Source: Phycisphaerae bacterium (GTDB lineage: Bacteria > Planctomycetota > Phycisphaerae > UBA1845). Taken from it: a stretch of 64,000 bases of DNA. The notes beneath the pieces were generated by a model that saw nothing but the letters and a program-made list of their open reading frames with translations, was not told where the DNA came from and did no database searches. The position numbers and the translations under genes are program-made. Positions 1-64,000 of the stretch are shown piece by piece. Location of the stretch: NCBI GenBank assembly GCA_963666835.2, contig CAXXGO010000001.1, forward strand, positions 864,001-928,000, given 5' to 3'. How positions within the stretch are numbered: position 1 is the stretch's first letter; the number at the start of each line of letters is the position of its first letter.

Positions 1-2273
1 TAGAGCGCCATGGCCAAGCCGTAGAGGAACTGATAACCGAAGTACATCGCGTTATACTCGAGCACCCCGCCGCACATGGCCCCCAGCAGGTTCAACGCCA
101 TGATCCCGGCGATCCCCTTGCTTGTGCTCAACATGGTCGAGAACACAATCCCCGAGAAAAACACCGGGCATGTCAGGATTACCACGGAAAGTAACCGCCC
201 CCCGGCGGAGGAAGACGTCCCGCCGCTCTTGGCTACGATCAACCCTAACGCCAGGCTGGCCAACAAAGCCAAAAACGGCACCCGCGGGTCCTTCAGCCCC
301 AACCAAGACACCAGGCAGTTTGCCAAGAAGGCCATAACGAGAATGCCGATGATAACGATGCCGATCACCTGCCACGTATTGCCGAACGTCAACCCCAGCT
401 CGGTTATGCCCTTGGTCTCGACCAGCATGAATCCCGCACCCAGGAAGAAGAACGTCAGGTGGTGATAGCTGGGGCGTTGGCTAAGGAAGCTGCCATTTAA
501 CAGCAACACCAGGGCCACCACCAATACCATCATCCCCACGTACGATACCGGATACACTCGCCGGGGCATGTAGAAGAAAGGCCAGTCGTCCGTGGCCATG
601 TCGGCCCGGATCGCCGGGTTCGAATACGTTTCCGAGATCCGATGAAACCCCGCCTCCCGCAGCAGGTTGTCAGAGATAGTCAGCTCGCCGTTGTGGCCCT
701 GGACGAACACTTCCGCTCCGTCGTAATCCCCTTCGATGGCAATGGGGGCATGCCCGTCAAACGCGGCCTTCATCATCAGGTAGATCTTCCGCCCAATTTC
801 CTCCGACAGCGTGCAGAAAGAAAGGCAGAGGACCCCGTCGTCGGCCAGTTTCGCGCGAGCCTCTTTCAGACCCTCCACGGTGTACACGAACGAGTCCAAC
901 CGGACACTCGAGGAGCTGCTAAGCAGTGTGTGGGAATCCAGCAGCCCATAGACAACCAGGTCGTACTTCTCTTTCGTGGTCCGCAGGAACGAACGGGCGT
1001 CGTCCACGACGGTCCTGACACGTGGATCGGAGTACGGCCGCTCCGGATGAAACCGTTCGCCCAAACGCGTAATAACCGGGTCGATCTCCACCGCGTCCAC
1101 GTGCCTGACGTTTGCTCTTAGTGCCGCGGCAACGTCATTTCCGGTTCCCGCGCCGACAACCGCAACCCGTTTCGGAGCTTCGTGGATTCTGTACGGCAGA
1201 TCGTAGTAAGCGGCGACCCGGCGCAGCTCCGGGTCCGTATCCCGATTGGCGTTGGTCGGCGATAGGTCGTGTACGCGCTGGAAATACAGCCCGGCCGCCT
1301 TGAGCTTCATCAAGCCGTGATCGTCGCACGTCCGTTCAACCAACTGATAAGGCGAGTAGATTCGATGCGCCTCAAACGATAACGGCCAGGTCAGCAACAC
1401 GATCGTGGCCAAAGAGAAACCGGCGCCGCACAGCAGGATCCGCCGAGTTGCCGTCTGCAACGCCACCAGCACCGCAAACCCGATCGCAAACCACAGCGGC
1501 GGCGGCGCCCAGCGCGAGCTGATCACCAGCATCGCGACCACTCCGGCGATACTGCCCAGCAGATTCAGGCCGTAGGCCCGCAAGCGGGTCCGCCGCTCCA
1601 TGAGCCGCCCGCAAGCCTGCCCCAACGGGATGAACGTCAGCGCAGTGAGAACAAAAACCACGCCCAAGAATGCGTAGGTCGCTACATATTGTGACAAGCT
1701 GGAGGCAACCGCCATCCCCATGTTGTACTGTTCCACGACCGGGGTCGCTCGCAAGCTAAACAGTAACTGAGGCGGCAACGCCCACTTGAGCAGCGCCAGC
1801 AGCCCGATCTGGCAACCCAGCAGCGGAATGACCATTACCAGCGGGATACGATCGCGTCTCGACAGGGCGTACCCCAATCCCAAGCCGGCGAAACAGGCCA
1901 GCAGCCCCATGTTCTTATAAAACGAAAACAGTGGATACTCGCACGTCTGCAGCCGGATTACCGCCAGTTCAAGAAACAGCCCAACCCCCGCGGAGGCAAA
2001 GATCGCCAAGTCTACATAACGCAAAGGAAGCTGTTCGAACTGCGTGACCTGTCGGCGGGACATGACCTCGATGGCCGGCCGCACCCGACTCAGGACGAAC
2101 CACACAACGAGCATCAGCCCGAGCGTTTTGAGCGCTAACGGCAGCAGCGCTCCCGACATCTCCGCCGGCGCTTCTTCGCCCAGCAGGACCTTCGTGCATA
2201 GTGCTGTGGTTACCGGCAACAGACAACAAGCCAACAACGTGAATCGCAGAAGGCGAAGGTACGATGGAACCAT
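1..2273 (-). CDS. Spermidine-synthase-like polytopic membrane protein with SAM-binding domain (3' end runs off window)
   Basis: Read manually on minus strand (absent from ORF track, no stop in window): MVPSYLRLL..., LFLELAVIR...FYKNMGLLACFAGLGLGY, several TM helices, then VAVVGAGTGNDVAAAL...VDAVEIDP, VVDDARSFL, YGLLDSH. Confidence 0.8.
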   Translation of the reverse strand, partial: MVPSYLRLLRFTLLACCLLPVTTALCTKVLLGEEAPAEMSGALLPLALKTLGLMLVVWFVLSRVRPAIEVMSRRQVTQFEQLPLRYVDLAIFASAGVGLFLELAVIRLQTCEYPLFSFYKNMGLLACFAGLGLGYALSRRDRIPLVMVIPLLGCQIGLLALLKWALPPQLLFSLRATPVVEQYNMGMAVASSLSQYVATYAFLGVVFVLTALTFIPLGQACGRLMERRTRLRAYGLNLLGSIAGVVAMLVISSRWAPPPLWFAIGFAVLVALQTATRRILLCGAGFSLATIVLLTWPLSFEAHRIYSPYQLVERTCDDHGLMKLKAAGLYFQRVHDLSPTNANRDTDPELRRVAAYYDLPYRIHEAPKRVAVVGAGTGNDVAAALRANVRHVDAVEIDPVITRLGERFHPERPYSDPRVRTVVDDARSFLRTTKEKYDLVVYGLLDSHTLLSSSSSVRLDSFVYTVEGLKEARAKLADDGVLCLSFCTLSEEIGRKIYLMMKAAFDGHAPIAIEGDYDGAEVFVQGHNGELTISDNLLREAGFHRISETYSNPAIRADMATDDWPFFYMPRRVYPVSYVGMMVLVVALVLLLNGSFLSQRPSYHHLTFFFLGAGFMLVETKGITELGLTFGNTWQVIGIVIIGILVMAFLANCLVSWLGLKDPRVPFLALLASLALGLIVAKSGGTSSSAGGRLLSVVILTCPVFFSGIVFSTMLSTSKGIAGIMALNLLGAMCGGVLEYNAMYFGYQFLYGLAMAL

Positions 2274-2716
2274 ATCAAGCGGCCCAACACCGTGCCCGGC
2301 ATCCACAAACCGGCCGCGCGCGGTTAACCCGGCCCGGCGGACGACCGCCCGAAACGAACGGTGCGCACATTCCACCGAGCATCCGATAATACTGTCGGCA
2401 TTCCGATAACTCGGCTTCACTTGACCGACCTGACGGGCCAGGCGCCGAGCAGGGGCGCGACATTCCCCGCAGGAGTCCACTTCGCGTGCCAGAACGGGAA
2501 TCTGTTGACTATCTCACCGCGAACCGGATGGACGCGGTGTGCCGGTGTTCCTTTTTCTCGAATCCTCGGCTTCCGGTACAAGGCCTACTTGCATTATGAT
2601 CAACCGGTTGTTTCTACGTGGGGCCGAGCAACGAGCAGCGAAGCCCCGGCCCTGTCCCACCGACGGGCTCGGCAATAGCGGGTAGCCCGGAGGCTGTTCC
2701 GAATTGTGGGGCAATC

Positions 2717-3439
2717 ATGAACTTGCGGAATTCGTACGAGGACGATGCCTACGCGGCCGCCTACGCCAAGCTGGCGTTCCCCGGCACGTATCACCTGGCG
2801 TTCAGGGATCTGCCGGAGCTTCTGTCACGGCATGTTCAAGGCAAGAGGGCTCTGGACTTCGGCTGCGGCACGGGACGGACCCTGCGCTTCCTGACCGAAC
2901 TGGGATTCGACACCGTCGGCGTCGACATTGCCGAGGAGATGGTCAAGGAAGCACGAGCGCTTGATCCGGCCGGTACCTACCATCATGTTAACGACGGAGA
3001 TCTGAGCCGGTTCCCGGACGGCACTTTCGATTTGGTGCTGGCTGCGTTCACTTTCGACAACATCGCGACGGAGACAAAGAAGGTTGCCCTGTTCAGCGAG
3101 CTGGCTCGAGTGCTCAGTGGCGGCGGCAGAATCGTGAACCTGGTCTCGGCTCCCGAGATCTACTTCCATGAATGGGCGTCCTTCTCCACGAAGGACTTCC
3201 CCGAGAACCTCCGGGCGAAGTGCGGAGATGTCGTGAAGATCATCGTAACCGCCCTTGAGGACACCAGGCCGGTAGAGGACATCATTTGGCCGGACGTGGA
3301 CTATCGCAGAGTCTACCGGTCGTCCGGGCTGGACGTAATCGACGTCCACAAACCACTGGGCACGCCGGATGAACCGATCGAGTGGGTCAACGAGACGAAG
3401 ATGCCGCCGTGGGCCATCTACGTGCTGGGCAAGGAATAA
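2717..3439 (+). CDS. Class I SAM-dependent methyltransferase
   Basis: Motif I ALDFGCGTG, VGVDIAEEMV, FDLVL; ATG 2717 preferred over upstream GTG 2618. Confidence 0.85.
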   Translation: MNLRNSYEDDAYAAAYAKLAFPGTYHLAFRDLPELLSRHVQGKRALDFGCGTGRTLRFLTELGFDTVGVDIAEEMVKEARALDPAGTYHHVNDGDLSRFPDGTFDLVLAAFTFDNIATETKKVALFSELARVLSGGGRIVNLVSAPEIYFHEWASFSTKDFPENLRAKCGDVVKIIVTALEDTRPVEDIIWPDVDYRRVYRSSGLDVIDVHKPLGTPDEPIEWVNETKMPPWAIYVLGKE

Positions 3440-3642
3440 CGGTTCCGGTGGATTGCAGACTGCGTCCGTCGGAGACATGTTTCGGCCAATCATGATTGTC
3501 CGCCGCTGGCGGCCAATCGTCATTCCGCAACGTAGCGGCTCGTGGAAGCAAGGTGCATTTAATGAGTCCTCGCGCCGGAGCCCCGCGGATTCGCCATCCC
3601 CAAACAGGATGTCCCCAGAATCAAGGGAGTTCCCGATGCCCC

Positions 3643-3671
3643 TTGACGCGCCAAGAACCAGGGGGTAGCCT
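3643..3671 (+). promoter_or_regulatory. Sigma70-type promoter of tRNA-Met
   Basis: TTGACG-17 bp-TAGCCT ending 15 nt upstream of the tRNA. Confidence 0.6.
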
Positions 3672-3686
3672 CCTCTGACATAATAC

Positions 3687-3759
3687 TGCGGGGTAGAGCA
3701 GTTGGCAGCTCGTCGGGCTCATAACCCGGAGGTCGCAGGTTCGAGTCCTGCCCCCGCTA
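3687..3759 (+). tRNA. tRNA-Met(CAT), initiator type; CCA not encoded
   Basis: Cloverleaf TGCGGGG..GAGC-AGTTGGCA-GCTC..TCGGG-CTCATAA-CCCGG..GCAGG-TTCGAGT-CCTGC-CCCCGCT-A; three G-C pairs in anticodon stem and unpaired 1:72. Confidence 0.95.
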
Positions 3760-3771
3760 GTGACGTAACCT

Positions 3772-3813
3772 ACGCAGGATCAGGAAGTTGCGCTCCGGTC
3801 CTGCGTTTCTTTA
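3772..3813 (+). terminator. Putative intrinsic terminator after tRNA
   Basis: ACGCAGGA...TCCTGCGT stem followed by TTCTT. Confidence 0.5.
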
Positions 3814-4093
3814 TGCGCGGGGGGTGACCAAAAGGTGCCCACCGCGCGCAGCGTAGGACCGAGGCTCTAAGGAAGAGTCAGGTTCTGCGCTGAAAAGAAC
3901 GGTTCTGCGCTCGCCCCGCAGCGCAGACAACACCCGCACACCTCCGATAACTCGTTTTCCGGCGGTGTCCGGGTCTATCTCAAACCGTCTTCGAACCAGC
4001 CTCGAAGCCGGTTCGGTGGGGGGCCTCCGGCCGCGGATACCACGCCAGCGGCCCCTCCGTCATCTCATGCCAAAACACCGGATCCGGTAGGGG

Positions 4094-5417
4094 TGTCCTT
4101 CCCGAGAATCCCATCCAGGCAGCAACGACCCTGCCCAGTGGTGGATTGGCGAGGAGACCGACCCCCAAGAACGACAGTTGCGACGCGTTCGCGGAGTGCC
4201 TGGGTGAGTATGGCGCCGGAATCTGAGGGGAAGCACGTACATCAACCCTGGACGTCTGGTGGCAACCGACGGGCACCAACCTTCAGGCGGCCCGGCGATA
4301 CCGATGATGCAAGCCGCCGACCTGCGGAACTGCGATCACCTTGCCGCATTCAGGCGCCTCAATCTCGCGGGGAATGGGCGAGTTGCGGCTCAGCGACAGA
4401 TGTGCGCGAGCCTCGTGATAATACTCAAGGTAAGAAGAGAGGATGCGCCGGAGATGCCGCTCGTTGAGAACGATGACATGATTGAGGCACTCTCGGCGGA
4501 CACTGCCGTGCAGCCTCTCCACGTATGGATTCTGCCATGGAGATCGTGGGGCCGTTACGACTTCTTCGATACCCATGTTCTCGATCCGCCGGCGGAAGAA
4601 GTCTCCGTAAATCGAGTCACGATCGCGAAGCAAAAAACGAGGCGATTCGTCGAACGGAAACGCTTGGACAATCTGTTGTGCTGTCCACTGCGCTGTCGGA
4701 TGAGCGGTGACGTTGAAATGCGCGACACGTCGCCGATCATGGCGGAGGACGACAAAGGCGAAGAGTATTCGAAACGTCGCTGTCGGTACCGTGAAGAAAT
4801 CGATGGCGACGATGTCTCGAACATGATTATCGAGAAAGGTCCGCCATGTTTGCGACGGGGGCTTGGGATGCCAAACTCTGTAGAGGTCGATGGTCGACCC
4901 GGCTACGTCGTGTCCAAGTAGCGCCAGCTCGGATTTGATACGCGGCGTCCCCCAAAGGACGTTCTCGCGGGACATACGCCGGATCAGCTTGCGGATCTCG
5001 GCATCGATCCTTGGACGACCGGCTTTCCGCGATCGCGACTTCCATCGCCAGTAGAGCTTGAAACCCTGCTTGTGCCAGCGAATGACGGTTTCTGGTTGGA
5101 CGATCAGCAGCGCGGAGCGCCAATTCGACCATAGGCGGGATAGCCATACCCAGAAGATCCGGTCTCGCTTCCGGAGCCGCGGGCGTTTCGCCTTCAGCTC
5201 AAGCGCTGCGAGTTGCTGCCGGAGGGCGAGGTTCTCGGCGGCGAGCTCAGCTCGATCACTCATCACCCCGCGAATGAACAACAACATGATGCGAATCAGA
5301 CCCATTTCACAGGCTCCGGCTGCCGAACACAACGACAGATGAGCCTACCTGAGACACCGAGGCCGTCAAATCGTAAGTCCTTTGTCCACAAGGCGTACGG
5401 AATATTCGGGATGGACA
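4094..5417 (-). mobile_element. Insertion sequence copy 1 (rve integrase-core transposase, IS481/IS3-like, TGT...ACA ends)
   Basis: Near-identical to 26649-27972 (offset 22555); imperfect terminal inverted repeats TGTCCTTCCCGAGAATCCC / TGTCCATCCCGAATATTCC. Confidence 0.85.
4283..5305 (-). CDS. Transposase, integrase core (rve) domain
   Basis: DDE motifs AIDFF, LLRDRDSIYG, SPWQNPYVERLHGSVRRECL; C-terminal GGLHHRYRRAA. Confidence 0.9.
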   Translation of the reverse strand: MGLIRIMLLFIRGVMSDRAELAAENLALRQQLAALELKAKRPRLRKRDRIFWVWLSRLWSNWRSALLIVQPETVIRWHKQGFKLYWRWKSRSRKAGRPRIDAEIRKLIRRMSRENVLWGTPRIKSELALLGHDVAGSTIDLYRVWHPKPPSQTWRTFLDNHVRDIVAIDFFTVPTATFRILFAFVVLRHDRRRVAHFNVTAHPTAQWTAQQIVQAFPFDESPRFLLRDRDSIYGDFFRRRIENMGIEEVVTAPRSPWQNPYVERLHGSVRRECLNHVIVLNERHLRRILSSYLEYYHEARAHLSLSRNSPIPREIEAPECGKVIAVPQVGGLHHRYRRAA

Positions 5418-5521
5418 GGGACTGGCTCCAAACTGATGCCCGCTCGCCGCACCAGGAGACGTCCTTGGCGAGGTGCCTGTCCCCTTCCTTAACCGCGGCG
5501 TACTGCACCGCTTCTGTCACA

Positions 5522-7012
5522 CTACTGCCCGATGATGACCGCTCCGCCGGCGCCGGCAATCGTCAGTGCCTTGGAAACGATGAGGGTCTCGGTCGACGAA
5601 CCTAGCTTGATGAAAGCTGCTTCGCCGCTGCTCGCAGCCGCTACGGCCTCTGCTAGGGTATCGTACGGTTGGTCGAATGTCCCTTCCTCGACCCCCATGA
5701 AGTGGAAGTCCACCCAGAGAGCCTGGGGGGCGGATTCCGTCACCCGTTCGCAGAAGTCGTACAAGTCGATGTGGTGCGGGCACCCGCCAGGGCAGGCGTC
5801 GTATTCCTGGCTCTGTTCGCGCGCGTCGGCGACCCATGAGCCGGCCATCGACGCGTAGAAATCCTGAAGGAACTCCTCCCATCGGGTATCTTGCGGAAAC
5901 TGGATGGTTGTCCCGGTGTAATTCGAGTCGAAGTCGAAACTCTCCTCGGGGAAGTAGACGGCTAGCCCGTGACTCCCGGGCCAGGAGGATCCATGTCTCT
6001 CGGCGAGGACAGCGGAATCAACTGCCATCATCACCCGATGGGCGGCCGCGGCACACTCGGCATTGTTCCCGTTCCAGTCGTATCTCAGAGCCTGCGCGAA
6101 CGCGTCGATCCTGGACGCCAGGTCATTTATTGAGGATAAGCCGATCATCGAGTGAGTCTGACTGTCCCCGTACGATTCATAATAGCGAGAGACCATGGTA
6201 CTGCCGAGGTCGGTCGTGCTCATCAGTGGGTCCGCTACCAGATCAGCCAGTAACATATCATAAGGCCATCCGTCGTTCGGCTCGCTTCTCTCCGAACCCA
6301 CCATTACCCTGGCATGCTCGCGAATCTCGTATGCGACCTCGACCATTCCCATCAGGCAAGCGTCGAACCCCACCAGATCCAACTCCTGGACATCGATCTC
6401 GATGACTTGCAGTGCGTTGCCCAGTTCCTGCATGAAGAGAATGTCGCCATCAGCACAGCATCCATCATCCAGGTCACACGTCGCGCCGTGCATGTCGCAA
6501 TCGGGAGAATCCTGGCTGCACGGAACACACTCGTCAGAGCACACAGCCCGGGAAGGACGAGATTCGCCGCGCGCGTGCCACCCGGAACCGTGATCCCAGA
6601 GCACCACCGCATATCTCGAGGCCGGGTAGGTCTGCATCCCCCACTCGACAAAGTCAACCAGCGTCTGAGGGTCGCCCATATTGACCTCGCCGATGCTTGC
6701 GCCCCAGGTCGTGTCCGGCTCATCGCCAGGGTCGATTAACCCACGTCGTGTATCCGTCCAGTCGTCGTGGCCGGTGTCCCAACCCACATGCCGATCGAAT
6801 TGGACAACGATGTTAACATTTTCATCCGAGCCGACGTCGGCCATTTCCAGAAAGTCGCCAATCCCCGCAGGCTCCAGATTGTTATCGGCGTCCATGTAAA
6901 TCAGTAAGGTCCACTCGGCCTGTTCCGGTTGCGCCATGGCGCTGGGCGCGAGCCAGGTCAGACATAGCAGTCCGGGAAGGAACAGGGCCTTGATTGTCCT
7001 TGCGGTAAACAT
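5522..7012 (-). CDS. Secreted clostripain-family (C11) cysteine peptidase
   Basis: Signal peptide; WTLLIYMDADNNLE, NMGDPQTL, catalytic His LWDHGSGW and Cys GFDACLMG. Confidence 0.9.
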   Translation of the reverse strand: MFTARTIKALFLPGLLCLTWLAPSAMAQPEQAEWTLLIYMDADNNLEPAGIGDFLEMADVGSDENVNIVVQFDRHVGWDTGHDDWTDTRRGLIDPGDEPDTTWGASIGEVNMGDPQTLVDFVEWGMQTYPASRYAVVLWDHGSGWHARGESRPSRAVCSDECVPCSQDSPDCDMHGATCDLDDGCCADGDILFMQELGNALQVIEIDVQELDLVGFDACLMGMVEVAYEIREHARVMVGSERSEPNDGWPYDMLLADLVADPLMSTTDLGSTMVSRYYESYGDSQTHSMIGLSSINDLASRIDAFAQALRYDWNGNNAECAAAAHRVMMAVDSAVLAERHGSSWPGSHGLAVYFPEESFDFDSNYTGTTIQFPQDTRWEEFLQDFYASMAGSWVADAREQSQEYDACPGGCPHHIDLYDFCERVTESAPQALWVDFHFMGVEEGTFDQPYDTLAEAVAAASSGEAAFIKLGSSTETLIVSKALTIAGAGGAVIIGQ

Positions 7013-7081
7013 GATAGCGTGCCTCGTCTGTTGTCATGTGACCATCACCAGCGATGTCTCGACCGGTCACATGCTTGCCAC

Positions 7082-8698
7082 TCATTCGTGGACGATCGTT
7101 ATGTCGTATCCCTTCAGCGTATACGGGCGGTCAATCACTAGCGATGTCCCGGCAAACGTATTGGTCGACCCGGACTTGAATATGAGGGTGGTCCCGTCGG
7201 CCGCCTCATCCACCGCGGCGGCGATACCGCCGTAGGGCGTCGCGGGCCACCCGTTGCCGGTGGCGCCGTTGCCGACGAACGCGACCGAGCCGGGCGCGAT
7301 TCGGATGACGTGTTGCTGGTTTGCGGTGTAGCCGAGATCAACATCATCGCAGACGTACCAGCCGTCGTCATCACCGCCCCTTCCGAGGTTCATCATGAAA
7401 CTCGTGTTCGGATCCGTGGCCGTGTCGTACCCGTACGCGACCCAGGCATGACCGACCGACTGGCCGGGCCGGTTGCCCCTGATCACCAAAGGCCGCAGCC
7501 ATTGGATCTCCTCGGTCATCGCGGCAATACTGCGATTGGAGTAGTGCGGTATGTAGTACTTGAAATAGGAGTACAGGGCATTAACAACGTCCCCCGTCTG
7601 GGCCGTGGACAGAAAGAGGCCCCAGTCCATCTTCACGGCCACGCCGACATGGAAGCAGAGCTTCGCAACCTCATCGTCGGGCGCGCCGTCGCCGTCGACA
7701 TGCTCGTCATGCATCAGGTCCCAGTCATACGTGGTCGCCCCGAAGTCGGCCTCTACGAGCGCCAAGTGCCAGCCGACGCGCGACCATAGCTCGGCAAGTG
7801 CGCCCAGGTACGCGGGGTCGTCGGAGATCTCCTGCGCCTTCTTGTAGGCGCTGTTATCCCAGTCACCACTCGCGCGCAACATCGCGACCGGCCCGCTGTG
7901 CCACTCCAATCGGCCTTGCCACACACTTGAGTCGATTCCGGGATCCGTGGCGAGTTGCGTGGCTTCCCAGTCGTCGAATCGGGCGAAGGCCCAGCTCGTG
8001 CCATAGGAACCCACGCCGGTTTCCGGCCACTGCCAGTAGTACATGGTCTGAGCCGTGGCCAGGGCAACACAACCGACCTTTGGATGTTCCTCCGGAGGCG
8101 CCGGGTGCCCTGGGGGGCCGGCCATGCTGGGACACCAGTCGTTGTAGGGTGAGCGCTGCGACCAGATGCTCGTCAACGGCAGGATCAGCATCTCCGGGTC
8201 GGCTCTGCCGCGCGCGGGTGCCCGCCCCACGGAGAGATCCGCCCACATCGCGGAACGATCAGCCATGGTATCCACATACGACTCGAGCTTTGGATCGTCC
8301 TTCTCTTCCGCCTCCTTAATCGCCGCAAGGCGCGCCGTGATCTCCCACAGAATGAACTGATGATTCGGGTCGTCGGGATCGTAAGTCCCTTCGGGGCTGT
8401 AGAAGTAGACCGGAAGAACCAGATCGTCCGCCCCGGACAGGCAGAAACCTCCGCCCGCAAGATGGACGATGTAGGCGACAGTCGCGCCATCGACTACATA
8501 AGGTTCCATACGTTCCACGGCGGCGTCGGCTCGCGCATCCGTAATGACTCCTTGCAACCAGGTCTCCACGGCGGCCGCAACTTCCTGCTCCGTCTTCGGC
8601 TCAGCACACAGCGGCACGACGGCGAAGAGCAGGCACAACACGGCGCTCATCCGGGAGAACGAGACCATCGCGGAGACTCGGGAGACACTCGCGTTCAT
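7082..8698 (-). CDS. Secreted streptopain-family (C10) cysteine peptidase with propeptide
   Basis: Signal peptide; propeptide GGFCLSGADDLVLPVYFYS; WSQRSPYN, VGCVALATAQTMYYWQWP, GHAWVAYGY; RBS AGGAG before ATG 8698. Confidence 0.85.
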   Translation of the reverse strand: MNASVSRVSAMVSFSRMSAVLCLLFAVVPLCAEPKTEQEVAAAVETWLQGVITDARADAAVERMEPYVVDGATVAYIVHLAGGGFCLSGADDLVLPVYFYSPEGTYDPDDPNHQFILWEITARLAAIKEAEEKDDPKLESYVDTMADRSAMWADLSVGRAPARGRADPEMLILPLTSIWSQRSPYNDWCPSMAGPPGHPAPPEEHPKVGCVALATAQTMYYWQWPETGVGSYGTSWAFARFDDWEATQLATDPGIDSSVWQGRLEWHSGPVAMLRASGDWDNSAYKKAQEISDDPAYLGALAELWSRVGWHLALVEADFGATTYDWDLMHDEHVDGDGAPDDEVAKLCFHVGVAVKMDWGLFLSTAQTGDVVNALYSYFKYYIPHYSNRSIAAMTEEIQWLRPLVIRGNRPGQSVGHAWVAYGYDTATDPNTSFMMNLGRGGDDDGWYVCDDVDLGYTANQQHVIRIAPGSVAFVGNGATGNGWPATPYGGIAAAVDEAADGTTLIFKSGSTNTFAGTSLVIDRPYTLKGYDITIVHE

Positions 8699-8723
8699 CA
8701 CCGCACTCCTTCCGTCGCTTTTG

Positions 8724-10649
8724 CTACTGGAGGCTGACCAGGACAAGAACCAAACCCGTACCCTCGGAAAGCGAGGTCATCGCCTTTCCGATCATGGCGC
8801 CCTGGGCTCTGGCCCGGTCGGTGACCTTCATGGCGTGCCCTGGCACATTGGACGTAGTCAGCAGATCGCCGGGTCTGATTGCCCCGTTGGACGCATCGCA
8901 CAAGGTCCACACTCGCCCGGTCAGGGCGATCGGGTGTTTGCCGTCGGCCATCGTACCATTCTGGCCCATGAGCATGCCGGGCTTGACTCCGCCCGCGCCA
9001 CTGACCACGCCCGCGACCGTGCAATCGTACGGCCGGTCAGCCACCACCAGCTTACCGGGGTTCTCGGCGTCGATCGCCACGACCATGCCGGGCTCGACGT
9101 CCACGCCTTCCGAGGCCACATCAAACTGCTCGGACAGATCGGCCCCGCCGGTTATCTCCAGCACGGAGACCTTGGTCCAGCCGTCATGATCTACGCTGAA
9201 GACTCTACCGCCGGTGTATTCGTTATACGCGACGATGAACTCGCCGTCCGCGTTGTCCCTCGAGAGCCAGAGAACCTCCCCGGTGCCTTCGTTCCGTGCG
9301 TGCACGGTCGACCAGGAGCCCACGCTGGTTATGTAGGCCGCTATGCCGGTGTTCGGCTGTGTATTGTGCACCTGAAGCGTCGCGTCACCTGTTCCCGCTC
9401 CAGCACTCTCAACATACAGGGCGGTACCGTCCGAACTCGTGTTGACGAAGTGACCGCCGTACCCACTCGTACTGGAGGACGTTCCTTTCACGCCCGCGCC
9501 TCCGCTCTGGGTGCAAGATCCCAAGACACCGGCAACTTTACCCAAAGCTTCAACACCATAACCACTCGGGGCGCTCGAGGTTGCAATGATGCCGCGCGCG
9601 GAACCGGAGGTAGACGTAGCAAGGGCAGCCATGGCCGCATACGCACTCAGCGCAGTCTGAGCCTTGATCCCGTATAACGTGCCATTCGCATCCGCTCTGA
9701 GTGAGGCCTCTACGTCCGGGCTGGCGCCGATGCCGACATTGTCATCCATTCTGGCGTCGCCGGAGACATGGAGGCTTTCCGTCGGGCTGGAGGTTCCGAT
9801 GCCGACGTTGCCCGCGGTATAATAGACATTGCTGCCGGACTGGGACCAGAGGCTCTCCCCGCCGCCGGACGCAGTCGTCTGAAGCGTGCCGTCAGGGAAC
9901 ATGATTCCGTCGACGCCTGCCGACCCGCCGATGTGCAGCTTCGCAGCCGGGTTCGACGTGCCAATGCCAACCCGATCACTGAAGTAGCCGCGTCCCTCGA
10001 ACCAGCCGCCATAGCCATTGGCAAAAGTCGACTCGCCCACGACCCCGGCCCACTCATGTCCCAGGTACCCCCGGGTGCCTTCACCTTGACACTCTCCTCC
10101 AACTGCGGTCGAGTCGTCGTCGACCACCTGCAGCGTATATAAGGGTGAGGAAGTGCCGACGCCGACCCTGCCGGTGTTAAAGAAAATGTTGGCGCCCGAT
10201 GCGGACCAAAGGCTCTCCGCTCCATTGAGAGCGTGCAGCGCATAAGGCGCGGGCCGAACTGGCTGGCGCGGGCTGAGGGTCGCCCAGTTGCCCTCGCCAG
10301 ACGGAAACTCGGCCCTGATCTCCAGCCATCGAGCGTTACCGTCAAACGCTGCGGGACCGAAATCCAACTCGACGGTGAACAAGCCGTCGACGACGTCGAC
10401 GAAAGACTTGCCGACAGTGTCGATGAGCGTGCCCCCCGTCGCGGCGTCATAGAGCCTGAAGCTTAAATCGGCCTGCCCCTCGACTGGCACACCGCCCGAT
10501 TTGAGTTGACCCTGGTAGGTGAAACTCGTCCCCACCGGTTCGGCAGCCAGGCCTGGCAGAGCCATGGCTCCACCCGCCACCACCATCACTATCATCCGGA
10601 CGGCCCAACCCGTTGCTTTGGTTTTCATGATTTGCCTCGTAGTCATCAT
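8724..10649 (-). CDS. Secreted fibre-like protein (FTYQG N-terminal domain, VGIGT repeats, chaperone-like C-terminus)
   Basis: GTSFTYQGQL...DGLFTVELDFG...RWLEI; repeated GNVGIGTSSP; C-terminal GGADLSEQF...GVVSGAGG...PIALTGRV...GDLLTTS...IGKAM resembling intramolecular-chaperone (peptidase G2-like) tails. Confidence 0.7.
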   Translation of the reverse strand: MMTTRQIMKTKATGWAVRMIVMVVAGGAMALPGLAAEPVGTSFTYQGQLKSGGVPVEGQADLSFRLYDAATGGTLIDTVGKSFVDVVDGLFTVELDFGPAAFDGNARWLEIRAEFPSGEGNWATLSPRQPVRPAPYALHALNGAESLWSASGANIFFNTGRVGVGTSSPLYTLQVVDDDSTAVGGECQGEGTRGYLGHEWAGVVGESTFANGYGGWFEGRGYFSDRVGIGTSNPAAKLHIGGSAGVDGIMFPDGTLQTTASGGGESLWSQSGSNVYYTAGNVGIGTSSPTESLHVSGDARMDDNVGIGASPDVEASLRADANGTLYGIKAQTALSAYAAMAALATSTSGSARGIIATSSAPSGYGVEALGKVAGVLGSCTQSGGAGVKGTSSSTSGYGGHFVNTSSDGTALYVESAGAGTGDATLQVHNTQPNTGIAAYITSVGSWSTVHARNEGTGEVLWLSRDNADGEFIVAYNEYTGGRVFSVDHDGWTKVSVLEITGGADLSEQFDVASEGVDVEPGMVVAIDAENPGKLVVADRPYDCTVAGVVSGAGGVKPGMLMGQNGTMADGKHPIALTGRVWTLCDASNGAIRPGDLLTTSNVPGHAMKVTDRARAQGAMIGKAMTSLSEGTGLVLVLVSLQ

Positions 10650-10711
10650 GGTCTTCCTCGCACTATCTGGGCGGTTTCGAAGCTTGTGGATCACGACTTG
10701 TGATCCGACTG

Positions 10712-11167
10712 TCACGAACCGCTGAACAATCGTTGAAACGCCGCGACATCCTTCAGATCGATGTCCTGGTCCTCATCGAAATCGAAGCACGCACAGGAAG
10801 GATCGACGGGCTCGCCGCCAGGCCCGGATGTGCAGGTGTTGAGCTCAGCGTAGTCGAACAGGTCGACTCCGCCGTCACCGTTGCTGTCGCCCGGGGGCTG
10901 GCCGTGCCAGAAGCCGCCGGTAAGCGTGAGCCCGCCGCCGCTCAGGACGCCGGCGTCCGGCTGCCCAATGGTCCCGGATAATTCGAACTCGCCCCCGATG
11001 CTGAGCGTGCTGCCGCCCCCATCCATCGTGAACCGACTGATTTCAAAGGTCGGTTCCTCCATAGGATTTGCCGTGTCCGTAATCGCACCGGCGATCAGCA
11101 CGCCGTTGCCAACCGCAGCGACCGTCAGCAGGACTAGGGTTACCTGCCTTCTTATTCCGAATCGCAC
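10712..11167 (-). CDS. Small secreted protein with dockerin-like paired EF-hand tail
   Basis: RBS GGAGG + GTG 11167; signal peptide; FTMDGGG...LSGTIGQPDAG...LTGGFW; GDSNGDGGVDLFDY and DFDEDQDIDLKDV. Confidence 0.7.
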   Translation of the reverse strand: MRFGIRRQVTLVLLTVAAVGNGVLIAGAITDTANPMEEPTFEISRFTMDGGGSTLSIGGEFELSGTIGQPDAGVLSGGGLTLTGGFWHGQPPGDSNGDGGVDLFDYAELNTCTSGPGGEPVDPSCACFDFDEDQDIDLKDVAAFQRLFSGS

Positions 11168-11477
11168 GTCCCTACCTCCCCAATGGGCTGCCTCGCTCGT
11201 GCCGCAAGGCGCGGCGTCCGGTAACAACAGCCGGAACCGGCCGTGAAGCGCCTGTCCTCCACAGATAGCGCCGGCCCGGTACGAAATGGACGCTGGGCGA
11301 CGGGAATAGTCGGACTTTCCGTGAGGAGGTCGTTTAATCCGGAGGTGGCGTCTTTGCCGGAAGGCGGTCATTGATAGAATGGGGGCTGGACTTATGGTCG
11401 TTGTTCGGGCCGCGATCATTCATCATAGTGCCTAGGGATCGCTTAGAGCCGTCCGACGACCCGGCAGCTTTTGAACC

Positions 11478-12092
11478 ATGGGTTCAGAAACCACTCAACC
11501 GTCATTGCTGTCACGAGTGCGTGATCCGGACAACGACTCCGCATGGCGAGAATTCGACGCCAAGTACCGGGAATTGATCCTGCGCTATTGCCGCGCCCGC
11601 GGCTTGCAGACCACCGACGCGGAGGACGTTCGCCAGATCGCGATGGCGAATCTGGCCAAGAGCCTGCGATCGTTCGAGTACAAGCCCGCGCGGGGGCGTT
11701 TTCGCGGCTACCTCGGCCAAGTGGTGCGGAGTGCGATTTCGCGCCATTTCAGCCGTCCAGATGCATCGCCCCGCGCGCTAGATACTAATGTGCTGGCCGC
11801 CGTCGAGGCCGACGATGCCGGGCAGGCGGATGAGGTCTGGGAGCGCGAATGGGCCCGGCACCACTACCGCCTAGCCATGCAGAGCGTTCGCGCCTCATTC
11901 GATGCGAAGAGCGTGCAGATTTTCGACCGGCTTCTCGCCGGGGATGGAGTGAACCAGTTGGCGTCTGATTTTCAGACAACGACTCAGGCTGTGCACAAGA
12001 TCAAACAGCGGATCCGTGACCGGCTGAAGGAGTTGATCGCGGCCCAGATTAGACAGGAGGATGATGACGGCAGTGCCTCCATCGCGCCATAA
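11478..12092 (+). CDS. ECF-type RNA polymerase sigma factor
   Basis: TQPSLLSRVR...AWREFDAKY...DAEDVRQ...RGRFRGYL; region-4 like AVHKIKQRIRDRL; overlaps kinase start. Confidence 0.85.
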   Translation: MGSETTQPSLLSRVRDPDNDSAWREFDAKYRELILRYCRARGLQTTDAEDVRQIAMANLAKSLRSFEYKPARGRFRGYLGQVVRSAISRHFSRPDASPRALDTNVLAAVEADDAGQADEVWEREWARHHYRLAMQSVRASFDAKSVQIFDRLLAGDGVNQLASDFQTTTQAVHKIKQRIRDRLKELIAAQIRQEDDDGSASIAP

Positions 12093-14592
12093 TCCGCTGC
12101 AAATCGGCGAAGTCCCCGACTCGTTCGGTTTTGGCGACGAGTCCGATGAGTGGATGGATCGTGTGCGCGAGGCGGAAACACCGGCGACGCTCGGCTGCAT
12201 CGGTCCGTATGAGCTAATCGAGGAAATAAGCCGCGGGGGGCAGGGCATCGTCTATCGTGCGCGCCAACCGGGCACCAAACGCGAGATAGTGGTGAAGCGT
12301 TTGCTGGCCGGCTCCTTCGCAACCCCGGCGATGCTTCGGCGATTCGAGCGTGAGGTCGAGCTGGCGGCTTCGTTAAACCACCCCGGCATCGTTACGGTGT
12401 TTGGAATCGAGATAGTCGACGGCCAGCCGCTACTGGCGATGGAGTGGATCGACGGCGTGCCGATCGATGAATGGGCGGCAGGGGGAGAGTCCGGCCACCG
12501 ACCACCGAAGCAGATCGCGGCAGTAATGCGCGACGTGTGCGACGCGGTGCGACACGCACATCAACACGGCGTGATCCACCGTGATCTTAAGCCGTCGAAC
12601 ATCCTTGTGGATCAAAGTGGCGTTCCGCATGTACTGGACTTCGGCCTTGCCCGGCCGATCGGGTCGGATGCCCAAGAAGGACAGACGGTTACCTTGACGG
12701 AGCAATTCGTTGGTACGCCCGCCTACGCTTCTCCTGAGCATCTGCGCAGTGGCACCAGTGTGGTCGACGTCAGAGCCGACGTGTATTCACTTGGTGTGGT
12801 TCTGTATAACTGCCTGACCGGTACCCTTCCCTACGATGTCGGAGGTGACCTGCCCGATGTCTTCCATCGCATCGAGCACGCGGAGCCGATCCGCCCGTCC
12901 AGCATTGCACCTCATCTCGACCGAGACATCGAATCCATCGTTTTGAAGGCCCTGACCAAGGAGAAGGAGCTGCGGTATCAGTCAGTTGATCTGCTCGCGG
13001 AGGATCTGCGCCGCTACCTCGAGAACGAACCGATCCTCGCCCGCCCGCCGGGCACCCTCTACCAGTTTGGGAAGTTCGCAAAGCGCAACAAAAAGCTGGT
13101 GACCGCCGTGATCATCGCGTTTGCCGCTCTGACCTGGGCAATGATTGGCGTGACGTTGGAGCGCAATCGCGCGCTTCGGGCCGAGGAAGCTGCCGAGCGG
13201 CAGGCCGCCATAGCCCAGGCCGTCAACGACTTCCTTAACGACGATCTTCTATCGGCGGTTGACCCGCTGAAACAGCAGGGGCGCGATGTCACGGTCCTCG
13301 AAGTCCTGCAAAAGGCATCGGAGACCATCGAGGACAGGTTCAACGAAGAACCCCTTGTCGAGGCTGCGGTTCGGCTGACGTTGGGAAACACGTACATGAA
13401 CCTGGGGCAATTCGAACTGGCCGAGCCGCATCTTGTCCAGGCACATGCCTTGCGGCAGGAAGAAGTGGGCGAGGATCATATCGATTCGCTGGAGTCTCTA
13501 ATGCTCCTGGGTCACTTGCGTGTCAGACAGGGGCAATATTTGGAAGCTGAGCCTCTGCTGATCAGGAACCTGGAACTCCACCGCCGTGTGTTGGGTAAAG
13601 ACGACCCCGACACGTTGAGCGCCATGGAGGTACTGGGAGTGTTGTACCGGCGGCTGGGCCGGTACAACGAGGCGGAGCCGCTCTATCTCGAGGTGCTGGA
13701 GACGCGCCGCCGAGTCCTCGGCGAAGAGCACCGCCACACGATCGTGGCCCTGCGGAATCTCGCCATCCTCTACAAGGAGAGAAAGGAGTACGACAAGGCG
13801 GAGCCGCTCTACAGCGAGGCCCTGGAACTCGGCCGACGCGTCCTGGGCGACAAGCACCCAGACACGTTGGGCGCGCTGAGCAGCCTGGCCACTTTGTACC
13901 AGGGCCAACGAAGGTTCGACGAAGCGGAGCCCCTGCAAATAGAGGTCATCCAGACCCAACGAGACCTGCTCGGCAAGGACCACCCGGACACCCTGGCGTC
14001 CAGGCAGAGCCTAGCTTTCCTCTACCTCTCCCAGCGCAAACTTGATCAGGCCGAGTCGCTCTTTCAAGAGATCCTCGAAGCCCGGTGTCGGGTGCTGGGC
14101 GAGGAACATCCGCATACGCTCGACACGATGTATGGTCTATCAGCCGTCTACCACTACTTGGAGCAGTACCACAAGGCGGAAGCGATGATGGCCCAAGTGA
14201 TGGAGGCCTATCGACGGGTTCTCGGTGAGGATAACCCCAACACGGTGAACTCCATCGCGGCCGTGGCAAAGCTCCGGTGGCATCAGGGCCGGTTCGAGGA
14301 AGCCCTGCCGCTCTACCGCGAAGCGCTCGAGAAGCGCAGCCGCGCCATGGGTGAGGACCACCCGCGGTCCCTTCGTTTGCTCCGCGGGCTCGTGACGACG
14401 CTCGTAGCTTTGAAGCGGTTTGAGGAGGCGGAGCCCCTCGCGAGAGACTGCTATGAGCGACACGCGAGGGTGTTCGGCCCGGACGACAAGGAGAATCGAG
14501 CGGTCACTGAGCTTCTGGCCGAGCTCTACCAGGGGTGGGGTAAACCTGAAAGGGCGGATGAATACCGCGCCCTGCTGGGCGACGAACCGTGA
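12061..14592 (+). CDS. Membrane Ser/Thr protein kinase with C-terminal 42-aa TPR array
   Basis: RGGQGIVY, HRDLKPSN, DFGLA, GTPAYASPE, DVYSLG; one TM helix; repeated LGxxHPxTL TPR units. Confidence 0.92.
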   Translation: MMTAVPPSRHNPLQIGEVPDSFGFGDESDEWMDRVREAETPATLGCIGPYELIEEISRGGQGIVYRARQPGTKREIVVKRLLAGSFATPAMLRRFEREVELAASLNHPGIVTVFGIEIVDGQPLLAMEWIDGVPIDEWAAGGESGHRPPKQIAAVMRDVCDAVRHAHQHGVIHRDLKPSNILVDQSGVPHVLDFGLARPIGSDAQEGQTVTLTEQFVGTPAYASPEHLRSGTSVVDVRADVYSLGVVLYNCLTGTLPYDVGGDLPDVFHRIEHAEPIRPSSIAPHLDRDIESIVLKALTKEKELRYQSVDLLAEDLRRYLENEPILARPPGTLYQFGKFAKRNKKLVTAVIIAFAALTWAMIGVTLERNRALRAEEAAERQAAIAQAVNDFLNDDLLSAVDPLKQQGRDVTVLEVLQKASETIEDRFNEEPLVEAAVRLTLGNTYMNLGQFELAEPHLVQAHALRQEEVGEDHIDSLESLMLLGHLRVRQGQYLEAEPLLIRNLELHRRVLGKDDPDTLSAMEVLGVLYRRLGRYNEAEPLYLEVLETRRRVLGEEHRHTIVALRNLAILYKERKEYDKAEPLYSEALELGRRVLGDKHPDTLGALSSLATLYQGQRRFDEAEPLQIEVIQTQRDLLGKDHPDTLASRQSLAFLYLSQRKLDQAESLFQEILEARCRVLGEEHPHTLDTMYGLSAVYHYLEQYHKAEAMMAQVMEAYRRVLGEDNPNTVNSIAAVAKLRWHQGRFEEALPLYREALEKRSRAMGEDHPRSLRLLRGLVTTLVALKRFEEAEPLARDCYERHARVFGPDDKENRAVTELLAELYQGWGKPERADEYRALLGDEP

Positions 14593-15049
14593 AACGCATT
14601 TGCACAGCGACCTGATCGCAAGCCCGCAGTCTAACGTGACGTCCTCTGAGCTATGCAGGAGACCCGCGCAGGTCGACCAGAGCGGGTCCGATATGTCGAG
14701 GGCTCGCCGGATCGGTCGCGTGGATGTGATTCCGGGCGACGTGTGTGCCAGAGCTCGGCCACGGCGTGAGCATGAGCGACGGGGGGCGCGAAGCGGTATC
14801 ATACGCGAGTGCCGAGGGATTGGTTGACAGATCCGGCTACAGTGGTAGAAGCAGGCCGCCGGCTCCACGAGCGAGGGCCCACAATGTTGGCACGCTCCCT
14901 CGTCGGTCTCGAGGAGCTGCCAATGGGCATTCGTGGCGGCGACATGATGTCCGCAGAACAGGCAGTGCGCCCGGCCGGCCCAGGTGCGGCGTGCAGCATC
15001 ATACCAGGATGCAGCTACCAGGGCGAGGGTTGCGATGCTTTGCAGTCGG

Positions 15050-16141
15050 TCAGGCTGCCACGCGATAGTAGTGTCGCAAGAGGCCGCCGAGGAACCGTTG
15101 ACAACGGATGCGGCCAAGTGGCGTTGGTGGATCGTATCGCGATTCCTCGAGTGGTCCTGTGGCTGCGGCAGGCAACGTGCGATTCCCGAGGCCCTGGTGA
15201 GGGCGATGCTCGTTGAAGAAGCGCACGTATTGCTGGCCAATGTGGTTGAGATGGCCGAGGCTGAAGCACAGGAAGTAGTCCAATGCCTCTCGCTTGAGGG
15301 CCCCTATCCAGGCCTCAGCGAAGGCATTCGCATCGGGAGCAAGGAGCGGTGTTCGCAAACAGCGGATGCCGTCACTCTTGAATAAACGACGGAACGCAGC
15401 CGAGAGCTTCGTGTCGCGGTCGTGGATGAGGAACCGCGCCCCGAGCCGCTGATCTTCGAGCCACATCATCGCGTTCCACCCTTGCTGTTGGACCCACCGA
15501 TCGTCAGGGTGATACGTAGGCGGACTGAGAAACACCTTGCGCGTGCCGATATGGATGAACGCGAGGCAATAAGCGACCCGGATACCGAAGGGCGTAACCA
15601 CGTTCTTGGTGAAAAAGTCGCAGGCAACGAGCGTATCCAAGTGAAGTCGGATGAACTTCCTCCATGTTGTTTCGTCAGCCCTCCCTCGACGTGTGGGGGA
15701 GGGAGTCAGTCCTTCTTCCTTCAGGATCCGCCGGACCGAGGACCGGCCGAGCTTGAGCCGGAGCTTCCGGAGCTCGCCGACGATGCGGCGATAGCCCCAG
15801 CCGGCGTTCTCCTTGGCCAAGCGGATGACGACTTTGCGCATATTGCGGGCGATCTTCGGGCGGCCGACGCGTTTCGGTTGGCGCTCTTCCCTTAGCTCCG
15901 TCACCCAGCGACAATACGTCCGTGGCGTGACGATGCCGATCACGTCGGCGACATCGTGGTCGAGCTCCTGGCCGATTGCCAGCAGCCGGGCGCGATCGTT
16001 TGGGCTGGGAATGACCCGGTTACCGCCGAGCTTGCGTCGTAGGATCTCGACCTGGGCTTTGAGGAAGCGGATGCGGGCATCGCGGCGCGCGGCGCCGGCT
16101 TCAAAGAGGAGGTGCAGAGCGACGTAGAACCAGCGGAGCAT
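15050..16141 (-). CDS. Transposase, integrase core (rve) domain (third, divergent IS; ends not defined)
   Basis: WGYRRIVGEL, ACDFFT, LIHDRDTK, PDANAFAEAWIGALKREAL, RPHQGLGN, LGGLLRHYYRVAA. Confidence 0.88.
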   Translation of the reverse strand: MLRWFYVALHLLFEAGAARRDARIRFLKAQVEILRRKLGGNRVIPSPNDRARLLAIGQELDHDVADVIGIVTPRTYCRWVTELREERQPKRVGRPKIARNMRKVVIRLAKENAGWGYRRIVGELRKLRLKLGRSSVRRILKEEGLTPSPTRRGRADETTWRKFIRLHLDTLVACDFFTKNVVTPFGIRVAYCLAFIHIGTRKVFLSPPTYHPDDRWVQQQGWNAMMWLEDQRLGARFLIHDRDTKLSAAFRRLFKSDGIRCLRTPLLAPDANAFAEAWIGALKREALDYFLCFSLGHLNHIGQQYVRFFNEHRPHQGLGNRTLPAAATGPLEESRYDPPTPLGRIRCQRFLGGLLRHYYRVAA

Positions 16142-16429
16142 AGTGCCTGAATCCTAAAGAAGAACCGGCGAAAATACGGCAATGAGAACCCTCCGACATT
16201 TTGAACCCCCGCCCAACGAAGGGCAACCCGCGGCCAGACTGAGCTACGGCCTCGACCTGCCGCTGGCTGTGGTCAGAACCACGTCCGTACGCTTGACGAG
16301 TGTCCACAAAACGTCCAACATTTTGCCCACGTCATGCTCAACATGCTGAGCATGCTGATTTCGGTTAGTCTCTGCAAAACAAGAGCTTACGCATAAGTCC
16401 GGGTGTGGCAGTAGTTTACGATTTTCGCA

Positions 16430-16453
16430 CTCGTCACGCTCATAACCCGGAGG
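16430..16453 (+). repeat. Partial direct repeat of tRNA-Met anticodon arm (att-like site)
   Basis: CTCGTCACGCTCATAACCCGGAGG vs tRNA 3709-3732 CTCGTCGGGCTCATAACCCGGAGG (22/24, last 16 exact). Confidence 0.7.
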
Positions 16454-16752
16454 GGCAAAATGTAAACAAATTGTAAACATCAGCCCGCCGTAATCGGCCC
16501 GCCAGCGTCGATAGGTGCGTCATCCTTCCTCTTGGCAATCGGGCAAATCGCGACCGTGGCGCATGAACAGCCCTTGCACCTTAATGAACGCCTCGCAAGC
16601 CGGCACGCGGCCACGACGGCGGCGGCTACACAGGCAAGCACAATGACATCCTATGCGCCCATAGAGCCGATCCCCAGGGAACTCCTGCCGTCAAGTAAAT
16701 CGCGTCTTAATGCCTGCGGCTCACTCTGGCACCACGCAGTCTTCACCGCCGT

Positions 16753-17736
16753 TCACGAATCATCGACCCAGTCCTGGACATCCTCCTCCGCCGTTACGGG
16801 AGGGCATTGGGACTGATCCGTGATACACATGTCCTCGTAGGCGAAGTTGAATTCTCTGGCGACTTGTCGAAAAGCAGCGTCTACTTCGGGAGGCATCGCG
16901 GCATTGGACGGTTCGGGTACACGGGTCATGATATTCGCCCCGGCGTACTCGCCGGCAGGAGTTGAGCCACAATACGTGTACATAATCCAATCCGGATCAG
17001 GTCTGGAAAGGACGTACCAGCGTTCATGCTGAGGTTGAAGGGGTGAATTGGTGTAGGAGACTTCCAGCAAGCCAGGTTCCTGCTCGCTTATCCTGGGCTC
17101 CGCGATCAAGTGAACGGCTTCTTCTTCGTTACAACCACCGTCTTCCGCAGGGCCACGGAAGGATGTATGATACCACCACTGTTGTGCATGATAGACCCAG
17201 GAACTCGATCGGCACGGAAGGGCATCGTATCCACCTTCCCAATTCGACCCAGGCACACCACAGTTCAGGCCCCGCACCTCCAGCCATGTGCCCTCGATCT
17301 CGTCAAGGCTCCCAAGAACATGTACTTTGTGAACGTTCTCGCCGGTAACCAGACATTGGCCATCCGTGCCTTCCGGCAAGGTTGGTAAACAACCGTTGCC
17401 GGCAAAGCATTGAACCAAGAGGCTGTATATCTCGCTCTCTTCTCCTTGAGCGAGTTGACAGAACAGGTGGCAGGCCTGACTGTGTGCCCCTGCTGAACCG
17501 CATTCCGCGTTGCATGTGAGTGTTTCACGGCAAGGAGGCTCCAACACGCAAAGAACCATCTCTAAAGGGCATTTGGTCAGACCACACATTAACAGTTCTA
17601 GGTCCGAGTTCGTGGCGTTGAAGGAGTTGCAGCCTTGACTCAACGCCAGAGTGAAAAGAACGAGAAAGGCAAGATATATTCTACTCACTTCTGCCCCAGT
17701 CCTAGTAGTTTGCGAGGTCAACGCATCACCCGACAT
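16753..17736 (-). CDS. Violaxanthin de-epoxidase (VDE/VDL)-like lipocalin, probable lipoprotein
   Basis: Hydrophobic stretch ending LSQGC; Cys-rich CGLTKCPLEMVLCVLEPPCRETLTCNAEC...CHLFC...CFAGNGCLP; lipocalin GTWLEVRGLN...YDALPC...WYVLS...YTYCG...YAGANIMTR...TDQSQCP. Confidence 0.7.
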   Translation of the reverse strand: MSGDALTSQTTRTGAEVSRIYLAFLVLFTLALSQGCNSFNATNSDLELLMCGLTKCPLEMVLCVLEPPCRETLTCNAECGSAGAHSQACHLFCQLAQGEESEIYSLLVQCFAGNGCLPTLPEGTDGQCLVTGENVHKVHVLGSLDEIEGTWLEVRGLNCGVPGSNWEGGYDALPCRSSSWVYHAQQWWYHTSFRGPAEDGGCNEEEAVHLIAEPRISEQEPGLLEVSYTNSPLQPQHERWYVLSRPDPDWIMYTYCGSTPAGEYAGANIMTRVPEPSNAAMPPEVDAAFRQVAREFNFAYEDMCITDQSQCPPVTAEEDVQDWVDDS

Positions 17737-17889
17737 TTCCCAGCTATCGAACCTCACGGTCCATCGATACACCAGTAGATCAGCAGGGCCGTACCGAAGC
17801 CCTTGGCCGGATCGTCCACCACCGGCCAGATTGGCGCGAGCCCATCATCCGAGTAGTATTCTCCGATCTCGTCGTGCATTACGGCTTCC

Positions 17890-18543
17890 TCATGTCGCCC
17901 CGAAGCTCTCATCTGCGTTCCCGACGATTTCAACGGGCAGTTGCACCTCGCCGTACTTCAAGAACCCGAGCACGAACGGGCTGTTGTACGCCAAATAGCG
18001 CGGCGGACCGATGATGCGAACCTGACCTGCACGCTGTTGGACCCACGCATTCAGCCGGCCGATCGCCTTCTCGAAGTTGGCGTTGGTATAACCGCCTCGG
18101 ACGCCGATGGATACCACGGTCATGGCGGGAACATCTTCAACAACGACGCGCTGATCGGCGGCATCTGTTCCTGAAGTGCCCCACGATGGCTCGCCGTACA
18201 GAAACGCCATCGATGTAGCGCCCTCGCTGGGTTCAACGTGTTCGGGATAGCCCATCTCCACCGGGGCAGTCATGGGGATGTCGTTCCGCTTGATGTGGTT
18301 GAACAACGGACGGAACATCACGTTGGGGCGGCCTTTGACCCCACCCTCGCCTCTCTGAATGCGCGCCATGCGGTATGCCGGATACTCCTTGACGATGATG
18401 TCGCCCACGCGGCCGGGCGAAGGGAAACCGGCCGGCAGCTTTGCTTCCTTGAACATGAACGGACGTTTCATTTCATTGTTGCCCGCGCAGCCCGCCAGCG
18501 GGGCCAGCGGGATAATCAAGGCAAGATGAAAAACGGATCGCAT
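17890..18543 (-). CDS. SOUL-family heme-binding lipoprotein
   Basis: Lipobox LAGC; VKEYPAYR, FRPLFNHIKRNDIPMTAPVE, MAFLY, YNSPF. Confidence 0.85.
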   Translation of the reverse strand: MRSVFHLALIIPLAPLAGCAGNNEMKRPFMFKEAKLPAGFPSPGRVGDIIVKEYPAYRMARIQRGEGGVKGRPNVMFRPLFNHIKRNDIPMTAPVEMGYPEHVEPSEGATSMAFLYGEPSWGTSGTDAADQRVVVEDVPAMTVVSIGVRGGYTNANFEKAIGRLNAWVQQRAGQVRIIGPPRYLAYNSPFVLGFLKYGEVQLPVEIVGNADESFGAT

Positions 18544-18892
18544 GCGAACCCCCCTGATCCATGACTGAGCGTGATTCGCTCTGTTCAGCATCTTGCCCAC
18601 CATCTGTACCGAATATCGCTGACCACCGCCAACTACGACCACGCAGCCGTCTCGTGATTCTATCTGCCACTTGGCTTACCGGCATCTTATCGCGCGGCTG
18701 TCTCCGGCGCAAGGCGCGCGGTGACCTCGACCTGCTGCCAATCAGGACGCCTCAGTCAAACCTCCGCCGCGCAATCGCGCAACACCCTGGATAGCGTTTT
18801 CGGGAGGCACAGGTGGCCCCCAGGTGCCAGCCAGGGATTTGCCCTTGAGCCGCTGAGCGATCTCGGCGGCGCAGACAGGTAGAGGCAAGACG

Positions 18893-19507
18893 ATGAAACA
18901 CAAGCCGATTCAACATACGAAGCTGCGATGCAAATGCGGTGCGAATCTACGGATCACGGGCGCTCCGACTGGCAGGACGGTGACATGCCCAGTGTGCGAC
19001 CGTACGCTGCGTGCGGCGACCTCCGAGGAAGCGCAAGGCAACATGTTCCACTCGGCCCTTCAAGAGCTCGCTCTTCAGGAGAATACGCGCCCGCGCCTGG
19101 AGGTAGATGGGAGCGTGGCTTCCCTTGGAGCCAATGGGTTCGGGCCGGGGACTTCTCAAAGGACTTCAACCTCGGATCGTTGGTTCGAGGGCACATGCTC
19201 GAAATGCGCGCGGAGGACAGCGGTGAGAGAGTTCCCGCGCGTGGGCCTTCTGTGTTCGGATTGTTCTCAGCAACGGCAGTCAAGCAGGGTCGACGTTCAC
19301 AGATGGCGTCCTTCCGGGGTAAGGTCCGAAGATCAAGCGAACGCTCCCGTTCAACTGCCACGCTCCGTCGCAGTCATCGCAACGATGGCCGGCGCTACAT
19401 GTTCGTTGCTGGCTTTCACGCCTCTGAAGTTGGGGCCTGTGCTGATGATTGCCGCAGGCTACGCACTCTTCACATGCCGTCCGCGAGGCAGGAGAAACGA
19501 TAAGTAG
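18893..19507 (+). CDS. Hypothetical Zn-ribbon protein with C-terminal TM segments
   Basis: RBS GAGG; CKCG...CPVC, CSKC...CSDC; hydrophobic C-terminus. Confidence 0.5.
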   Translation: MKHKPIQHTKLRCKCGANLRITGAPTGRTVTCPVCDRTLRAATSEEAQGNMFHSALQELALQENTRPRLEVDGSVASLGANGFGPGTSQRTSTSDRWFEGTCSKCARRTAVREFPRVGLLCSDCSQQRQSSRVDVHRWRPSGVRSEDQANAPVQLPRSVAVIATMAGATCSLLAFTPLKLGPVLMIAAGYALFTCRPRGRRNDK

Positions 19508-20071
19508 CACGGTGTGAGGCCGCAACCAGCAGCAACAACCGGCGGCATCAATGGGCAGGGAAGTGCTTGAACCAGTGTTCCTGCAACGTACAAGAAGCCC
19601 GAGCACGGTGTCGGCTCGAGCATCGGCCCAGTTTCGGATCCATCGGATGGTACACTATTCCGGTGCACGAGGAGTTTGCAGCGTTTGCACCCTCAGCCCA
19701 CCGAGTTAGGTTCGATTGTCGAGTACCACTCAACGTGGTCATGTTGGGGGCGCCTTCATGCTATGAACCGCATGCAAGGCGCCCCCAACAACAGCTCTTG
19801 CCCTGATTGTTGCAGTCGCGTATGGACTTAGGCGTCCCTTGCGCTGATGCACTCCGACCGCCGTTTGCGAGGATGATACTTTGGAGGTTGTTGTGCGCGT
19901 TCTCTTGATGTCTGACACTCATTATCCGGATGGGGCCGGACTCTCCTCATTACAGGCAGCCGTGCGGCAGCATAACCCTGATGTTATGTAAGCGTCCGGC
20001 GAACCCCGTCGGTCAGGACTGCGGACCGGGCGCAGCAGTTGCTCGACAGTTGGCGATGTTGTTGCACAGGA

Positions 20072-21724
20072 TCAGTTAGTGGTGGCGGGTTTCCAGCGGT
20101 CGGGGAGTAGCCCGGGTAGTTCGTTGATCGGCATGGCCGCGATGCGGGTGAGCACATCGCGGAGATAGGTCATCGGCTCGACCCGGTGACGCTCACAGGT
20201 GGCGATCATGCTGAACAACGTTGCAGCGGTGCGGCCGCCATTGTCCGAGCCGACAAAAAGCCAGTTTTTGCGTCCCACGGCCACCCGACGCAGGGCGTTC
20301 TCGCTGGCGTTGTTGTCGATGGCCAGGCGACCGTCCGTGGTGTACACGCACAACGCGTCCCACTGGTTGAGCGCGTACTGAATCGCCTGGCCCATCGGGC
20401 TCTTGGGCAACAACGTACCACCACGCTCGGCCTGCTGTGATTGCAGCCACCCCCGGAGCTGCGCGAGCCGAGGCACAGCGTGCTTCTGACGCAGACGAAA
20501 ACGATTCTCGGCCAGCAACTCGTGCAGACGCCGATCGGATGCCCCGTTGACGAGTGCCGGCTTCGCCGCCTGCTTGGTTTCCTTCTTCGCCTGAGTCTCG
20601 ACGTCGTACAGTAGCCGAATGTGCGCCAGAGCTTGAGCACTGGTTGCCGGGTCACTCTTTTGCGCATCGTAAAACTTCCGCCGCGCATGCGCCCAGCACG
20701 CCACCTCCGTCACGCGACCGCCGGCCTCGCCCGCGTAGATGCCGTCATACCCGCCGAACGCGTCGGCCTGCAGATACACCCGTTCGTCTTTGCCCCAATC
20801 GCGCAGGAACGCCATTGGCCCGTCGCGACTGCGGCTCGGGGTGTACGCGAATACGGTGTACGAATGATCGGGATCCCCCAGGTAAACCCAGAACCGCCCG
20901 GTCCGCGTCTGCGTGCGGCCGCGATCCTGCACCTTCACCGGCGTGTCGTCCGTGTGGATGACCTTCGAGGACCGCACTTCGTCGACCATCAGGTCGTACA
21001 ACGGCCTCAGCAGCCCCGCACATTGCGCCGCCCAGTCGCACATCGTCGAACGGGAGATCTCGATCCCGTGTCGCTGCAGGATTCGCTCCAGCCGGTGCAT
21101 CGGCAGATGATCGCCATACTTACTGACGATGATATAGCTCAGCAGTCCGGGGGCGGCCAAACCCTTCTCGATCGGCTGCAGCGGCTTGTTCGCAGTCACG
21201 ATCTGCGGGCCGTCAGGCGAGGCGTCCTTCTCGCACTGCGGGCAGCCGTACGTCAGACGAATGTGCTCGATCACCTTCACCTTCGCCGGGATGTAGTCGA
21301 GTTGTTCGTGCGTTTCCTTGCCGATGATGTGCCGAAGCTTTCCGCAGCACGGACAGGGCTTCTCTTCTTCCGGCAAATCGTGAATGACCTTCTCGCGCGG
21401 TAGGTTCGACGGCAGACGGCGACGGCCATGACCTTTACTCCGATGCGTCGGCGCCGCCGACGTATCGCCATCATCATCCGCCGGCATCTCGGGGATAGCC
21501 TTGTCGATCAGATTCTCGAACAGCAGCATCTGTCTCGGATCCATCTTCTCCGATGACCGACCAAAGTGGCGACGCAGTAACGCCTGCACCTGATGCTGCA
21601 GATCATCGATCTTGCGGTCCTTGAGTTTCAGCTGTTCGAGGTATTCGTCTCGCTCGGATCGAAGCAGTTCGACTTCGCGTTGAAGCTGGGCGACTTGCGA
21701 CGTGTTAGGATCATCCGTGATCAT
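20072..21724 (-). CDS. tnpC: IS66 transposase TnpC
   Basis: FGRSSEK, CPCCG...CPQC, KYGDHLP, HTDDTPV, LQADAFGGY, CWAHARRKF, IDNNASENALR...GRKNWLF. Confidence 0.93.
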   Translation of the reverse strand: MITDDPNTSQVAQLQREVELLRSERDEYLEQLKLKDRKIDDLQHQVQALLRRHFGRSSEKMDPRQMLLFENLIDKAIPEMPADDDGDTSAAPTHRSKGHGRRRLPSNLPREKVIHDLPEEEKPCPCCGKLRHIIGKETHEQLDYIPAKVKVIEHIRLTYGCPQCEKDASPDGPQIVTANKPLQPIEKGLAAPGLLSYIIVSKYGDHLPMHRLERILQRHGIEISRSTMCDWAAQCAGLLRPLYDLMVDEVRSSKVIHTDDTPVKVQDRGRTQTRTGRFWVYLGDPDHSYTVFAYTPSRSRDGPMAFLRDWGKDERVYLQADAFGGYDGIYAGEAGGRVTEVACWAHARRKFYDAQKSDPATSAQALAHIRLLYDVETQAKKETKQAAKPALVNGASDRRLHELLAENRFRLRQKHAVPRLAQLRGWLQSQQAERGGTLLPKSPMGQAIQYALNQWDALCVYTTDGRLAIDNNASENALRRVAVGRKNWLFVGSDNGGRTAATLFSMIATCERHRVEPMTYLRDVLTRIAAMPINELPGLLPDRWKPATTN

Positions 21725-21786
21725 GCCAAAATGACAAGCATGTGGCATGCCAGAATGAAGCCCATGCCCGACTCCCTGGTGATGAA

Positions 21787-22164
21787 TCACGCCGGGCGGC
21801 GGAATCGTTTGCGGCGCTTGATGCTTCGCAGGTCGATCCCTTCCAGCAGCATCGCCAACTCGCTCGCCTTCAGTTCGATGCTCGTCGTATCGGGTTTGGC
21901 CACCGGCATCCGAAAGGTCCCCTTCTCCAGCCGCTTGTACCACAGTGCGTAACCGTCGCGATCCCAATAAAGGATCTTCAGCCGGTCACGGCGCCGCCCG
22001 ACGAACAGGAACAGGTGCCCGCTCAAGGGATCGTAACCCAGACCGTCCCGTACCAACACCGCCAGTGTGTCGAATCCCTTACGCAGATCGGTCCGCGACG
22101 TGCACAGGTAGACCCGAACACGCAGCCCCTGGTCAAGATCACCCAGGCTCGGCAACCTCAGCAT
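21787..22164 (-). CDS. tnpB: IS66 accessory protein TnpB
   Basis: DLRKGFDTL...LFLFVGRRRDRLKILYWDRDGYALWYKRLEKGTF. Confidence 0.93.
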   Translation of the reverse strand: MLRLPSLGDLDQGLRVRVYLCTSRTDLRKGFDTLAVLVRDGLGYDPLSGHLFLFVGRRRDRLKILYWDRDGYALWYKRLEKGTFRMPVAKPDTTSIELKASELAMLLEGIDLRSIKRRKRFRRPA

Positions 22165-22496
22165 GCCCGATGCTCCAAGACGTCCAGCACTTGCGTCAGC
22201 ATTTCACGATTCACCGTTCCCATGACTCGAACGCGCCGGCCATCCGTTAGCTCAATCTCGATCTGCCCAGCGCCGTCCCGCGCCGGATCATCAGCCAGGT
22301 GCACCGGCACGAACGAGCTGGCCTGCGCCTCCGCGTCGCGCCGAGCCAGTTGCCGCCGCCACCAGTGGAACGCGGCCTCCTTCACCCGATGCCGGCGACA
22401 CCACGCCCGGATGGACTGCCCACTGTCGGCATGCTCAGCCAGCCGCCGACGCCACGCCGATTCCTTGGTCAGATCCCGTGCTCTGCTCCTGGCCAT
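22158..22496 (-). CDS. tnpA: IS66 accessory protein TnpA
   Basis: SGQSIRAWCRRH...FHWWRRQL...FVPV...IEIELTDGRRVRV. Confidence 0.88.
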   Translation of the reverse strand: MARSRARDLTKESAWRRRLAEHADSGQSIRAWCRRHRVKEAAFHWWRRQLARRDAEAQASSFVPVHLADDPARDGAGQIEIELTDGRRVRVMGTVNREMLTQVLDVLEHRAC

Positions 22497-23007
22497 GCGC
22501 CATACCTCCTCTCGGGTAGGCATGGTGCCTCAAACGGACGTCAGATTGAAGATGGGGTCCGCCGGACGCTTACGATGTTATCGTAATATGCGAGTGAAGT
22601 GCTCGACACCTATGACGAAACCCGGCTACGCGAATACGTTGATCGGATATCTAACAGTTGCTGCTGGTGCCACACTGATAATCACTCCAGGCGTGCAGCT
22701 TTCGACTGTCAGTTACTACCATGCGGTGAGCAGTTTCGGTCGACTGGACGCGTTAGGCGTGACCTTTTATAATGAATTCGCCCGATCAGGTCAGGAACCC
22801 ATGACCGAGATCAGACTGGATTTTCTCACAAAGAATGGCACTGAAAAGGGGTAAGCTCCACAGACGTCTGCGGAGTAACGTAACGAGTGGTATGAAACCG
22901 GTGGTAAGGCCACGCCCAAGTGTCAGCGGGCGGGCAAAACCGGCCAGCCCTGACGCCCGTGCTGCACGAGACAACTCCAAGCGCTGAAGATCGACGACGC
23001 GGGAACT

Positions 23008-26000
23008 TCAATAGTCTAGCAGTAGTGTCCCTGGCCGCCTCGGTGTCTCACCTGCCGTAGAAAGCCGCAATCGCCCGTCCATCGTTAGCCAAGCAGCTCG
23101 AGGAAGGCGAGGGTCACCCTCGACCGTTGTTTCCGCCGTCGAAAAATCGTAGCTTTGCCACTCGGGTTGTCCAGCTAAACGATATCGCAATTCGACAAAC
23201 TCCATCTGCCGCCGCTTGAACGCTTCCGGGCCACCAATCGCTTCGAGAAAGGAATTCACGAGCGTGCCGTGCTGTATTTCGTACCGATCGATAGCCCCAA
23301 AGCAGTGCGATGCGTCCGCCTCGTCGGCATGTTCCGTGACACACATAGTGAATCGCGTCCGCAATTCACCAAGTGAGTCAGTGATTTCATCCAGCGAAAG
23401 CGTGAATGTGTACTCTGTCTCTGGGGTCCATCGGAGCTCGTCATTGCGGATGCTTGCGTAGTTCTGATCGCGTTTGTCTGGCTTGCGCTTGAAACCATAG
23501 AAGCCGTCATTCACGCCAATCCCGTTGAAGCAGTTCCTATGCTCCTCGCCAAAGCCAGAGTTGTTCCATACTGAGAAGATGTGTCGGTATCGGGACGGGT
23601 CGGCTTCATAAGGGCGGAACTGAAGTCCTGCATATCCCTCATTGAACCGCATGGCACAATAATAGGTGTGGGCGAGCTCAAGCACCCTAATACGCATGCT
23701 GGTCTCTGCGAAGTGTTCATTCCCACTCAGATGGACGAATCGACCGTGGAGGGCGCGCCGAGCCCGCCCATCATAAGTGAACACTGGATACGAGATTGTT
23801 CGTGGCACACTCTCAGAGGACACAACATAGTAAATCCTGCACAGCGCCTGTTGTTCAAGCGTCAGGTCCGGCTGATAGCTGAGGTTTCTTGGCGGCGATA
23901 GCACAAGGAGACCCCTCTCGCCAGGAGCGAGCCTGCTCGGGCCGACAGCAGGTATCGAGTAGGTGTTTTCGTCAGTCTCAAGCTCCGCCCACCATTCCAC
24001 AATCTCGATCGTGGGTGACAAATCGTATGCTTGGTAAGCCAGCTCCTGCACGTTGCCGACGCCAATGTACATGTTGCGGCATAGGCCACGTGCGGCCACG
24101 GGTGGACGTGGCAAAGAGCAGTCTTCGTTCGAACGGCGCGTGATCGACTCAGCAAGCCAGCCGCCATCCTCGTCATCTACATACTCGATAGCAACCGATT
24201 CGCCGAGATTTTCAGGGGCAACATTATAGGAGATCAGGTGTTCGCAGCGATGCGCGGCTAGGTAACGAGGTTGGCTGTCCAGGATCGTGTAGGACCGCTG
24301 CTGGCCGTCTAAGGACGCAAGGATTTGCTGAAAGGGCTGGCCATGGACGCGCGCAGCAGGTGAGAACAAGCTGGTCAAAGTCTGTACGTCTGAATCGCCG
24401 GCAGCCTGCAGGAGTACGTTGGTTACGTGCGGTACCGTACCTGGGTCTGGTGATGTAGCAGCTTGGGCCACGTGGATGGTGATTACCTCTTCGTCTTCCA
24501 GAGCCGGATTCCCGTCATCGCTGACAGTGAAACGTACGTCCACGTGCTCGCCATACTGGCCAGGTCGAGGCGTCCAGCTGAATGTTTGGTTGATAGGGTC
24601 GAAGTTCGCTCCTTTGGGGAGATTGGAGGCGCGGTATGTAAGGATGGTGTTATGGTCAGGATCAACAGCGGATACGGCAAATGAGAGGAGTTCGCCCTCG
24701 GTTACCGTCGCATCGTCGATGCGCGTCATGGCTGGTGCGAGATTGCATTCTCCGTGCCAGCCGCATGCGGGCCCCGGGCACGCGCCGGGGCCACTCAGGC
24801 AGTACGTGGACGTTATGTAGTCGTTGATGTCAACATCAAGATCGCCATCGAGATCATGCGAGAGACAGGCCGCGTTCGAACAGAGGGTCGTGCCCGATGC
24901 GAAGCACCGTTGGAAATCCGCGAAATCGTGAAGATCGACATCGCCATCGTTATCCACGTCGTTACGGTGGGGCGGGGGCCGGATCACGCGAGCAAGCAAG
25001 TAGCCTTCATGAAAGTAGATGTCTGTTGTACTGATCGCCAACTGCAAGGGGGCGCCAGAGCCAGTGTAGTAATACACATACCTATGTTGGGACGCATCCT
25101 CTACGTGCGCGTCAACGACAGCCCCATCCAGCAAGAGCGCGTTGTAACGAGTCACCCAGTGACCGGCAGTATTCTGACGGTACTGGGAATCAGCTAGCCC
25201 GCCGTCGTTTCCTGAGTCGTAACGGTAGATTCCTGAGACCTCGATAGTGTACAACTCACCGTCGGCCAACGTGTGTGCTGTGAAGACCGGCGTGCCGTCG
25301 GCGGGGACGTATGCTAGCTCCCACTTCCCCCTTGACAACTCACACTCATCGGGGATCCCATTGACATCCCTGTCCACACTGTCACCCATACCAATATCGA
25401 TTGCATCGGGAACGCTGTTGAGGTTGCAGTCTTGACACTCGTCCGGCACCCCGTCGCTGTTGATGTCCGGTGCGCCAAGGTTGGCAATGTCGCACAAGTC
25501 GGGGACACCGTTTGAATTGCAGTCCGCCGCTGAGTCGGATGCGGTCTCACATTCGTCTGGAACGCCGTTCAACTGACAGTCTTCGCTTGTATGTTGGTCG
25601 ATCTCGCACGCGTCGGGAACATCGTTTGCTTGGCAATCAGCAGCGCCGCCAAGGAGGTCACAGGCATCGAGAATACCGTTCCCATCACAGTCATTGTCAA
25701 AGTAGGCGTGAACTTGTACGGCGTCCACCAGCCATCCGGTCTCGTAGTTCACAAGCTCGTCGACCGAGTCAAAATGCCAGCTGATGACGATTGTCTCTCC
25801 GATGAACGATGACAGATCCACGACGCGCATGCCCCAGGTTGCGCTGTCATCGTCCCGGCTGACGTCGTCCACGAGGTGGCCGTTGACCTCGACCCAGGCC
25901 CAATCGTATCCATCCCCGGAGCCTGCCATGCAGGCCTCCCCCTCGTATGCCGAGCAGTAACGCAATTCCACGGTTGTCGCGTATGACGGGATTTCGAAGG

Positions 26001-26418
26001 AGGCGCTGGCAAGCGTACCGCGGATCGAAGACGGAGCGTCAAAATCGCAGGTTGCATCTTGGCCATAATACGCCCATCGAAGGGAATCACACTCCTCGGG
26101 AGGGCCACACGAATCCGTTGTGTGCCACATACCCGTGGCCGACCATCCCTCTGAGGGAAACGTTCCTTCGAAGTCCTCGTACAACAAAACCGCATCGCCC
26201 GCAATCTGGCAATCGTCTGGCACGCCATCGTTGTTGCAGTCGGACACGGTTCCGCATCCAGGGAAATCACACGAGCCGCCGGATGGGCCGCAATCAATGT
26301 CACACTCGTCAGGAACGCCATTATTGTTGCAGTCTTGCCCATGTAGCGGAGCTGGCTCGGCTAGAAAGATCCCACTGATCACGGCTATCGTGAGCACTAT
26401 TCTGCGATGATTGGCCAT
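23008..26418 (-). CDS. Large secreted mosaic protein: DCNxNG repeats, jelly-roll-like domain, dockerin-like EF pair, Ig-like domain, C-terminal DUF3472-like domain
   Basis: Signal peptide; DCNNNGVPDECD repeats; DVDNDGDVDLHDFADFQRCF/DLDGDLDVDINDY; LPKGANFDP...FSWTP; GYAGLQ...IFSVW...SFLE. Confidence 0.75.
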   Translation of the reverse strand: MANHRRIVLTIAVISGIFLAEPAPLHGQDCNNNGVPDECDIDCGPSGGSCDFPGCGTVSDCNNDGVPDDCQIAGDAVLLYEDFEGTFPSEGWSATGMWHTTDSCGPPEECDSLRWAYYGQDATCDFDAPSSIRGTLASASFEIPSYATTVELRYCSAYEGEACMAGSGDGYDWAWVEVNGHLVDDVSRDDDSATWGMRVVDLSSFIGETIVISWHFDSVDELVNYETGWLVDAVQVHAYFDNDCDGNGILDACDLLGGAADCQANDVPDACEIDQHTSEDCQLNGVPDECETASDSAADCNSNGVPDLCDIANLGAPDINSDGVPDECQDCNLNSVPDAIDIGMGDSVDRDVNGIPDECELSRGKWELAYVPADGTPVFTAHTLADGELYTIEVSGIYRYDSGNDGGLADSQYRQNTAGHWVTRYNALLLDGAVVDAHVEDASQHRYVYYYTGSGAPLQLAISTTDIYFHEGYLLARVIRPPPHRNDVDNDGDVDLHDFADFQRCFASGTTLCSNAACLSHDLDGDLDVDINDYITSTYCLSGPGACPGPACGWHGECNLAPAMTRIDDATVTEGELLSFAVSAVDPDHNTILTYRASNLPKGANFDPINQTFSWTPRPGQYGEHVDVRFTVSDDGNPALEDEEVITIHVAQAATSPDPGTVPHVTNVLLQAAGDSDVQTLTSLFSPAARVHGQPFQQILASLDGQQRSYTILDSQPRYLAAHRCEHLISYNVAPENLGESVAIEYVDDEDGGWLAESITRRSNEDCSLPRPPVAARGLCRNMYIGVGNVQELAYQAYDLSPTIEIVEWWAELETDENTYSIPAVGPSRLAPGERGLLVLSPPRNLSYQPDLTLEQQALCRIYYVVSSESVPRTISYPVFTYDGRARRALHGRFVHLSGNEHFAETSMRIRVLELAHTYYCAMRFNEGYAGLQFRPYEADPSRYRHIFSVWNNSGFGEEHRNCFNGIGVNDGFYGFKRKPDKRDQNYASIRNDELRWTPETEYTFTLSLDEITDSLGELRTRFTMCVTEHADEADASHCFGAIDRYEIQHGTLVNSFLEAIGGPEAFKRRQMEFVELRYRLAGQPEWQSYDFSTAETTVEGDPRLPRAAWLTMDGRLRLSTAGETPRRPGTLLLDY

Positions 26419-26648
26419 TCCCGTTCCTCCTGGGCTGGCTTTGGCTTGCGATCGCCAGAGTCAAAGCTTGGCCTGGTCGCTGCACGGGGGTTCGCCCTTG
26501 CCGGGGCATAATACCGTCTACCAACCACGTTATCCTCCTGGCCGACATTTCCCAAATACCACACAACAGGGAGCCATCATACTCGAAACCGGCTCCCCGA
26601 TTCAAGCCATAACGGACGCCCTCGTCCTGAATCGTGCTCATCGCGTCG

Positions 26649-27972
26649 TGTCCTTCCTGAGAATCCCATCCAGGCAGCAACGACCCTGCCCAGTGGTGGA
26701 TTGGCGAGGAGACCGACCCCCAAGAACGACAGTTGCGACGCGTTCGCGGAGTGCCTGGGTGAGTATGGCGCCGGAATCTGAGGGGAAGCACGTACATCAA
26801 CCCTGGACGTCTGGTGGCAACCGACGGGCACCAACCTTCAGGCGGCCCGGCGATACCGATGATGCAAGCCGCCGACCTGCGGAACTGCGATCACCTTGCC
26901 GCATTCAGGCGCCTCAATCTCGCGGGGAATGGGCGAGTTGCGGCTCAGCGACAGATGTGCGCGAGCCTCGTGATAATACTCAAGGTAAGAAGAGAGGATG
27001 CGCCGGAGATGCCGCTCGTTGAGAACGATGACATGATTGAGGCACTCTCGGCGGACACTGCCGTGCAGCCTCTCCACGTATGGATTCTGCCATGGAGATC
27101 GTGGGGCCGTTACGACTTCTTCGATACCCATGTTCTCGATCCGCCGGCGGAAGAAGTCTCCGTAAATCGAGTCACGATCGCGAAGCAAAAAACGAGGCGA
27201 TTCGTCGAACGGAAACGCTTGGACAATCTGTTGTGCTGTCCACTGCGCTGTCGGATGAGCGGTGACGTTGAAATGCGCGACACGTCGCCGATCATGGCGG
27301 AGGACGACAAAGGCGAAGAGTATTCGAAACGTCGCTGTCGGTACCGTGAAGAAATCGATGGCGACGATGTCTCGAACATGATTATCGAGAAAGGTCCGCC
27401 ATGTTTGCGACGGGGGCTTGGGATGCCAAACTCTGTAGAGGTCGATGGTCGACTCGGCTACGTCGTGTCCAAGTAGCGCCAGCTCGGATTTGATACGCGG
27501 CGTCCCCCAAAGGACGTTCTCGCGGGACATACGCCGGATCAGCTTGCGGATCTCGGCATCGATCCTTGGACGACCGGCTTTCCGCGATCGCGACTTCCAT
27601 CGCCAGTAGAGCTTGAAACCCTGCTTGTGCCAGCGAATGACGGTTTCTGGTTGGACGATCAGCAGCGTGGAGCGCCAATTCGACCATAGGCGGGATAGCC
27701 ATACCCAGAAGATCCGGTCTCGCTTCCGGAGCCGCGGGCGTTTCGCCTTCAGCTCAAGCGCTGCGAGTTGCTGCCGGAGGGCGAGGTTCTCGGCGGCGAG
27801 CTCAGCTCGATCACTCATCACCCCGCGAATGAACAACAACATGATGCGAATCAGACCCATTTCACAGGCTCCGGCTGCCGAACATAACGACAGATGAGCA
27901 TACCTGAGACACCGAGGCCGTCAAATCGTAAGTCCTTTGTCCACAAGGCGTACGGAATATTCGGGATGGACA
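26649..27972 (-). mobile_element. Insertion sequence copy 2 (same element as 4094-5417)
   Basis: Near-identical sequence with a few SNPs (AGSTID/AESTID, SALL/STLL). Confidence 0.85.
26838..27860 (-). CDS. Transposase, integrase core (rve) domain
   Basis: Same DDE motifs as 4283-5305. Confidence 0.9.
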   Translation of the reverse strand: MGLIRIMLLFIRGVMSDRAELAAENLALRQQLAALELKAKRPRLRKRDRIFWVWLSRLWSNWRSTLLIVQPETVIRWHKQGFKLYWRWKSRSRKAGRPRIDAEIRKLIRRMSRENVLWGTPRIKSELALLGHDVAESTIDLYRVWHPKPPSQTWRTFLDNHVRDIVAIDFFTVPTATFRILFAFVVLRHDRRRVAHFNVTAHPTAQWTAQQIVQAFPFDESPRFLLRDRDSIYGDFFRRRIENMGIEEVVTAPRSPWQNPYVERLHGSVRRECLNHVIVLNERHLRRILSSYLEYYHEARAHLSLSRNSPIPREIEAPECGKVIAVPQVGGLHHRYRRAA

Positions 27973-28367
27973 GGGGTTTTCAGGACCCACAGGAGAGAAT
28001 CTGCGTCCCGGAACGTACGGTTGACGGATCGTGCGTCAAGCCGTAAGTCGTTTGGTGACAACATGTACGGAATAAACAGGAACGACAGCCATCAGAAAAG
28101 ACCTTTGCAAGCGGACGGACAACGACGAACCGGTTCACAGCTTCCGGACACTGCTCGAGGACTTGGGTACACTCGCAAAGAACCGCGTTCGCGTACGCGG
28201 TTCGTCAGAGGAGTTCTACGTGCTGACCCAACCCACTGCTCTGCAATCCCGCGCACTGGGCCTCCTCGACGTTCCCCACACACCGTAGCCAGAAAACGCG
28301 CAGCCGAACCTCGGCTTATTCACGTAACCACAAGGACTTACCGAAACCCCCGAACGAAAAGTCCGGG

Positions 28368-30839
28368 CTAGTCGGTATTTCGTTCGTAGAAACGCAGAGG
28401 CGCATTGGACATCTCGTCCTGCGTTGTGTAGATCCCCTCCCCTTTATGATCCCAGCAGATTGCTTCACCCGCGCCGTCTGACTGTATTTGCAGTGTGCAA
28501 TACGCTTCGTCGAAGGCGTTCGCCAGATCAGTACCTGATGGTCGGTACCAGATTGCTGCCGACGGTGTTTCCCAACTGTATTGGCGGATTGCGACCATAC
28601 TGCCATCGGGTGACACATCGCCACCCGTTGGTCCACCATTCCAACTGCCCGGCGTACCGTCGAACTCCGAAGGCAAGTCCGTTACCCATTCAAGCGTCGT
28701 TGTGGAAGAGGTCGACTGCGGATAGACCGCACGATAGACCTTATTGGGAACGGCACGCTTTGTTACCACGTAGATGTCGCCGTTGACCGGATCCACAAAG
28801 AACGTCTCGGCGTCTTTCTCCGAGGGTGCGTAGGTCCCTGTAGGATATCGGAGGGTGATCAGTTCGACATCTTGCATCGTGTCGCTGACGGGATCTTGAT
28901 TCGGATCTACGGCAGGTTCGGGCGCACGCCTCACGACGATATTCGAACGGACGTTTCCGTTATCGCCGATGTCACCCCAATAGAGATAATCAACGCCCGG
29001 TTCGGGTCCGGGGCCGATCGAAATATCCTCGGTGTCCCACACCGATCCGGACCCGAAGGTGAAGGTGCCTACCAGGGCACCGGCGGTTGTGATTGCATAA
29101 ACGACGTTACCGCCACCAGAGTCATTGTGTGTCCACAGGACCCCGGGATTCTGTCGACTCGCAGCAAGCCCGGAGGCCTCCGTGATCGCTCCCGACGCGA
29201 TCGATCCGGTCTGCTGAGGCGGTAGAAACGGCGCGATGCCTCCCGCGCACACAATCCCCTCGCACACATCAGATTCGTCGTTGCATTGTTCATAGGCTGA
29301 GCACGGGGCTGTGCCACTCATGCACGTACCGTCTTCACACGTTTCGGACCCGTTGCAGAAGAGCCCGTCAGAGCAGTCGCCGTTAACCAGGCACGCGACG
29401 CATGCATCATCAGTTTCGTCACACAGTTGTCCCGGACACGGGTCGCCGCCGGCTTGGCAATTGCCGTCCGTGTCGCAGGTCTCGGACCCATTGCAGTAGA
29501 CCCCGTCGGAGCAATCGCCGTCAGCAAGGCAGGTGACACACGTGTCGGTGGTTTCATTGCACATCTGGCCCGAACACGGGTCGCTGCCGGCCTGACAGTT
29601 ACCATCGGTGTCGCAGGTTTCGGACCCGTTGCAGAAGAGTCCGTCAGAGCAGTCGCCGTCTACCAGGCATGTGACGCAAGCGGCGTCGGTTTCGTCGCAC
29701 AGTTGTCCCGGACAGGGATCGCTACCGGCTTGGCAATTGCCGTTTGTGTCGCAGGTCTCGAACCCATTGCAGAAGACACCGTCGGAACAATCGCTGTCTG
29801 CCAGGCATGAGACGCATACATCATCAGTTTCGTCGCACAGTTGTCCCGGACAGGGGTCCCCACCGGCGAGACAAACGCCGCCCGAGCATGTTTCGCTTCC
29901 GTTGCAGTAGGCGCCATCGTCGCAGTCTTCGTCTGCCGTGCAACTAGGGTCCGGCGGGACTACCGGAGGAGTGCTGACCGTATTGGATGGTGGCTCCGGT
30001 GTATTGCTTTGCACGATGATCGCTACCTCGTCAGACGATGACATCTCGTCCTCTTCGACAGTCAGCTCAAAGACCAGCGACTCTCCGGCCTCGCTCGCCG
30101 ACGCCACGAAAGACACCGTTTCTTGGTCATAAGCGCTGAGCTCGACAGGCGGGCCGGATAGCTGCGTCCACAAGAAGGAAAGCATCTCTTTCGAGAGCCC
30201 GGAGCTGGCCGAACCACTGAGTGTCACGGTCTCGCCGACTTCAACCGTCTGATCGGCGCCGGCGTCGGCCGTTGGGCCGGCGGAGGCTATTGACAGGTCC
30301 TCAATGTAGACTGAGACCTGTGTGCGGTCCTCGCTCAGGCCGTCCGTTACAATGAGCACGAACTCGAGCAGCACATCGCCGTCCACGTCCGGAACCACGA
30401 ACTCGGCGACAGGTTCGTTTGCACCTTCAAGCGTAAGTTCCGGTTCCTCATTCAAGTAGATCCACTTGTACTTGAGGGGGCTGTCGTTTGCGGCGACGCT
30501 TCCCGTTCCGTCGAGCTCGACGACGTCACCCGCCGCTGCGTATTGGTCCTTGCCGGCGTTGGCCACGGGGGGGCTGTACACTGGCTCGGGTGACACGTTA
30601 TCGGGAGAATCCGGATCGGTTGGTTCAACCTCTGCGGGCAGGATGGGATCTTCGGAGACTTCCGGCTGATCACCTTGGTCCTCGACGATCGTGGCGGGCA
30701 GCGTTTCAGTATCCTGTTGGTTCTCGGACAGAGGTGGGTTACCACAACCGTACAGCGCGATGAGAACCGTGGAAATCACGAAGACGAGCGAGGGCGCGGC
30801 GTTTCTGACCTGACGACTGACGATCAGCTTAGTATTCAC
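28368..30839 (-). CDS. Lipoprotein with two PKD-like domains, Cys-rich repeats and a C-terminal beta-propeller-like domain
   Basis: LYGC lipobox; PVANAGKDQ and PTADAGADQ; about five CSDGxFCNGxETC units; EASGLAAS...LWTHNDSG, DTEDI, GDIGDN, DAETFF. Confidence 0.75.
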   Translation of the reverse strand: MNTKLIVSRQVRNAAPSLVFVISTVLIALYGCGNPPLSENQQDTETLPATIVEDQGDQPEVSEDPILPAEVEPTDPDSPDNVSPEPVYSPPVANAGKDQYAAAGDVVELDGTGSVAANDSPLKYKWIYLNEEPELTLEGANEPVAEFVVPDVDGDVLLEFVLIVTDGLSEDRTQVSVYIEDLSIASAGPTADAGADQTVEVGETVTLSGSASSGLSKEMLSFLWTQLSGPPVELSAYDQETVSFVASASEAGESLVFELTVEEDEMSSSDEVAIIVQSNTPEPPSNTVSTPPVVPPDPSCTADEDCDDGAYCNGSETCSGGVCLAGGDPCPGQLCDETDDVCVSCLADSDCSDGVFCNGFETCDTNGNCQAGSDPCPGQLCDETDAACVTCLVDGDCSDGLFCNGSETCDTDGNCQAGSDPCSGQMCNETTDTCVTCLADGDCSDGVYCNGSETCDTDGNCQAGGDPCPGQLCDETDDACVACLVNGDCSDGLFCNGSETCEDGTCMSGTAPCSAYEQCNDESDVCEGIVCAGGIAPFLPPQQTGSIASGAITEASGLAASRQNPGVLWTHNDSGGGNVVYAITTAGALVGTFTFGSGSVWDTEDISIGPGPEPGVDYLYWGDIGDNGNVRSNIVVRRAPEPAVDPNQDPVSDTMQDVELITLRYPTGTYAPSEKDAETFFVDPVNGDIYVVTKRAVPNKVYRAVYPQSTSSTTTLEWVTDLPSEFDGTPGSWNGGPTGGDVSPDGSMVAIRQYSWETPSAAIWYRPSGTDLANAFDEAYCTLQIQSDGAGEAICWDHKGEGIYTTQDEMSNAPLRFYERNTD

Positions 30840-31807
30840 TTTCTGACCCCTTCGAGAGCTGGTGACGGTCCGGAAAAGGGCCAAGACTGCCTCCGAAGGG
30901 CCGGTCGAACCCGTTTCTGAATCCTGGCGCGACAGCGAAGCGCACGCATCTGTACCTCACGCGCCAACCTAACCATAGAATACGATGGCCAGGAGGGCAT
31001 GAGCCACTTGGGGGGATTGCGTAATATAGACAAAACAAGCTCATTTGCTGTGGTATAAACGACCTATATTGCTGCCCGGGCCCACAATATCGGAATGCCG
31101 AACCTCGCCGCGCATCGGGTCTGTCCGCCCCAACCATGCATTAGCGGATCCGCCTCGCGAACCCTTTCAGCTTAAGACCACCGGGGTAACCTCGGAAGTG
31201 TTAAAGGACGCTTTCTTGGGAGAACTCATATCAGGGTGTTTGGTCGGGGCTCAAAGAGCTGCTTCCGATAAGCTGAGGCCCTTGACGAAGGCCAGCCCAG
31301 ATTGTTCTCGGACGGGGGTCGTTCACGGATGTTGTCCGCGGGGCCAGTGCATGCACGTTCGGGCATGCTTAGTGGGTGGAAAGTGTGGATCGAAGTTGGC
31401 GATGCGTCTTTGCGCAAAAGGAGCTTACGACCAACACGTCAGTCTGTGCATGAATTCCTGGAAGAACCGAAGATCGGGTCGGGGCGAATGTTATGGATTG
31501 AATTAAACCGGCTGAGAGGTTAAGATGCGGGGTCGAGCCCCGGGGGATCCAGCAGTAAGCGAATTCCGAATGTGGTTTTCGGGGCATACTCGTTGTGGGT
31601 GGTTGCGGTGTTGCTTGTGGTCGCGATCCACTATGAGAATAGCGCAAGGAGGTGCAAACGACGCGCTGCGGGGGCTGTTCCGGCTGCGTATGCGTTCAGC
31701 ATAAGCTCAGCATAGGAAGTCTACGTATGAGTGCTGGGGCACGAGAGGGCGATGGAGAACCTGCGCGTGCAATTGAGGTTCTATATAGGTCGCCAAGGGA
31801 GCTCCAG

Positions 31808-34800
31808 ATGTTCCGATTGTCTGCAGCGGCAGTGGGTGTTGTTGTTCTGGCGTGCTTCGGCGTGGTGAGCTTCGGTCAGACGATTGTGATCAACGAAGTT
31901 CACTATCACCCGGCGAACGGAGCTGTGGGTGCGGGGGAGGATCCGGAAGATCTCCAGTTTGTCGAACTTCACAACGGGGGGACGGCGAGCGTTGATCTGT
32001 CGGGTTGGTTGTTGGCGGGTGATGTGAATCACGCCTTCGCGGCGGGGGTGACGCTCAGCGCCGGCGAATTCCTTGTTGTGGCCAAGGACGACGTGTTTCT
32101 CGCAGGGACGGTGTCACCGGCGATTCCGGTTGGGGTCCAGGTGATCAAATGGGACAGCGGTGACTTACCGAACTCCGGTGGCGTTGTAGCGGTTGAGGAT
32201 GATCTCTCCACGGAGGTGGATCGCGTTGTCTATGACGATGCCGCCCCGTGGCCTACCGGCGCGGACGGGTTCGGGCCTTCGTTGGAGTTGATCCACTCCG
32301 ATTTCGACAATTCGTACGGTTCTGTATGGCGCGCTTCGGCGGCAACGAATGGCACGCCGGGTGTGGAGAACAGCGCGTACTCTTCTTCACCGGTGGTGCT
32401 GAGCGAATCGCCGGCGCGGCTTTCGATTATTGCCAACCTGACGGAGGTGTCGGTCGTCTTCGCCGAACCCGTGCAGTCGGTGACGGCCAGCGATCTGGCG
32501 GTTGATTCATCGCTGGCGACGAGTGTTGTGTGTGACACCTGTGTCGGGGGTGTTGGCGCCGGGCCGTATGTGTTCAGTGGTTTCACGGCGCCGACCACTA
32601 GTCCGGTAAATGTGGCATTGGCACCGGGATCGATTGAGGATGAGAGCGGTCATTCGTTTGCCGGAGACACGTGGATCTACTCGTTTGAAATCCAGAACGT
32701 GGTGATCAATGAGTTGCATTACAACCCGGACGGCGGTGACGATCTCGAGGAATTCATCGAGCTCCATAACGCTGAGCCTGATCCGGTGGATATCTCCGGT
32801 TGGTCAGTAACGCATTTCTCGAATACCGGTTTTACGTTTCCGGCGTCCACGGTGCTGGCGGCTCGGGATTATGTCGTGATCGCTCGATACCCGGCGCACT
32901 TATTGGCGGCAACGGGGTACACGACGGCGTATCAGTGGGACCCTGACGACAAGCTAAGCAACAGTGGGGAGACGGTTGCCCTGGAGACGCATCTGGGGAT
33001 CGTCGTTGACTCAGTGACCTACTCGGATTCGAACTCCGACCCGGCTTGGCCCGCGCTGCCGGACGGCGATGGGCCGTCGTTGGAGTTGCTCAATCCATCG
33101 CTGGACAACGAGCTGCCGGGTGCCTGGTCTGCTTCCGTGGGAACGCACGGCACGCCCGGAGCAGAGAACAGCGTGGCGACAGACGCTCCGCGGATTCTCA
33201 GTGAGCTGCCGGCTCGGGGTACTTCGGTTGAGTCATTAACAGACGTGACGGTGGTGTTCACGACGCCGGTGGAGAACGTCGTTGCCGGTGACTTGTTGGT
33301 CGCAGGTAGCGCGGCCACCACGGTCGTGCCGGCGAGTGGCCCTGCGGATACGTACACTTTCTCGGGTTTTGCAGTTCCGCCGGTTGGATCTGTCGTAGTC
33401 GTGTTGAATGCGGGGGCGATTGTAAGCGAGGAAGGTGGCATACCGTTCGGAGGGGCCTATTGGACGGTTTCGGCAGGTTTGGTGGTGTTGATCAACGAGA
33501 TTCACTATCACCCTGCGGCTCCCGACGACGATGTTGAGTTCATCGAGTTCTACAACGCTGGCGCCAATACGGCGGTGATGGATAACTGGACGATGTGCGA
33601 CGGGGTCGAGATGACGTTCCCGACGGGGACGACGTTGCCGCCCGGCGATTATCTGGTCATTGCGTTTGACACGACGCTGTTGGAGTCGGTAACCGGTTAC
33701 GCGGATGGGCTCGGCTGGAGTGACGGGCGTTTGTCGAATGGAGGGGAGGGGCTTGCACTTTGCGATGACGTTGGCAACGTGCTGGATGCGCTTACGTACG
33801 GTGACAGTGCGCCCTGGGCGTCGAGTACCGATGGTGACGGATCATCGTTGGAACTGATAAGTCCGCTTCTCCCCAACGAGTATGGAGGAGCCTGGCAGGC
33901 CTCGGTGGGGACGCATGGAACTCCGGGGGCGGAGAACAGCACGTACCAGCCGGCGCCACCGCCGATTATCCTCGATCCGATTCACGACCCACCCATCCCG
34001 GCATCAGATCAAGACGTGTTGATTACGGTTACGGTGATCGACGACGCGCCCGACCCGACCGTAACGCTGAACCACCGACAGGATCAGGAACCCCCTGTTG
34101 CGTATACCCTGACCACGATGTACGACGATGGCTTCCACGGGGACGGCCTGGCGGACGATCATCTGTACGGCGCGATTGTCGCCGGTTTGGCAGACGGCGA
34201 GCGCCTGGACTTTTTCATCTCGGCGGACGATGGGGCTGGTACCTCGATAGCCCCGGTGGGGCACTCGGTGCCGGATGGATCGGGGTACCCTTCGCAGACC
34301 TTTTTGGTCAAGTTCTCCGATGACGCGCCGGATCTCGAGTTCCCGACGTATCACCTGATTACCACTCAACACACCCGCGACTTGCAGGAGACGATAGATC
34401 GGACGTCCTACGACGCAACCTTCGTTCAGTGCGATACGAGCGGGACTTGCGAGGTGTTCTATAACGTCACCGAGCGTTACCGTGGCCACAGTACGTTGAC
34501 GGACACGCCGCACGGGTTCCGGATTGACTTCTCAGATGATCATCCGCTGCAATCCGAGATGGGATTCGAGATTACGGATCTCGTTCTGATGTCGCAGGAG
34601 ATCGATCGGCAGCATCTGGGCTACGAGTTCTTCAGAGAGGTCTTCGGCGGAGCGTTGCCGGCGTCGATGACGCAGTTCGTCAGATTGAATACGAATCCGC
34701 TCGCCCATGGAGGCGCGCAGAACTGGATTTACATTAACCTGGAGCGGGTCGACGATCGCTTCCTGGATTCGCAAGACGGCGGTGTCGGGGCGATGCGGTA

Positions 34801-37800
34801 TCCGAAGTTATGTAGCGATAATGGGGCTTCCTGCGACAACGACAGTGATTGCGTCGGCTCGTGCGTGAATCGGGCGAACGGGAATCTCTATCGAGCACGG
34901 CACACGGGCAATCTCGATTACCGAGGAGAGAATCCGGACGACTACCGAGCAACCGAACAGCCGGAAGGTGGCACGGACTACGGATACGACAAGGAGACGA
35001 ACGAGGCGGAGGATGACTGGACCGACCTGATCGATCTGTGCTTCGCTATCGATGCCGCAACGACGGATGGCGAGGATCTGGAAGCAGCCTTGGAGTCCCT
35101 GATTGATGTGGATCAATGGCTCCGCTGGTTCGGCGCTCACATGCTGCTTGCCAACGGAGAGGGCGGGTTGTACCGGGATAGTGGGGACGATTACTTCGTT
35201 TACTTCGAGCCGATCGAGTCGCCCAATGGGCACAATGCCACGCTGATTCCCTGGGATCTCGACGGTGTCTGGGGCGGTCACTGGTACAGAGACAACTACT
35301 GGGAACAGCCGACGATCTGGCGGACGGGCTGCGGGCACCCGTGCAATCCCTTCATGTCATGTCCTTCCCCGTTGGCTGACACTTCAGGCCGTTTTGTGCG
35401 TTCGAATGCGTTTGCAGGGCGTATGGTAAACGCTATTTGGGAGCTACTCGATAACGAGTTCACGCAGGCCAACGTAGACGCGATGGTCGACGCGATTCCC
35501 GACAGCGTTCTCGCCCAATCGATCTACTACGCCACCGCCGAGGACCGAAAGGCTCAGTTGAAGAGCTGGGCCGCGGACCGGCGAACGACGGTCCTCAATG
35601 AGATCGTCTCTCAGATGACATTGGACGGCCTGCCGTCGAGTCCGTACTCGGCGGCCGACCCGGTGATAGCGTTGAGCGGCGATCTCGATCAGCGCGGGAC
35701 ATATCAGGTTGTCCTGAATGATGAGCCCGTTGACTACTACAGCGTATTCAAGAACCCGTATCCGGATGAGCCGTGCGGATGGGGATCGGCGGGTGCCGAT
35801 TGGTCCAAGCAGCTCGTGTTGGGTCCCGGCGTGAACGAGATCATGGTCCAGTGTCTGGATCACGAAGGGGCGGAAGTGGATCGGGTCGAGGACACGGTGA
35901 CTTATTCGCCGTCGCCGTGGAATCTCCGTTTGACCGCGCCGAGCCGAATGGTGGCGGATAAGACGCTCACGCTGAAGGCGGAGTTGTTGGACCTGGCCGG
36001 TGAGATTCACTGGCGGGAGTGGAACACGGTAGGAACGGTATCGGCGCAACTGGTCTCGGACGGGACCCCGATTCCGACTACGATCACGGTGTTTGAATCG
36101 CATGCGGACGGGGTGGGGGGCGGCGTTCCGGCGGAGGACTCGATCCGGCTGTATAACGGGGTCGGGAGTGTATCGATCACGTTGGACGATCCGGCTTCCG
36201 TTGCCGGTCAGGCGATCGAGATCTTCGTCAACGTTGACGGGCTGGTGGCATCGAAGGTTGTCACGGTGCTCGAGAACGTCCCCGGCAACTTCAGGCAACT
36301 CTCCGGGACGCTCACCGGTGCGGATCTGGTTTGGGGGCCTGGCGATGGCGTGATTCATCTTACGGGTGACGTCACGATTCCCACGGGAGAGACGCTTTCG
36401 TTGGCTGCCGGTACGCTGGTAATGGTAGACGCCGGGTCGGAGGCGGCGGGCACGCGGATCTTGCTCAGCGGCAGTGCGGTGGACGCGCAGGGAACGGTGG
36501 CGAATCCGCTTTTCTTCTTCCCGACGGAGGGTGCCGCGGCGATGGCGTTGCCGCAGGGGCTGAACGAAAAGAACAACTTCTTCTCGTGGCGGGGATTCGC
36601 ATTCGAAGGGGCCGGTTCATCGACGTTCTCGTACGTGTTTCTCACGGGTGCCGGGAACGGTGCGATCGAATTCCATCCGCGCCCACCGGTGCTCTACCTG
36701 GCGGAAGGCGGAACTCACTCTCTGACGCTTACCGATTGCGTGTTCGCGGATGCGCCCGGAGAGATAGTATTCGCGAAGGGCAGCGGAACGTACACGATCT
36801 CGCGTTGTCTGTTCTCGCGCGTGGGGATCGGCGGCGAATTCGTAGGGGGGGATGACTACACAGTCCTCGTAGAGGACAGTTGGTTCACGCGGATCGGACG
36901 GGCTCCGGAAGAGAACAACGTAGACGGAGACATGCTCCATCTGGATCAGGTGACGACGGTTCCGCAAACCGTTCGGCGATGCATCTTCACGGACGGCGGC
37001 GACGACGTAATCGACCACAGCAACGGTGCGCATCCGGTGATTGAGGATTGCATCATCTACGATGCTCGGGACAAAGCGGTCAGCTTGTATTACAGCGGCG
37101 ATATCACGATGACGAACTGTCTCGTGTTTGATGTCCCCAACGGTATCGAGGCAACCGGCCGGCCCGTGTACCTTACCAACTGCACGTTCGGCCGTAATAC
37201 GCAAATCTCGAATCGCCAATGCAGTCTTAGCGACATAGACAAGTGTATTTTCTGGCCTATCAGCATTGTTACATGCTGCAACTACGTTGACTACACCCTG
37301 ATCGGCAGCGCCGGGCACCTTGGCTGCGGCACGTGCAATCTGGTTAAAGAAGCCGAAGAGCCGCTGTTTGTGGACTCGGCCGGCAACGATTTCAACCTGC
37401 ACCCGGATTCACCGGCCGTCGACGTTTGCGGACAGGGGCGGATTGGCTGGCTGGGCTTCCCGAGTGCGACTGCGTGTGCGACGGATGGGGATTGCGACGA
37501 CAGCGATGCGTGTACGATAGATGCATGCCATGTCGGCGTCTGCGTGCATGGAGGCCGGGACTGCTCCGCTTATGATGATGCGTGCAATGTCGGGGTCTGC
37601 AATGGCGGCACGGGCGAGTGCGAACCGCAGCCGGTGGCGGACGATACGCCGTGCTCCGACGGAGAGTTCTGCAACGGGTCCGAGACCTGCCAGGCGGGGC
37701 TCTGCGTTCCCTCGGCGGGTCCGTGTAATGACGGGGTGGATTGTACCGACGATTCGTGTGATGAGGTTGCGGACACGTGCAGCTACGTTCCCAACGACGG

Positions 37801-39199
37801 TCTTTGTGACAACGGTTTGTTCTGTGACGGCGCCGAAACCTGCGACGAGATCAGCGGGTGCGTGGACGGCGCGGAGCCGTGCGTAGACCAAGCCCACTGC
37901 GATGAAGCAGCGGACGCTTGTCTGAGTTGCGTCGAGGACGCGGACTGTGACAACGGGCTGTTCTGCGATGGGGTCGAGACGTGCGTCGACAACGAGTGTG
38001 TGGCGGGCGTCGATCCGTGCGACGATAGTGTGGCGTGTACGGATGACAGTTGCGAAGAGACTACGGACATCTGCAGCCACGTTCCGAATGACGGTCTTTG
38101 CGGCAACGGGTTATTCTGTGACGGCGCTGAAGCTTGTGACGAGATCAACGGGTGCGGAGACGGCGTCGATCCGTGCGTGGATCTGGCTCATTGTGACGAG
38201 GATTCGGACGTTTGCTACGAGTGCGTTATCGACGACGAGTGCGATGACGGCGCATACTGCAACGGAGCCGAGACGTGCGTTGACAACGAGTGCGTGTCGG
38301 ATGTTGATCCGTGTGGTGATCCTTGCGAGCAGTGCGACGAAGCCCGTGACACGTGCGAGTGGTGCATCTTCGAGCTGGACGGCGACGGCTTCATCGGCCC
38401 GGGTGATTTCTCGTTCTTTGCGGGGTGCTATGGGGACAGCTACAGTTGCGATCCACCCACTTATCGAACCGGTGCTGACGGCTGCTGTATAACGAACTTC
38501 GATGAAAGTTCCGACAGTTTCGTGGGGCCCGGTGACTTCTCCGGGCTCGCAGGTTGCTACGGTGATTACTGCGACGCTTGTTCCCTGTGCTGGGGGGCAC
38601 AGGGGCGCTACGGCGGTATTGCGGCGCAGGAATCCACACCGGCGGCGTCGCTGGCCTTGGTAGCGACTTCGACGCTTCACAGTTCGGAGGTTGCGGCGGA
38701 GCTTCCGCGTTCGGAGAACTCGTTCCGGATTGGAAGTTCCTTCTATATTGAACTCTGGGCGCGGGCGGGTCAAGGCGAACGTGGTCTGGCCGCCGTGCAT
38801 GCGAACGTGCGGCTGGATGTCTCGCGCTTGGCTGTGGAGCAGGTTCTACCGAGCGGCAAGTTCGGGTTGTTTTCTCGGAGCGCGTTTGATCCATCTGATG
38901 GACAAGTGGGATTGCTTGGTGGCTGTGCGTCGCTAAGTGAAAGTTCCCTGGACACGGAAACCTGGGTGCGCGTGGGGAGTATCAAGGTCCGCGCCACGGA
39001 AGTTGGCTCGACGAGCATAAAGACCGTTTCGGCGGGGAAGAAATACGGGGTCGCCATGGTGGAGGGGCTAGGCCTGTTGGATGCGGCGAAGATCTCGTTT
39101 GGGGAGGTCTCGCTGAGCGTGTACCGCCGCACGCCGGTTGTGGATCAGACGGAGGAGGCGGAAGTCAAGGGCAGGCGAGGAGCACCGGGCCGGCCGTAG
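31808..39199 (+). CDS. Giant secreted protein: 3 lamin-tail domains with Ig-like spacers, CotH kinase, beta-helix, Cys repeats, dockerin-like and C-terminal cohesin-like domains
   Basis: Signal peptide; [111 protein letters not shown]...WVRVGSI. Confidence 0.85.
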   Translation: MFRLSAAAVGVVVLACFGVVSFGQTIVINEVHYHPANGAVGAGEDPEDLQFVELHNGGTASVDLSGWLLAGDVNHAFAAGVTLSAGEFLVVAKDDVFLAGTVSPAIPVGVQVIKWDSGDLPNSGGVVAVEDDLSTEVDRVVYDDAAPWPTGADGFGPSLELIHSDFDNSYGSVWRASAATNGTPGVENSAYSSSPVVLSESPARLSIIANLTEVSVVFAEPVQSVTASDLAVDSSLATSVVCDTCVGGVGAGPYVFSGFTAPTTSPVNVALAPGSIEDESGHSFAGDTWIYSFEIQNVVINELHYNPDGGDDLEEFIELHNAEPDPVDISGWSVTHFSNTGFTFPASTVLAARDYVVIARYPAHLLAATGYTTAYQWDPDDKLSNSGETVALETHLGIVVDSVTYSDSNSDPAWPALPDGDGPSLELLNPSLDNELPGAWSASVGTHGTPGAENSVATDAPRILSELPARGTSVESLTDVTVVFTTPVENVVAGDLLVAGSAATTVVPASGPADTYTFSGFAVPPVGSVVVVLNAGAIVSEEGGIPFGGAYWTVSAGLVVLINEIHYHPAAPDDDVEFIEFYNAGANTAVMDNWTMCDGVEMTFPTGTTLPPGDYLVIAFDTTLLESVTGYADGLGWSDGRLSNGGEGLALCDDVGNVLDALTYGDSAPWASSTDGDGSSLELISPLLPNEYGGAWQASVGTHGTPGAENSTYQPAPPPIILDPIHDPPIPASDQDVLITVTVIDDAPDPTVTLNHRQDQEPPVAYTLTTMYDDGFHGDGLADDHLYGAIVAGLADGERLDFFISADDGAGTSIAPVGHSVPDGSGYPSQTFLVKFSDDAPDLEFPTYHLITTQHTRDLQETIDRTSYDATFVQCDTSGTCEVFYNVTERYRGHSTLTDTPHGFRIDFSDDHPLQSEMGFEITDLVLMSQEIDRQHLGYEFFREVFGGALPASMTQFVRLNTNPLAHGGAQNWIYINLERVDDRFLDSQDGGVGAMRYPKLCSDNGASCDNDSDCVGSCVNRANGNLYRARHTGNLDYRGENPDDYRATEQPEGGTDYGYDKETNEAEDDWTDLIDLCFAIDAATTDGEDLEAALESLIDVDQWLRWFGAHMLLANGEGGLYRDSGDDYFVYFEPIESPNGHNATLIPWDLDGVWGGHWYRDNYWEQPTIWRTGCGHPCNPFMSCPSPLADTSGRFVRSNAFAGRMVNAIWELLDNEFTQANVDAMVDAIPDSVLAQSIYYATAEDRKAQLKSWAADRRTTVLNEIVSQMTLDGLPSSPYSAADPVIALSGDLDQRGTYQVVLNDEPVDYYSVFKNPYPDEPCGWGSAGADWSKQLVLGPGVNEIMVQCLDHEGAEVDRVEDTVTYSPSPWNLRLTAPSRMVADKTLTLKAELLDLAGEIHWREWNTVGTVSAQLVSDGTPIPTTITVFESHADGVGGGVPAEDSIRLYNGVGSVSITLDDPASVAGQAIEIFVNVDGLVASKVVTVLENVPGNFRQLSGTLTGADLVWGPGDGVIHLTGDVTIPTGETLSLAAGTLVMVDAGSEAAGTRILLSGSAVDAQGTVANPLFFFPTEGAAAMALPQGLNEKNNFFSWRGFAFEGAGSSTFSYVFLTGAGNGAIEFHPRPPVLYLAEGGTHSLTLTDCVFADAPGEIVFAKGSGTYTISRCLFSRVGIGGEFVGGDDYTVLVEDSWFTRIGRAPEENNVDGDMLHLDQVTTVPQTVRRCIFTDGGDDVIDHSNGAHPVIEDCIIYDARDKAVSLYYSGDITMTNCLVFDVPNGIEATGRPVYLTNCTFGRNTQISNRQCSLSDIDKCIFWPISIVTCCNYVDYTLIGSAGHLGCGTCNLVKEAEEPLFVDSAGNDFNLHPDSPAVDVCGQGRIGWLGFPSATACATDGDCDDSDACTIDACHVGVCVHGGRDCSAYDDACNVGVCNGGTGECEPQPVADDTPCSDGEFCNGSETCQAGLCVPSAGPCNDGVDCTDDSCDEVADTCSYVPNDGLCDNGLFCDGAETCDEISGCVDGAEPCVDQAHCDEAADACLSCVEDADCDNGLFCDGVETCVDNECVAGVDPCDDSVACTDDSCEETTDICSHVPNDGLCGNGLFCDGAEACDEINGCGDGVDPCVDLAHCDEDSDVCYECVIDDECDDGAYCNGAETCVDNECVSDVDPCGDPCEQCDEARDTCEWCIFELDGDGFIGPGDFSFFAGCYGDSYSCDPPTYRTGADGCCITNFDESSDSFVGPGDFSGLAGCYGDYCDACSLCWGAQGRYGGIAAQESTPAASLALVATSTLHSSEVAAELPRSENSFRIGSSFYIELWARAGQGERGLAAVHANVRLDVSRLAVEQVLPSGKFGLFSRSAFDPSDGQVGLLGGCASLSESSLDTETWVRVGSIKVRATEVGSTSIKTVSAGKKYGVAMVEGLGLLDAAKISFGEVSLSVYRRTPVVDQTEEAEVKGRRGAPGRP

Positions 39200-39428
39200 C
39201 CTGGCCACGGTAGTCTGAGCCGCGAGTATGGGAGTTGAGAGCGAGAAAACTCAATCGTTATCGAGCGATTGGGCAGTGATAATGCGTCGGACGTACGCCA
39301 TGCTCGATTCGGTTGAATGGAGCGGTGGCGATGAGTCGTAGGAGGACCCGGGAATGGTAAGAAGCTTACATCGGTTGACTGTGAATCAGAGTTCATTTGA
39401 TGACGCCCTTCTGGCGAGGAGGAAAGGC

Positions 39429-42400
39429 ATGAAGCGCTGTGTTTGGCACCTGGCAATAGTATGTTTGGCATTGTGCCTGTGTTTTGGAAGTGGGACTGCG
39501 GTGATGGGCGCCGATACGGAGCTGCTATCGGCTACCTACCCGACATCGGAGCCGGGCCTTTGGACTACTACTCCTGCGGTCGTGGGTTTGCCGACGGGGG
39601 CGTTTAACACCGATCATGTGGACGTCGGTGACCCGACGAGCGAAGCGACGCATGCGATGGATGTATGCGACGACGATGGGAACGCGGCCGGTAACGCATG
39701 TTACAACGGCGATTGTTCTGCGCACGAGTGGGGCGGAGTCTGTACCTGGCTATCTGGGCGAACCATCCGTGCCATGTGGGAGCATGACGGGGTTGCCCCA
39801 GACGAGTCCGATCCCGGCGCTACAATGACATTGGATTTCGGCACGCTGGCGGTCAACAAGTACGTGGCGGTGCTCTGGAACCGTGGATCCGGCAATGACA
39901 GTTTCGACATCGAGATCGAGGGCGACGCTGGCGGTCCGTACCATGTAGCGTGGCTTTCGGGTTCGGGCAACAACGCCGCGATTACCGGCGTTTTTGATGT
40001 TGGGGTCCAAACCGGGGTGCAGATCGTGACGTTTACGGCGACTGAACCGGCTTGGAGCATGCAGAGTACTTATGCCCAGGCAATGGTCAGCGAGGTTGCG
40101 GTGTGGTCGGCGCCGGAGCCCGGCACGATTATCGTTGAGAAGCAGACCGATCCGGATGGCGCTGCTCAGAGCTTCGATTTCACCGGGGACGTGGCCGGGA
40201 CGATTGGGGATGGGCAGCAGCTTAGTGTTACGCTTCCGCCGGGGACCTACACATCACAGGAGACCTTGCTTGCCGGTTGGGAATTGACGTCTATCGTCTG
40301 TGACGACGGCAATAGCAGCGGCGACGTGGGGACGGGTACGGCCACCTTCCAGCTCGAAGAGGGCGAGACGGTTACCTGCGTCTTCACTAATACTCAGGTA
40401 GCGTTGTCGGCACCGGTCATCCTTAACGAATACAACGCCGTCGGTTCCAGCAAGTGGCTGGATTGTGATGGGCTCGAGTGCAGCGATGCCGAGGACGTCT
40501 ACTTCGGCCGCGTCGAGGGCAACGGGGGTAACTGGATCGAGTTGGTCGTGACCCAGGACAACCTCGACATGCGCGGTTGGTCCATCGAGTGGGTGGAAGA
40601 TACCGACTCCGGCACGATCACGTTTACCGATGATGATCGCTGGGAGAGCATGCAGGCCGGTACGATCATCACGTTAACGGAGCTATGCACCTCCGAAGGT
40701 GGGTTGGACACGCAAGCATTCTTCCACCCCGTCACTGACTGGTGGATCAACATCAATACTCTGTGCGAAGGCGTAGCTCAGGAGACGTACGTCACTACGA
40801 CGCATAGCAGTGCTCCGAATGGTAGTTTCTCGGTAGGGAATGACGACTTCCAGTTGACTATTCTGGACGAGACGTCCGCCGTGGTCTTTGGCCCGGTGGG
40901 CGAGGGGGTCTGCGATTTCGACGGCGTGGGAAGCCGCGAGGTCGGCAAGTTGGAAGAAGATCCCTCGCCGTCCGTTACCGCTTGTTCGGATTACAATGAC
41001 GGCACGTCGAGTAGCTTTGGCCATCCCAACCTGTGGGGCGACGGGGGCAACAGGCAGCGGTTTAACGATCTGCGCGGAGAGATTGTTAACATCGAGCTGG
41101 TAACGCTGAGCACGCCCAGCACAAGCGACGCAGCCGGGTTCAGTGTCTGCATGGCGGGCTTGGAGATGGGGCAGCCCTGCGCTGACGATTCTGATTGTAC
41201 GTTTGGCGGTGATGGATCTTGCCGCGGATTGCCCGAATTGCCGATATCAGAAACGCAGTTCGGCGTGGGCAGTGAGTTCTATCTTGAGGTGTGGGCGCAG
41301 ACGACTGAGCCTGGCGGATTGAGCAGTGTCTTTGCGGATATCGACTATGACCCGTGTGTGGTGACGGCGAATGAGATTGTCCATACTATGGCGTTTACGG
41401 CCAGCGGCTACGAACCCGAAGGGACGATCGACAGCGCGAACGGTGTTATAGACAATGTCGGCGGGCCCCATTTCGATGGAAGTTGTTCGACGGGTTTTGG
41501 CGTAGGACCGAATTGGGTTCGGGCGGCGTATATCGAGTTCACCGCGGATGCGCACGGCACTCCGTTGTTCACAAGTCGCAACACGGATTCGGGGTTCGAT
41601 AACGCCATTTGCGGTGTTCTCGGCCTTGTAGATCAAGACCGGGTTAGCTACGGAGAGCTGGCCGTGCAGGCGGGCGCGGAATCTGGGGACCTGGTTCTTG
41701 CGGTGCCGGCGGCGCCGCAGATTGTCGGGGTTGGCCAGCAGGTCACCGTAGACCTGAACGCGGCTAATCTGTCGACGGCAGTTTCCGGTGTCCAGGCGTT
41801 GATGCACTACAACACCCAGAACCTGAGTCTGGCCGGGGCAGCTTTGGTGTTGCCGTGGGATAATGAAATCAGCGTTCTGTACGGTGTGTGCGTGGGTGGC
41901 GATAACGAGGGAGCCCAATGCGGATTCAGCGGCGGCTTCGATTGCAGCGTTGGCGGCGGTTTGTGCGCCGAAACCGGAGATGTCCTGTTCAGCGCCGGCA
42001 TTGCCGGAAGTTCGACCGACGTCGACGGGACGGTCGCGACCTTCACCTTCAATGCAGTGGAAGACAGCTCGCCGGTCGTGAGCTTCCTCGAGGATATGCC
42101 CGCGGCATATCCCAGCATTTGCACGAAGTTGACTGATGCAAGCACCGCGGAGTTCATCAGTCCGAGCCGGACCGACACAATCGACGGCGACATCCAGATC
42201 CTGGACGGGGAGTGTTACATCGACGGCCAGTGGTATGACGACGGCGATCCGAACCCGCTTAACGAGTGCGAATTGTGCGATACGGCGACCGGTCTTTCTG
42301 CGTGGACTCCGGCCGCCTCGGGTTCGTCATGCGGTGCGACGCCGGGCGACTGCGAGAATCAGGATACTTGCGACGGTGCCGGCAGCTGTGTTGATAACGG

Positions 42401-45400
42401 GTTCGTGGCTTCGGGTACGGAATGTCGAGCTGCGGCGGATGAATGCGACGTAGCGGAGTATTGCACGGGTTCCGATGCGGATTGCCCGGCCGATGCTTTC
42501 GAGACTGCGGGTACGTCCTGCGGTGCGGTGCCGGATGATTGCGAGAATCAGGATACTTGCGATGGTGCCGGCCTCTGTGTCGACCAGGGGTTCAAGGCCG
42601 CCGGGACGGAGTGTCGCAGCGCCGCCGGCGTTTGCGACGTAGCGGAAGTCTGCGATGGCTCGTCGGCGGCTTGTCCGGTCGATGAGTTTGAGACCGCGGG
42701 GACGGAGTGCCGCCCGGCCGTGGATGACTGCGATGTAGCTGAGACCTGCACGGGCTCGGACGCTGATTGTCCGACCGACGGGTTCGAACCGGATGGCACC
42801 TCGTGTGATTTGGATGGTCTATTCTGTACGGGTGACACGTGCCAGACTGGAGTCTGCACGGCCGGTGGCGATCCATGTTCCGGTGGTGAATTGTGTAACG
42901 AGGCGGAGGATGTGTGTTGCCCGGGGAACGAGTACGGGCTGCCGGACGCCGAGATGATGGACAGTGGGTTCGGTGATCTCGGCTGGGTTGCGGCCTCCTC
43001 GCTGGACTCGAAGACGTTGATCGACCCGGGCGTCGAGTTTGCGATCACGCTGGGTAGCACGTCGGGAGACAAGATCGGTATCGGCGATGATTACCCGGTC
43101 GGGGCGCTGGCGGGATTCGACTTGGATGATGATCCGAGTGACCCGGATGCGTTGGGCGAGCAGACCAGTCTGGCGGCGTATGAGGCCTATCAGATGGTCG
43201 TTACCTACGTGTCGGGGCCGGCGGACAGCGATATCGACTTCAAGCTGCATCTAAACACCGGGCTAACCGGTGGAAGTGGGTACCCGTCCGGTGACTGGAC
43301 GAACGACACTTACTGGGGCGGTACGTGGATTGGCCTTAGTGTTGGTCAATCCGCTATTGCGATTCACGACTTCGAGAGTGCTGAGGCATGGAACATCGGT
43401 GACAACGAGGTTCCCCACACCGGTGGCGGGCTTGGTTGGACCGATGGCGGATTGTACGCGATCAATAGCCGCGATCGGAACGAGATCACAAACATCGGCT
43501 TCGAGGTCAACGACTTCGATGACGATGCCCGAAGCGGTCAGATTGTCATCCGTCTTGAGATGCGGCTGAGCGGCTGTTTGATTGACGATGTGTGCTACGA
43601 CGAAGGCGAGTTGAACCCGTTGAATGACTGCGAGTTCTGCGATCCCCAGACCAGTACGACTTCCTGGACTCCGGTGGTGGCCGGCACGCTGTGCGGGGCC
43701 ACACCCGATGTTTGCGAGAATCAGGATACCTGTGACGGGGCCGGAACCTGTACCGACAACGGCTACAAGACCACCCTATGCCGCGATGCTGTGGGTGATT
43801 GCGACGTGGCGGAGTACTGCGATGGTTCTTCGCCGGCCTGTCCTGCCGACGTTGTGGCTGGGGTCGGTATCGAATGCCGCGCACAGATCGGTGATTGCGA
43901 TGTGGCGGAAGTCTGCGACGGCGTGTCCACCGAATGCCCGGTTGACGAAGTAGCGGGGAGCGGTACCGAATGCCGCGCGGCAACGGGGCTTTGCGACGCG
44001 GTGGAAACGTGCGACGGTGTATCGGTCGATTGTCCCGCTGACGAAGTGGCGGCGAACGGTACGGAATGCCGGGCTGCAACGGATCTTTGCGATGTGGCGG
44101 AAGTCTGCGACGGCGTATCGGGTGTTTGCCCGGACGACGAAGTGGCGGCAAACGGCACGGAATGTCGGGCCGTGGTGGGTGACTGTGACGTTGCCGAGGT
44201 TTGCGACGGCGCATCGGTCGATTGCCCGACTGACGAGTTTGCGGCGAGCGGCACGGAATGTCGTGAGGCAACGGGCCTTTGCGATGTGGCGGAAGTTTGC
44301 GACGGTTCATCGGCCCTCTGTCCGGCCGATGAGGTGGCGATGGGCGGTACGGAATGTCGAGCGGCGTTAGGCGACTGCGATGTTGCCGAGGTCTGTGACG
44401 GGATATCCGGAGACTGTCCGGAGGACGGCTACGAAGCGGCGGGCACCGAATGCCGCGCGGCAACGGATCTTTGCGATGCGGCGGAAGTCTGCGATGGCAT
44501 GTCGGCTGATTGCCCGACTGACGAGTTTGCGGCGAGCGGTACGGAATGTCGGGCCGCAACGGGTCTTTGCGATGTTGCGGAAGTTTGCGACGGTTCCTCG
44601 ACCGCGTGTCCGGCTGATGTCGTGGCTGCTGCTGATACCGAATGCCGCGCACCGGCTGGTGATTGCGACGTAGCGGAAGTCTGCGATGGATTGTCGGCCT
44701 TCTGTCCGGCCGATGAAGTGGCGTCGAGCGGCACGGAGTGCCGGGCCGCAACGGGTGATTGCGACGTGGCGGAAGCCTGCGATGGTATATCGGCCGATTG
44801 CCCGGCTGATGTATTTGTGGCAAGCGGTACGGAATGTCGGGCCGCAACGGGTGTTTGTGATGTAGCGGAAGTCTGCGACGGCATGTCGGCCGATTGCCCG
44901 ACTGACGAGGTTGCGACGAGCGGTACGGAATGTCGGGCCGCGGCAGGTGATTGCGATGTTGCCGAGGTCTGTGATGGGATGTCCGGGGCTTGCCCGGCGG
45001 ATGGCTACGAAGTGGCGGGTACGGAATGCCGTGCGGCAACGGATCTTTGCGATGTGGCGGAAGTCTGCGATGGTGCATCGGCTGGTTGTCCGGCTGACGC
45101 TGTAGCGGCTGCCGGTACGGTATGCCGGAGCGCCGCAGGTGACTGTGATGTGGCAGAAGCCTGCGACGGTCTGTCGGTTACTTGTCCGGTGGACGAGTAT
45201 GAAGATGCCAGTACCGTTTGTCGCCCGTCGGCAGGGGTCTGTGATCCAGCGGAGTATTGTCCTGGTGACGGGCCGGACTGTCCGGATGATGTGGACGACA
45301 TCTCGCAAATCGACGTGACTATCGAGATTGACGCGCTCACGAACGAGGTGAGTCGGGATGTCACGTTTGTGCTCACGGATTGTGAGGGCGCGACTGAGAC

Positions 45401-46223
45401 GCGGGTTGAAGAAGTCCTGTTTGCCGGCGGCGGGCCGGGAACGGTCTCGTTGTACAACGTCGATACGGAAACCGATTGGATTCAGGTCAAGGAAGGGCAC
45501 ACCTTAAGTGCGCTGTTGCCCGTGTCGTTTGAGGCCCCGGATTACTGTTACGCTAATGTAGAGTTCACCGGGGACGAGAAGCTGCTATCGGGTGACTTCT
45601 CGAACGCCTGGGTGGCGCAGGACAATCTCGTCGATATTCAGGATTTCGCGATCCTGTCGATCGAATGGAATAGCCTGGTGGATCCGGACTTAGGGACGCT
45701 CGCTGATGCCAACGGTGACGGGATTCAGGACGGATTCGACTTCGCTCCGATTCAAGCGAACTTCGCCCTGACCGGCGATGCCGAAAGTGAATGCGTCCTG
45801 GCAGTACGCAAGGACGTCAGTGGTGGCCGATCGCACTTCATCACCTCGACCGGTAGTCAGGTCCGAGGCGGATCCGTTGCGGCATCCGGTGGCGTGGCGT
45901 CGTCTTCGCGGACGTCGGCGGATGTGAATGGAAAGGGGTCCGGAAACGAGGCCAACTACGTACAGGGTTCCGGCACGGTCCGCGTCGATCCTGGATCAGG
46001 GCGCGTCAACCGCCGGGCGGTACGCACGCGGGTCTCGGTAGCCGAACTCGCCGTTCCGAACGCGGAGCTGGCCGACATCAACGGTGACGGGGTGGTTAAC
46101 GCGTCGGATATTCGAGCTTTTGCTGACGTACATGGTTTGGTCTTGACTCCACAGTTCAGCGCGAGACTTAGCCAGTTCGAAACGAACGAGCTGAATGGAG
46201 AATCTGATTCGCAGCACGAATAG
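39429..46223 (+). CDS. Scaffoldin-like giant secreted protein: prealbumin-fold domain, LTD-like domain, two cohesin-like domains, disintegrin-like repeats, dockerin-like C-terminus
   Basis: RBS GAGG/AAGG; signal peptide; [102 protein letters not shown]. Confidence 0.8.
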   Translation: MKRCVWHLAIVCLALCLCFGSGTAVMGADTELLSATYPTSEPGLWTTTPAVVGLPTGAFNTDHVDVGDPTSEATHAMDVCDDDGNAAGNACYNGDCSAHEWGGVCTWLSGRTIRAMWEHDGVAPDESDPGATMTLDFGTLAVNKYVAVLWNRGSGNDSFDIEIEGDAGGPYHVAWLSGSGNNAAITGVFDVGVQTGVQIVTFTATEPAWSMQSTYAQAMVSEVAVWSAPEPGTIIVEKQTDPDGAAQSFDFTGDVAGTIGDGQQLSVTLPPGTYTSQETLLAGWELTSIVCDDGNSSGDVGTGTATFQLEEGETVTCVFTNTQVALSAPVILNEYNAVGSSKWLDCDGLECSDAEDVYFGRVEGNGGNWIELVVTQDNLDMRGWSIEWVEDTDSGTITFTDDDRWESMQAGTIITLTELCTSEGGLDTQAFFHPVTDWWININTLCEGVAQETYVTTTHSSAPNGSFSVGNDDFQLTILDETSAVVFGPVGEGVCDFDGVGSREVGKLEEDPSPSVTACSDYNDGTSSSFGHPNLWGDGGNRQRFNDLRGEIVNIELVTLSTPSTSDAAGFSVCMAGLEMGQPCADDSDCTFGGDGSCRGLPELPISETQFGVGSEFYLEVWAQTTEPGGLSSVFADIDYDPCVVTANEIVHTMAFTASGYEPEGTIDSANGVIDNVGGPHFDGSCSTGFGVGPNWVRAAYIEFTADAHGTPLFTSRNTDSGFDNAICGVLGLVDQDRVSYGELAVQAGAESGDLVLAVPAAPQIVGVGQQVTVDLNAANLSTAVSGVQALMHYNTQNLSLAGAALVLPWDNEISVLYGVCVGGDNEGAQCGFSGGFDCSVGGGLCAETGDVLFSAGIAGSSTDVDGTVATFTFNAVEDSSPVVSFLEDMPAAYPSICTKLTDASTAEFISPSRTDTIDGDIQILDGECYIDGQWYDDGDPNPLNECELCDTATGLSAWTPAASGSSCGATPGDCENQDTCDGAGSCVDNGFVASGTECRAAADECDVAEYCTGSDADCPADAFETAGTSCGAVPDDCENQDTCDGAGLCVDQGFKAAGTECRSAAGVCDVAEVCDGSSAACPVDEFETAGTECRPAVDDCDVAETCTGSDADCPTDGFEPDGTSCDLDGLFCTGDTCQTGVCTAGGDPCSGGELCNEAEDVCCPGNEYGLPDAEMMDSGFGDLGWVAASSLDSKTLIDPGVEFAITLGSTSGDKIGIGDDYPVGALAGFDLDDDPSDPDALGEQTSLAAYEAYQMVVTYVSGPADSDIDFKLHLNTGLTGGSGYPSGDWTNDTYWGGTWIGLSVGQSAIAIHDFESAEAWNIGDNEVPHTGGGLGWTDGGLYAINSRDRNEITNIGFEVNDFDDDARSGQIVIRLEMRLSGCLIDDVCYDEGELNPLNDCEFCDPQTSTTSWTPVVAGTLCGATPDVCENQDTCDGAGTCTDNGYKTTLCRDAVGDCDVAEYCDGSSPACPADVVAGVGIECRAQIGDCDVAEVCDGVSTECPVDEVAGSGTECRAATGLCDAVETCDGVSVDCPADEVAANGTECRAATDLCDVAEVCDGVSGVCPDDEVAANGTECRAVVGDCDVAEVCDGASVDCPTDEFAASGTECREATGLCDVAEVCDGSSALCPADEVAMGGTECRAALGDCDVAEVCDGISGDCPEDGYEAAGTECRAATDLCDAAEVCDGMSADCPTDEFAASGTECRAATGLCDVAEVCDGSSTACPADVVAAADTECRAPAGDCDVAEVCDGLSAFCPADEVASSGTECRAATGDCDVAEACDGISADCPADVFVASGTECRAATGVCDVAEVCDGMSADCPTDEVATSGTECRAAAGDCDVAEVCDGMSGACPADGYEVAGTECRAATDLCDVAEVCDGASAGCPADAVAAAGTVCRSAAGDCDVAEACDGLSVTCPVDEYEDASTVCRPSAGVCDPAEYCPGDGPDCPDDVDDISQIDVTIEIDALTNEVSRDVTFVLTDCEGATETRVEEVLFAGGGPGTVSLYNVDTETDWIQVKEGHTLSALLPVSFEAPDYCYANVEFTGDEKLLSGDFSNAWVAQDNLVDIQDFAILSIEWNSLVDPDLGTLADANGDGIQDGFDFAPIQANFALTGDAESECVLAVRKDVSGGRSHFITSTGSQVRGGSVAASGGVASSSRTSADVNGKGSGNEANYVQGSGTVRVDPGSGRVNRRAVRTRVSVAELAVPNAELADINGDGVVNASDIRAFADVHGLVLTPQFSARLSQFETNELNGESDSQHE
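43779..45290 (+). repeat. 16 tandem 96-bp (32-aa) disintegrin-like repeats
   Basis: Counted from translation; consensus CRAAxGxCDVAEVCDGxSxxCPxDExAAxGTE (last unit partial). Confidence 0.9.
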
Positions 46224-46237
46224 GGGGCAAGGAGGTT

Positions 46238-46273
46238 GCCGTGGGCGCGGGCTGACCGCGCCTACGGCTTTCC
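46238..46273 (+). terminator. Hairpin after 39429-46223 (terminator or mRNA-stabilising stem)
   Basis: 13-bp stem GCCGTGGGCGCGG/CCGCGCCTACGGC, 5-nt loop, short TTT tail. Confidence 0.55.
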
Positions 46274-46532
46274 TACGGAGCTTCCGTTCTAATCCTCGGT
46301 GTGCGGCCGGCGAGCTGGGTGGCTCGTCGGCCGCCGTGCCGGGAAAGAGGGGAACTCGTTTCCTTTACGGCGGACTGTCAGGCGGGGGATTGCGACGTAG
46401 CTTACCCACTTGTCGTCCTGTTTCTGTTAACGACTGGGGGGCTTCGGCGCGATCCTCATGCGACCGGAGTATGTGCTTCTGCGAGAGGGTGAATAGGGCA
46501 GAATGGTCCTGGAAGCCTTGGAGGGCGTCTCG

Positions 46533-49500
46533 ATGTTGCATAACGTACGGCGAATTGTGGCTATCGGTGTAGTCTGCTTTGTGGTGCTGAGCGTTCCGGC
46601 CTACAGCGATATTCCGTCCGGCGGTCCGCTTCGGCTGACGGCGCCGGCCAAGATGGTCAAGGACAAGACACTCACGCTGAAGGCTGAGTTTCTTGATCAG
46701 TACGGATGCAAGGCTGCCATTGACTGGCGCAAGTGGAGCGTGGTAGGTGTGGTATCTGCACGCCGTGTTTCAGATGGCAGGGACGTACCCCTGTCTATTA
46801 CGATATTCGAGACATACTACAAGGGCGCTGGTGGAGGGACCCCGCCGGAGGACTCGATCCGCTTCTACAACGGTGTGGGTAGCGTGTCGATTACCCTTGA
46901 CAATCCCGATGCTGTTGCGGGCGAAGATATCGAAGTTGTCGTGACCGCCGACGGGAAGACGGCATCGAAGGTCGTGGCCGTCCTGGATAATGTCCCTGGC
47001 ACGTTCCGCGAGCTTTCGGGGACGCTGTCCGGGGATGATCTTACGTGGGGACCTGGGGACGGCGTGATTCACCTGACGGGTCATGTGACGGTGCCCTCGG
47101 GCAGCACCCTGACTATCAATGCCGGTACTCTGGTGATGGCGGATAAGGGTACGGCCCAGCAAGGGGTCAGGATTGACGTCAATGGAAGTCTCAACGCGGA
47201 AGGCACCGCTGACGCCCCGGTCTTCTTCTTCGCTACCGAAGGGCCGCCGGCGATGGAGCTGATCTCGGAAAACGAGAACTCGTGGGGGGGGATCTACCAT
47301 GACGGGCCGGGAACTTCGACGTATTCGTATGCTATTATTACCGGGGGGGGCAACGGCTACGGGGGGCAGTGGCATCTGTATCCGCCGATGCTGCGATTCT
47401 ACAATGACCACTCGCTGCTTATGTCGCACTGCATCCTTGCAGATGCTCCTGCCAAGCTAATCCTGGGAGATTACGGTAGCGGTTCGTTCACGATCTCGCA
47501 CAGCTTGCTCACGCGCGGTGGCTTCGCGGCCACGTTCGGAGCCTTCGATGAAGCCCGAGCGCACATGCCCGTGCTCTTTGAAGACACGTGGATCACTCGT
47601 GTCGGGCGAGGCGATGAGAGCCAGGACCTCGATGGAGACGCCCTGCATTGGAATAGCGATAGTGCTGACGGGTTGACCTTTCGGCGTTGCATTATCACCG
47701 ATGTTGGTGATGACTGTATCGATGGTTCGGATTCCTTCTATATCAAGTCATATGTATATGACAGTATCGTCTATGATCTCGACGATAAGTTTACAACCTA
47801 CTGGCCGGGCGATATCTACGCTAACAACCTGCTGTTGTTCGCCTGTAACAAAGGGTTCGAATCAGTCAACGGATATCCAACGCAATCGACGCTGGCCGAC
47901 ATACGTCCGTTCCCGGAGGACTACGGCGGGGACTGGTGGGTGGAGCGGTGCATTGCCTCGCCGGGCGGGACGCAGACCGGGTATACCTGCAGCAGGTTCA
48001 GCGCGGATTACACCGTTCTGGCAAACGCGGATCATCAGAGCTGCGGTACGGGGAACGTTGTCGGCGATCCGTTGTTCGTCGATCCGATGACCGGGAGTTT
48101 CCCCCCGGCGACCGGCGATTACCGGTCGAGCTATGATTACAACCTGCAGGTGGGTTCGCCAGCATTGACTGCCGGACCGTTCGGAGAACGAGTCGGCTGG
48201 CTGGGCTTTCCGGCGGCCGAACCGTGTACAAGTGCCGCGGATTGCGGGAGCGGCGGGACGTATGATGATGACAACCCGTGTACGGCCGACACCTGCGAGG
48301 TTGGGGTCTGCGTACACAGCCTGATTGACCAGTGTATTGCGTGCTGTGACGCGGGGGACTGCGATTATGGTGATCCGTGCGTCATCGGCACTTGCGAGGC
48401 CGATGGCATCTGTTCGTTTGTTAACAACGAGGGCGGCGAATGCGATGACGGGCTGTTCTGCACGGAGACGGACACCTGTCAGGGCGGCGTGTGCATCGGA
48501 AGCGGGAACCCATGTGCGCCACTGACCTGCGACGAGGTTGCGGACCAATGCACCGGTTGCGAGAACGACCAGCAGTGCGCTGACGGAGTCTTCTGCAACG
48601 GGGTGGAGACCTGCGATGCGGGAAGCTGTGTTCCCGGGAGCGATCCATGTGATGACGGCGTGGGTTGTACGCAGGATTCCTGCGATGAGGAAAGTGATGC
48701 ATGCACCAATATCGCCGACGATTTAGCATGTGACGATTCGAATGTATGCACGGCGGACACGTGCGATTCGAGTTTGGATTGCCAGTACGTAGACCTCACC
48801 GGAGCGTGCGACGATGGCCTGTTCTGTACGCTGGTCGATGCGTGCGTGGATGGGACCTGTGTTGGGACCGGCGACGCGTGCGACGATGGCTTGGAATGTA
48901 CCGAGGATTCTTGTGACGAGAGTGCGGATGAATGCACCTATGTTCTGCAAGATGGCTGGTGTCTGATTGATGGCGTCTGCTTCGCGGACGGTGCAGTGAA
49001 TCCAGCGAATGGGTGTGAGTACTGCAGTGCGGTGGCCGGTGAAGGGACCGCCGCCGGAGTGACACTTCAAGCGGTTGCGGATCCCGTCGGCTCACCGCGC
49101 GGGCTGGATGTGGCGAATCAGATGTACGTGGACGGCTACGAAGACACCTACGACTACTCCAGCGCCAGTGTATCAGTCGACTTCTTTACCGGAGCGCAGA
49201 CGCTGCATGGAACTCTGGTAGCTAGTGGGCTGAAGCCGAACTTCGCGTACCAGTTCAAGCTGTACGGCATTCCGGAGACGAATTCAAACGAGCAGATCGG
49301 GCTGACCGGCAGGTGGAATGAAGAGGAGTGGGATGGCTCCGTTTGGGTAGATAATGGTAATCTGAACAGCAAGGGGGACGGATCGTCGCCCAATCCCAAT
49401 GATGTCGTCTACTTCGCGCGCCGGGATGTGCTCGATGATATTGGGGGTAGCCCGACCGGTAGGAAGTATCGCTATACGGGCTATTTGGTATTCGATTACT

Positions 49501-50402
49501 TCATCACGAACGAAGCCGGGAATGCCACGTTGGTATTTGCCCAGGATAGCAGCTATCACGTGTTGTTCAAGACGTCCCAGAGGACCCGCACCGCCGATGA
49601 TGGGCCGATCAAATCCTATACGTTCGTGGGTGGTAATCCGGATCCGGTGTCTGCCTATGATACGGTCTATAGCGAGACGACGGAGGAGGTTTTCGGCGAA
49701 TGGGAACGTCTTCCGGCTGGGGGCATGCAGCTTCCATCGGCGCATTATGAGGGGAAGTTCTGGTTGACGGAGGAGTCCTTTCACGGAAGTGGGGTGGCGG
49801 GATCTTGGGGTGCGGCTATGGAAGGGGCGGTGAGCTTCGATTTAGGATCAACCAGCGCGACTTCATGGTCGCCCCGACCGTCGGGCACACCGTGTCCGGA
49901 TGGGCAGTTCTGCAACGGAGAAGAAGCATGCGAGGATGGTACGTGCATTGCGGGTGTGGATCCGTGCCCGGGTTTGGTGTGCGACGAGTTGAATGACGTT
50001 TGCGTAAGCGGGGAGTGCGTGGAGGACGCGGACTGTGCCGACGGCGTATTCTGTAACGGCGAGGAGCTGTGCGTTGATCAGAGTTGCGTATCCGGTGCAA
50101 CGCCTTGTTCTGGCGTCTGTGAGGCTTGTGACGAGTCCACGGATTCGTGCATGTGGTGCATATTCGATCTTGACGGCGACGAGTTCATTGGTCCTGGGGA
50201 TTTTTCGTTCTTCGCGGGTTGCTACGGGGGCAGCTATGCGTGCGATCCTCCGAACTATCGATCGGGAGCGGATCCGTGCTGCATAACGAATTTCGACGAA
50301 AGCGCCGACAGTTTCGTTGGTCCGGGTGACTTCTCGGGCCTGGCGGGTTGCTACGGTGGTGGGTGCGGCGAATGTGCGAATTGTTGGGGGCAGGGCCGGT
50401 GA
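46533..50402 (+). CDS. Secreted beta-helix protein with Cys repeats, an unknown inserted domain and C-terminal dockerin-like module
   Basis: RBS GGAGG; signal peptide; [24 protein letters not shown] shared with the 31808 gene; [27 protein letters not shown] tail. Confidence 0.8.
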
Positions 50403-50632
50403 CGGGCGGCGGCGAGAAAGACGGGTCCTGCAAAGGCGGAGTATCGCTGGTTCGTAGCGCCCAAAGCGGCGCTGGTGCGGCGACGGGGTTGTTAGGAGGG
50501 CGTAGGATGACGCGTGGGCGGCGAAGCGTGTTTGCGCTCGTTTTGAGTTGGGCGTGCGTGTTCGGTATGGGCAAAGCTGCTGATGGGGCGGATCCGATGA
50601 TCACGGAGTTTATGGCGTCGAACAGCAGCACG
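49979..50632 (+). repeat. 654-bp direct repeat R1 (Cys+dockerin tail, intergenic, next signal peptide); copies at 54862-55515 and partial 59523-59967
   Basis: Direct comparison, offset 4883; only isolated substitutions seen. Confidence 0.92.
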
Positions 50633-53600
50633 ATTGCAGATGAAGATGGCAATTCGAGCGACTGGCTGGAGGTTTATAATCCGAACGCGACAAGTCTGGA
50701 TATTGGGGGATGGTATCTTACGGATGACGCAACAGACCTGACGAAGTGGGCGTTTCCAAGCACGACGATAGGACCGGACGAGTATCTGATTGTGTTTGCG
50801 TCAGGCAAAGCACGTGCTACGAGTGGGGCCCAACTACATACGAACTACAAACTGTCCGCGGATGGGGAGTACCTGGCGCTGGTACACCCCGACGGTGTGA
50901 CCGTGGCACAGGAATACGCGCCTGAGTATCCACCGCAGCGTTGCGATGTTTCGTACGGAGAACTTGCCGGGGGTTACGGGTATTTTGGAACTGCGACGCC
51001 CGGGGCAGCGAATGACGCAACGCAGTATCCAGGCTTCGTTGAGGATGTCGTTCTGAGCGTTGAGCGGGGGTTTTACGATACCGCGTTTTCCCTGGCAATG
51101 GCGACAGCAAGTGCCGGCGCACAAATACGGTATACGACCAATGGCGCCACGCCTACGCCGACGACGGGTTTGGTGTACGACGGCCCGATTGTGGTTGATG
51201 AGACGGCGATCGTTCGGTCCAGAGGGTTCAGGCCCGATCTACTGAGCTCGCGGACGACAACCAGCACGTATGTTTTCGTCGCCGACGTAGCCTTGCAATC
51301 GCAGGACGGTGCAAAGCCAGGCTCGGATTGGCCAGACCCCTATGGGCCGCACACGGGGTTTCACGATCCGCAGGATATCGATTACGGGATGGATCCGGAC
51401 GTAACGACCGATCCGAGGTATGCCGATTTGATCGACGACGCGTTGCTGGCGATTCCAACAATGTCGGTCGTGACGGATCTTGAGCATTTATTCGATCCGT
51501 CCTCCGGTATCTACGTAAACGCAAAGGGGCGTGGTGAGGAATGGGAGCGCCCGGTCTCGCTCGAGTTGCTTCAACCGGACGGTACTGAAGGATTCCAGAT
51601 CGATTGTGGTGTACGAATACGCGGTGGATGGAGCCGCTGGGGCAGTTGCCCGAAACATGCACTGCGGTTCTATTTCGATTCGGCTTATGGGCCAAGTCGG
51701 CTGGAGTATCCGCTTTTTGGCGATGAAGGTGCGGCAGCGTTTGCGAAAGTCGATCTGCGTACCGCGCAGAATTACTCGTGGAGTTTCAAGGGGGATTCTC
51801 GGAACACGCTCGTTCGCGACGTTTTCTGCCGAACTCTGCAGCGGGAGATGGGCCAGCCGTATACCCGAAGTCGGTGCTGTCATCTCTATATCAACGGCCA
51901 ATATTGGGGGCTTTACCAGACGCAGGAACGGGCCGAGGCGCACTTCGGGGCAACATACTTTGGTGGCGAGCGAGACGACTATGATACCATAAAGGTCGGA
52001 GACACGCTCGATATGAGGGGTGAAGTGGAGGTGGCGGACGGTGACTGGGAAGCATGGGATGCTCTGGTTGCCGCCGCCGCGGCCGGTTTCGCCAGTGACG
52101 CAGCCTACTATTGCGTACAGGGCCTGCATGCGGACGGGACACCCGATCCGGCGTGTGAACGGCTGGTGGATATCGACAATCTTATCGATTACATGATTAG
52201 TATCTACTACATGGGAACCGACGATTCGCCGATCACGAGCCATCTGAGCAACACGTGTAACAACTTCTACGGGCTGTACAATCGGAATAACCCGGCGGGA
52301 TTCACATGGCTGACGCATGACAATGAACATGTCATGGACATCACCGGACTGAGTTACGACCGTACGTCGGACCTGGCGGTGTATGACGGGGATTGGTCGC
52401 AGTATTTCAATCCGCAGACTCTGCATCAGGAGCTGGACGCACACCCGGAGTATGTGATGCGGTTCGCCGATCACGTGCATCGGCACTTCTTCAATGGGGG
52501 AGCATTGGTGCCCGAGCGCCTGGATGTGTTGGCGCGGGGGTTTATAGAGGTCATTGACACGGCGATTATTGCGGAATCGGCGCGGTGGGGTGATGCGAAA
52601 ATTTCTTCCGGGGCTCCATTGACGAGAGATGATGATTGGGCGCCGCGTATCGACAACATTTTGGACAGTTTTATCCCACAGCGTACGGCGATTGTGCTGG
52701 AGCAATTCAGGAATCGCGGATGGTACCCGGATGTCGACGCGCCGACGTTCTTGATAAACGGTTCGTATCAGCACGGAGGTTCGGCGAGTGCGGGTGACGT
52801 GCTTACGATGGTGAATCCGGGTGGTAGCGGGGCGATTTACTACACTTTGGATGGCACTGATCCACGTTTGGTGGGCGGAGGAGTGAGCGCGACGGCGGTG
52901 CTGTACGATGGTGCGGGGGTGCCTCTTTCATCAAGCGTGGTGGTTAAGTCTCGGGTGCTGGACGGAGTGGAGTGGAGTGCGCTGAACGAGGCGAGCGTCG
53001 CGGTAAGTAGCTTACCGTTGGTTATTAACGAGATTATGTATAACCCCGCGGTCGCCGATGGCGCTGAGTTCGTGGAGGTTTACAACCCGTCTTCATCGCT
53101 TGGGGTTGATGTATCAGGGTGGCGGTTGGATGGGGTAGGTCTGACGTTTGCAGAAGGGACGGTTGTAGCGGCGGAGAGCTACTTGTTGGTGGTGCGTGAT
53201 TGGGCTGTATTCGAGAGCGTTTATGGTTCCGGGGTTAATGTTACGGCGGAGTATTCGGGTCGGCTGGACAACGGAGGCGAGAACCTGGTTCTGCGCGACT
53301 GTGACGGGGTGGCGATCGATTCTGTTCGTTACGACGACGACGCTCCCTGGCCGACGAATGCTGACGGAGTCGGGTATTCGTTGGAGCTGATCGACGTCGA
53401 GTCGGATAACGACCGGGTGGCGAACTGGTCGGCGAGCTTGGTGGAGCATGGTACTCCGGGTACGGCTAACGGGGTGGCGGGGGTTTCTGCCGCGGTACCT
53501 CCGCTGTGGGTAAACGAAGTTGTTTCGGTGAACACGTCGGTGAACGTGGACGAAATGGGTGAGTACGATCCATGGATCGAGATTTACAATTCGTCTGATA

Positions 53601-55285
53601 GCGCCGTTGATGTTGGGGGCATGTACTTAACGGACGACTACGGTGATCCGACGAAGTGGTCGCTGCCGGCGGAGACGGTTATTCCGGGGACGAGTTGGCT
53701 GGTGGTTTGGGCTGATGGTGAGCCGGTTGAAGGTCTGTTGCACACGAGTTTTGCGTTGAGTTCACAGGGCGGCTCGGTGGGTCTGTACACGGCCGGTGGC
53801 GTTATTGTTGACTACCTGAACTATGGGGTACTTAGCGGAGACACCGCTTACGGCAAGTTTCCGGATGGGACGTCGTTGCGTCGAGTGCTATCGGTAGCGA
53901 CGCCGGGTTATGGGAACATGAGCGCGGTATCGCGCGTGATTCTCAACGAGTACAACGCGGTGAGCAGTTCTAACTACCTTAAGGACGGAGGCAGCGACAC
54001 ATGGTTCGGCCGGGTAGAGGGTAACGGTGGTAACTGGTTCGAACTGGTAGTTACGGAAGACCACACGGACATGAGTGGATGGTCACTGGAGTGGTCGGAG
54101 GAGAACGACTCGGGTTCGCTGACGCTGACGTCGGCTTTAGAGTGGAGTGATCTTCGTTCGGGGACAATCGTAACGTTCTCGGAATCGGACAGCAGCGCGG
54201 GTGGTTTGGACACGGACGCAAGTTACGATCCGGAATCTGGAGATTGGTGGATTCACATCAATACTTTGTCGGGCGGTGTCGCTCAAGAGAGTTATGTAAC
54301 GACCACGACGAACGTATCGGGTGATGGTCCGGGCAATTTTTCGGTTGGTAACGACGGTTGGCAGTTGCGGATATTGGATTCGTCGCAAGAGTTGGTGTAC
54401 GGTCCGGCCGGGGAAGGGATTTCGCCTTTGAGTGGTATCGGCAGCGACGAGGTATTCAAGTTGGAGGAGGATCCGAGTCCTCTGATCCATCCTTATTCTG
54501 ATTACAACGACGGCACGTCGAGTACTTTCGGCTCGCCGAACATCTACGCTTCGGGAACGGCGGTGCAGGATCTGACGGTTTTGCGGAACGTGTTCGTGGC
54601 TTGCGAGCACGACGAGGATTGTGAGGACGGTTTGTTCTGCAACGGCGAGTCTTTCTGCGTGGATGATGTTTGTGTGGCGGGTGAGGCTCCTTGCGACGAT
54701 GGTGTGCAGTGTACTGATGATTTGTGCGACGAGAGTACTGACAGTTGCACGTATACGCCGAATGACTCTCTTTGTAGCAACGGTTTGTTCTGTGATGGGG
54801 TTGAGGCTTGCGATGCGTTGTACGGATGTCAGGCGGGGACTGATCCTTGCCCTGGTTTACCGTGCGACGAGTTGAATGACGTTTGCGTAAGCGGGGAGTG
54901 CGTGGAGGACGCGGACTGTGCCGACGGCGTATTCTGTAACGGCGAGGAGCTGTGCGTTGATCAGAGTTGCGTATCCGGTGCAACGCCTTGTTCTGGCGTC
55001 TGTGAGGCTTGTGACGAGTCCACGGATTCGTGCATGTGGTGCATATTCGATCTTGACGGCGACGAGTTCATTGGCCCTGGGGATTTTTCGTTTTTCGCGG
55101 GTTGCTACGGGGGCAGCTATGCGTGCGATCCTCCGAACTATCGATCGGGAGCGGATCCGTGCTGCATAACGAATTTCGACGAAAGCGCGGACAGTTTCGT
55201 TGGTCCGGGTGACTTCTCGGGCCTGGCGGGTTGCTACGGTGGTGGGTGCGGCGAATGTGCGAATTGTTGGGGGCAGGGCCGGTGA
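50507..55285 (+). CDS. Secreted CotH kinase with lamin-tail, Fn3-associated, Cys-rich and dockerin-like modules (copy A)
   Basis: [78 protein letters not shown]. Confidence 0.88.
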
Positions 55286-55306
55286 CGGGCGGCGGCGAGA
55301 AAGACG
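52734..55306 (+). repeat. About 2.57-kb near-identical direct repeat; second copy 57395-59967
   Basis: Offset 4661; identical shadow ORFs in the ORF track; only a couple of substitutions seen (e.g. GDEF vs GDDF). Confidence 0.93.
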
Positions 55307-55389
55307 GGTCCTGCAAAGGCGGAGTATCGCTGGTTCGTAGCGCCCAAAGCGGCGCTGGTGCGGCGAGGGGGTTGTTAGGAGGGCGTAGG

Positions 55390-58300
55390 ATGACGCGTGG
55401 GCGGCGAAGCGTGTTTGCGCTCGTTTTGAGTTGGGCGTGCGTGTTCGGTATGGGCAAAGCTGCTGATGGGGCGGATCCGATGATCACGGAGTTTATGGCG
55501 TCGAACAGCAGCACGTTGGCAGACGAGGATGGGGAGTACTCAGACTGGCTCGAGATATACAACCCCGGGCCGGCCGCTGTTGATCTGAGCGGCTGGTACC
55601 TTACTGACGATTCCGCAGATCTGGAAAAATGGTCGTTTCCCGCGGTTGCTATTGCTGCGGGAGACTATCTTGTAGTTTTTGCATCCGGAAAGGGGCGGGC
55701 GGTTACCGGGTCGGAACTGCATACAAACTTCAAGCTCGCTGCGGACGGAGAGTATCTGGGGCTGGTAGACGATGCCGCGGTTATTCGGGATGAGTATGCG
55801 CCGGCCTATCCGGAGCAGCGTGCGGACGTTGCCTACGGTGTCAGCGGGGCGGAGCGGGGTTATTTCACGACGCCGACCCCCGGTGCGGCGAACGTGAGTA
55901 CGGTATACGAAGGATTCGTTCCGCGGCCGGTCGCGAGTGTAGAGCGGGGATTCTACGATACCGCCGTTGATGTGGTGCTCGGGTGCGCGATGTCCACGGC
56001 CACGATACGGTATACGCTGGATGGTAGCAGGCCTACTACGACTAGCACGGCGTATAGTGATCCGATTACGATAAGTGCGACGAGCTGCTTGCGAGCGGCG
56101 GCATTTCGCACGGGATGGCTTCCTTCCTCGATCGCGACGCATACGTACTTGATCGGTGCTAGTGCGGCCGTCAAATCTCTGCCGGCAATGTCCATTGTCG
56201 GGGATGAGGGCGAGGATTTGTATGAGCCGAACGGGATCATGGCTATCGTTGGGGGGCATTACGAAGACAGCGGGTATAGTTGGGTGGCGGATGGGCCGGA
56301 GGATTACAACAACCCAATCCAGGAGGGGATTGACTACGAGCGAAACGTGTCGTTTGAGATTATGAACGCGGACGGCAGCGGTGGTTGCCAGGCCGACTGT
56401 GGTATTCGCGTTCAGGGGAGTGAGTGGCATCGCCCGGCGTATCACCGTTGCGCGTGGGACGCGCATGGCTGGTGCCGGTTCAGCTACAAGCTGTATTTCC
56501 GGGGCAGATATGGTGCGGATGCGCTTGAATACCCGGTGTTTCCGCTTGCCTCCGAGGATGAGTTCAATCGCTTGGTGCTCCGGGCCGGATGGGACGACGG
56601 GTATAATCCGTTCATCAAGGACGAGCTGATCAGGCGTTTACACCATGATATGGGATATGTGAGCAGCTTGGGGTCAATAACCAATCTCTTCGTCAATGGA
56701 GAGTATGTCGGATATTATAATCCATGCGAGTTCTACGATGAGGGTTTCTTTCAGACCGTAGACGGAGAAGACGTTGAGTGGGATGTGATTCCGTACCACC
56801 TGGAACCGCGCGACGGCGATTTGGTTGCATGGGGCGAACTGTATGACCGGGCGACGAACTATGACCTGTCGGATTCGGAGAATTATGGGGAGGTTGCAGA
56901 TCGTCTGGATATCGTGGCGTTCATCGACTATCTGATTCTGGAGTTGTATGTCGGGAATCGGGACTGGCCGAATAACAACTGGGTCGCCGCGCGGAAACGC
57001 GTAGATGGCGAGAAGTTCCGGTTCTACGTTTGGGACGTTGAAGCCAGCATGAGGGCGGACGATCAGAGCGAAACCGGATTCGCGGATTTTCCGCCGTGGT
57101 TTGATGCCGGGGAGCGTGGGCTGGACGATATGGAAACGCATTTGGCGCAAATATATCGCGGGCTGAAGGCGAACCCTGAATTCGAGCAGTTATGGGCGGA
57201 CCGCGCGCACGCTCTGTTCTTCAACAATGGGCCGTTGGCGGAGGAAAACGTCGCAGCGCGGTTCTGGGAACTTGAGGAAAGGATCGACGCTGTGGTTCTC
57301 GGGTCGGGGGTCGATACCTATATCCCGAACACGTGGATTCCGCAGCGGTGGGGCATCGTTCGAGATGCGTTTGTGGCGCGAGGTTTGTGGCAGTTCGACG
57401 CGCCGACGTTCTTGATAAACGGTTCGTATCAGCACGGAGGTTCGGCGAGTGCGGGTGACGTGCTTACGATGGTGAATCCGGGTGGTAGCGGGGCGATTTA
57501 CTACACTTTGGATGGCACTGATCCACGTTTGGTGGGCGGAGGAGTGAGCGCGACGGCGGTGCTGTACGATGGTGCGGGGGTGCCTCTTTCATCAAGCGTG
57601 GTGGTTAAGTCTCGGGTGCTGGACGGAGTGGAGTGGAGTGCGCTGAACGAGGCGAGCGTCGCGGTAAGTAGCTTACCGTTGGTTATTAACGAGATTATGT
57701 ATAACCCCGCGGTCGCCGATGGCGCTGAGTTCGTGGAGGTTTACAACCCGTCTTCATCGCTTGGGGTTGATGTATCAGGGTGGCGGTTGGATGGGGTAGG
57801 TCTGACGTTTGCAGAAGGGACGGTTGTAGCGGCGGAGAGCTACTTGTTGGTGGTGCGTGATTGGGCTGTATTCGAGAGCGTTTATGGTTCCGGGGTTAAT
57901 GTTACGGCGGAGTATTCGGGTCGGCTGGACAACGGAGGCGAGAACCTGGTTCTGCGCGACTGTGACGGGGTGGCGATCGATTCTGTTCGTTACGACGACG
58001 ACGCTCCCTGGCCGACGAATGCTGACGGAGTCGGGTATTCGTTGGAGCTGATCGACGTCGAGTCGGATAACGACCGGGTGGCGAACTGGTCGGCGAGCTT
58101 GGTGGAGCATGGTACTCCGGGTACGGCTAACGGGGTGGCGGGGGTTTCTGCCGCGGTACCTCCGCTGTGGGTAAACGAAGTTGTTTCGGTGAACACGTCG
58201 GTGAACGTGGACGAAATGGGTGAGTACGATCCATGGATCGAGATTTACAATTCGTCTGATAGCGCCGTTGATGTTGGGGGCATGTACTTAACGGACGACT

Positions 58301-59946
58301 ACGGTGATCCGACGAAGTGGTCGCTGCCGGCGGAGACGGTTATTCCGGGGACGAGTTGGCTGGTGGTTTGGGCTGATGGTGAGCCGGTTGAAGGTCTGTT
58401 GCACACGAGTTTTGCGTTGAGTTCACAGGGCGGCTCGGTGGGTCTGTACACGGCCGGTGGCGTTATTGTTGACTACCTGAACTATGGGGTACTTAGCGGA
58501 GACACCGCTTACGGCAAGTTTCCGGATGGGACGTCGTTGCGTCGAGTGCTATCGGTAGCGACGCCGGGTTATGGGAACATGAGCGCGGTATCGCGCGTGA
58601 TTCTCAACGAGTACAACGCGGTGAGCAGTTCTAACTACCTTAAGGACGGAGGCAGCGACACATGGTTCGGCCGGGTAGAGGGTAACGGTGGTAACTGGTT
58701 CGAACTGGTAGTTACGGAAGACCACACGGACATGAGTGGATGGTCACTGGAGTGGTCGGAGGAGAACGACTCGGGTTCGCTGACGCTGACGTCGGCTTTA
58801 GAGTGGAGTGATCTTCGTTCGGGGACAATCGTAACGTTCTCGGAATCGGACAGCAGCGCGGGTGGTTTGGACACGGACGCAAGTTACGATCCGGAATCTG
58901 GAGATTGGTGGATTCACATCAATACTTTGTCGGGCGGTGTCGCTCAAGAGAGTTATGTAACGACCACGACGAACGTATCGGGTGATGGTCCGGGCAATTT
59001 TTCGGTTGGTAACGACGGTTGGCAGTTGCGGATATTGGATTCGTCGCAAGAGTTGGTGTACGGTCCGGCCGGGGAAGGGATTTCGCCTTTGAGTGGTATC
59101 GGCAGCGACGAGGTATTCAAGTTGGAGGAGGATCCGAGTCCTCTGATCCATCCTTATTCTGATTACAACGACGGCACGTCGAGTACTTTCGGCTCGCCGA
59201 ACATCTACGCTTCGGGAACGGCGGTGCAGGATCTGACGGTTTTGCGGAACGTGTTCGTGGCTTGCGAGCACGACGAGGATTGTGAGGACGGTTTGTTCTG
59301 CAACGGCGAGTCTTTCTGCGTGGATGATGTTTGTGTGGCGGGTGAGGCTCCTTGCGACGATGGTGTGCAGTGTACTGATGATTTGTGCGACGAGAGTACT
59401 GACAGTTGCACGTATACGCCGAATGACTCTCTTTGTAGCAACGGTTTGTTCTGTGATGGGGTTGAGGCTTGCGATGCGTTGTACGGATGTCAGGCGGGGA
59501 CTGATCCTTGCCCTGGTTTACCGTGCGACGAGTTGAATGACGTTTGCGTAAGCGGGGAGTGCGTGGAGGACGCGGACTGTGCCGACGGCGTATTCTGTAA
59601 CGGCGAGGAGCTGTGCGTTGATCAGAGTTGCGTATCCGGTGCAACGCCTTGTTCTGGCGTCTGTGAGGCTTGTGACGAGTCCACGGATTCGTGCATGTGG
59701 TGCATATTCGATCTTGACGGCGACGACTTCATTGGTCCTGGGGATTTTTCGTTTTTCGCGGGTTGCTACGGGGGCAGCTATGCGTGCGATCCTCCGAACT
59801 ATCGATCGGGAGCGGATCCGTGCTGCATAACGAATTTCGACGAAAGCGCGGACAGTTTCGTTGGTCCGGGTGACTTCTCGGGCCTGGCGGGTTGCTACGG
59901 TGGTGGGTGCGGCGAATGTGCGAATTGTTGGGGGCAGGGCCGGTGA
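55390..59946 (+). CDS. Secreted CotH kinase with lamin-tail, Fn3-associated, Cys-rich and dockerin-like modules (copy B)
   Basis: Same signal peptide as copy [50 protein letters not shown]. Confidence 0.88.
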
Positions 59947-60194
59947 CGGGCGGCGGCGAGAAAGACGTGAGAACTGGAACGCGTTGATCGCCGGTCTTTT
60001 CGGGGATCCGCGGGGTGCTGGCGGGTGTGAGAGGATGCCTTGTGAACGGCGACAAAGACGGCCCGCGTGGGCGGATACGCTTTCTGGTTGGCAGGGCAGG
60101 CGAAGATGCTCAGACGCGGTGGAGGTGGCCGGGTTTGAGGTCCGCAACGTGAAGTCAGCGGAAGTTGCGGGACTGTAATACGAGGAGATGGAAG

Positions 60195-63100
60195 ATGAGA
60201 AGACTTCTGATTGAAACACGGTTCATTGGTTGCTTGTTTCTGGCGCTCGGTGTCACGGGGACGGGTGTATTGGGCGATTACGGCGACCCGGACGGACTCA
60301 TCAACGGCCCGTTTCCGCCGACGGAGCCGCATCCGCGTTTCTCGGTTTCACCGGATGTGACTGTACTCCCCGCGGGTGCGGTATTAGTCGACTACGTGGA
60401 CATTGGAGACCCATCAAATGACCCATACGGGTTTGGGGACGAAAGCGCACACTTGCTTGAGCCGGCGTGCCCCCTCGATTGTTCCGGTACGGAATGCGGG
60501 ACGGGAACGGGAGACAGTTGGGGCCCGGTGTGCAGTTGGTCTGATGCGTCCCTGCGGGCGATCTGGGAATGCGGAATGGCAGGAACGACGAGCGAATCCG
60601 CGACGATCAACATGGATTTTGGACCGACCGTCGTGAACAAATACATCGCCCTGCGGTGGCAAGGCGGTGCGGCCGACGACAGTTTCAGTATGGAGATAGC
60701 AGGAAACCCCGGCGTCCAGTATCAGGTGCAGCACCTCCAGGCGGGCTCTAACGCGTGCTTCAATATCGGCGTGTGGGATGTGGGAATTCTGACAGGGTTG
60801 CAGACTCTTACGCTTACGGCAACGGCTTCAGCGTGGGCGAGCCAGGAAGTCTATGGGCAGGTGATGATCAGCGAGATTGCCGTGTGGGAAGGTCCTTCCG
60901 CACCGTCACGGACTGTCGAAATAGACCTGGTGGCTTTGAGCACGCCGAGCAGCAGTGACAGCGTAGGATTCACCGTTTGCATGAGTGGGTTGGAGTTCGG
61001 GCAACCGTGCAACGATGATTCCGATTGCACGTTTGGCGGCGAGGGTGCTTGCAGGGGGCTTGCGGAGCTGCCTGTGTCGGAAACCCAGTTCGAGGTGGGG
61101 GAGACGCTCTATCTTGAAATGTGGGCCCAGACGACTAATGCAGATGGTCTGGCTGCGGTCTACGCTGATGTGCACTTTGATCCTTGTATTCTAACGGCAA
61201 CACAGATTTTCCATAGCATGGCTTTCACCGTCGGGGGTTTCGAGCCGGTAGGCGCCATCGACAATGCTGCGGGGTTGATTGACGATGTGGGTGGTCCCCA
61301 CCTGGATGGTCAATGCACAACGGAGTATGGATTCGAGCCGATGTGGGTGCGGGTGGCCTATGTGGAGTTTACGGTCGAGGGTGACGGCGCGATCGAGTTT
61401 TCCAGCAGTGATACCGGCAGCGGATTCGGCAGCGCAATCTGTGGAACGCTGGGCGTAGTGGATGCTGAGGAAGTGGAGTTCGGAGAAGTTGGCGCGCAAG
61501 CAGGTACAGAAGCAGCGGAGCTGGTGCTTGATATTCCGGGCGCTCCCGTCGTTGTACAGATGGGTGAACAAGTGGATGTCATGCTGAAAGTCGCCAATCT
61601 GACAACGGCGATTAATGGCGTCCAAGCGCTTATACACTATGATGACAGCGTATTGAGCTTGGTTGGGATTATACCGGCACACCTCGGGCTGGATAAACAC
61701 ATAGTGAGCAATGCGGCGATTGCATCCGTGGCCCCCAGCCGGCGGGGGGGTACGCAAAAGAGACGGCAATGGGGACGGTCAGCCGTGCCGGCGACGGACT
61801 CAACGGATGCGGTGTTAGCATCGGCCGCGGCGGGGTGGGTCGAGATTAGTGAGAGCGACGTCGGAGGGGACATTGCCTATGCGGCGCAGATCCAGGGAGG
61901 TTCGACGACGGCAGACGGCACCGTGGCGACGTTGACGTTTGAGGCTGTTGCCACGGGAACGCCGGTGATAAGTTTCCTGCCGAACCGCCCACCCGCCCAT
62001 CCGACGCTTTGCACGAAAGTCACTGATGCAAGCAATGCGCAGGCGATCTTCCCGGTGAAAACGGATACTCACCGCGGGGATATCAGCATAGGGGAGGCAC
62101 AGTGCTTTATTGACGGGGAGTGGTACGACGCCGGGGAACTGAATCCGGAGCAAGAATGTGAGTGGTGTGTGCCGTCGGTAGGCGGGACATCGTGGACGCC
62201 ACGCGCGGCAGGCACGAACTGCGGCGACGCACCTGACCTGTGCGAGGAGCAGGATGCGTGCGACGGAGCGGGAGAGTGTGTGGCAGGCGGAAGCAGGGCG
62301 GAGGGCACGGAATGCCGGGCGTCGGTCGGCGAATGCGATGTGGCGGAAGTTTGTGATGGCATTAGTGCCGAATGTCCGGTCGACGGGTTTGCAGTCGCCG
62401 GGACGGACTGTGGAGCGGCGCCGGATGTATGTGAAGAACGAGACACATGCGACGGAGCGGGCGTATGTTCAGACAATGGCGTGAAAGCAGCAGGCACAGA
62501 ATGCCGTCCAGCCATCGGTGAATGTGACGTGATGGAAGTCTGCGATGGGGTGAGCGCGGCATGTCCGGCTGATGGTTTTGCGGTAACGGGCAGCCATTGC
62601 GGTCCGGCTCCGGAGGTCTGCGAAGAGCAGGATACGTGTGACGGTGCTGGGAGCTGTGTGGATAACGGGATCAAAGTGGCCGGCACCGTCTGCCGCGAAG
62701 CGGTAGGGGATTGTGACGCTACGGAGTCCTGCGATGGAGTAAGCGGGAGCTGTCCGGCGGATGCGTTCCTTGACGCAGGTGTTTCTTGCGGATCGGTGTT
62801 GGGGCCGTGCGATGGCCAGGATACGTGTGACGGCACAGGTGGATGTGTCGATACGGGTTTCGTGGCTGCGGGAACGGAGTGTCGGGCCGCTTCCGGGGTG
62901 TGCGATGTGCCGGAAGTGTGTCCTGGAGATGGGCCGGAGTGTCCGGTGGACGCGTATGCCGGGGCGGGCGTTGAGTGTCGAGCGGCCGTAGGCGGTTGCG
63001 ACGTGGCGGAGTACTGCCCGGGTGACTCGGCGGAGTGTCCGACGGATTCAGTAGCAAATGGCGGTAACGAGTGTCGGGCAGTGGCCGGTGCCTGCGATGT

Positions 63101-64000
63101 GGCAGAAGTCTGCGACGGTGTTGCCCATGCTTGTCCGGCCGACAGCTATGCGGATTGGAGCCGGGAGTGTCGAGCGGTTGCGGGTGGTTGCGATGTGGCG
63201 GAGTACTGCCCCGGTGATAGTCCGGATTGCCCTGCGGATGTTGTAGTTGCGGGTGGCACTGAATGCCGCGCAGTTGCGGGCGTCTGCGACGTTGCAGAGG
63301 AATGCGACGGTGTGAATGCGGTCTGTCCGGCTGACGCCTTTGCTGATTACACCACGGAATGTCGTGCGTCGAGCTGGGCTTGTGATCCGGCGGAGTTTTG
63401 CCCCGGGGACGGACCGGACTGTCCACCGGATGATCCCGATGCGACGTATATAGATGTGGAAATCGAGGTTGGAGCGTTGACTGGCGCGGCGGGTGTATAC
63501 GGCGTGACGGCGGCCTGCCCGTTACGCGATTGTGTTACACGAGATGTGACGTTTATCATCGGGTCGTGCGGAGGACCAGAGGAGGTCCGTATTGTGCCCG
63601 TGACGTTCACCGCGGATTTACTGAACAACGTTGGTGTCGGGTATGCGACGCTGGCTGATGTCGATAACAACGCGGAGTGGATCCAGGCTACGGAGGGGCA
63701 CGCGCTTAGCCGTATGCTGCCCCTGGTGTTTGACGGTGCTGGCGGTTGCTCATCTGCTGCCAGCTTTACCGGGGCGAGTCGCTTGATCCCCGGTGACTAC
63801 TCGAATGCGACGGTGGCGCAAGACAACTTGGTTGATATCACTGATTTCTCCATTCTGGCGATTGAGTGGAATCAGACGGTTGCTGCGGACCTGGGAAGTT
63901 TGGCTGATGCGACGGGTGACGGTGTTCAGGATTCTTTCGATTTCGCGCCGTTACAGATGAGCTATGCCCAGACCGGTGATGACAGAGATGTCTTCTGCGA
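60195..64000 (+). CDS. Second scaffoldin-like protein (paralogue of 39429-46223), 3' end beyond window
   Basis: Read manually: RBS GAGGAG, MRRLLIETRFIGCLFLALG...; YVDIGDP..LRAIWE; LYLEMWAQ..YADVHFDP..YVEFTV; GVQALIHYD..VATLTF; disintegrin-like repeats about 62200-63430; GDYSN..DNLVDITDF..DATGDGVQDSFDF; frame consistent to window end. Confidence 0.82.
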   Translation, partial: MRRLLIETRFIGCLFLALGVTGTGVLGDYGDPDGLINGPFPPTEPHPRFSVSPDVTVLPAGAVLVDYVDIGDPSNDPYGFGDESAHLLEPACPLDCSGTECGTGTGDSWGPVCSWSDASLRAIWECGMAGTTSESATINMDFGPTVVNKYIALRWQGGAADDSFSMEIAGNPGVQYQVQHLQAGSNACFNIGVWDVGILTGLQTLTLTATASAWASQEVYGQVMISEIAVWEGPSAPSRTVEIDLVALSTPSSSDSVGFTVCMSGLEFGQPCNDDSDCTFGGEGACRGLAELPVSETQFEVGETLYLEMWAQTTNADGLAAVYADVHFDPCILTATQIFHSMAFTVGGFEPVGAIDNAAGLIDDVGGPHLDGQCTTEYGFEPMWVRVAYVEFTVEGDGAIEFSSSDTGSGFGSAICGTLGVVDAEEVEFGEVGAQAGTEAAELVLDIPGAPVVVQMGEQVDVMLKVANLTTAINGVQALIHYDDSVLSLVGIIPAHLGLDKHIVSNAAIASVAPSRRGGTQKRRQWGRSAVPATDSTDAVLASAAAGWVEISESDVGGDIAYAAQIQGGSTTADGTVATLTFEAVATGTPVISFLPNRPPAHPTLCTKVTDASNAQAIFPVKTDTHRGDISIGEAQCFIDGEWYDAGELNPEQECEWCVPSVGGTSWTPRAAGTNCGDAPDLCEEQDACDGAGECVAGGSRAEGTECRASVGECDVAEVCDGISAECPVDGFAVAGTDCGAAPDVCEERDTCDGAGVCSDNGVKAAGTECRPAIGECDVMEVCDGVSAACPADGFAVTGSHCGPAPEVCEEQDTCDGAGSCVDNGIKVAGTVCREAVGDCDATESCDGVSGSCPADAFLDAGVSCGSVLGPCDGQDTCDGTGGCVDTGFVAAGTECRAASGVCDVPEVCPGDGPECPVDAYAGAGVECRAAVGGCDVAEYCPGDSAECPTDSVANGGNECRAVAGACDVAEVCDGVAHACPADSYADWSRECRAVAGGCDVAEYCPGDSPDCPADVVVAGGTECRAVAGVCDVAEECDGVNAVCPADAFADYTTECRASSWACDPAEFCPGDGPDCPPDDPDATYIDVEIEVGALTGAAGVYGVTAACPLRDCVTRDVTFIIGSCGGPEEVRIVPVTFTADLLNNVGVGYATLADVDNNAEWIQATEGHALSRMLPLVFDGAGGCSSAASFTGASRLIPGDYSNATVAQDNLVDITDFSILAIEWNQTVAADLGSLADATGDGVQDSFDFAPLQMSYAQTGDDRDVFC

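Follow-up and report, generated by a model that had tools for sequence, protein, structure and literature searches.

The closest described systems to the protein analyzed here are violaxanthin de-epoxidase (VDE) and its relatives VDL and VDR. Coesel et al. 2008 (PMC2483416) describe VDE as having no prokaryotic homologue, and only eukaryotes with chlorophyll b or c as joining the Cys-rich domain to a lipocalin. A 2026 review (PMC13181403) treats the origin of VDE as an open question and, in its passages that mention prokaryotes or bacteria, names no bacterial member; the VDE numbering and residue roles used below, including the role of D114, follow that review, according to which the VDE structure has been solved for the lipocalin part only. 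These two sources agree with the premise of the original prediction that the literature regards the family as eukaryotic. VDL1 is described as isomerizing its epoxide without ascorbate (PMC13181403, PMC7056318). The review reports that Glu replaces D177 in both VDL and VDR, and that VDR, with the same residues, has no known activity (PMC13181403). We found no paper on bacterial VDE-family members, which subscription papers or supplements may list; already known are the PF07137 tags that these bacterial proteins carry in databases.

We have characterized a gene in a 64,000-nucleotide stretch of a Phycisphaerae contig (hereafter the window; Table 1) which, judged from its sequence, is an exported relative of plant VDE in a non-photosynthetic bacterium. 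The open reading frame is intact and intronless, lies among bacterial genes on a contig of 2.17 Mb, and is covered by contigs from two studies. The encoded protein scores 63.8 bits against PF07137 (gathering cut-off 25.7) over model positions 4-241 of 242, in line with the original prediction of a prokaryotic family member. The underlying observation, a Cys-rich N-terminal domain followed by a VDE-like lipocalin, is likewise confirmed, and the claimed match in Cys pattern extends to all positions: the ten cysteines from C51 to C116 align with all ten cysteines of both VDE-type rows of our alignment. By analogy with VDE, these residues would form disulfides. No match of the window protein to the Pfam models Lipocalin or Lipocalin_2 was found at E<=0.1. 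The original description of a full VDE architecture does not hold, as the third, Glu-rich domain (~100 residues in VDE) is absent from the window protein, whose tail has 20 residues compared with 89 and 101 in the two VDE-type rows. The window protein is probably the exported lipoprotein that was foreseen, anchored at Cys36: the motif xx[GAS]C, as judged by pattern, occurs in 68 of 74 complete homologue N-termini, the Oligoflexales members being without a lipobox motif.

Table 1. Positions of the features discussed; plain numbers refer to the window, prefixed ones to other loci or contigs.
Feature	Position	Strand	Description
VDE-family ORF	16753..17736	(-)	327 aa from ATG 17736
VDE-family ORF, likely start	17688	(-)	GTG, giving 311 aa
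Probable lipoprotein signal peptide	17629..17688	(-)	Ends Gly-Cys36 after hydrophobic stretch; non-canonical lipobox SQGC
Helical Cys-rich domain	17389..17586	(-)	Residues 51-116, ten Cys
Lipocalin barrel	16801..17364	(-)	Residues 125-312, fold predicted
Cys-containing insertion	17236..17262	(-)	Residues 159-167
Asp171	17224..17226	(-)	Arabidopsis D114
Glu238-Arg-Trp240	17017..17025	(-)	Arabidopsis D177-D178-W179; catalytic acid retained as Glu
Tyr255	16972..16974	(-)	Arabidopsis Y198
SOUL heme-binding family gene	17890..18642	(-)	Likely start 18543, LAGC lipobox
Integrase/transposase (rve) ORF	15050..16141	(-)	Downstream, context only
IS66 transposase and two adjacent small ORFs	20072..22523	(-)	Upstream, context
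Barrel lipoprotein partner, window genome	G000:C6:1316764-1317621 = L040:8765-9622	(-)	Unlinked to VDE-family gene
Group B genes	L065:1402-2247; L066:1447-2292		Oligoflexales phylum genomes
Partner with carotenoid-type genes	L114:8249-18553 (G851)		See text
Short Blc-lipocalin and CIA30 ORFs	L115:8859-9621 (G000:C6 ~2466860-2467620)		Adjoining; each a partial Pfam match
Two phytoene-dehydrogenase-like oxidoreductases	L116:5600-14721 (G000:C6)		Clustered with further genes
C10 peptidase	7082-8746		Exported
663-aa ORF	8724-10715		Exported; without Pfam match
ECF-type sigma factor	11478-12092		Region 7082-14592
Ser/Thr kinase-TPR gene	12061-14592		Region 7082-14592
1136-aa exported protein	23008-26418		Cys/Asp-rich repeats, Ig-like domain, DUF3472
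Second integrase-like ORF	26838-27860		By eye like that at 15050-16141
GC-skewed half	31000-64000		Strong, steady positive skew (0.06-0.31 per kb); first half near zero

The columns corresponding to D114, D/E177, W179 and Y198 are invariant in all 39 aligned members of the window clade (clade A; 47-79% identical) and in 16/16 clade rows of a wider alignment, where position 177 is Glu in each of the 16; the acid and Trp are kept across nearly all VDE-family clades of that alignment. The Q119 column holds Arg in 15 of the 16 clade rows, and in the window protein H121 has become Ser, D117 Pro and Y214 Met. Because the ten cysteines and the pocket are kept, whilst Q119, H121, D117 and Y214 are changed and the tail is short, we assign the protein on sequence grounds to the VDE family but not to VDE proper. 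The acidic motif that had been called altered, and taken to suggest a different activity, is indeed changed at D177, but an acid is retained as Glu238 (39/39). The invariance of this residue, and its identity to the change seen in VDL and VDR, argue for a VDL/VDR-type pocket rather than a dead one. The retention of two charged or polar residues within a hydrophobic barrel suggests catalysis, following the argument made for VDL and VDR (PMC13181403). A true violaxanthin de-epoxidase, ascorbate-dependent, acid-activated and serving a bacterial xanthophyll cycle, would share the family membership, ten cysteines and retained D114, W179 and Y198, but is highly improbable given the changes at D177, Q119, H121 and Y214, the missing Glu-rich tail, the borderline p-AU of 0.039 for grouping clade A with VDE-type rows, and the 92% complete host genome, in which neither a reaction-centre match (PF00124) nor a phytoene/squalene synthase (PF00494) was found. 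That genome also gave no crtI match above cut-off.

The structural comparison proposed with the original prediction supports kinship to VDE in part: VIA-align identifies VDE as the best fold match of the window protein, but Foldseek places the carrier ApoD above VDE and has crustacyanin and biliverdin-binding proteins among its top rows. These matches would suit a non-catalytic periplasmic carrier or scavenger of a hydrophobic ligand (a tetrapyrrole, oxidized lipid or carotenoid), exchanging it with the partner barrel described below in the manner of Blc, ApoD or SOUL. Most lipocalins are carriers (PMC13181403), heme or porphyrin binders (SOUL, TspO) occur as neighbors, one family member carries a Blc-type lipocalin as a fusion, and Arg replaces the ascorbate-site Q119. 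Such a carrier is possible but doubtful, since acid, Tyr, Trp and Asp are invariant at the VDE catalytic positions of sequences this divergent, which would exceed the conservation usual in carriers.

With the query counted, the window protein and its relatives fall into 93 clusters at 42-90% identity, each of which already carries the PF07137 tag. Among GTDB genomes, 35 of 82 pattern matches encode relatives (46-84% identity), at loci titled Planctomycetota, Hydrogenedentota, Myxococcota/Deltaproteobacteria and Oligoflexales (four phyla). The distribution is patchy, with carriers making up 3 of 61 genomes among the window genome's relatives (none of 36 from the same family), 6 of 301 in its class and 5 of 126 Hydrogenedentota. 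Counting any PF07137 match above cut-off, the figures are 4 of 301 for the myxococcal phylum, where 2 of 5 matches comprise the Cys-rich part only, and 7 of 116 for the Oligoflexales phylum. The gene had been described as rare, which fits its patchiness but not the number of clusters and GTDB loci. The same loci bear on whether the gene could be a contaminant, a misassembly or a decaying eukaryotic fragment. Its low GC, the transposase genes on both sides and its eukaryotic nearest outside relatives might prompt that reading, to which we give practically no credence: the frame is intact on a long bacterial contig recovered in two studies, relatives occur in four phyla, the cysteines and pocket are invariant in the aligned clade, and the independent genomes carrying relatives effectively rule such an artefact out. 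A separate oddity is P0125, which combines the N-terminal half of a VDE-family protein with a C-terminal portion of the partner and may be a product of chimeric assembly or deletion.

In 21 of the 35 loci the VDE-family gene adjoins, in an upstream, downstream or convergent position, a gene for a lipoprotein of ~285 residues which is modeled as a beta-barrel (pLDDT 89). For the remaining 14/14 this partner is encoded at another site of the genome, in two cases as a piece at the end of a contig, and all 35 loci belong to genomes that also encode the barrel lipoprotein. In the window's genome an ISL3 transposase lies ~100 bases upstream of the partner. The partner family has a conserved DxDxDGxPG motif and no name. 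Co-occurrence, in counts that include related and non-independent genomes, is seen in the class sample (6/6 carriers vs 5/295 non-carriers), in Hydrogenedentota (5/5 vs 24/121) and, taking any score, in the Oligoflexales phylum (6/7 vs 14/109). Since the partner is far commoner (1934 clusters vs 93), it would work without the VDE-family gene, and the dependence is one-way. The distant clade D of the VDE family also adjoins the partner in two genomes; two clade-D genomes (G701 and G306) are without it. One genome (L001 and L028) has two copies of the pair of partner and VDE-family gene. In another, G851, the partner has as neighbors genes for CrtO, two crtI-family desaturases, a glycosyltransferase, an aldehyde dehydrogenase and a BLUF-EAL protein, a cluster that we take to be of C30-carotenoid type; this genome also holds a Blc-VDE fusion adjoining glutathione peroxidase.

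To place the clade we started from 399 profile matches, 271 of them full length, and built a quick tree of 85 rows (34 fixed, the others below 58% identity) and a careful tree of 43 rows. Both trees are unrooted, with long branches and without VDL or an outgroup; the VDE and VDR labels are feature-based, and the clades were named once the first tree was known. Clade A has 100/99 support and joins clade C, which contains Amphimedon, Chromera and Euglena proteins and mostly unnamed rows, also at 100/99. The nearest relatives of the window protein outside its clade are secreted-looking sponge, Chromera and Euglena proteins rather than plant VDE, a relationship that, like the partner gene, the original prediction did not anticipate. 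Nesting of clade A within C is not rejected (p-AU 0.38). The Cys159 column of the insertion is filled in 16/16 clade A rows, 21/27 clade C rows and 0/28 others; the insertion is present in most secreted eukaryotic clade members and missing from VDE-type, VDR-type and other bacterial groups. Further GTDB bacterial groups are placed elsewhere, B beside chytrid proteins, one of them from Blyttiomyces, and D on a long branch. Monophyly of the 13 GTDB bacterial rows is rejected (p-AU 4e-5), and on these trees the bacterial sequences fall into no fewer than three groups.

Group B retains D114, Q119, D177 and Y198 in 16/16 rows and W179 in 15/16, and scores ~98-127 bits on PF07137 where scanned. Judged by these residues, its members are more promising candidates than the window gene for a VDE-like activity; two of the 16 rows are placed in genomes, the other 14 being unnamed proteins (e.g. 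P0129, P0139 and P0141). Group D (L067, L068, L069, L073 and L041) has Glu177 and Val in the Y198 column. In two genomes its gene and the adjoining partner are divergent, and in another it lies back-to-back with a SOUL gene. Records from sponges, chromerids, euglenids and chytrids also include a large set of secreted-looking VDE-domain proteins (P0401, P0095, P0256 and P0175), and ESM Atlas clusters of VDE-domain proteins are most often from Porifera and Mollusca. The one paper that our literature searches brought up on such proteins reports a VDE-like protein in the heterotrophic MAST-4 (PMC3998028).

One history that would accommodate these relatives is that the fusion of Cys-rich domain and lipocalin predates plastids, having arisen or long resided in bacteria, where it would have served with a barrel partner as an envelope enzyme acting on epoxidized lipids. 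Eukaryotes would have inherited or received it; animals, fungi and protists would have kept it as a secreted protein, and algae recruited it as VDE, VDL and VDR, whilst group B might represent an active de-epoxidase in organisms that do not photosynthesize. We consider this whole scheme speculative and on balance improbable. The unrooted trees are compatible with it, but no less so with eukaryote-to-bacterium transfer on three or more occasions.

The gene neighborhood offers further context. The SOUL gene, the only match in the genome to our SOUL queries, lies 153 bases upstream of the VDE-family gene on the same strand. SOUL genes also flank VDE-family genes in L028 and L073, making three loci in two clades, and the partner in L054. 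SOUL, CIA30, fasciclin, DUF2867 and Blc are stress-linked families. Within 6 kb of the gene, ten of the 36 clade loci carry at least one gene for SOUL, TspO, fasciclin, CIA30, DUF2867, photolyase or glutathione peroxidase, and one of the ten has a Blc-lipocalin fused to the VDE-family protein; this count has no background rate, the families were chosen post hoc from the same loci, the main Pfam scan covered 89 of 199 neighbor ORFs, and 26 of the 36 loci show none of the genes sought. Loci with the partner only contribute further genes for TspO (four), photolyase and BLUF as well as a carotenoid-type cluster. In Rhodobacter, tspO, photolyases and glutathione peroxidase are described as singlet-oxygen response genes (PMC7074977).

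The locally low GC noted originally is borne out, and in 28 of the 35 loci the GC of the gene is below that of the flanking DNA. Together with the patchy distribution and the flanking transposases, this suggests that the VDE-family gene is passed among bacterial lineages and reached the window genome fairly recently. On contig C6 of the window genome, the adjoining Blc-lipocalin and CIA30 ORFs of L115 are possibly remnants of a stress cluster, and the phytoene-dehydrogenase-like oxidoreductases of L116 have neighbors that we read by eye as an ACP, ketoacyl synthase, dehydratase and enoyl reductase. Within the window, the sigma factor and kinase genes are divergent from those for the C10 peptidase and the 663-residue exported protein.

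A dietary role has also to be considered, in which the protein would be a secreted digestive or detoxifying enzyme that rearranges violaxanthin-type epoxides from algal or plant food, in sponges, chytrids and predatory or detritus-feeding bacteria. Phytoene/squalene synthase is missing from 8 of the 11 carrier genomes examined and present in 3, so that a carotenoid substrate would be foreign to most; the nearest named relatives look secreted, the Atlas clusters point to Porifera and Mollusca, and VDE is described as promiscuous towards carotenoids (PMC13181403). Against it, no carotenoid-cleavage or uptake gene recurs among the neighbors scanned, and in one carrier genome the partner lies next to a carotenoid-type cluster of the host itself (with CrtO, two crtI-family genes and BLUF-EAL), which points to self-made polyenes there. 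We regard a dietary role as unlikely.

Our preferred, though tentative, explanation is that the window protein is an ascorbate-independent envelope enzyme acting on an epoxidized or otherwise oxidized hydrophobic molecule, such as a polyene or a lipid of the membrane; it would belong to an oxidative or light-stress protection kit that includes the barrel lipoprotein. The protein would be exported and anchored at Cys36, as its N-terminal pattern suggests, and its ten-Cys domain, whose cysteines are conserved, would fold oxidatively with VDE-like disulfides. The predicted lipocalin barrel would then take up the substrate against Trp240, and Glu238, helped by Tyr255, would protonate the epoxide oxygen. 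By analogy with VDL1 (PMC7056318), the outcome would be a redox-neutral rearrangement or opening rather than an ascorbate-driven de-epoxidation. Because the His121-Tyr214 switch and the acidic tail are absent, the reaction would not be gated by pH. The barrel partner, which co-occurs with the enzyme, may carry its substrate or product or share its pathway. Counting against this enzyme reading are VDR, with its like residues and no known activity, and the Foldseek ranking of ApoD above VDE; the sponge protein among the nearest eukaryotic relatives counts against it too, as a bacterial envelope role is inapplicable there.

That the fusion occurs in at least three groups of bacteria, as well as in proteins of sponge, chytrid and other protist origin, contradicts both premises of Coesel et al. 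and challenges the view that the VDE family arose in photosynthetic eukaryotes. With the fusion found in bacteria and non-photosynthetic eukaryotes, the question of its origin becomes testable by a rooted tree. The small, tail-less bacterial proteins provide a route to a first full-length structure including the Cys-rich domain, and bacterial members are material for assays of new epoxide chemistry.

Of the known systems, Arabidopsis VDE (PDB 3CQN/3CQR; PF07137) has in common with the window protein the ten-Cys helical domain, the lipocalin barrel, D114, W179, Y198, C118 and the C-terminal Cys. The window protein differs in the pocket and tail changes set out above, in its extra cysteines (128, 159, 202, 256 and 304), in being a probable bacterial lipoprotein on a separate tree branch, and in a host in which no photosynthesis genes were found. 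VDL1 and VDL2, the VDE-like epoxide-to-allene tautomerases of diatoms, Nannochloropsis and haptophytes, share by published description (PMC13181403) Glu177, W179, Y198 and a reduced or absent acidic tail; this likeness is drawn from residue descriptions and not from a VDL sequence. In the literature covered, VDL is restricted to chromalveolates and located in the plastid lumen; an enlarged lipocalin domain is a further VDL trait. VDR has Glu177, W179, Y198, the ten cysteines and no acidic tail in common with the window protein, but the three VDR-type rows, so labeled by their features, have a long N-terminal extension, make up a separate clade (100/99) distant from the window clade, and stand apart from it in both trees. 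Blc and ApoD-type carriers differ from the window protein in having no Cys-rich domain. The secreted eukaryotic VDE lipocalin domain-containing proteins, namely Amphimedon XP_019849923.1, Chromera Cvel_6806, that of Euglena mutabilis and chytrid Blyttiomyces KAJ3314929.1, with which we group MAST-4 protein 1451 by its published description (PMC3998028), differ in having no evident lipid anchor, in retaining Q119 and in their eukaryotic hosts; they match the window protein in their two domains, length of ~280-310 residues and hydrophobic N-terminus, and the sponge/Chromera group shares with the window clade both the Cys159 insertion and Glu177.
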